Source: Macrostomum lignano
Lineage: Eukaryota
Direction: 5' to 3'
DNA length: 64,000 nt
Assembly: GCA_002269645.1 (NCBI GenBank)
Contig: NIVC01002422.1
Coordinates: 111,256 to 175,255 of the forward strand
The notes under the pieces are model-generated. The model was not told the origin of the DNA. It did not search any database and worked only from the letters and a program-made list of their open reading frames with translations. Shown here in pieces: positions 1-64,000 of this stretch. Position 1 is the stretch's first letter; each line of letters begins with the position of its first letter. A program made the translations under genes and the position numbers.

Positions 1-342
1 CGCACAACACCCTCGCAGGCCCAACCCCACGCACCACCCCTTTTCTCTTTCGACCATTTTAACAAGAACAAAGTCAAAACTCAAAATTGGCTAGGTTATA
101 TTTCTCAATAAGTGGCTCCAGCATCAGAGAGCGTCCACAGGGATAAAGTTTTGCTTTCGTCGTTTTGCTACACTTTTTTCTTTGTCAAGAACAAGCCACG
201 GGCAGTAGGGGTAGGGAGGCTTTCGCCAAATTCAGTGGCTTATTAATATTGGTAGCCTCTGGCTCAATCAAGTAGGCATGTTCTGATCAATCAGAAAATC
301 CGGTTCGGAATTGAAACCTCCAAGAAGCGAGTTCGCAGGGAG

Positions 343-11681
<11,339 letters not shown>

Positions 11682-12054
11682 GCTGCCGCAGAGCTGAGAC
11701 TAGTGAGTATAGACTGGGCTGCTCGAGCGGCAGCTCAGAGAGTCTTCGATGCTCAGTTGATTTTGAGAGATTTATCACCTGCTAATAACTGTTCGCGACT
11801 TCTGATTGGGCAATTGGGTGAACAGGCTTTTCAGGTCCATCCGCTATGCTAAAAGTGGTTTTAACTATCTATCCATCAATCCGTGTGTGATTGATAATTA
11901 CTTCTACTCAAAATGACTTGATAAGTGCTTCAATTCATGTCTTCGATTCGATGAAAGCCAGCCTAGATGTGAACAGACTGAACCTGGATTCGAATTTTAT
12001 TAGTGTAAGTTTTTTAGAAAGATTTTTTTAAAGTGAAAAAACTCAACATAATAA

Positions 12055-13002
12055 AAGAAGCGTCATGTCAACCATAAAAGATGCGTCATGTCAACCATAA
12101 AAGATGCGTCATGTCAAACATAAAAGAAGTGTCATTTCAACCATAAAAGATGCGTCATGTCAACCATAAAAGATGCGTCATGTCAAACATAAAAGAAGTT
12201 TCATGTCAAACATAAAAGAAGTGTCATGTCAAACATAAAATAAGTGTCATGTCAAACATAAAAGAAGTGTCATGTCAAACATAAAAGAAGTGTCATGTCA
12301 AACATAAAAGAAGTGTCATGTCAAACATAAAAGAAGTGTCATGTCAAACATAAAAGAAGTGTCTTGTCAAACATAAAAGAAGTGACATGTCAACCATAAA
12401 AGAAGCGTCATGTCAAACATAAAAGATGCTTCATGTCAAACATAAAAGAAGTGACATGTCAAACATAAAAGAAGTGTCATGTCAAACATAAAAGAAGTGT
12501 CATGTCAAACATAAAAGAAGTGTCATGTCAAACATAAAAGAAGTGTCATGTCAAACATAAAAGAAGTGACATGTCAAACATAAAAGAAGTGTCATGTCAA
12601 ACATAAAAGAAGCGTCATGTCAAACATAAAAGATGCGTCATGTCAAACATAAAAGAAGTGTCATGTCAAACATAAAAGATGCGTCATGTCAAACATAAAA
12701 AGTGTCATGTCAAACATAAAAGAAGTGTCATGTCAAACATAAAAAGTGTCATGTCAAACATAAAAGAAGTGTCATGTCAAACATAAAAGATGCGTCATGT
12801 CAAACATAAAAGAAGTGTCATGTCAAACATAAAAGAAGTGTCATGTCAAACATAAAAGAAGTGTCATGTCAAACATAAAAGATGCGTCATGTCAAACATA
12901 AAAAGTGTCATGTCAAACATAAAAGAAGTGTCATGTCAAACATAAAAAGTGTCATGTCAAACATAAAAGATGCGTCATGTCAAACATAAAAAGTGTCATG
13001 TC
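12055..13002. repeat. 23-bp minisatellite (GTCATGTCAAACATAAAAGAAGT), ~41 units, upstream of copy A
   Basis: Tandem periodicity; only ~2 units at the homologous site 27003-27040. Confidence 0.95.
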
Positions 13003-13489
13003 TGATACAATGCAGTAAATTTAGAATGCGCATTATGAGACCGTTCTTCCCGGTTCGAGAACCAAACCCGGTGCTACCTGCAGGTACTCAAAATATAATA
13101 GAGTGAGGAAATTTACGCATACACATGACTGGATGAGCTAATTAGTCGTTTCTCTCTTCTAAACATTCCCCTCTTTCTGACAAAAGCAGCAATATCGCAG
13201 CGGTGACTAACAGAAAATTAAATACAGTAACAAGCTCAGCGCTCCGCCAGCAAGAAAGACACAAAAAACACGCAAGCAAAAACGCATAACGAAGCAGAAT
13301 CTCTTGGTTTGCAAAACAGACTGCTGTTGAACAACTGCCATATTCGAACAATTCATCTGTCGTCAAAGAGAAGCGTGACTGCAAAGCACTAAAAATAGCT
13401 GCGAGGAGCAAACAGCTCGCCCTCAGCGATAAAATCACAGCGAGAAACAATCGGACCGTTAAGAGGCGTTAACGGTGTTCCTTTTATCG

Positions 13490-14050
13490 GGGTTGGTCGT
13501 CTGGTATGTGCGTTGGGCGCGAGGTAAAAAGCGCCTCTGCTCCGGCTGAATGCAACTCCTCATTGTCAGCATCCGCGTTGCCGAGGATCACTCAGTGCCT
13601 GCACGGATCATTGCCTCCTGCGCTCCACCACTAAACAGAGCACAGCTCTTTGAAGAGATCGTTTTGAATTTTGAGCCAGCACTGATGGCATCATTCAAGC
13701 AGGCTCCATTGCAGTGCGTTGAAGCATCTTAGACTATGCGCGACTTTGTGGTGTCGTAGCCGGCTCGAATCACTGCGAAGTGCGACAGGTACGAGCTACC
13801 TCCAACCCGCCACTGGCACAGTGTCTTCGACTTCTTCTATGTAGCCTTTAACCACATGTTCGTCAAGCACCTCCTGGTGCGCATTCGCCAGGCCTGGATC
13901 CTTTTCCACAGCTCATTCCGATCCACGCTTGCAAGCACCGCTTAAGTATCAGTCCCTAGGCAGCTAAAACACAGTCACTTCTGGCCTGAGGGTCCATTCT
14001 TAGACATTTCTGACACCTCCATACTCCATGCTGCTCATTGCTCCTACACA
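13490..14050 (-). mobile_element. BEL/Pao LTR-retrotransposon remnant (gag zinc knuckle fused to start of RT)
   Basis: Minus-strand peptides EQHGVWRCQKCLRMD..CFSCLG (gag knuckle) and KDPGLANAHQEVLDEHVVKGYIEEV, YLSHFAVIRAGYDTTKSRIV*DAS..CLNDAISAGSK (BEL RT N-terminus), with stops and frameshifts. Confidence 0.8.
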
Positions 14051-14440
14051 CAGCACCCTCCCACTGCAAACCCCCTCCCACACAAACCCTCCCATGTGCA
14101 AACCCCCCACAAACACAACACCCTCCCACTGCCAACCCTACACACACAACACCCTCCCACTGCCAACACCACACACACAACACCCTCCCACTGCCAACAC
14201 CACACACACAACACCCTCCCACTGCCAACACCACACACACAACACCCTCCCACTGCCAACACCATACACACAACACCCTCCCACTGCCAACACCACACAC
14301 ACAACACCCTCCCACTGCAAACCCTCTCCCACACAAAACCCTCCCATGTGCAAACCCCCCACAAACACAACACCCTCCCACTGCCAACCCACAAACACAA
14401 CACCCTCCCACTGCCAACCCCACACGCACAACACCCTCAC
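14050..14440. repeat. ~29-31-bp C/A-rich minisatellite (CACACAACACCCTCCCACTGCCAACAC)
   Basis: Tandem periodicity downstream of GPCR copy B. Confidence 0.85.
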
Positions 14441-15821
14441 AGGCCCAACCCCACGCACCACCCCTTTTCTCTTTCGACCATTTTAACAAGAACAAAGTCA
14501 AAACTCAAAATTGGCTTGGTTATATTTCTCAATAAGTGGCTCCTGCATCAGAGAGCGTCCACAGGGATAAAGTTTTGCTTTCGTCGTTTTGCTATACTTT
14601 TTTCTTTGTCAAAAACAAGCCACGGGCAGTTAGGGGGTAGGGAGGCTTTCGCCAAATCCAGTGGCTTATTAATATTGGTAGCCTCTGGCTTATTAATATT
14701 GGTAGCCTCTGGCTTAATCAAGTAGGTATGTTCTGATCCGTCAGAAAATCCAGTTCGGAATTGAAACTTTCAAGAAGCGAGTTCGCAGGGAGTCACATTT
14801 CAAGAGACTCATTTCTAGCCGTGTTGACTCGCCCAGTCCCGTTGGGGTCATTGTTGCACACCGTCCTCAGCACCGTGTTGGCGTCGGCGACTCTGACGCG
14901 TCGGTCTTTGAGGATGGTCAGCACCTGGAATTCGATTTAGTCCGGATGTCCGATGGGGCTGCGAAGCGCCTGAGATTCACAATGTCTCGTAAGCTAAGCC
15001 TCCAGCCTAGACCTCATCAGAAAGTAATACAAATTTAGGTAAGTAGCGCTGGTAACTCGAAAACAAAATTGCTAACTTGCACTAATTACCAAAACTTGCA
15101 GTCCGCTCTACAGCCCACACCCCAGCAACCCCAGCCCACACTCCAGCCCACACTCCAGCCCACACTCCAGCCCACACACCAACCCACACTCCAGCCCACA
15201 CTCCAACCCACACTCCAGCCCACTCACCAACCCACACTCCAGCCCACACCCCAACCAACACTCCAGCCCACACCCGAACCCACACTCAAGCCCACATCCC
15301 AACCCACACTCAAGTCCATACCCCAGCCCACACCTCAGCCCACACTCAAGCCCACACCCCACACTCCAGCACACATCCCAACCCACACCCTAACCCACAC
15401 CCCACACCACACCCCACACCCCACACCCTGACCACCGACCTTCCCGCCAAACACCAGCAGCACGGTGGTGGCTGAGCAGATGTTGATGCAGCAGGTCAGC
15501 AGCACGAGTCGCAGGTCCACCGAGCCGATGGGCAGCGCAAACTCCAGCACCACGCCGATCAGCCCCATCACGGTGGTGTTGTACACGCAGATTCCGATCA
15601 CCTTCGAGTCGTTCAGCGCTTCCACGTGAATTGTGCGAGTCTCCCAGGCAAAGAAGATTCCGAACAGAAGGAACACCGCCTTCATGCCGATGATGAGGCC
15701 CTTCCACAGCACCTCGCTGCTGGACTGACACACGACCAGCTTGTGCAGAACCACAGCTCCGTCAGAGATCATGTCCTGCATTGGCATGGCACTGCATGTC
15801 AGTGGAATGTCAGTGGAATGT

Positions 15822-18800
15822 CAGAAATCACACTGCACACCCTGTTACCTGCTCAGACAGTCTCTTGTGAATGCAGAGTACAGAATCACTGCACACCCTG
15901 TTACCTGCTCAGACAGTCTCTTGTGAATGCAGAGTACAGAATCACTGCACACCCTGTTACCTGCTCAGACAGTCTCTTGTGAATGCAGAGTACAGAATCA
16001 CTGCACACCCTGTCACCTGCTCAGACAGTCTCTTGTGAATGTAGAGTACAGAATCACTGCACACCCTGTTACCTGCTCAGACAGTCTCTTGTGAATGCAG
16101 AGTACAGAATCACTGCACACCCTGTCACCTGCTCAGACAGTCTCTTGTGAATGCAGAGTACAGAATCACTGCACACCCTGTCACCTGCTCAGACAGTCTC
16201 TTGTGAATGCAGAGTACAGAATCACTGCACACCCTGTTACCTGCTCAGACAGTCTCTTGTGAATGCAGAGTACAGAATCACTGCACAAACTGTCACCTGC
16301 TCAGACAGTCTCTTGTGAATGCAGAGTACAGAATCACTGCACACCCTGTTACCTGCTCAGACAGTCTCTTGTGAATGCAGAGTACAGAATCACTGCACAC
16401 CCTGTTACCTGCTCAGACAGTCTCTTGTGAATGCAGAGTACAGAATCACTGCACACCCTGTCACCTGCTCAGACAGTCTCTTGTGAATGCAGAGTACAGA
16501 ATCACTGCACATCCTGTTACCTGCTCAGACAGTCTCTTGTGAATGCAGAGTACAGAATCACTGCACACCCTGTCACCTGCTCAGACAGTCTCTTGTGAAT
16601 GCAGAGTACAGAATCACTGCACACCCTGTTACCTGCTCAGACAGTCTCTTGTGAATGCAGAGTACAGAATCACTGCACACCCTGTTACCTGCTCAGACAG
16701 TCTCTTGTGAGTGCAGAGTACAGAATCACTGCACACCCTGTCACCTGCTCAGACAGTCTCTTGTGAATGCAGAGTACAGAATCACTGCACACCCTGTTAC
16801 CTGCTCAGACAGTCTCTTGTGAATGCAGAGTACAGAATCACTGCACACCCTGTTACCTGCTCAGACAGTCTCTTGTGAATGCAGAGTACAGAATCACTGC
16901 ACACCCTGTTACCTGCTCAGACAGTCTCTTGTGAATGCAGAGTACAGAATCACTGCACAAACTGTCACCTGCTCAGACAGTCTCTTGTGAATGCAGAGTA
17001 CAGAATCACTGCACACCCTGTTACCTGCTCAGACAGTCTCTTGTGAATGCAGAGTACAGAATCACTGCACACCCTGTCACCTGCTCAGACAGTCTCTTGT
17101 GAATGCAGAGTACAGAATCACTGCACACCCTGTTACCTGCTCAGACAGTCTCTTGTGAATGCAGAGTACAGAATCACTGCACACCCTGTCACCTGCTCAG
17201 ACAGTCTCTTGTGAGTGCAGAGTACAGAATCACTGCACACCCTGTTACCTGCTCAGACAGTCTCTTGTGAATGCAGAGTACAGAATCACTGCACAAACTG
17301 TCACCTGCTCAGACAGTCTCTTGTGAATGCAGAGTACAGAATCACTGCACACCCTGTTACCTGCTCAGACAGTCTCTTGTGAATGCAGAGTACAGAATCA
17401 CTGCACACCCTGTTACCTGCTCAGACAGTCTCTTGTGAATGCAGAGTACAGAATCACTGCACACCCTGTTACCTGCTCAGACAGTCTCTTGTGAGTGCAG
17501 AGTACAGAATCACTGCACACCCTGTTACCTGCTCAGACAGTCTCTTGTGAATGCAGAGTACAGAATCACAGCACACCCTGTTACCTGCTCAGACAGTCTC
17601 TTGTGAATGCAGAGTACAGAATCACTGCACACCCTGTTACCTGCTCAGACAGTCTCTTGTGAGTGCAGAGTACAGAATCACTGCACACCCTGTTACCTGC
17701 TCAGACAGTCTCTTGTGAATGCACAGTACAGAATCACTGCACACCCTGTTACCTGCTCAGACAGTCTCTTGTGAATGCAGAGTACAGAATCACAGCACAC
17801 CCTGTCACCTGCTCAGACAGTCTCTTGTGAATGCAGAGTACAGAGTCACTGCACACCCTGTTACCTGCTCAGACAGTCTCTTGTGAATGCAGAGTACAGA
17901 ATCACTGCACACCCTGTCACCTGCTCAGACAGTCTCTTGTGAATGCAGAGTACAGAATCACAGCACACCCTGTTACCTGCTCAGACAGTCTCTTGTGAAT
18001 GCACAGTACAGAATCACAGCACACCCTGTTACCTGCTCAGACAGTCTCTTGTGAATGCAGAGTACAGAATCACTGCACACCCTGTTACCTGCTCAGACAG
18101 TCTCTTGTGAATGCAGAGTACAGAATCACTGCACACCCTGTTACCTGCTCAGACAGTCTCTTGTGAGTGCAGAGTACAGAATCACTGCACACCCTGTTAC
18201 CTGCTCAGACAGTCTCTTGTGAATGCAGAGTACAGAATCACTGCACACCCTGTTACCTGCTCAGACAGTCTCTTGTGAATGTAGAGTACAGAATCACTGC
18301 ACACCCTGTTACCTGCTCAGACAGTCTCTTGTGAATGCACAGTACAGAATCACTGCACAACCTGTTACCTGCTCAGACAGTCCCTTGTGAGTGCAGAGTA
18401 CAGAATCACTGCACACCCTGTTACCTGCTCAGACAGTCTCTTGTGAATACAGAGTACAGAATCACTGCACACCCTGTTACCTGCTCAGACAGTCTCTTGT
18501 GAATGCAGAGTACAGAATCACTGCACACCCTGTTACCTGCTCAGACAGTCTCTTGTGAATGCACAGTACAGAATCACTGCACAACCTGTTACCTGCTCAG
18601 ACAGTCCCTTGTGAGTGCAGAGTACAGAATCACTGCACACCCTGTTACCTGCTCAGACAGTCTCTTGTGAATACAGAGTACAGAATCACTGCACACCCTG
18701 TTACCTGCTCAGACAGTCTCTTGTGAATGCAGAGTACAGAATCACACTGCACAACCTGTTACCTGCTCAGACAGTCTCTTGTGAATGCAGAGTACAGAAT

Positions 18801-18893
18801 CACTGCACAACCTGTTACCTGCTCAGACAGTCTCTTGTGAATGCAGAGTACAGAATCACAGTACACCCTGTTACCTGCTCAGACAGTCTCTTG
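15822..18893. repeat. 56-bp minisatellite, ~55 units (copy B)
   Basis: Same unit as 1262-1933. Confidence 0.95.
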
Positions 18894-20534
18894 ACAGCCA
18901 AGGCTGGTGAATCCAGGAGTCCAAGAGCCAGCAGCAGTCCAGCATCCATCAGCAGAATAGCGGCAATCACCATGCAGAGGTGCCAGTCCTTGATGGTCTA
19001 AAATCCGGTAATGCGTGACCAGGCTGGCTCAAGGTCATTCAGGGGACTGACTATACACGAGCACTGCAGTGCAGATGGACTCACAGTCAGCCTCATCTTG
19101 TTGGTGAAGATTCTGTGGACTCGCCACGTCTTTGCCAGAATTCCACCGAAGGCGCACGAGTAGCCAGTGATGAGGCAGAGCAGCTGGGACCAGCACAATC
19201 CGAGCTGGCTTCCCATGTACGCGTTGAAGGTCATGATGAGGCAGGACGCGTGGCACAGGAGGCAGCCCAGTCCGATGATGGTGTTCACGATGGGGCTGCT
19301 GAGCCGGATGTAGGGCACCTTGCGGAACCACAGGTTCACCGCCATGGCGGCCAGGGTGAGGCAGGCGCCGCAGGCAGACAGGCCGCCAGAGACCACGGCG
19401 CTGACGAGGCTGGCGTGGACGAGCTTTGAGAGGATTCTGGGAGAGTCGACTGGAGCTGAGCCGCCTGCGGGACGGGGTGAGAGATGCGCTGATGGGGCTC
19501 GGGAGACTGGGCTGATGGGGACTCGGGAGACTGGGCTGATGGGGGGCTCGGGAGACTGGGCTGTTGGGGACTCGGGAGACTGGGCTGATGGGGACTCGGG
19601 AGACTGGGCTGATGGGGACTCGGGAGACTGCACTGATGGGGACTCGGGAGACTGAGCTGATGGGGTCTCGGGAGACTGGGCTGATGGGTAACTCGGGAGA
19701 CTGGGCTGATGGGGACTCGGGAGACTGAGCTGATGGGGTCTCGGGAGACTGGGCTGATGGGGTCTCGGGAGTCTGAGCTGATGAGGGACTCTGGAGACTG
19801 GGCTGATAGGGGGAAATTCGAAAGGGTTAGGGTTAGGGATGGAGTGTTGATGGCCTAGCATTCGAATGGCGTACCCTCGAACCACAGTGGTTTGATCCAG
19901 CGACTGTCCCCTGTCTTCGGTTGATAAGTTGCAACCAAATCTCTCTTGAGACCTAGGGTAGGATGACACTCGTTGGCAATGTTCGTGCGTATAATTTAAA
20001 TTTTTAGAATAAGACTTAATCCCATGTCTTACCTCGGATTTGGTAAATAATAACGGTAGGTTCTCTGTCGCCCTTCGAATCAAAATTGACGGGACCCTGC
20101 AGTTGTTGCTTTATTCGTTGTTATGCATGTTTGTGATGCGGTAAAAATCTATAGTGATTTGCAAAGGTATAACAAAATACTCTTGTACACTATTGCAGTC
20201 TTGTACACTGTACCAGTCTTGTACACTGTACTAGTCTTGTACACTGTACTAGTCTTGTAAACTATAGAAGTCTTTTACATTATAGCCTTCTTGTATACAA
20301 CAGCAGTCTTGTACACTATAGCAGTCTTGTACACTTTATACACTTGAGAATTCTGGTACAACCTGATGAAATTGTACCCCTGTTTAAAATGCGATTCATC
20401 ATCATTCCAAGGAACGAATATTCTTGTTCTTTTCCTTAGGTATCCTTTAATTTCTACTCTTAGTAGTGGACTGGCGCAGAGAAGCATTTATCTTTATATT
20501 GTAGCGCCTTGTTTCCCACTGTCCTTGCGTAATA

Positions 20535-21281
20535 TAGCTTTTTGCAGCCCATTTGGGCTTATGCGCATTGAATTTAATCCAAGATAGGTTTGTCAAAGTA
20601 ATGGAGCTTTTGTCTATGGTAGCAAGGCTGGCACAGCGGCATTTAATTTGGCCCAACAAGCATCAATTTGGTCCATTTAGTTCATTTGCAGCTCAGTCCC
20701 AGAATTGTGGACCATATGCTAGGCTGTTGAACGAATGTCATTGGCTTGTGATCGAAGCACTCGACGGAGGTGAACACCCAAAGGACATTGCAAGGTTGTT
20801 GAATGTAAAAGAAAAGGTGGTTTACAGCATCCAGCAGCGCGTTGAAACTCTGCCGGCAGAGATTGCCTGCGAAAGGGTGGCAATCGCCAAAGAAAGTTGC
20901 TCGAGAGCCTCAGGTCCAACTGCTACTCGATGCAGTAGAAACGAACCCTTTGTTGACATTTCAGAAAATGCAGCAGAAGTTGAGGGAACAGCTCCAGTTG
21001 GTTATCAGATTTCGACCATCAGCAGAGCTCTGGAAAAGCAACTGAAAACTTTTGTTAGAGACGCTGACATTCCAGTGGTGCGCAATAACCTGCAGACGGT
21101 TGAGAGAAGGCAAGAGTTTGTCCAATGGCTCACGAGTGTTTGGACCAAATTGATGCTTTTTGGACCAAATTAAATGCTGCTGCGCCAGCCTTGCTACCAT
21201 AGACAAAAGCTCTGTTACATTGGCAAACGTATCTTGGATTAATTAAAATGCGCGTAGGCCCAAATGGGCTGCAAAATGCTA
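20535..21281 (+). mobile_element. Same Tc1/mariner derivative in GPCR copy B
   Basis: ~99% identical to 4056-4801, same insertion site; duplicated with the gene. Confidence 0.85.
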
Positions 21282-24200
21282 TATATAATAACTTTCTTTT
21301 GATTGCCCACAAGCTAGGTTGTCTATGACCCAAACTCCAACTTTCGGTTTCAGCCCCAAACCAACTGTACTTTATTTTTATTAAATAGACGCGATCGCCA
21401 CCCAGCCGAGGTTTAACCTTTCGCTCAACTTAATCAATCATCTTCATCTTTTGGTAGCCAGCGCTACAATATTTAACTTCTCGAATAGCGGCGTGCTTTC
21501 TGACATCTGAGCATGAGACGCAGGCGTATTTCAATTAACTTCGCATTAACGCCTCCGCTTCCCGCCCCTGCTAACTGACTACTGAAGGCAATTTCAAACA
21601 AATTTCGCCTGGGCCTGGTGGGCGGATGCGGGCTGCCCACCGATGGCCATCCACTTGTCGTCAAGCGGATTCACCAGATGTGGGGTGCTGTTTTCCGTTA
21701 AAATATGATAACACACAATTCTGGTTGATTATTGACTGCGAAGTTGTTTAAATCCTTTTTCGGATTTTCGGATCTCGCAATGAGATTTCAGTCTGCTAGC
21801 ATGGAACCGCGAGACAAGCAACTCACGGAAAGTCCATGAAAGTCCAGGCTGCGAACGTTCTCGAAGATTTTCTCTTTGAAACTCGAGCATTCGAGGTCGG
21901 CAGGCTCGGCAGTGTAATTCTCGCCCTGCTCCAGGGTGGCGTTGATGGCCAGGGCGGCCGCCGTCACCGCGTCGAAACGCGTGTCGAAGCCGTTGATGCC
22001 GTATTGCTGGGGGTTTGCGGTCCAGCTGCCGAACTGGCTGAGGAAGTCCTCGTAGGTCTCGTCTCTTGTCTGAAATTGTGCGGCCTGCCCTCTGAAGAAC
22101 TCGCTTGAGATGTCACGACAGTCAGAGATGTCCCGATATATCTTGACATCGTGACATCTCTGACATCGGGACATCTTGACATCGTGACATCTTGACATCG
22201 TGACATCTTGACATCGTGACATCTTGACATCGGGACATCTTGACATCGGGACGTCTTGACATCGTGACGTCTTGACATCGTTGACGTCTTGACATCGTTG
22301 ACGTCTTGACATCGGGACATCTCTGACATCGGGACATCTTGACATCGTGACGTCTTGACATCGTGACGTCTTGACATCGTGACATCTCTGACATCGGGAA
22401 ATCTTGACATCGGGACATCTTGACATCGGGACGTCTTGACATCGTTGACGTCTTGACATCGTTGACATCTCTGACATCGGGACATCTTGACATCGGGACA
22501 TCTTGACATCGGGACATCTTGACATCGGGACGTCTTGACATCGTGACGTCTTGACATCGTTGACGTCTTGACATCGTTGACGTCTTGACATCGGGACATC
22601 TCTGACATCGTGACATCTTGACATCGTGACATCTTGACATCGTGACGTCTTGACATCGTTGACGTCTTGACATCGTTGACGTCTTGACATCGGGACATTT
22701 TGGTATCTGCCATCGGGACATCTTGATTCCTAGCATATTTACATCCTAAGAACATCTTGACAAATGGCATTCTGGCTTAAAAACATCCTGACTTAAAGAC
22801 ATCCTGACATAATAGCATCATTACATATCAACATCCTGGCACATTAGCACCCTTACATCTTAAACATAATGTCATATTAGCATCTTGACTTTGTAGCATG
22901 ACATCCTGACATCCTGGCGTCCGATATTACAATACTGATATGAAATTACCGATATATTTGCAGCCTAGCGGACATACTGATATCCTGACATTTTGACAAC
23001 ATATCGGCACTATGCTTGACTCTCAAACATTCCTGGTTCTCAGCACCATGACGTCCTGACAGTATGACAACTTGAAGCTTTGAAATTTCGACATGTCGAA
23101 GTTCTGACATTCAGACATCGCAATTCTTACTCGACCCGTCAGTCCAGCGGGGTTCCTCCTCCCCGGATCCTCCTGGTCATTGTCCAGCACTATGGAACCC
23201 TCCATGGCCACGGCTCGCTCGGAATCAGAGCAGCTTCCATTATGATTGAGCTGCGTGGTTGCCGGAAGCCCCATCTGAATCCACTGGTACTTGGGTCCGT
23301 ACGCTCCCAGCCGCTTGATCTGTGTTTGTTAGCGCTTTTTGTTAGACTCCGTGTTAAACTGTTACTGATCTCAAGATTCGGAGGTGGGTGGATTCGGGTC
23401 TGGGAGATTGAGGTCTGAGAGATTCGAGTGTGGGAGATTCGGGGGTGGGAGATTCGGGTGTGGGAGATTCGGGTGTGGGAGATTCGGGTGTGAGAGATTC
23501 GGGTGTGGAAGATTCGGGTCTGGGAGATTCGGGTGTGGGAGATTCGGGTGTGGGAGATTCGGGTGTGGGTGGATTCGGGTGTGGGTGGATTAGGGAGTGG
23601 GTGGATACGGGTGTGGGAGATTCGGGTGTGGGTGGATTCGGGTGTGGGTGGATTAGGGAGTGGGTGGATTCGGTTGTGGGAGATTCGGGTGTGGGTGGAT
23701 TCGGGTGTGGGTGGATTCGAGTGTGGGTGGATTCGGGTGTGGGTGGATTAGGGTGTGGGTGGATTCGGGTGTGGGTGGATTCGGGTGTGGGTGGATTCGG
23801 GTGTGGGTGGATTCGGGTGTGGGTGGATTCGGGTGTGGGTGGATTCGGGTGTGGTTGGATTTGGGTGTGGGTGGATTCGGGTGTGGGTGGATTCAGGTGT
23901 GGTTGGATTTGGGTGTGGTTGGATTTGGGTGTGGGTGGATTCGTGTGTGGGTGGATTCGGGTGTGGTTGGATTTGGGTGTGGGTGGATTCGGTGCCCTAC
24001 CACGCAGTCCAGCCGCTTATCTGACTGTTCAGCGGCGATCGAGCGAACAGCGATGAAGATTCGAATGTCCTTTTGCTGCAAATCATAATAAGTAAACTCA
24101 CTGCGATAATTTTATAATTTAAACTGTTTATGTTAAAAACTATTGACGTGAGAATTAAACTTACCAGAAGGCTTGTCAGAGCGGCAGTGGCGTCAGTAAA

Positions 24201-24619
24201 GTACATCCGTTTGGAATAGCTGATGTTGCGGGCCATGAAATCTCTCTCCAGCTCGCTGGCCACCTGGAAGAAATCGTTTAACAAAAAAACGATTCTTTTA
24301 TCGCGCACTGACTGCATGAGTGACATTTAGTGACACACAGTGACACACAGTGACTCACAGTCACCCACAGTGACACCATCTGTTGCACAAGTGTGACACA
24401 GATGACGCACATATCTACTCACCGATTTGAATGCGGAGTAGTCTTGAACTAGAAAGCCGATCTTCTTCCAATTGAACTTGGTCACAATTGACACCAACGG
24501 TTTCACATAGACGTTAAAAGTAGTGGACATTCTCGTGTAGTACGGGTAGATCGACCGATCGCTTAGTTCCGGCGACAGATTCAGGCCAATCTGAAAATTA
24601 TGGAATTAAATCATAACAA

Positions 24620-25970
24620 AGTCACACAGTTTAGCCACAGTCTCTCACTTGAGTCACACAGTTTAGCCACAGGCTCTCACCTGAGTCACACAGTTTAGCC
24701 ACAGTCTCTCTCCTGAGTCACACAGTTTAGCCTCAGTCTCTCACCTCAGTGACACAGTTTAGCCACAGTCTCTCACCTGAGTCACACAGTTTAGTCACAG
24801 TCTCTCATCTGAGTCACACAGTTTAGTCACAGTCTCTCACCTGAGTCACACAGTTTAGTCACAGTCTTTCACCTGAGTCACACAGTTTAGCCACGGTCTC
24901 TCTCCTGAGTCACACAGTTTAGTCACAGTCTCTCACCTGAGTCACACAGTTTATTCACAGTCTCTCACCTGAGTCACACAGTTTAGTCACAGTCTCTCAC
25001 CTGAGTCACACAGTTTAGTCACAGTCTTTCACCTCAGTCACACAGTTTAGTCACAGTCTCTCACCTGAGTCACACAGTTTAGCCTCAGTCTCTCACCTGA
25101 GTCACACAGTTTAGCCACAGTCTCTCACCTCAGTCACACAGTTTAGTCACAGTCTCTCACCTGAATCACTAAGTAGCCTCAGTCTCTCACCTGAGTCACA
25201 CAGTTTAGCCTCAGTCTCTCACCTTAGTCACACAGTTTAGCCACAGTCTCTCACCTGAGTCACACAGTTTAGCCTCAGTCTCTCACCTGAGTCACACAGT
25301 TTAGCCACAGTCTCTCACCTGAGTCACACAGTTTAGTCACAGTCTCTCACCTGAGTCACACAGTTTAGCCTCAGTCTTTCACCTCAGTCACACAGTTTAG
25401 TCACAGTCTCTCACCTGAGTCACACAGTTTAGCCTCAGTCTCTCACCTGAGTCACACAGTTTAGCCACAGTCTCTCACCTCAGTCACACAGTTTAGTCAC
25501 AGTCTCTCACCTGAATCACTAAGTAGCCTCAGTCTCTCACCTGAGTCACACAGTTTAGCCACAGTCTCTCACCTGAGTCACACAGTTTAGCCTCAGTCTC
25601 TCACCTGAGTCACACAGTTTAGCCTCAGTCTCTCACCTGAGTCACACAGTTTAGCCTCAGTCTCTCACCTTAGTCACACAGTCTAGCCACAGTCTCTCAC
25701 CTGATTCACACAGTTTAGCCTCAGTCTCTCACCTGAGTCACACAGTTTAGCCTCAGTCTCTCACCTGAGTCACACAGTTTAGCCTCAGTCTCTCACCTGA
25801 GTCACACAGTTTAGCCTCAGTCTCTCACCTGAGTCACACAGTTTAGCCACAGTCTCTCACCTTAGTCACACAGTTTAGCCTCAGTCTCTCACCTGAGTCA
25901 CACAGTTTAGCCTCAGTCTCTCACCTGAGTCACACAGTTTAGCCACAGTCTCTCACCTGAGTCACACAGT
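24620..25970. repeat. 32-bp minisatellite, ~42 units (copy B)
   Basis: Same unit as 8140-10150. Confidence 0.95.
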
Positions 25971-27111
25971 AGTAGCGGGCCAGCTCAGCAATGACCTGAG
26001 ACTGCTGCGAGAAGCTGGCGCCCAGCATCAGCGTCTTGTTGCTGCCACTGAGGTAGCCGTCAACAAATGCCTTCAGAGCGGCGCCAACGTCTTCCTGCTG
26101 TTAATTGTGTATTTGAGTTGCGTTGCATTTACTTAATTGTGGCGACAAAATCTCCACTGATTGTAAAATTTCCATGGCGAAAAGCAATCAGTCTTAAAGG
26201 TTTAAATTAATCAAATTCACTCTTGAAGCGTTTGAAGCTCTCAGCATAGCAACTGAGAGTTGTTGACTTCTGCTGAGAACAATATCGCTGTTTCTTTATA
26301 TACGGGAGTTCGTGTCCACCTTTCGCTTTAGAATTCGAACAATGGACCAGCATGTAGAGGTTATAAATAAACTTTGTATTAAAATTTTCCTGACAGACAA
26401 CAATATTGCTACTGATTTGTTAAATTCCTGAGGGATTTAAGCAATTTCAATTTTTGATGCTCATCTGCATTCGATTTCTAGCACCTGATTTTTTTAGATA
26501 GGCTGAACTGAAAGACTGACTAACGCTAAAAAGTAAAAGAATCAAAATTTGAAGCTAAACCCATAAGTAATTGAACACTATAGACGAAGCGGTCAGACAG
26601 GCGACTGCCAGCAGAAATTTCAGGGGCAAGCGCATGCTGCCGCAGAGCTGAGACTAGTGAGTACTGGGCTGCTCGAGCGACAGCTCTCTTCAATGCTCAG
26701 TTGATTTTGAGAGATTTATCACCTGCTAATAACTGTTCGCGACTTCTGATTGGGCAATTGGGTGAACAGGCTTTTCAGGTCCATCCGCTATGCTAAAAGT
26801 GGTTTTAACTATCTATCCATCAATCCGTGTGTGAACTTCTACTCAAAATGACTTGATAAGTGCTTCAATTCATGTCTTCGATTCGATGAAAGCTAGCCTA
26901 GATGTGAACAGACTGAACCTGGATTTGAATTTTATTAGTGTAAGTTTTTTAGAAAGATTTTTTTAAAGTGAAGAAAGACTCAACGTAAAAAGAAAAGAAT
27001 CAAAGAAGCGTCATGTAAACCATAAAAAAGCGTCATGTCTGATACAATGCGGTAAATTTGGAATCCGCATTGAGACCTAAGAACCAAACCCTGCAAACAT
27101 ACCAGGACTGG

Positions 27112-27364
27112 ATGTTGTCTCACGATTTCGCGGGCAAGACGGCCTAAGGAATCGTCAGTGTGTTGCCCGCAGATTTTGTCTATGGCATAAGCGTAAACGT
27201 TTGTAACGCAAGAAGCTCTAGTCCGATGCCTCCACGTCTCTCTTCACTGCAGCTGTATGAACAGGCTTTAGGGGCTTTGGACATAGACGAATTCTCAGGG
27301 CAGCGGGCACACAACGACATTCCGTGCCCGCTGTTTTAGTCTATGGCCAATCGTGAAACAACAT
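27112..27364. mobile_element. Degenerate inverted-repeat (MITE/foldback-like) insertion, absent from copy A flank
   Basis: ATGTTGTCTCACGATT ... AATCGTGAAACAACAT ends; internal GCGGGCA/TGCCCGC hairpins; GTCTATGG motifs. Confidence 0.5.
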
Positions 27365-27365
27365 A

Positions 27366-27453
27366 GTTCTGACTATGGATTTGAGGGCAGGAATGAGCGG
27401 AATCCTCGGCCCTCGGATTCGCTCATTCCTGCCCTCAAATCCATAGTCAGAAC
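27366..27453. other. Long hairpin: 33-bp perfect stem plus 6 bp after a 1-nt bulge, 9-nt loop
   Basis: GTTCTGACTATGGATTTGAGGGCAGGAATGAGC is the exact reverse complement of GCTCATTCCTGCCCTCAAATCCATAGTCAGAAC. Confidence 0.9.
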
Positions 27454-27799
27454 AATCAGTTGGCGCCGAAAATGCACATATAGCCTGCACGCGCTCAAAA
27501 AATTAAACGATGAAAAGTGCGCATAGATGAATCGACAAGTTAATTAATCGGTTTTCTCTTCTAGGCATTCCCCCTTCCTGACAAAAAGCAGCACACGCAA
27601 GCAAAAACGCATAACGAAGCAGAATCTCTTTGTTTGCAAAAAAGACTGCTGTTGAACAACTGCCATTTTCGAATAATTCTTCTGTCGTCAAAGAGAAGCG
27701 TGACTGCAAAGCACTGAAAATAGCTGCGAGGAGCAAACAGCTTGCTCTCAGCGATGCAGTCACCACGAGAAACGATCGGACCGACCTGAAAAGCACTAC

Positions 27800-28200
27800 A
27801 CCTCGAGGTTACTCATAACAGGATTAGAAAAATACACATGAAAAAGAAATGAAAAAGAAAACGACACAACTCGCAACAGTCGTACAGTCAGGCAAAGAAA
27901 CACGTCTCGCGCGTGACCGTCCTGTCCCGGGAAGACCGAAATCACTTGTCCTAGCAGACAGTGACTTCGCGGTGCGTCGGGCTTGACCACCAGCACTGCT
28001 TCATCGACGAGTACTTGCAGTTTTCTCTGTTGGTCGATCCACCTTGATCTGGGCTGCAGTCCAGGTAGCCACCCTCGCATCCATCGCCGCCACAAATTCG
28101 TCGTGAGTTCCTCCATCCACCGGTCACGAGTGCGGGAATGACATCTGCACGAGTGCGCGCTAGCGCAAGAGTTCACGATGTCCTTCACGCACGAGTGAAC
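27800..28200 (-). mobile_element. BEL/Pao pol 3' fragment (post-integrase, DUF5641-like)
   Basis: LWRRWMRGWLPGLQPRSRW..LVDEAVLV..LGQVISVFPGQDGHARDV matches the BEL C-terminal signature. Confidence 0.8.
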
Positions 28201-28253
28201 GTGAAGGAATCCCATTGTATCATTTTGGAGGGGTTTTTAGGGGTATAGCTTTG

Positions 28254-30056
28254 AATGTCTATGACCGAAGCCAACGTCTGAGCTAACTACTTAATGCTAT
28301 ATTTAGCAGTTGTAACATTATAAAAACTTAATATAAAAAACAAATTTGTAACATTATAAAAACCTAATATGAACAAAACAATCAACGGATTTAGTATAAA
28401 TCGGTCCAAGCTGTACGCCGGATCAAGGCATGTTCGAAATATGCACGTGGAATTGGCAGTTGTTGAATGTGCCCGATATAGCTGTAGCCAACGTTTGCAT
28501 CTCCATTCCAGCCCTCGTGGCTGTAGATGTTGCTGTCGCGCATCGGCCTGAGCACTGGTCTCCGGTAGCAACGCATCAGCCGGTACCTCTGAGCCGGGCG
28601 TCGGCACACGCACCTCGTCGTGCGGGCTCTCTATCCTTTGCGCTCTTTTCCTCGCCGATGGAACTGATCCTTACAGACAGCCCAGCCATCTCTCCGTCAC
28701 GCTTTCTGCTGTTCCGAATGTACCTTTGTGCAGCTGTTTTAGTTTTGTGTCCCGTTACAGCGCTGTTATCCCTCAGGGACACTCCAGCTGCACTCAACTC
28801 GGTTGCCAGGGTGACTCTTAGACAGTGGCCAGTGTAAATCTTGCTCAAATTAGCCGCTTTGGAGATGCCACTCATCATGTTCCCAAGAGTGTTGAAGCCT
28901 ACAACCTGCTTAGCAAAATACCACGACTCTACAAAGCCGCGTACTCGGGGACGTATGAACACAACGGAGCTCGACACTCCCTCTTTTCTCTTGGCCTCTT
29001 CGATCTTGCTCAGGTAAAGCTCAACACACTCGTAGGGGCATCCTATTTCAAAGGTTTCGACAATCACACTCTGCTTCCTATCTTCTGAGGTCCGCGCTTC
29101 TAAACTTCCTCGCACAGTCTTGGTTTCCATTGATGCCAGCCTGAATGCGCGTCGCCCATTGATGTTGCATCTCTCAATAGAATCCGTAGTTAGCTTACGG
29201 AACCATTCGCGTCCACGCAAGCCAAACTGCAAGGCTAATACATAGTAGACCTCCTGCTGCAAAATGGTCGGGCTACTTCGATCGAAGTAGCGGCGCAGCT
29301 TTTCTAGATCCTCTGTCTCCAAGGCGCAGAACTGTCTGACGGTGCCGCCTGATCTGATGCACATGGCGGCTGGGGAGCCTTCAATTGCATGTTGGCCTTT
29401 GCACAGCGTGGATCCTCGATAATATTAACGTCACGGACACGCAGCAAATAGCGGAAAACACCAGCTCGAGCGGTAATCAACGAAGCAGGGGCATAGAAGC
29501 CACCGTCAATTTTACGAACAAAAGCATAGAAGATTCGCAAGCCAGTGACTAACTGTTCGATATCGGCTGTATTCAGATCGCAGGCGTAGTTCTTGCTTGA
29601 AAGCACCTCGTTGAACTTACGAAGTGCCCACTTTTCTTGCAACAGAGCTGACTTTGGCGTAGTGTCGAGTTGCATTACATCCATCTCCCTGAGAAAGTCT
29701 CGTTCCGGATCTTGACCAGCTAACAGCGCCTCGATTTCATTCACATCCAACTGAGCCAGATCGTCCAGCATGCCTTGCATAGTCGCCTCCCGCCGGATTC
29801 GCTCGCCAATCTCAGAAGACGACAAACGAACGACATATGCAGCAATCCAATAGGCTCGCCCGTTGATGCTTCGTAAATCATGATGACAGCTTTTTGGCCG
29901 CAAACTCGCTGACCTCGCTTGGCTTGGCTTAGCCCGTCTCTTCACTGCTCTAAACTGCCCAGATCTTTGGGCCATAGACATATTTGGAGCGTGCAACATT
30001 GAAGTATTGTTGCACGCTCAGACTACTTTATTGTCGCACGCTCCAAATGTCTATGG
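28254..30056 (-). mobile_element. Crypton-type tyrosine-recombinase transposon (CryptonA/DUF3504-like)
   Basis: YR ORFs bounded by AATGTCTATG direct repeats (28254-28263, 30046-30055) with a hairpin at the 5' end. Boundaries are inferred; the end could extend to ~30850. Confidence 0.7.
28576..29780 (-). CDS. Tyrosine recombinase (Crypton/ZMYM-DUF3504 type), one frameshift near 29372
   Basis: FYAFVRKIDGGFYAPASL, QFGLRGRE, CPYECVELYLSK, WYF..VGFNTLGNMMSGIS..NLSKIYTGHCLR, VTGHK..AQRY. Catalytic R, HxxR, H and Y are present. Confidence 0.88.
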
Positions 30057-30085
30057 GTAATAGGCGCCCAAAATAATACAATGCC

Positions 30086-30750
30086 AGTAGAGAATGGCTA
30101 TGAGTGCACCAAATGTATTTGACCGAGGGCGCTGCATCCACGCCCCTGGCATTAGTTAGTCTAGTGGTCAAGGACGACTTAAGTATTGGTTTTGACAATC
30201 AATATGAGAAAATGGACAATCAAAAATTCTACGTATATTTCCTGTATCTAAAAATCACAAAAATGCATGACACAGCTCCAATATTTGGTTTTATGAACCT
30301 ATTTTATCATCTCTGTTACAAATATTTGCTACACAGTCGGGTAAGAATGATAAAATAGACTCATGAAGCTAAAGAGCCGAGCCGTGGCATTCTAACGTAT
30401 TTCAAGCACAAGACACGCGAAAATATACGTAGAATAAAAAATTAACATAGAGTCCTAATTTTCTGAACGAAAAGCTTTATAAATATCGATAGAGCAATAA
30501 AAAAGGCGCAACATATCAAAAGATGAACACTGGATCTGCCTCCTATCAAACGCAATAACAATTTTTGTGCTGAAAAAATGAAAACTTCCTGTCTCCGTAG
30601 TGTATTTTTTTCGGGAAAAAGTGCCTTCAAAACTTTTCTAAGAAACGAGGTTTCCCGTCCTTCTACTTAAGTCGTCCTTGCTAGTGGTATAGTGGGGGGC
30701 TGGGGCCCTCGGTCAAATACATTTGGTGCACTCATAGCCATTCTCCACTA
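30086..30750. mobile_element. TIR-bounded non-autonomous DNA element (MITE, ~665 bp)
   Basis: 40-bp perfect IR GAGAATGGCTATGAGTGCACCAAATGTATTTGACCGAGGG (from 30090; partner ends 30745) plus inner IR AAGGACGACTTAAGTA; AT-rich non-coding interior; no clear TSD. Confidence 0.8.
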
Positions 30751-30959
30751 CATCATTGTCGGATTATTCATCGTGCAGGAATGCACAAAACCGTGCAGGA
30801 ATGCATTTCTGCACCTAATGCTTTTTCAGTGAGATTTTACCATAGACATCCATTCCTGCTAGTCCTCGTTATGCTTGGTGTAGCTACAGTATATGCAGCT
30901 GGGTAACTGCCTATGGCACCGAAGGCCATTCTAGGATACAGGCTCTCCGAATGGATGAG

Positions 30960-33800
30960 AAGTGGGAAGCCCAAAGGGAAATAAAGTAAAAAAGATGGCC
31001 AGAGCTGAGACTACGGAGCAGACCCACGTTGGTTGCCGTTAAAACTCCGCCTTTTCTTTGTTGACAAAAGACTGGGCAATCCTTCAACTTTTTGACAGGT
31101 TCATCAAAAGCAATAAATATGCCGACAGTCTGCTTGTCTTCAAGCTTATCGAATGGAATTCCACGCAAGTGGCTCCACTGCCTGGCCAAACGGGTCCAAT
31201 CGACTGCTTTCAGATCACTTTTCACTCTTTCCGTTGTGTGCGCCGACACTCTCGCTCGATTGGACTCATCTAGACTCCGGATGCCGACCTCCACCGGTGC
31301 TGTTTGACAAGTGCTTAATTGGCCATTCAACCCTTTCACTTTCATCACCTGCTGTATCCGATCTCAAGTAGGTACGCGTACTCGCATCGTCAAGTATGGA
31401 GGTCACTGGCAGCTCCCGGTCGTCATCTGACAGAATCACTGGTACTGTTCTCAAGATCGGTGACGAACCCTGCGCCAACAACGTACAGGACTCCTGACCA
31501 CCGGCTTCTGGGGCTTCTCGCTCGCGCTTGGTCGCTCCCCCTGATTTTTAAACGCCATCGGAGTTTTGTGTGTCTCATGCAGCAAATGCCGGTTGTCTCG
31601 TCTTGCCACTTGTTCACTCCACAGCTTATCCCACGCTTGTAGTTGTCCATTCCACAGCCCATTCCACACTTGCAGCTGTCGACTCCACAGCTCATTCCAC
31701 GCTACCGCTTAAGTGATTTGTCCCCAGGTAGCTAAAGCACAGTCACTTCTGTTTTACAAATTCCCACCTGACTTGCAAATCCATTCTTAGAAACTTCAGC
31801 ACACTCCATGCTACTCATTACACAAACTGCAGCCTTTGCCTTCATTATTATTCTCTCTTCTATTGTCACTCATGTTGACAACGCCGCTAAAGTGCGTGCG
31901 CACCGGCTCTCCACGGTCTTGTCATGCTTTCGGTTGCAAAGGGAAAATTTATTCCGATTTTATGTTATGGATATTCGCCACTCTGCTCCATTTCATTCTC
32001 TTTCTGCTGTCTATTTTCTTGGGCATGAGCTACCACTCACAGTCTCTGTCAACTTTAGGAGAATTGCTCTCGATTATTCTGCGGCTCTCAGGGGAATTGC
32101 TCTCGATTAGTCTGTGGCGGCTCTCGAGGCGGCTCTCAATTGCTCTCGATTAGTCTGCGGCTTTCAGGGGGAATTAGCTTTGGCTTTCAGGGGGAATTGC
32201 TCTCGATTAGTCTGTGGCTTTCAGGGGGAATTGCTCTCGATTAGTCTGTGGCTTTCAGGGGGAATTGCTCTCGATTAGTCTGTGACTGCGGGATTTGTCT
32301 TCAATTAATATGGGAATCGTACTTAGATGATCTACGAATGGATTAGATACAGTGGAATCCAGAAAGTAAAAAAAGGTGGCCATGGCTGAGACTACGGAGC
32401 AGACCCACGTTGGTTGCCGTTAAAACTCCGCCTTTTCTTTGTTGACAAAAGACTGGGCAATCCTTCAACTTTTTGACAGGTTCATCAAAAGCAATAAATA
32501 TGCCGACAGTCTGCTTGTCTTCAAGCTTATCGAATGGAATTCCACGCAAGTGGCTCCACTGCCTGGCCAAACGGGTCCAATCGACTGCTTTCAGATCACT
32601 TTTCTACTCTTTCCGTTGTGCGCCGACACTGCTCGACTCGATTGGACTCATCTAACTCCGGATGCCGACCTCCACCGGTGCTGTTTGACAAGTGTTAATT
32701 GGCCATTCAACCCTTTCACTTTCATCACCTGCTGTATCCGATCTCAAGGTACGCGTACTCGCATCGTCAAGTATGGAGGTCACTGGCAGCTCGGTCGTCA
32801 TCTGACAGAATCACTGATTTCTCAAGATCGGTGACGAACCCTGAACAACGTACAGGACTCCTGACACCGGCTTCTGGGGCTTCTCGCTCGCGCTTGTCGC
32901 TCCCCTGATGAATTTCCACACACTAAGCTTGTACTCCACAGCTTACGCTAGCGAGCCCCAGGTAGCTAAAGCACAGTCACTTCTGTTTTACAAATTCCCA
33001 CCTGACTTGCAAATCCATTCAGAACTTCAGCACACTCCATGCTACTCAACACAAACTGCAGCCTTTGCCTTCAATTATAGTCACTCATGTTGACAACGCC
33101 GCTAAAGTGCGTGCGCACCGGCTCTCCACGGTCTTGTCATGCTTTCGGTTGCAAAGGGAAAATTTATTCCGATTTTATGTTATGGATATTCGCCACTCTG
33201 CTCCATTTCATTCTCTTTCTGCTGTCTATTTTCTTGGGCATGAGCTACCACTCACAGTCTCTGTCAACTTTAGGAGAATTGCTCTCGATTATTCTGCGGC
33301 TCTCAGGGGGAATTGCTCTCGATTAGTCTGTGGCTTTCAGGGGGAATTGCTCTCGATTAGTCTGCGGCTCTCAGGGGGAATTGCTCTCGATTAGTCTGCG
33401 GCTTTCAGGGGGATTTGCTCTAGATTAGTCTTTGGCTTTCAGGGGGAATTGCTCTCGATTAGTCTGTGGCTTTCAGGGGGAATTGCTCTCGATTAGTCTG
33501 TGGCTTTCAGGGGGAATTGCTCTCGATTAGTCTGTGACTGCGGGATTTGTCTTCAATTAATATGGGAATCGTACTTAGATGATCTACGTGGGATGGATTA
33601 ATTACAGTTAATCCAGAAAACTTGAACAAAAAGGTGGTGCTTGCATGTCGCTAAGTGTACACGACTTATCTGATCTAGACAGGTAACCTTGAGCAGGAAA
33701 ATTAAGACTGAATTTCTTCATCAAGAGCACACTGTGCCCCATTTCTTTATTAATATGTCTGCGTGATGGACAGGTCTTCGTCGCACTTTTGTCAAAATAA
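30960..33800 (-). mobile_element. BEL/Pao gag-protease remnant, tandemly duplicated (~30960-32340 and ~32345-33600)
   Basis: Pao protease LRTVPVIL..ILDDASTRTYL, VKGLNGQ..PVEV..AVDW..W.HLRGIPF; gag knuckle CSLCNE*HG..CFSYLG.NHLSG..CGVDSCK..HLLHE. Confidence 0.85.
32055..33540. repeat. 34-bp minisatellites (GGCTTTCAGGGGGAATTGCTCTCGATTAGTCTGT) at 32055-32285 and 33280-33540, amplified from BEL gag sequence
   Basis: Tandem periodicity of 34. Confidence 0.85.
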
Positions 33801-34228
33801 AAAATGAAGGTTAAAAATAATTTTTAAAAACTCGTGGACAAAAATAAAAGTCACTAAATGACAATTGTTGCCAGTGTGGATGAACAGGAAAAACGGTACA
33901 AAAAAGCAGAGGAAATTTCTACGAAAGAAAGCAAGCGATGCTGACGATGAGCGGACTAAACTAACTACTGGCAGTAGCATGCACGGGGAGGGGCTGACAA
34001 ATATAGACTAACTAGTTCATTTGGGCTTCTGGAAGACACTTTCTAAGCAAAACTTAAATGGAGATTCTCATAGAGTTGCATGAATTCAACTAAAATTAGG
34101 CGATATGCTAGTGGTTTAAAAAAATCAAATGTAAAATATTTAATATAGCAAAACTGAAAATTTATGATTTATCAGCAGTCTGGCTGTATTTCAGCTGGCA
34201 GAATTCATCTCAAAGTCGTCCGGAAGCG

Positions 34229-37200
34229 TCACTTGGACTGGTAGCACATGATCAGCTTGTTGAAGGCCACGAAGACCCCTTTGCGCGACTTGCTGCAATT
34301 TTTATGAGCGGAGGGGTGGAGAGGCGGATGTTGAGCTCTGTGTCACAGAAATATCGGAGCGCAGCCAGGGATACTAACCGGGATGCAGGGATACTAATCG
34401 GGATGCCAGGGATACTAACGGGATGCCAGGGATACTAATCGGGATGCCAGGGATACTAATCGGCCAGGGATACTCCGGGATTCCAGGGATACTAACCGGG
34501 ATGACAGGGATACTAACCGGGATGCCAGGGATACTAATCGGGATGCCAGGGATACTAACCGGGATGCCAGGGATACTAACCGGGATGCCAGGGATACTAA
34601 CCGGGATGCCAGGGATACTAACCGGGATGCCAGGGATACTAACCGGGATGCCAGGGATACTAACCGGGATGACAGGGATACTAACCGGGATACCAGGGAT
34701 ACTGACCGGGATACCAGGGATACTAACCGGGATGACAGGGATACTAACCGGGATACCAGGCTAACCGGGATACCAGGGATACTAACCGGGATACCAGGGA
34801 TACTAACCGGGATGCCAGGCTAACCGGGATGCCAGGGAGGCTAACTGGGATGCCAGGGAGGCTAACCGGGATGCCAGGGATACTAACCGGGATGCCAGGG
34901 ATACTAACCGGGATGCCAGGGAGGCTAACCGGGATGCCAGGAAGGCTAACCGGGATGCCAGGAAGGCTAACCGGGATGCCAGTAATGCTAACCGGGATGC
35001 CAGAGGCTAACAGGATGCCAGGTAGGCTAACCAGGGATGCCAGGGAGGCTAACCGGGATGCCAGGTAGGCTAACCGGATGCCAGGAAGGCTAACAGGGAT
35101 GTCAGGGAGGCTAACGGGATGCAGGGAGGCTATCCAGGATGGGATGCCAGGAAGGCAAACCGGGATTCCAGGAATGCTAACAGGGATGTTAGCATTACTG
35201 GAATCCTAGAATCATAGTTTGCTAACAGGGATGCCAGGGTCCTAACGCTTCTTTACCCTGGCTTGCACAGCAGATTAAATAAATTTATGGCACAAACTCG
35301 CCAAAGCAGCGAACGCAAAGCGCCTTTATCAGCCATTTTTTACTCAGGCGGCACAGACTCAATAACTAGTAACTTCACTAACTTGATATTAGTTCGTGCT
35401 GCAAATCCGAGACCCAGCAATCAAAATGGTGTCACACATCTGTGCATTTGGATAAGTACAAATAGCTATAGAATATGATGCAGTTATTGAGACAAGCTCT
35501 TAGAGATATTGTAGTTACCGTATTTGTAGTGTGCACCATCGTCTTGTGCACCATAGCTAAATCCTCATAGTAAATGCAGCTAAATTTGTAACGGTGCAAA
35601 CTAGCTATTGCTTTAATTTGACTACTCTGTGAGAATAAGCAAGTTTATGGCTATCTCTGACCAGTCAGTGGCCCACTTTGCCGGATAGTTTGAGGCCTCC
35701 TGGAAGAACAGATGGACACAGTACTTTGGCAAAATGCTAACATGCTGACTTTGGCAAAGTGCGAGCATGGAGTTAAATAAAACCGCTCCTCACCACTGAA
35801 AGTACCGCCTTCCGTCGTACACCCCATCGTGCTTGCCCTCCTCGTGGTCGAGCTCCACACCGAGGTACACGTCGTTCCTGCCCGGCAGGCGGCCAATATA
35901 GTGCACGAGGCCCTTGGAGATTCGGCCGCCCTGTCTGGTGAACTTCACCAGATCGCCGGTTCGAATGTCGTTGTGCCGTTTCGGCGCAAACGGATGCCGG
36001 CCTAAGGTGGAGAACGGGCTGACGACGCACCCTCCGGCTGCTGCGGCTGCTGGCGCCGGGTAGGCGGCGACGGGGGCGTCAGGGGAGGCGACAGCGGAGG
36101 CGACGGCGGCCGCCTTTCTAGAGCCTTGCCAGTCGACCGGTAGACGGCCAGACTGGAGCTGGAGCGGGCGTGCCTGGAGCCGCCGTGCAGCTGCGACGAC
36201 TGGCGCCTCGGCCTGTCGCGGCTTCCAACGGCCGCGGAAGAGGAAAAGTCCTGCGTGTACTTGCTGCGGTAGCCGGCTGAAAGATTTAGTAAAGGCGTTG
36301 CTATGGTTACCTTGAATACCTTCTCGATGATTTTGTTTTTCGTTAGCTAACTTTATCTCAATACTCTTTTTATGAAAGAAAACATTTTTCCAGTTCCATG
36401 AGAGTTTTTTCTAGGAAAATTCTACCTTTGTTGTCTAGAAACTCTTATCCAGGAATATTGCTACTAGAAATCTTCCCTGTACAGTATTTGGGACATTAGG
36501 ATTTTCTTCTGGCATGAAAACAGATTGATAAACAGTATCAAATTCTTCACCTTTGCCAGCGTCGAGGCCTTCAAACTCCCGTTCGACATCGGTGAGTATC
36601 GTGTCCGTCGATTCGCCCGAATCGTCAGCTGGCGCGGCCGCCGCAGTCCCGTTGCCGCCGACCGGATCCGCGGCGCCTGAAAGCGACAACGGCGGAACAA
36701 TCGGGTGTCGCTTCTTCAACGTCTGCGCGGAGTCCTGCTTGGCTGGCGACCGGGAGCGCGAGTGCCGGTCCAGGGTGGCCGAGGCTGTCAGTTCGAACGG
36801 CTGCTCGTAGCGCTGATAGCTGCGCGCCTCGAACTGGGGCCGCGGCTGTTGCTGCTGCTGGCGGCTCGCTGATATGGCTAGCGGATTGGAGGAGAAATAG
36901 AACAGGCCAATGAGAATTGAGAAATGCAGTCTTCCACAGCTAGAGCAGCCAAAAAGAGACAGACAAAAGAGACGCGGAGGAAGGGGGTGGGACGTCTCCC
37001 ATTATTATATTAGCCAACTAGAGACACGAATGGAGGTGAGCGTCTTCCTTGACCAGAACAGCCTATAAGAGACGCGGAGGGAGGTGGGCGTCTTCCTTGA
37101 CCAGAACAGCCAATAAGAGACGCAGAGGGAGGTGGGCGTCTTCCTTGACCGGAGCAACCAATAAGAGAAGCTGAGGGAGGTGGGCGCCTTGACCGCAATA

Positions 37201-40200
37201 GCCAATAAGAAACGCGGAGGCAGTAGAGGGACACGCCTAATGACATACTAGGCTTTTATAATGAATTATAAGAAAAAACATTGACAGGATGCTACGAGTA
37301 ATACCTAAAATAAGAAATATAGGATTTTGCTAGATGAAGGAAAAACAACGAAAGGAAAAATAATATTTGCACTATTGTAACGTAATTAGCGCATTGAAGA
37401 CGCAGCGTTCAACATCAGAATGAAAACAAAAATTAGGGAAAGCGCTGCTGTACCGGACAAAGCGCTTTCTGAAAACGTTTGGATCCGGTCCTTTATTAAA
37501 GGTTACTTTTTTAATTCGTATGTTTACATCGAGAAAGTATCGAATTTACCCTTCAAGTGGTAATCTTAGAATGAATCTGGGTATTAACTGGCTGCGTTTA
37601 TTGCATAGTAAAAGCCAAATATTATTGTATTGGCCAAGTAGCTGGCGACCCGCGCCAGCAACTCACAGCTGACATCGGCTATGGACACGGCTCGAAAGCC
37701 GGAGTCCAGCCCGCGATGTGGCTGGCTCAGTGAAGCTCTGCTGGCTGAGTCTGCAATTATTATACGGACGTTGCCTGTGGTCCGACGTCTTCTTGTGCTT
37801 CAAGTCCAGTTCTGGCTGCGACCTTTTCTTTCTAGTTTGAGATACTATTTAGAAAATCAAATGAGACAGGGGGTAGAGGGAAACCCCAAGAATAGACAAT
37901 GGGGTAGAGGGGAAACTCCAAAGATAAACAAGAGAGACGGGGAGCCCCAAGAACAGACAAGAGGGGGAACCCCAAGGATAGACGGGGGTAGAGGGGGAAC
38001 TCCAAGGATAGACGGGGGTAGAGGGGGAACCCCAAGGATAGACGGGGTAAGAGGGGGAACCCCCAGTATAGACAGGGGTAGAGGGGGAACCCCAAGGATA
38101 GACATAGGATAGACAAGGATAGAGAAGGGAAAAGTGTGACCCATTAAATGCATAGTAGTACTTACAAAGTAGTAGTACGTACGAAGTTTGTTAATAGTAC
38201 AAAAATCAATTACAAAGAATTTGAAGCAAATTGAAATGCGTAACTGCCGGTTTTTCACTTTAACGAATAATCATCGGCTTGATTAAGAGTGGACACTCGA
38301 TTGACAGGAAATTCTTCCACATGCATGTACGAAGCGGCAATGTTCTCTCACCTCCGAGACTGCCGCCTACGCCATCGTAATACAGCGCGCGATGATGGAA
38401 GCTGGACAGGGAAGAGTCGGTTCCGTGGGTCCCGGCTTGCAGGCGTCGGTTCTCCTGCATCAGCAGGTTGTTCCTCTCGCTGAGGGCGTCCATCTCGGTG
38501 CGCAGGCCGCCGACCTCGTCGCGCAAGTATGACATGTCTGGCCGCTCTTTCTGGCGCAGACGCGTCACCTGGATATAGGGAATTTCACCTGTTACTGAGG
38601 ATAACGCACCGGATAGAGCCTGGAGGTCTCGAATTCGATTCCTATTGAGGCTTAAGAATTCGCTTGCTAAATCACATGGCCTCAAGAAAGCATACCGGTA
38701 AATGTTTTGCCCGACCCCACCTCTGGCCTGCCCAAAACCCCGCTTCACCTCTCCCTCGGCCCACCCCACCCCACCATCCTGCCTCACCCCAAGGACGACT
38801 AAAGTAATATACAATATATACTTTAGTAGTCCTTGCCCAACCCCACATCGCCAGCCAATCTCACCCCGCCTCCGGTCTGCCGCACCCCACCATCCTACCC
38901 CACCCAACGCCGCCAGCCTATCTCACTCCGCCTCCGCCTTGCCCCGCTCCCCTGCCCCGCCCGCCTCCAGGGCCTCCCCCTCGCTGATTGGCCAGCCAGA
39001 CTGTACCATTTTCCTACTACTCATTCGATGCTAAAATCCTGTTAAAAAATCTTAAACTGGAGAGTTAAGGCGCAAACTGAGTGCGGCTAACTTAACCCAG
39101 CGAATCGAACCCATGGACTTTTTCAGGTGGCAAACCGAATGCCTTCAAATACCTCATTGCGCAGCACCCGATTCTCCACCGTCAGCTCTTCGACGGTGGC
39201 TCTCAGCCGACTGTCTGAGGCGGGACTCCAGCTGGGCAGGTTGTTGCCGATCTGCTGTTGCTGCTTCTGTTGCTGCTGCTGCGGAGACTGGCCACCGGCG
39301 CTGCTCTGCCTCATCGTTTCGTTGGCTTCGTGCAGGTCGGCAATCTGCTGTTCCAGATCAACTAGAAAGTGGCATAGTGTAGTTGCAATTCAATTAGAAA
39401 TTGCTTTCTGAAAAAAGCTACTTTTATTACTTACTAGTAGGATAGCGAGGTTAAGTCTTTAAAATCGAAAACCGTGTCCTATTTAGTTGGGGGCTTCCAA
39501 CTGTGCCGTACCCCAGTGAGCCCCTGTGCTCTCAAAGATGCTCATCTACGATTGAGTAGCCACTTATGCGACCTTCTAACTGTCAGCTTAGTCGTCGCTG
39601 CCATTTTCTTTCTTTACCCAAGCGGTCTCAACTGCACCGGCCTCAAGCTTCCGCTGAGGAGGCCTCGTGAGTCACAGATGCCTCTGTTATGTCGCTCTCT
39701 CTCTCACTTTCTCTCACAGCTTTTTCCTCCTAGCCAGTCGCAATTGAGTCGGCGGGTTATTGCCAACGATGAGCAAACAGAGCGGCCCACGTCCCCCGTT
39801 GACGAGCTCCGCTGAGCAAACTCAACGGGAGACGGGACGAGCGGAGCGGCAGGTCAGCGGTTGAGTTGAGCAACTCAGTTTAATGAAATTGAGAGAGTGA
39901 GAGAAATATTGAGGCCCGATGGAGAGAGGCTGAGCAGACTTAATCGTTAAAAATTTACAGCACACCCAAAGCCTGTGGCAGCCATAAACTGCTGCTGTCA
40001 ATGAAGCCACTCAGAATTGCAATTTGAAAACCATAAAACAGCTTCCTAAACGTCCCTTCCTCCCGCTGGGAATAGGGATCACTATTTAGAACTTTTATTC
40101 AGCAAATTGTTGTTCATTGATGATTGACGAGAAGTCTTCGGAGTCGGCACAGGAGGGAGAATCCTCTAGTAGTAGTAAGAGATTGGCTTGGAATTTCTTT

Positions 40201-41986
40201 AGGATTTTCTACTCACTGATGCGCCGCTTCAGTGCAGCCGGACTGTCGGGGTCGAACTCTGGTAGGCCAGGGTGCTGCTGCTGCGGCTGGGCCGACGGCT
40301 GCTGCTTTTGCAATTGAAGCGACTCAACCTGCAATCGAAGCTGCTGCATCTCAGTTGCCATGGTTTCCTTTTCAAACAGCAGCCGATCCAGGAGTCGCTG
40401 CGACTCGTCCGAGTCCAGCCGGGGCCGGTCGGCCGACGCGCCGTCCGCCGTAGTGCCGTTCGAGTCGCCGCCGGCAGTGGCAGCTGCGGTGGCCCGGCTT
40501 AGCGAGGCCTGCAGGCGCCGATTCTCTTCTAGAAGGTCGTCAACTCGACGCTGGAGTCGCTGCTGGTCAGGCAGCAACTGCTGATGCTGCAGTTCTGGCT
40601 GGTTACGCTGAGCAGTGGCTGAGTGAGCAGCTGCATCCTCTTCAAGTGCTCGCTGAAAATCAAAGTTTGATTGGCGATAAGCGGCACGTGCGGGAGGGCC
40701 CGAGTCGGCCAGAGTCATTGCTGGCTAACAGTTTGAGGGATCTCTGCTGGCTCAGTTGTCCGCTTTCCAGGCTGAACGCGCTTATTTAGCGATCTAGCAG
40801 AAACTTCTCTAGTAGCAATAGCGGATAATGCGACTGCGCAGATTCCATTGGAGTTTCTTTTGACATTTTTAACTTCCTGTTTTTTTAAAGCCTTATAAAC
40901 GTTTGAAGCTGATTGAGAGTTTTGATGCAACTACACTGAGTAGTGCGCAAGTCTGAGAGAACAGCAATAGGCCAAGAACTACTCGGGGGTTACATTCGCA
41001 TTTTTAGATTTACGCTCGTAATATAGAACTTTTTAAACTTCAGTTTGAGTCTTTCGAATCTAGTGGATCTTAAAATTTTTTTGGAAGTGATCTTTTGAAT
41101 TTAATTATTCACACGTTGATCTTATACAACGTAGACAATTGAATGGGGCACTAAAGGGGCCAAATGTTAAGTACAGGCAGCACTAGAAGTCACAAATGAT
41201 TATTTTTATGGTCACCCATAATAGCTAGGGTAGCCTTCAAAGGTAACATCTATGAGCGTAACATCTATAATAATATAATTGATTACACCTGGCCCCAATT
41301 GGGCCAGATGTGCAACCGACAGCTCAGCCGCAGCTATTGCGCGGCGCATCTGAAGGCTGTTCAGTCCATGGACTGGGGGTCGTCCCACACACCCTCAATT
41401 ATACCCAAGCTAATGCTGGCACCAATTTTAAAGCTGGGTAAACTGAAGCAATTGCTCAAGGACACAAGTTGTTACATTGGGATCGGGAATCGAATCCCCG
41501 ACCTTTAAGTAGTGAGTCCGACGCTCTAAGCACTCCCTGCAATCGCTAGGATACTGTATATCAATTCATGACTTTACATGCCGGAGCATATAAACTTACA
41601 GAAACTGTTCTGACATCAACGCGACTTCCTCCTTTGCTGCTGCTGCCACCGTTTTCGCTACCACCCAGAGCTTGTTTTGGCGGATGCGGCGGCGGAGATG
41701 GAGACACCGAGGCGCTGCCACCTCGCTGATGGCGTCGATCGCGCTCGATTTCAGCGTCCAAATCGAGGAGCAGCTGCTCGGCTCGTGACATACGCGATCT
41801 GGGCCTGTCGTCCGGCTTGACTGGCGACGCCGGCCGTCTCTCAGGAGACGACAGCGACGAAGACTGCTTAATTGGTGACGCAGGACGTCCCTCGGAGGCG
41901 GCTTCGGGAGGGTGATAGCCATTTGAATTGGAGGAGGCTGTGGCGGCGGCCGCCACGGTAGCTTCTTCTTGCGCTGCGGAACTCAT
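34229..41986 (-). CDS. Coiled-coil protein with C-terminal CAP-Gly domain
   Basis: Phase-consistent exons 41600-41986, 40217-40652, 39153-39361, 38352-38568, 37667-37750, 36551-36877, 36031-36276, 35794-36001, 34229-34292. CAP-Gly reads GDLVKF..KGLVHYIGRLPGRNDVYLGVELDHEEGKHDGVYDGRRYFQC-KSRKGVFVAFNKL. Heptad segments e.g. LQRRVDDLLEENRRLQ. Confidence 0.8.
34366..35240. repeat. 21-bp minisatellite (GGGATACTAACCGGGATGCCA) degrading rightwards
   Basis: Tandem periodicity in the last intron of the CAP-Gly gene. Confidence 0.9.
36968..37225. repeat. 48-bp minisatellite, ~5 units
   Basis: AAGAGACGCGGAGGGAGGTGGGCGTCTTCCTTGACCAGAACAGCCAAT repeated. Confidence 0.8.
37868..38110. repeat. 30-bp G-rich minisatellite
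   Basis: GGGGTAGAGGGGGAACCCCAAGGATAGACG repeated. Confidence 0.85.
41288..41532 (-). mobile_element. tRNA-derived SINE (degenerate copy)
   Basis: Homologous to 62118-62398; B-box-like GATTCGATTCC on minus strand. Confidence 0.7.
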
Positions 41987-44138
41987 GCTTGTCTTTCGGC
42001 TGGCATGTTATGGCTCAGTCTGGAAGAAATTGGACAAAAATTCTTTAGATGCTCTGTGACTTCTAACACATATTAACGCTTACATACATTCATGTCTAAA
42101 TATCAGGTGCATCACAAGCTGTTACAGATCTAGCATGTTATAAAATTTCCTGAGTAGGTATTGAGTAGGTATTTTTAAAACATTTTTTTTTACAAAAAAC
42201 AACAATTTAGCTAGGAGATGAAAAATTTTTGAAGCAAAAAACAGGAATTGATTCCCAAAGCTATAAGGCCATTGTAAAAATAGAAAATGTAATGTCTTTT
42301 GCGTTATAAGGGATTACATTAAGTATATGAGTGATACATATATAATGAATAGATATAATGAATAATTTCTCTCTAGAGATTTAGCTCCAGACTGATTTAA
42401 ATTCGATACACTAAATTACATCATAGTGGTGCTCTACCTACGTCTGTACTGGCAAAAAAGAGCTAAAAAATTAAGTCTAATCAAATAGCAACTATACATT
42501 GCATGAAAACACCCAACCCAGAGGTTCAATTATATATTTCTGAAAGGCAAGCTTTCTGGATAAGTATATAATTAATTGCTTAATAAAAGATAATTATTGA
42601 CTACCAGTTCCGTCTAATCGTTGCAGTTTGAGTCGTGAATTTTCTTTTATTTTTTAATTTCAATTTATTTTTTAAAAATATTCGTGTTAAAAATGTTCGA
42701 ATGTAAGTTTTGTTTGACCATCAAACAAAAGTTAAGATACTTTCTTACACTTTATGTGAAAAAAACACCTTTATTATTCAAAAAATGCACCTTAAACTCT
42801 TGTGATGACTATTATATCTAGTTAGTGATTTTTGTAATTGTGAAATTTGATATAACTTAAATAAATTGTATCTTTTGCTCTTTCAAAACTAAACTTTATA
42901 CGAAATCATCTGAACCATTTAAAGTTGACGGTGAAATATTTGACTCAATTGAGACTTGATCGGTTCTTGAGTTCTCCTCTGCTATCATTCTGGTGTGTAC
43001 TGATGCGCAATAATGTAGTTAACTCTATACTGAGTAATTCGAGATCCTATTCATTTATACCACATTTTATTGGCATACTTATTTTTACAATGGCGGCATT
43101 CATTACTATCTGTCTGTCTGTACTCTGCAGTCTGCAATACCAATTTTGCTTGGAAATATCCAAAAGTTCAACTGCAAATACTAGTAGCATAATGTCTGTT
43201 GATTAAGTAGGTATCATAGGCAATATCAAAATAATATTTTAAATAAAGTATACCTGATTGAAATCTGCATATATTGCCCTATAGGCTATATTCTATTGCC
43301 CTAAGCCTAAACAAAGTTAACTTGTAGCTCACAGTCATAGTAAAACTTTATGAAGATGTAAATTATTTGGTCTTGTTTTTTGATAGCTGTTATGTTATTG
43401 ATTATTTGGATTTATAGAAATATTTTATTTTAATATTTTTTAGTTTGTATATAAAATATTTCCCTTTCTTGACCACTTAATAGTTAGTATAAACTTAATA
43501 TTATAAAAAGTCTTTAGGCCTATTCGAATGAAACAAAATTATAGGCCTAATTATCTTATATAACATAAATATTAAAGCTTGTTACTTTGTCAGTTTGTTT
43601 TTTATCATTTTTATTTTGTTAATAAAAACCTAAGAATTAATTTGATTTTAGGTAAAGTTGTTTATTTTGATAGTAAGAGGAATAAGAATACAATAATCAA
43701 CATGTGAAGAAAGCAATTTTTTAGAAATTCTATTATGTATTACCATATATGTGTAATACTTAGCCAAGCTAGCCATCTAGCCAATTGGTAAGGGGCCCAG
43801 TCAAGCCTATGCTAGGGTAAGTTAAAAAAAACTCTTATAAATATGAATATAATTCTAATTAGATGACAATTCATTTAGCCTAGGTAATATAGTCATATCT
43901 GCTTTTGCTATTTATCTAAAATTACTTTAATTTTTATTTAGGTTTCTTTTATATAGACATAGGTATATTACATTTTTGGTCAAAAAGTAAATTGCATGGC
44001 TAGTATAAATTAGGGGGATTGCTCATGTATATTAATTACAATATATTTAGTACACCTAGCTGCATTATTAGATATATTATGATTAAAAGCAAAGAATTTT
44101 ATTACTAGTGATAAATTTATATTTTTTGAGCATATATA

Positions 44139-44875
44139 TAGCATTTTGCAGCCCATTTGGGCTTATGCGCATTTAATTTAATCCAAGATACATTTGCCAA
44201 TGTAATGGAGCTTTTGTCTATGGTAGCAAGGCTGGCGCAGCAGCATTTAATTTGGTCCAAAAGCATCCATTTGGTCCAAACACTCATGAGACACTCTTGC
44301 CTTCTCTCAACTGTCTGCAGGTTATTGCGCACCACTGGAATGTCAGCGTCTCTACCAGCAATTTTTAGTTGCTTTTCCAGAGCTCTGCTGATAGTCAAAA
44401 TCTGATAACCAACTGGAGCTGTTCCCTCAACTTCTGCTGCATTTTCTGAAATGTCAACAAAGGGTTCGTTTCCACTGCATCGAGTAGCAGTTGGACCTGA
44501 GGCTCTCAAGCAACTTTCCTTGGCGATTGCCACCCTTTTGCAGGCAATCTCTGCTGGCAGAGTTTCAACGCACTGCTGGATACTGTAAACCACCTTTTCT
44601 TTTACATTCAACAACCTTGCAATGTCCTTTGGGTGTTCACCTCCATCGAGTGCTTTGATCACAAGCCAATGACATTTGTTCAACAGCCTAGCATATGGTC
44701 CACAATTCTGGGACTGAGCTGCAAATGAACTAAATGGACCAAATTGATGCTGGTTGGACCAAATTAAATGCCGCTGTGCCAGCCTTGCTACCATAGACAA
44801 AAGCTCCATTACTTTGACAAACATATCTTGGATTAAATTCAATGCGCATAAGCCCAAATAGGCTGCAAAAAGCTA
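44139..44875 (-). mobile_element. Third copy of the Tc1/mariner derivative, independent inverted insertion in AT-rich intergenic DNA
   Basis: ORF 44117-44857 is homologous to 20553-21173. Same TIRs with TA on both sides; different flanks. Confidence 0.85.
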
Positions 44876-45283
44876 TAATATTTATTTACTCATAAATCCT
44901 TTTTGTTTTATAATATTTATTTAAAGCTAATATTTGTTATTGTGATTTTATAGTATAATATAGGTCTTGATACCATAATTACATTTAATACTAATTGTTT
45001 GTTTTATATACATAATATATGAATATGAAATGTTAAAGTATTAGATATTTTTACAACTATAATAAACTAGGGAATAAGCATTTAGTATACTATAATATGA
45101 TTAACATGATTGTAAAAATTACCTTTGTATTTAACTATGATATTATTGATTTTCTAATTTCCAGACTATTTATAATAAGTTGTAAAGAATAAACTCTATC
45201 AATTCTAACTAGTTTAGTCATCAAGACATCATTGTTGGCATGTCAACTTCAGTTATTAATTACTGAAGCTACCAACTATCAAG

Positions 45284-60275
<14,992 letters not shown>

Positions 60276-60792
60276 CCTGGAATAATCTTTCGAAGTTAAT
60301 ACAATTGGATTAACGATTATTACGCAAAAAATTATTAAGCATTTTTATAATTCACTTACTGCCATTAGGAAGCTCAATGTTCTTTTTTACACTTGGCCCG
60401 ACTGATTGGCGATATGCATTTTCTATTTTTACTATATTATTTATGATATATATCGCTGTCTTTAATGCCAACTAATGCAATAAGGGTGCTGTCTTGACTC
60501 ATGACTCAACTAAGTTTTACTGGTTAACAACTAATCAAGTTTATTAATTAACTTTAATACTCTGATTTATATTTCACCATGCAAGCATTTGCATTATATT
60601 AATGTTATTTTTCTATTGTGTACTGTGTTTTCTACGCTAATAGTGTACTGCGTTCTGTTCTGCCCGTTTGAATTCTCAAGCTTATTAAAGCATTTTTTAA
60701 CCAGCTGTTGCAATATATAGACCGGTTTTATAAACACTTTTCTATATCTTAACACTTCGTGCTTCACGGTTTTCATTCAATTTGGCTGCCTA

Positions 60793-60849
<57 letters not shown>

Positions 60850-60945
60850 GTCTTAGTGTCTGTCTGTCTTAATGTCTGTCTATGTGCTGTCTGTCTGTCT
60901 CTCTTAGTGTCTGTCTGTCTGTCTGTTCTAGTGTCTGTCTGTCTT

Positions 60946-61008
<63 letters not shown>

Positions 61009-61035
61009 TAGTGTCTGTCTGTCTGTCTGTCTTAG

Positions 61036-61092
<57 letters not shown>

Positions 61093-61260
61093 TAGTGTCT
61101 GTCTGTCTTAATGTCTGTCTGTCTGTCTGTCTCTCTTTCTTAGTGTCTGTCTGTCTTAATGCTGTCTATGTGTCTGTCTGTCTGTCTGTCTGTCTGTCTT
61201 AGTGTCTGTCTGTCTTAGTGTCTGTCTGTCTGTCTGCCTGCCTGCCTGCCTGCCTGTCTG
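60793..61260. repeat. (TGTC)n microsatellite upstream of PGM3
   Basis: Direct inspection. Confidence 0.95.
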
Positions 61261-61322
61261 TGTGATCCTATGAGAGTTGAGACAGAGACGGCAGTCGCAT
61301 TCAAAACCCGCAATATTTCCAG

Positions 61323-64000
61323 TTGACTCAACAGTCGCACAACAGAAACTCGGCGGTGCTGCCGCCACCAGCCTCGGTTGACGCCCTGGTGAACTCCGTG
61401 TGCCAGACGGCCTGCTCCGGCGCCTACAGGCATCCGCAGCTGCATGGTCACGTGGCCTACGGCACCGCCGGCTTCCGGATGCGAGCGGACGCGGGCCAAA
61501 TGGACTACATCATGTTTCGCATGGGAGTGCTGGCCGCTCTGAGGTCGCGATCTCTGCACGGGCAAGCATCGGCGTGATGGTGACGGCCAGCCACAATCCC
61601 GAGCATGACAACGGCGTCAAACTGGTCGAGCCCAATGGCGACATGCTGCCGGTTGAATGGGAGCCGATCGCCAGCGGACTGGTGAACGCGTTAGACACCG
61701 AGCTGAGGAATCATCTTCACGTGCTGTTGAGCACTCTGCACGATAGCGAATTCATAACCACGGCTCAGTTTGTTGCTAGGTAGGCTTTTCCTCACTCAGC
61801 ACATTTGCGTGTAAGCTACTATTCAGTTCAGTAGTAAGTAAAACAGAAGCAATTTCAAATATTTTTAAACACAATTGGCTCTTTATTGGCTCTTAAGCTT
61901 AAACCCTCCCCCATTGCGCCTTTCCGAACAAAACCTCAACCCCGCCGCCCGGCCGCCCAATTTTTTTTGCTTTTCTCGGTGGTTTCAGCCTAAAGCTGTC
62001 ATGTACATTCACAGTGGCGCTGGCTAATGTACTTTACAATTGCGCCTTGAATTCTTCCTCGCTACTGTACTGGAAGTAGTGAGCAGTTTTACTAAGTATA
62101 TATGCCTGAGTAAGCTTGGGTGTGGCCCCAATTGGGCCAAATGTGCAACCGACAGCTCAGCCGCAGCTATTGCGCGGCGCATCTGAAGGTTGCGTACGGC
62201 TGTTCAGTCCTAGGACTGGGGGTCGCCACAGGCACCTTCAATTACCCCAGCTAATGCTGGCACCCATTTTACAGCTGGGTGAACTGAAGCAATGCAGAGT
62301 TAAGTGTCTTGCTCAAGGACACAAATTGCTCCGAATGGGTCGGGAATCGAACCCCGACCTTTCGGTGGTGAGTCCGACGCTCTGACCACTAGGCCAGTAG
62401 GACAGTTAACCAGTTTCACCCTCATCTCTTCCGTCCGTCCAGACGCGGCCGAGTTCTGGTCGGACACGATTCGCGCAAATCCTCGCCCAGCCTGGCCGAG
62501 GCTGTGGCCGCCGGAGTTCGCGCCTGCAATCCGGCCGGCACTGATGAAGCCGATGACGAACAGCTGGCTGTGGCTGAGCAGCTGGGCGTGCTCACAACTC
62601 CGCAGCTGCACTACATTGTGGCCTGCACCAACAACCCGGCTTACGGCCGGCCGAGCCTGTCCGGTTACGCCGAGAAACTGGCCGGCGCTTTTGTCCGACT
62701 GGCCGAGAGAAGGTCGCTAAAGGGCGGCGGCGGCGCCGGTCCTCGCAGCGTTCACATCGACGCCGCTAACGGAGTTGGCGCCGGGGCGCTGGCGCAGTTG
62801 GCGCCGCTTCTTGGCGAGCACCTGCGCCTGGTTGTGCATAATAGCGGCGATGGCGAGCTTAATTATAGGTGACTGCACCGGGCTCACCTTGTATTTTCTA
62901 CCTGCGCTTAATGTCTGTTCGTCCGTCTTTATTGCCTGATTCTTTTTTATTTGTCTGTCTTTTAATATCTGGGTTTGCCTGTCTTTTACGTTTGGTTCTC
63001 TGTCCTTTAATGTGACTGTTTCTTTGTCTTTTATGTGTGACTGTCAGTATTTCATGTGTGCCTGTCAGTATTTCATGAGTAGCTGTCAGTATTTCATGTG
63101 TGACTGTCAGTATTTCATGTGTGACTGTCAGTATTTCATGAGTAGCTGTCAGTATTTCATGAGTAGCTGTCAGTATTTCATGAGTAGCTGTCAGTATTTC
63201 ATGTGTGACTGTCAGTATTTCATGAGTAGCTGTCAGTATTTCATAAGTAGCTGTCAGTATTTCATGAGTAGCTGTCAGTATTTCATGTGTGACTGTCAGT
63301 ATTTCATGTGTGACTGTCAGTATTTCATGTGTGCCTGTCAGTATTTCATGAGTAGCTGTCAGTATTTCATGTGTGACTGTCAGTATTTCATGTGTGACTG
63401 TCAGTATTTCATGTGTGCCTGTCAGTATTTCATGTGTGCCTGTCAGTATTTCATGTGGGACTGTCAGTATTTCATAAGTAGCTGTCAGTATTTCATAAGT
63501 AGCTGTCAGTATTTCATGAGTAGCTGTCAGTATTTCATGAGTAGCTGTCAGTATTTCATGAGTAGCTGTCAGTATTTCATGAGTAGCTGTCAGTATTTCA
63601 TGAGTAGCTGTCAGTATTTCATGTGTGCTGTCAGTATTTCATGTGTGCCTGTCAGTATTTCATGTGTGCCTGTCAGTATTTCATGTGTTACTGTCAGTAT
63701 TTCATGTGTGACTGTCAGTATTTCATGTGTGACTGTCAGTATTTCATGTGTGACTGTCAGTATTTCATGTGTGCCTGTCAGTATTTCATGTGTGACTGTC
63801 AGTATTTCATGTGTGCCTGTCAGTATTTCATGAGTAGCTGTCAAGTATTTCATGTGTGACTGTCAGTATTTCATTGTGCCCCCACCCGCAGGTGCGGCGC
63901 GGACTTCGTCAAAGTGCAGATGCGCTTCCCGGAGGGCCGGGCCTGCCAGTTCGAGCCGGGGGCAGCGCTGGGCTTCGTTCGATGGGCGATGCTGATAGGA
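61323..64000 (+). CDS. PGM3: Phosphoacetylglucosamine mutase (5' part; runs off window)
   Basis: Exons 61323-61779, 62443-62868, 63892->64000. Motifs YGTAGFR, MFRMG, GVMVTASHNP..DNGVK, GHDSR.SS, LTTPQLHY, IDAANGVG, CGADFVK, SFDGDADR (with single-base indels). Start codon not identified. Confidence 0.92.
62118..62398 (-). mobile_element. tRNA-derived SINE in PGM3 intron
   Basis: Minus strand: A box TGGCCTAGTGG, B box GGTTCGATTCC, then CORE-like GTGTCCTTGAGCAAGACACTTAAC and ACCCAGCTGTAAAATGGGTGCC. Confidence 0.8.
63040..63875. repeat. 21-bp minisatellite (CTGTCAGTATTTCATGTGTGA), PGM3 intron
   Basis: Tandem periodicity. Confidence 0.95.

Follow-up and report, generated by a model that had tools for sequence, protein, structure and literature searches.

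Tandem arrays that multiply a splice donor at the end of an exon are a known arrangement, described for F7, IFI6, CBS, LMNB2 and PDGFA (Borensztajn et al. 2006, PMC1557585), so that the 'possibly undescribed mechanism' suggested in the preliminary description of the locus treated here has several precedents. In the human F7 gene, the first element of the 37-bp VNTR of intron 7 ('HVR4') lies across the exon 7–intron 7 boundary, and the array presents 5–9 identical donors. The most upstream donor is used exclusively, while the others work once the upstream ones have been inactivated, a rule that rests on mammalian cells (PMC1557585). In clinical terms, F7 array copy number shows a marginal association (PMC3166910). 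At the exon 2 donor of IFI6 (6-16), the authentic site is followed by 25 pseudo-sites, the nearest two of which are also used (Turri et al. 1995, as cited in PMC1557585). Intron 13 of CBS carries 15–20 repeats, and two pseudo-sites are used besides the authentic donor. LMNB2 has 10–15 units of 100 bp, with the authentic donor alone being used, and the situation in PDGFA intron 4 (16–18 units of 81 bp) is similar to that in LMNB2 (PMC1557585). Young human paralogs differ in the number of internal tandem repeats, some of which are located at exon–intron boundaries and alter splicing patterns (De Grassi and Ciccarelli 2009, PMC2812944). In addition, one report associates tandem-repeat length with variable splicing for thousands of loci in the human genome (PMC10078293).

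The locus compared here with these systems belongs to the free-living flatworm Macrostomum lignano and lies in a stretch of 64,000 nt that was analysed as a whole and is referred to as the window. The exons in question encode a class C GABA-B-like receptor, in which an extracellular ligand-binding ANF_receptor domain (Pfam, 9e-16) is followed by a 7tm_3 domain (8.8e-41) in a model of 637 aa. The gene is present as tandem duplicates on one strand, copy A at approximately 236–12115 and copy B at approximately 14686–27039. In each copy, the same 11 exons can be read through as a single stop-free frame of 1909 nt, which validates the splice junctions, including the donor of the TM4 exon; the latter boundary is also supported by homology. 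The closest database proteins are M. lignano UniRef entries that are essentially identical across the exons, followed by the M. lignano paralogs P0003 and P0004 at about 50% identity. When the TM half, the ligand-binding half and the RTEL1 homologue next to the gene were used as queries, homology searches retrieved the 50%-identical paralogs and UniRef models that lack contigs, but no NCBI protein of M. lignano from the locus. The window is dense in minisatellites, with 92 TRF rows and 27 array families. The coordinates of the features discussed below are collected in Table 1.

Table 1. Positions in the window of the donor-spanning arrays and of the exon and intron parts next to them (a caret marks a splice junction)
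Feature	Position	Strand	Details
56-bp minisatellite, gene copy B	15831..18893	(-)	54.7 units, 55 donor motifs; TRF, motif count
TM4 exon ('exon 11'), copy B	18875..18997	(-)	11-exon open frame; 7tm_3 Pfam match
Unique 3' intron remainder, copy B, 55 nt	15776..15830	(-)	acceptor ...CCAATGCAG^GAC, AG at 15777-15776
Exon 12 (TM5-TM7), copy B	15427..15775	(-)	starts at 15775
56-bp minisatellite, sister copy A	1266..1933	(-)	TRF 11.7 copies, 12 donors
TM4 exon, copy A	1915..2037	(-)	differs from copy B at codons 491 and 504
Exon 12 (TM5-TM7), copy A	867..1215	(-)	
32-bp array, copy B	24620..25970	(-)	42.3 copies (TRF); exon upstream 26097-25957
32-bp array, copy A	8140..10150	(-)	63.3 copies (TRF); exon upstream 10277-10137

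The TM4 exon of copy B ends with ...GCT GTC AAG AGA CTG TCT GAG CAG^GTAACA (junction between 18875 and 18874), the GT of the authentic donor being located at 18874–18873. The minisatellite that starts within this exon has the minus-strand unit CAAGAGACTGTCTGAGCAG^GT(A/G)ACAGGGTGTGCAGTGATTCTGTACTCTGCATTCA and is detected with 96% matches and a TRF score of 5772. Its first unit consists of 19 exon nt (18893–18875) and 37 intron nt, and the other 54 units follow head to tail within the intron. The motif CAGGT[AG]ACAG occurs 55 times on the minus strand, successive copies being 56 nt apart in 53 cases and 58 nt apart in one, and the donor CAG^GT(A/G)ACAG is present in 55/55 units of B and in 12/12 of A, which bears out the repeated-donor array first noticed at this exon. 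The array had been placed at 15822–18893; it is indeed found there, but its proper start is 15831, and exon 12 begins at 15775. The array accounts for 3044 of the 3099 nt of the TM4/TM5–7 intron, and its final pseudo-donor lies 73 nt from the acceptor. The unique remainder of this intron contains a small 11-bp repeat of its own. The donor of exon 12 in copy B, CAGG^GTGTGG, abuts a GT-rich 7/12/24-bp array (15428–15111); its position is gene-model dependent, and the junction in the protein model P0005 agrees with it. In copy A, the array mixes 56- and 58-bp units. Within the one assembled sequence, the paralogs carry 12 (A) and 55 (B) units. The TM4 exons of the two copies differ at codon 491 (V/A; GTC in A, GCC in B) and, synonymously, at codon 504 (CTC/CTT), and these differences are usable as paralog-specific markers.

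As judged from its sequence, the 56-bp array is a large example of the known junction-spanning minisatellites of the F7 IVS7 type. As in F7, the first monomer crosses the boundary and identical pseudo-donors follow in the intron. However, there are 12–55 copies here compared to 5–9, and the unit contains 19 exon nt, whereas that of F7 contains 4 (and 33 intron nt). Furthermore, F7 is a mammalian gene in which exclusive use of the first donor was shown by experiment, whereas use of the first donor in M. lignano is a prediction. IFI6, with its many repeated donors, is the nearest precedent in copy number, but here the unit is 56 bp long and each alternative donor is predicted to give a premature stop. 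The IFI6 unit measures 12 bp, so that the next two donors are in frame and yield protein isoforms. CBS, LMNB2 and PDGFA (10–20 units) likewise have the first monomer at the exon–intron border, but carry one array per gene, whereas the receptor gene has two independent donor-spanning arrays as well as arrays flush with two further donors. The recent copies A and B differ in repeat number, as do the young human paralogs, although the latter set comprises primate segmental duplications with mostly coding repeats and far fewer units. New here are the flatworm host, the size (55 and 42–63 units) and the occurrence of two such arrays per gene. A further likeness concerns intron creation: Zhuo and colleagues reportedly described in 2007 how introns are created from tandem arrays, and in models of the Rogers type the tandem duplication of AGGT is said to create introns. 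Extra splice sites arise by tandem duplication here as well, but the intron predates the array and no new intron has been formed. Intron gain under the Rogers model was rejected, since array-free paralogs have an intron at the homologous position.

The second donor-spanning array of the gene has the 32-bp unit ACTGTGTGACTCAG^GTGAGAGACTGTGGCTAA, of which the first 14 nt are the end of the upstream exon (26097–25957 in copy B), with the donor CAG^GTGAGA. Between the array of copy B and the acceptor, 29 unique nt are left. An 11-nt direct repeat, ACTGTGTGACT, lies at the end of the exon with its second copy 32 nt further on, and was likely the substrate for the founding of this array. The 32-bp and 56-bp units had been called unrelated, which holds overall, apart from CAGGT and the 9-mer AGAGACTGT; the latter belongs to the exon part of one unit and to the intron part of the other. 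As the units have just these two stretches in common, the arrays are independent in origin, each having been built from its own exon end. The preliminary description was thus right that a junction was amplified twice independently, and since each array sits in both gene copies, this corresponds to two founding events before the gene duplication, not to four. TRF likewise reproduces the 32-bp counts of 63 (A) and 42 (B) and, with them, the opposite direction of the unit numbers between the paralogs (12 versus 55 for the 56-bp array). A common 'core' motif across the 27 array families of the window was not supported, as the most widely shared k-mers reached marginal values (P=0.02 at k=6, 0.09 at k=7 and 0.14 at k=8).

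Arrays make up 71% of the intron bases in copy B. The array-free introns of the receptor gene are 80–89 nt long, and the unique sequence in most array-bearing introns amounts to 29–111 nt. The length of the sole long 'unique' intron includes a 755-bp element that has terminal inverted repeats; another copy of this element is located at 44.1–44.9 kb. At the position homologous to the TM4/TM5 intron, P0003 and P0004 have introns of about 190 and 112 nt, both free of arrays. This indicates that the intron is old, that the 56-bp array is young, and that the ancestral intron was short. We infer ancestral introns of approximately 55–110 nt, with values of ~73 nt for the intron of the 56-bp array (by subtraction) and ~58 nt for that of the 32-bp array.

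How often an array should span a donor can be derived from such lengths. A founding duplication of length L can be placed in I0-L+1 ways within an intron of length I0 and in L-1 ways across either of its junctions, giving a donor-spanning prior per array of (L-1)/(I0+L-1). The model was applied to the 13 intronic arrays of the receptor gene and the neighbouring RTEL1 homologue, using inferred ancestral intron lengths. The number of donor-spanning arrays expected is 1.76 of 13, or 2.41 if acceptor-spanning duplications are not tolerated, and the number observed is 2 (P(>=2) = 0.56–0.78). Both are the arrays with the highest priors (0.35 and 0.43), which correspond to the largest ratios of unit to intron length, while the arrays of the RTEL1 homologue all lie within introns. 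Acceptor-spanning arrays are absent among the 13, where 1.8 are expected (P ~0.13). With units of 32 and 56 bp in introns of ~58 and ~73 nt, 35–75% of the tolerated founding duplications would span the donor. The two observed cases thus fall within the geometric expectation, and a donor-specific amplification process is unneeded; geometry suffices where a special mechanism had been proposed for the recurrence.

The donor-spanning arrays are, in our view, probably a neutral side effect of minisatellites growing within introns that are short. A local tandem duplication in an ancestral intron of ~73 nt, produced probably by slippage or unequal exchange, would have chanced to span the donor and, as it left both the exon and the first donor unharmed, would have been tolerated. 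The resulting 56-bp array would then have grown and shrunk separately in both gene copies. The 32-bp array would have arisen likewise from the ~58-nt intron with its 11-nt direct repeat. Recurrence within one gene would reflect the geometry of minisatellites that seed in very short introns rather than a process that multiplies donors. Productive mRNA would be made from the first donor, as suggested by the human precedents and by the conservation of the reading frame. The other donors would be mostly silent by-products; if used, they would give rise to premature-stop transcripts truncated after TM4.

The consequences of using each donor of the 56-bp array were simulated in silico. Splicing from donor 1 gives the normal frame (...KRLSEQ^DMISDG). 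Donor 2 adds 56 nt to the simulated message and causes a frameshift with a stop two codons into exon 12, and from donor 3 onward the message includes an in-frame TAA, which arises where the donor of unit 2 is read as AGG TAA, so that the predicted product ends after TM4 plus a short tail. Every alternative donor thus leads to a premature stop because the unit measures 56 bp, and the frameshift, the TAA and the truncation predicted earlier were all reproduced. The UniRef models that carry the KRLSEQ^DMISDG junction are predictions full of errors and not transcripts. That the reading frames are intact and selectively constrained speaks for some productive splicing from donor 1. Pairing of splice sites across short flatworm introns could nevertheless favour the last donor, at 73 nt from the acceptor, over the first. 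RNA folds of the exon end with four units, and of one to three units, were not more stable than shuffles (z -0.4 to +2.2). Masking of the pseudo-donors by RNA structure was rejected, as a small donor hairpin falls within each unit, the authentic site included.

The state of copy B invites a different explanation for its 55 units. It lacks the counterpart of 10640–11626 of copy A, comprising most of exon 1 and a (GTTA)188 repeat, and its exon 1 retains 16 signal-peptide codons followed by a stop. Copy B could thus be a decaying, 5'-truncated duplicate, in which a large array is tolerated since correct splicing is no longer needed. However, its other 11 exons are open and near-identical to those of A. 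The 8 coding differences in 1909 nt are 6 synonymous and 2 non-synonymous ones, a share of synonymous changes (at least 6 of 8) with a probability of 0.004 under neutrality, from which it follows that purifying selection has acted on one of the copies, or on both, since they were duplicated. Big arrays are, moreover, not limited to B, as A has the larger 32-bp and 24-bp arrays, and a weak donor, TGG^GTTTAG, could still join the short exon 1 of B in frame. Relaxed constraint on copy B is consequently an unlikely explanation for its large array.

A functional role of the arrays was considered as well. Several donors of an array might be used, with array length setting the share of productive mRNA and differentiating the paralogs, while transcripts from the other donors would either be degraded or yield a receptor that ends after TM4. 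This would agree with the intact state of all donors of the 56-bp arrays, with the identical 9-mers of the first 17 units of B, and with the premature stops behind every donor but the first. It would also agree with the normal-sized intron of 73 nt that the last donor would give, and with the reported human association between tandem-repeat length and splicing (PMC10078293). In addition, the 56-bp unit shows 2/1007 differences in its exon-derived 19 nt and, with more variation, 45/1961 in its intron-derived 37 nt, counts that are not independent because each unit was copied from another; when variable sites are compared instead, the figures are 2/26 and 9/30, with P ~0.04 as a rough estimate. 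Together with the intact donors, the lower variation of the part that comprises the exon end and donor could hint at constraint, although the hint is unexplained and does not amount to evidence. Against a role for several donors, the pseudo-sites of F7 are functional yet silent (PMC1557585), and its copy number has no more than a marginal clinical association (PMC3166910). The pseudo-donors of the 32-bp arrays decay freely, with no selection: GT is lost in 3/42 units of B and 5/63 of A, and the donor 9-mer was not more conserved than the rest of the 32-bp unit in the two arrays (P=0.77 and 0.54). Furthermore, RNA folding gave no unit-specific structure, and the copy numbers of the two arrays run oppositely between the paralogs, as drift predicts. 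A tuning of expression by array length appears quite unlikely on this balance.

The order of the units bears on the reliability of the assembly. The unit map of copy B reads JKLGCHAGCHIACAAMDBNOPCADCAAAECBABAEAAAQAABRBAAEABBIBAA, in which a 4-unit block is duplicated near the exon and the GTG variants are confined to the distal two thirds; this represents ordinary minisatellite dynamics. The genome of M. lignano is difficult to assemble, since simple and tandem repeats make up 15% of it and blocks duplicated at >=95% identity amount to 180 Mb (PMC5730564), and segments of A and B are 92.5–100% identical, so that the array length of B, or the tandem of A and B itself, might stem from misassembled repeats, haplotypes or homeologues. 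The ordered, non-trivial unit variants speak against such an artefact, as do the ~2.6 kb of unique spacer sequence between the copies and the variation of identity by segment. Moreover, P0001 and P0005, two models with frameshift errors that derive from a different assembly of the species, continue from the final exons of one copy into the initial exons of the following one. This read-through fits the order B to A and argues against a mis-joined haplotype, and an artefact is accordingly very improbable. Finally, it is scarcely credible that the 56-bp repeat is a mobile or dispersed satellite that came from elsewhere and brought the exon end and donor along: although the window holds transposons (it encodes a Crypton-like recombinase and contains the 755-bp inverted-repeat element), no other copy of the unit was found in its 64 kb or in a further 22.7 kb (L001), just 12–13-nt chance matches, the exon-derived part is ordinary coding sequence, and the intron position is common to array-free paralogs.

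A much wider reading would hold that intron length in M. lignano is set mainly by minisatellite growth, that many-donor arrays are common genome-wide, and that length-dependent donor choice acts as a fast-mutating, heritable dial on mRNA output by which young paralogs diverge, with all 67 donor motifs of the 56-bp arrays kept by selection and not by youth. We regard this as a speculation that is decidedly improbable. Annotation of this locus calls for caution, as repeat units appear as translated protein in its public gene models. The locus constitutes a natural competition assay for the choice of 5' splice sites, in which 55 near-identical donors (42–63 in the other array) face one acceptor. 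Being found in an animal whose short introns may promote splice-site pairing across the intron, it could be used to test the generality of the mammalian rule that the most upstream donor wins. It also shows how introns grow in M. lignano, as ~70% of the intron sequence of the receptor gene is minisatellite.

Within positions 14600-26100, minisatellite sequence makes up 6204 of the 8762 intron bases of copy B (71%), and those introns of the receptor gene that carry no array measure 80-89 nt. How long an intron of this gene is depends almost entirely on its arrays. Besides the 56-bp and 32-bp arrays, three further arrays lie close to its splice sites. The GT-rich array of copy B starts flush with the donor of the TM5-7 exon (CAGG/GTGTGG) and each of its units is in itself donor-like; it would be a third donor-associated array of the gene, a reading that hinges on the gene model, in which this donor junction is backed by the UniRef M. 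lignano protein model P0005. The 16-bp array directly follows a GTG/GTAGGG donor. The 24-bp array, which has a unit of eight codons in length including an acceptor-like CCCCATCAG, counts 34 copies in A versus 14 in B.

Comparison of the 5' ends of the two duplicates (B 26440-26720 versus A 10640-11700) revealed that about 1 kb of copy A is absent from copy B, comprising most of exon 1 together with a microsatellite in intron 1, (GTTA)188. Copy B retains 16 signal-peptide codons before its frame runs into a TAG, and this copy may be a 5'-defective duplicate. The 1.7-kb intron contains the same 755-bp element in copies A and B alike, and the 251-aa ORF of this element has no Pfam match. Immediately upstream of copy B lies a Crypton-like recombinase ORF, and beyond it a duplicated segment with the same ORFs in both of its copies, each adjoined by 34-bp arrays; this segment probably represents a repeat or a piece of a transposon.

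Coordinates of the features of the receptor locus and its surroundings
Feature	Position	Strand	Details
Exon 1, copy A	ATG 11681 to donor 11447/11446		78 codons; donor GGG/GTACTT
GT-rich array	15111-15428 (B)		units GTGTGGG, 12 bp, 24 bp
16-bp array	B 23375-23992; A 6895-7512		first nt at intron +7
24-bp array	B 19481-19812; A 2519-3332		16 nt short of TM1 exon acceptor
755-bp element	~20530-21290		1.7-kb intron, copy B; terminal inverted repeats ~145 bp
755-bp element, third copy	44133-44877		94.6% identical
Crypton-like tyrosine recombinase ORF	28579-30017	minus	Phage_integrase 3.8e-8; DUF3504 4.5e-7
Duplicated segment (~0.8-1.4 kb)	30914-31700; 32346-33100		~1.4 kb apart
CAP-Gly domain protein gene	35793-42007	minus	coiled-coil-like exons
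RTEL1 homologue	46640-55190	plus	DEAD_2, Helicase_C_2
Phosphoglucomutase/PGM3-like gene	61382-62870	plus	PGM_PMM_I

Arrays also occur among the neighbouring genes: the introns of the RTEL1 homologue hold arrays of 16-38 bp, none of which spans a junction, and others flank both the CAP-Gly and the PGM3-like gene. The RTEL1 homologue seems to be absent from public M. lignano protein sets, because its best database matches reach just 51-53% identity and include no M. lignano protein.

The UniRef M. lignano models of the receptor locus (P0001, P0002, P0005 and P0008) contain frameshifts, fuse adjacent tandem copies and render repeat units as protein, with P0008 starting inside the 16-bp array. Array-filled introns are, as these four models illustrate, an annotation hazard.
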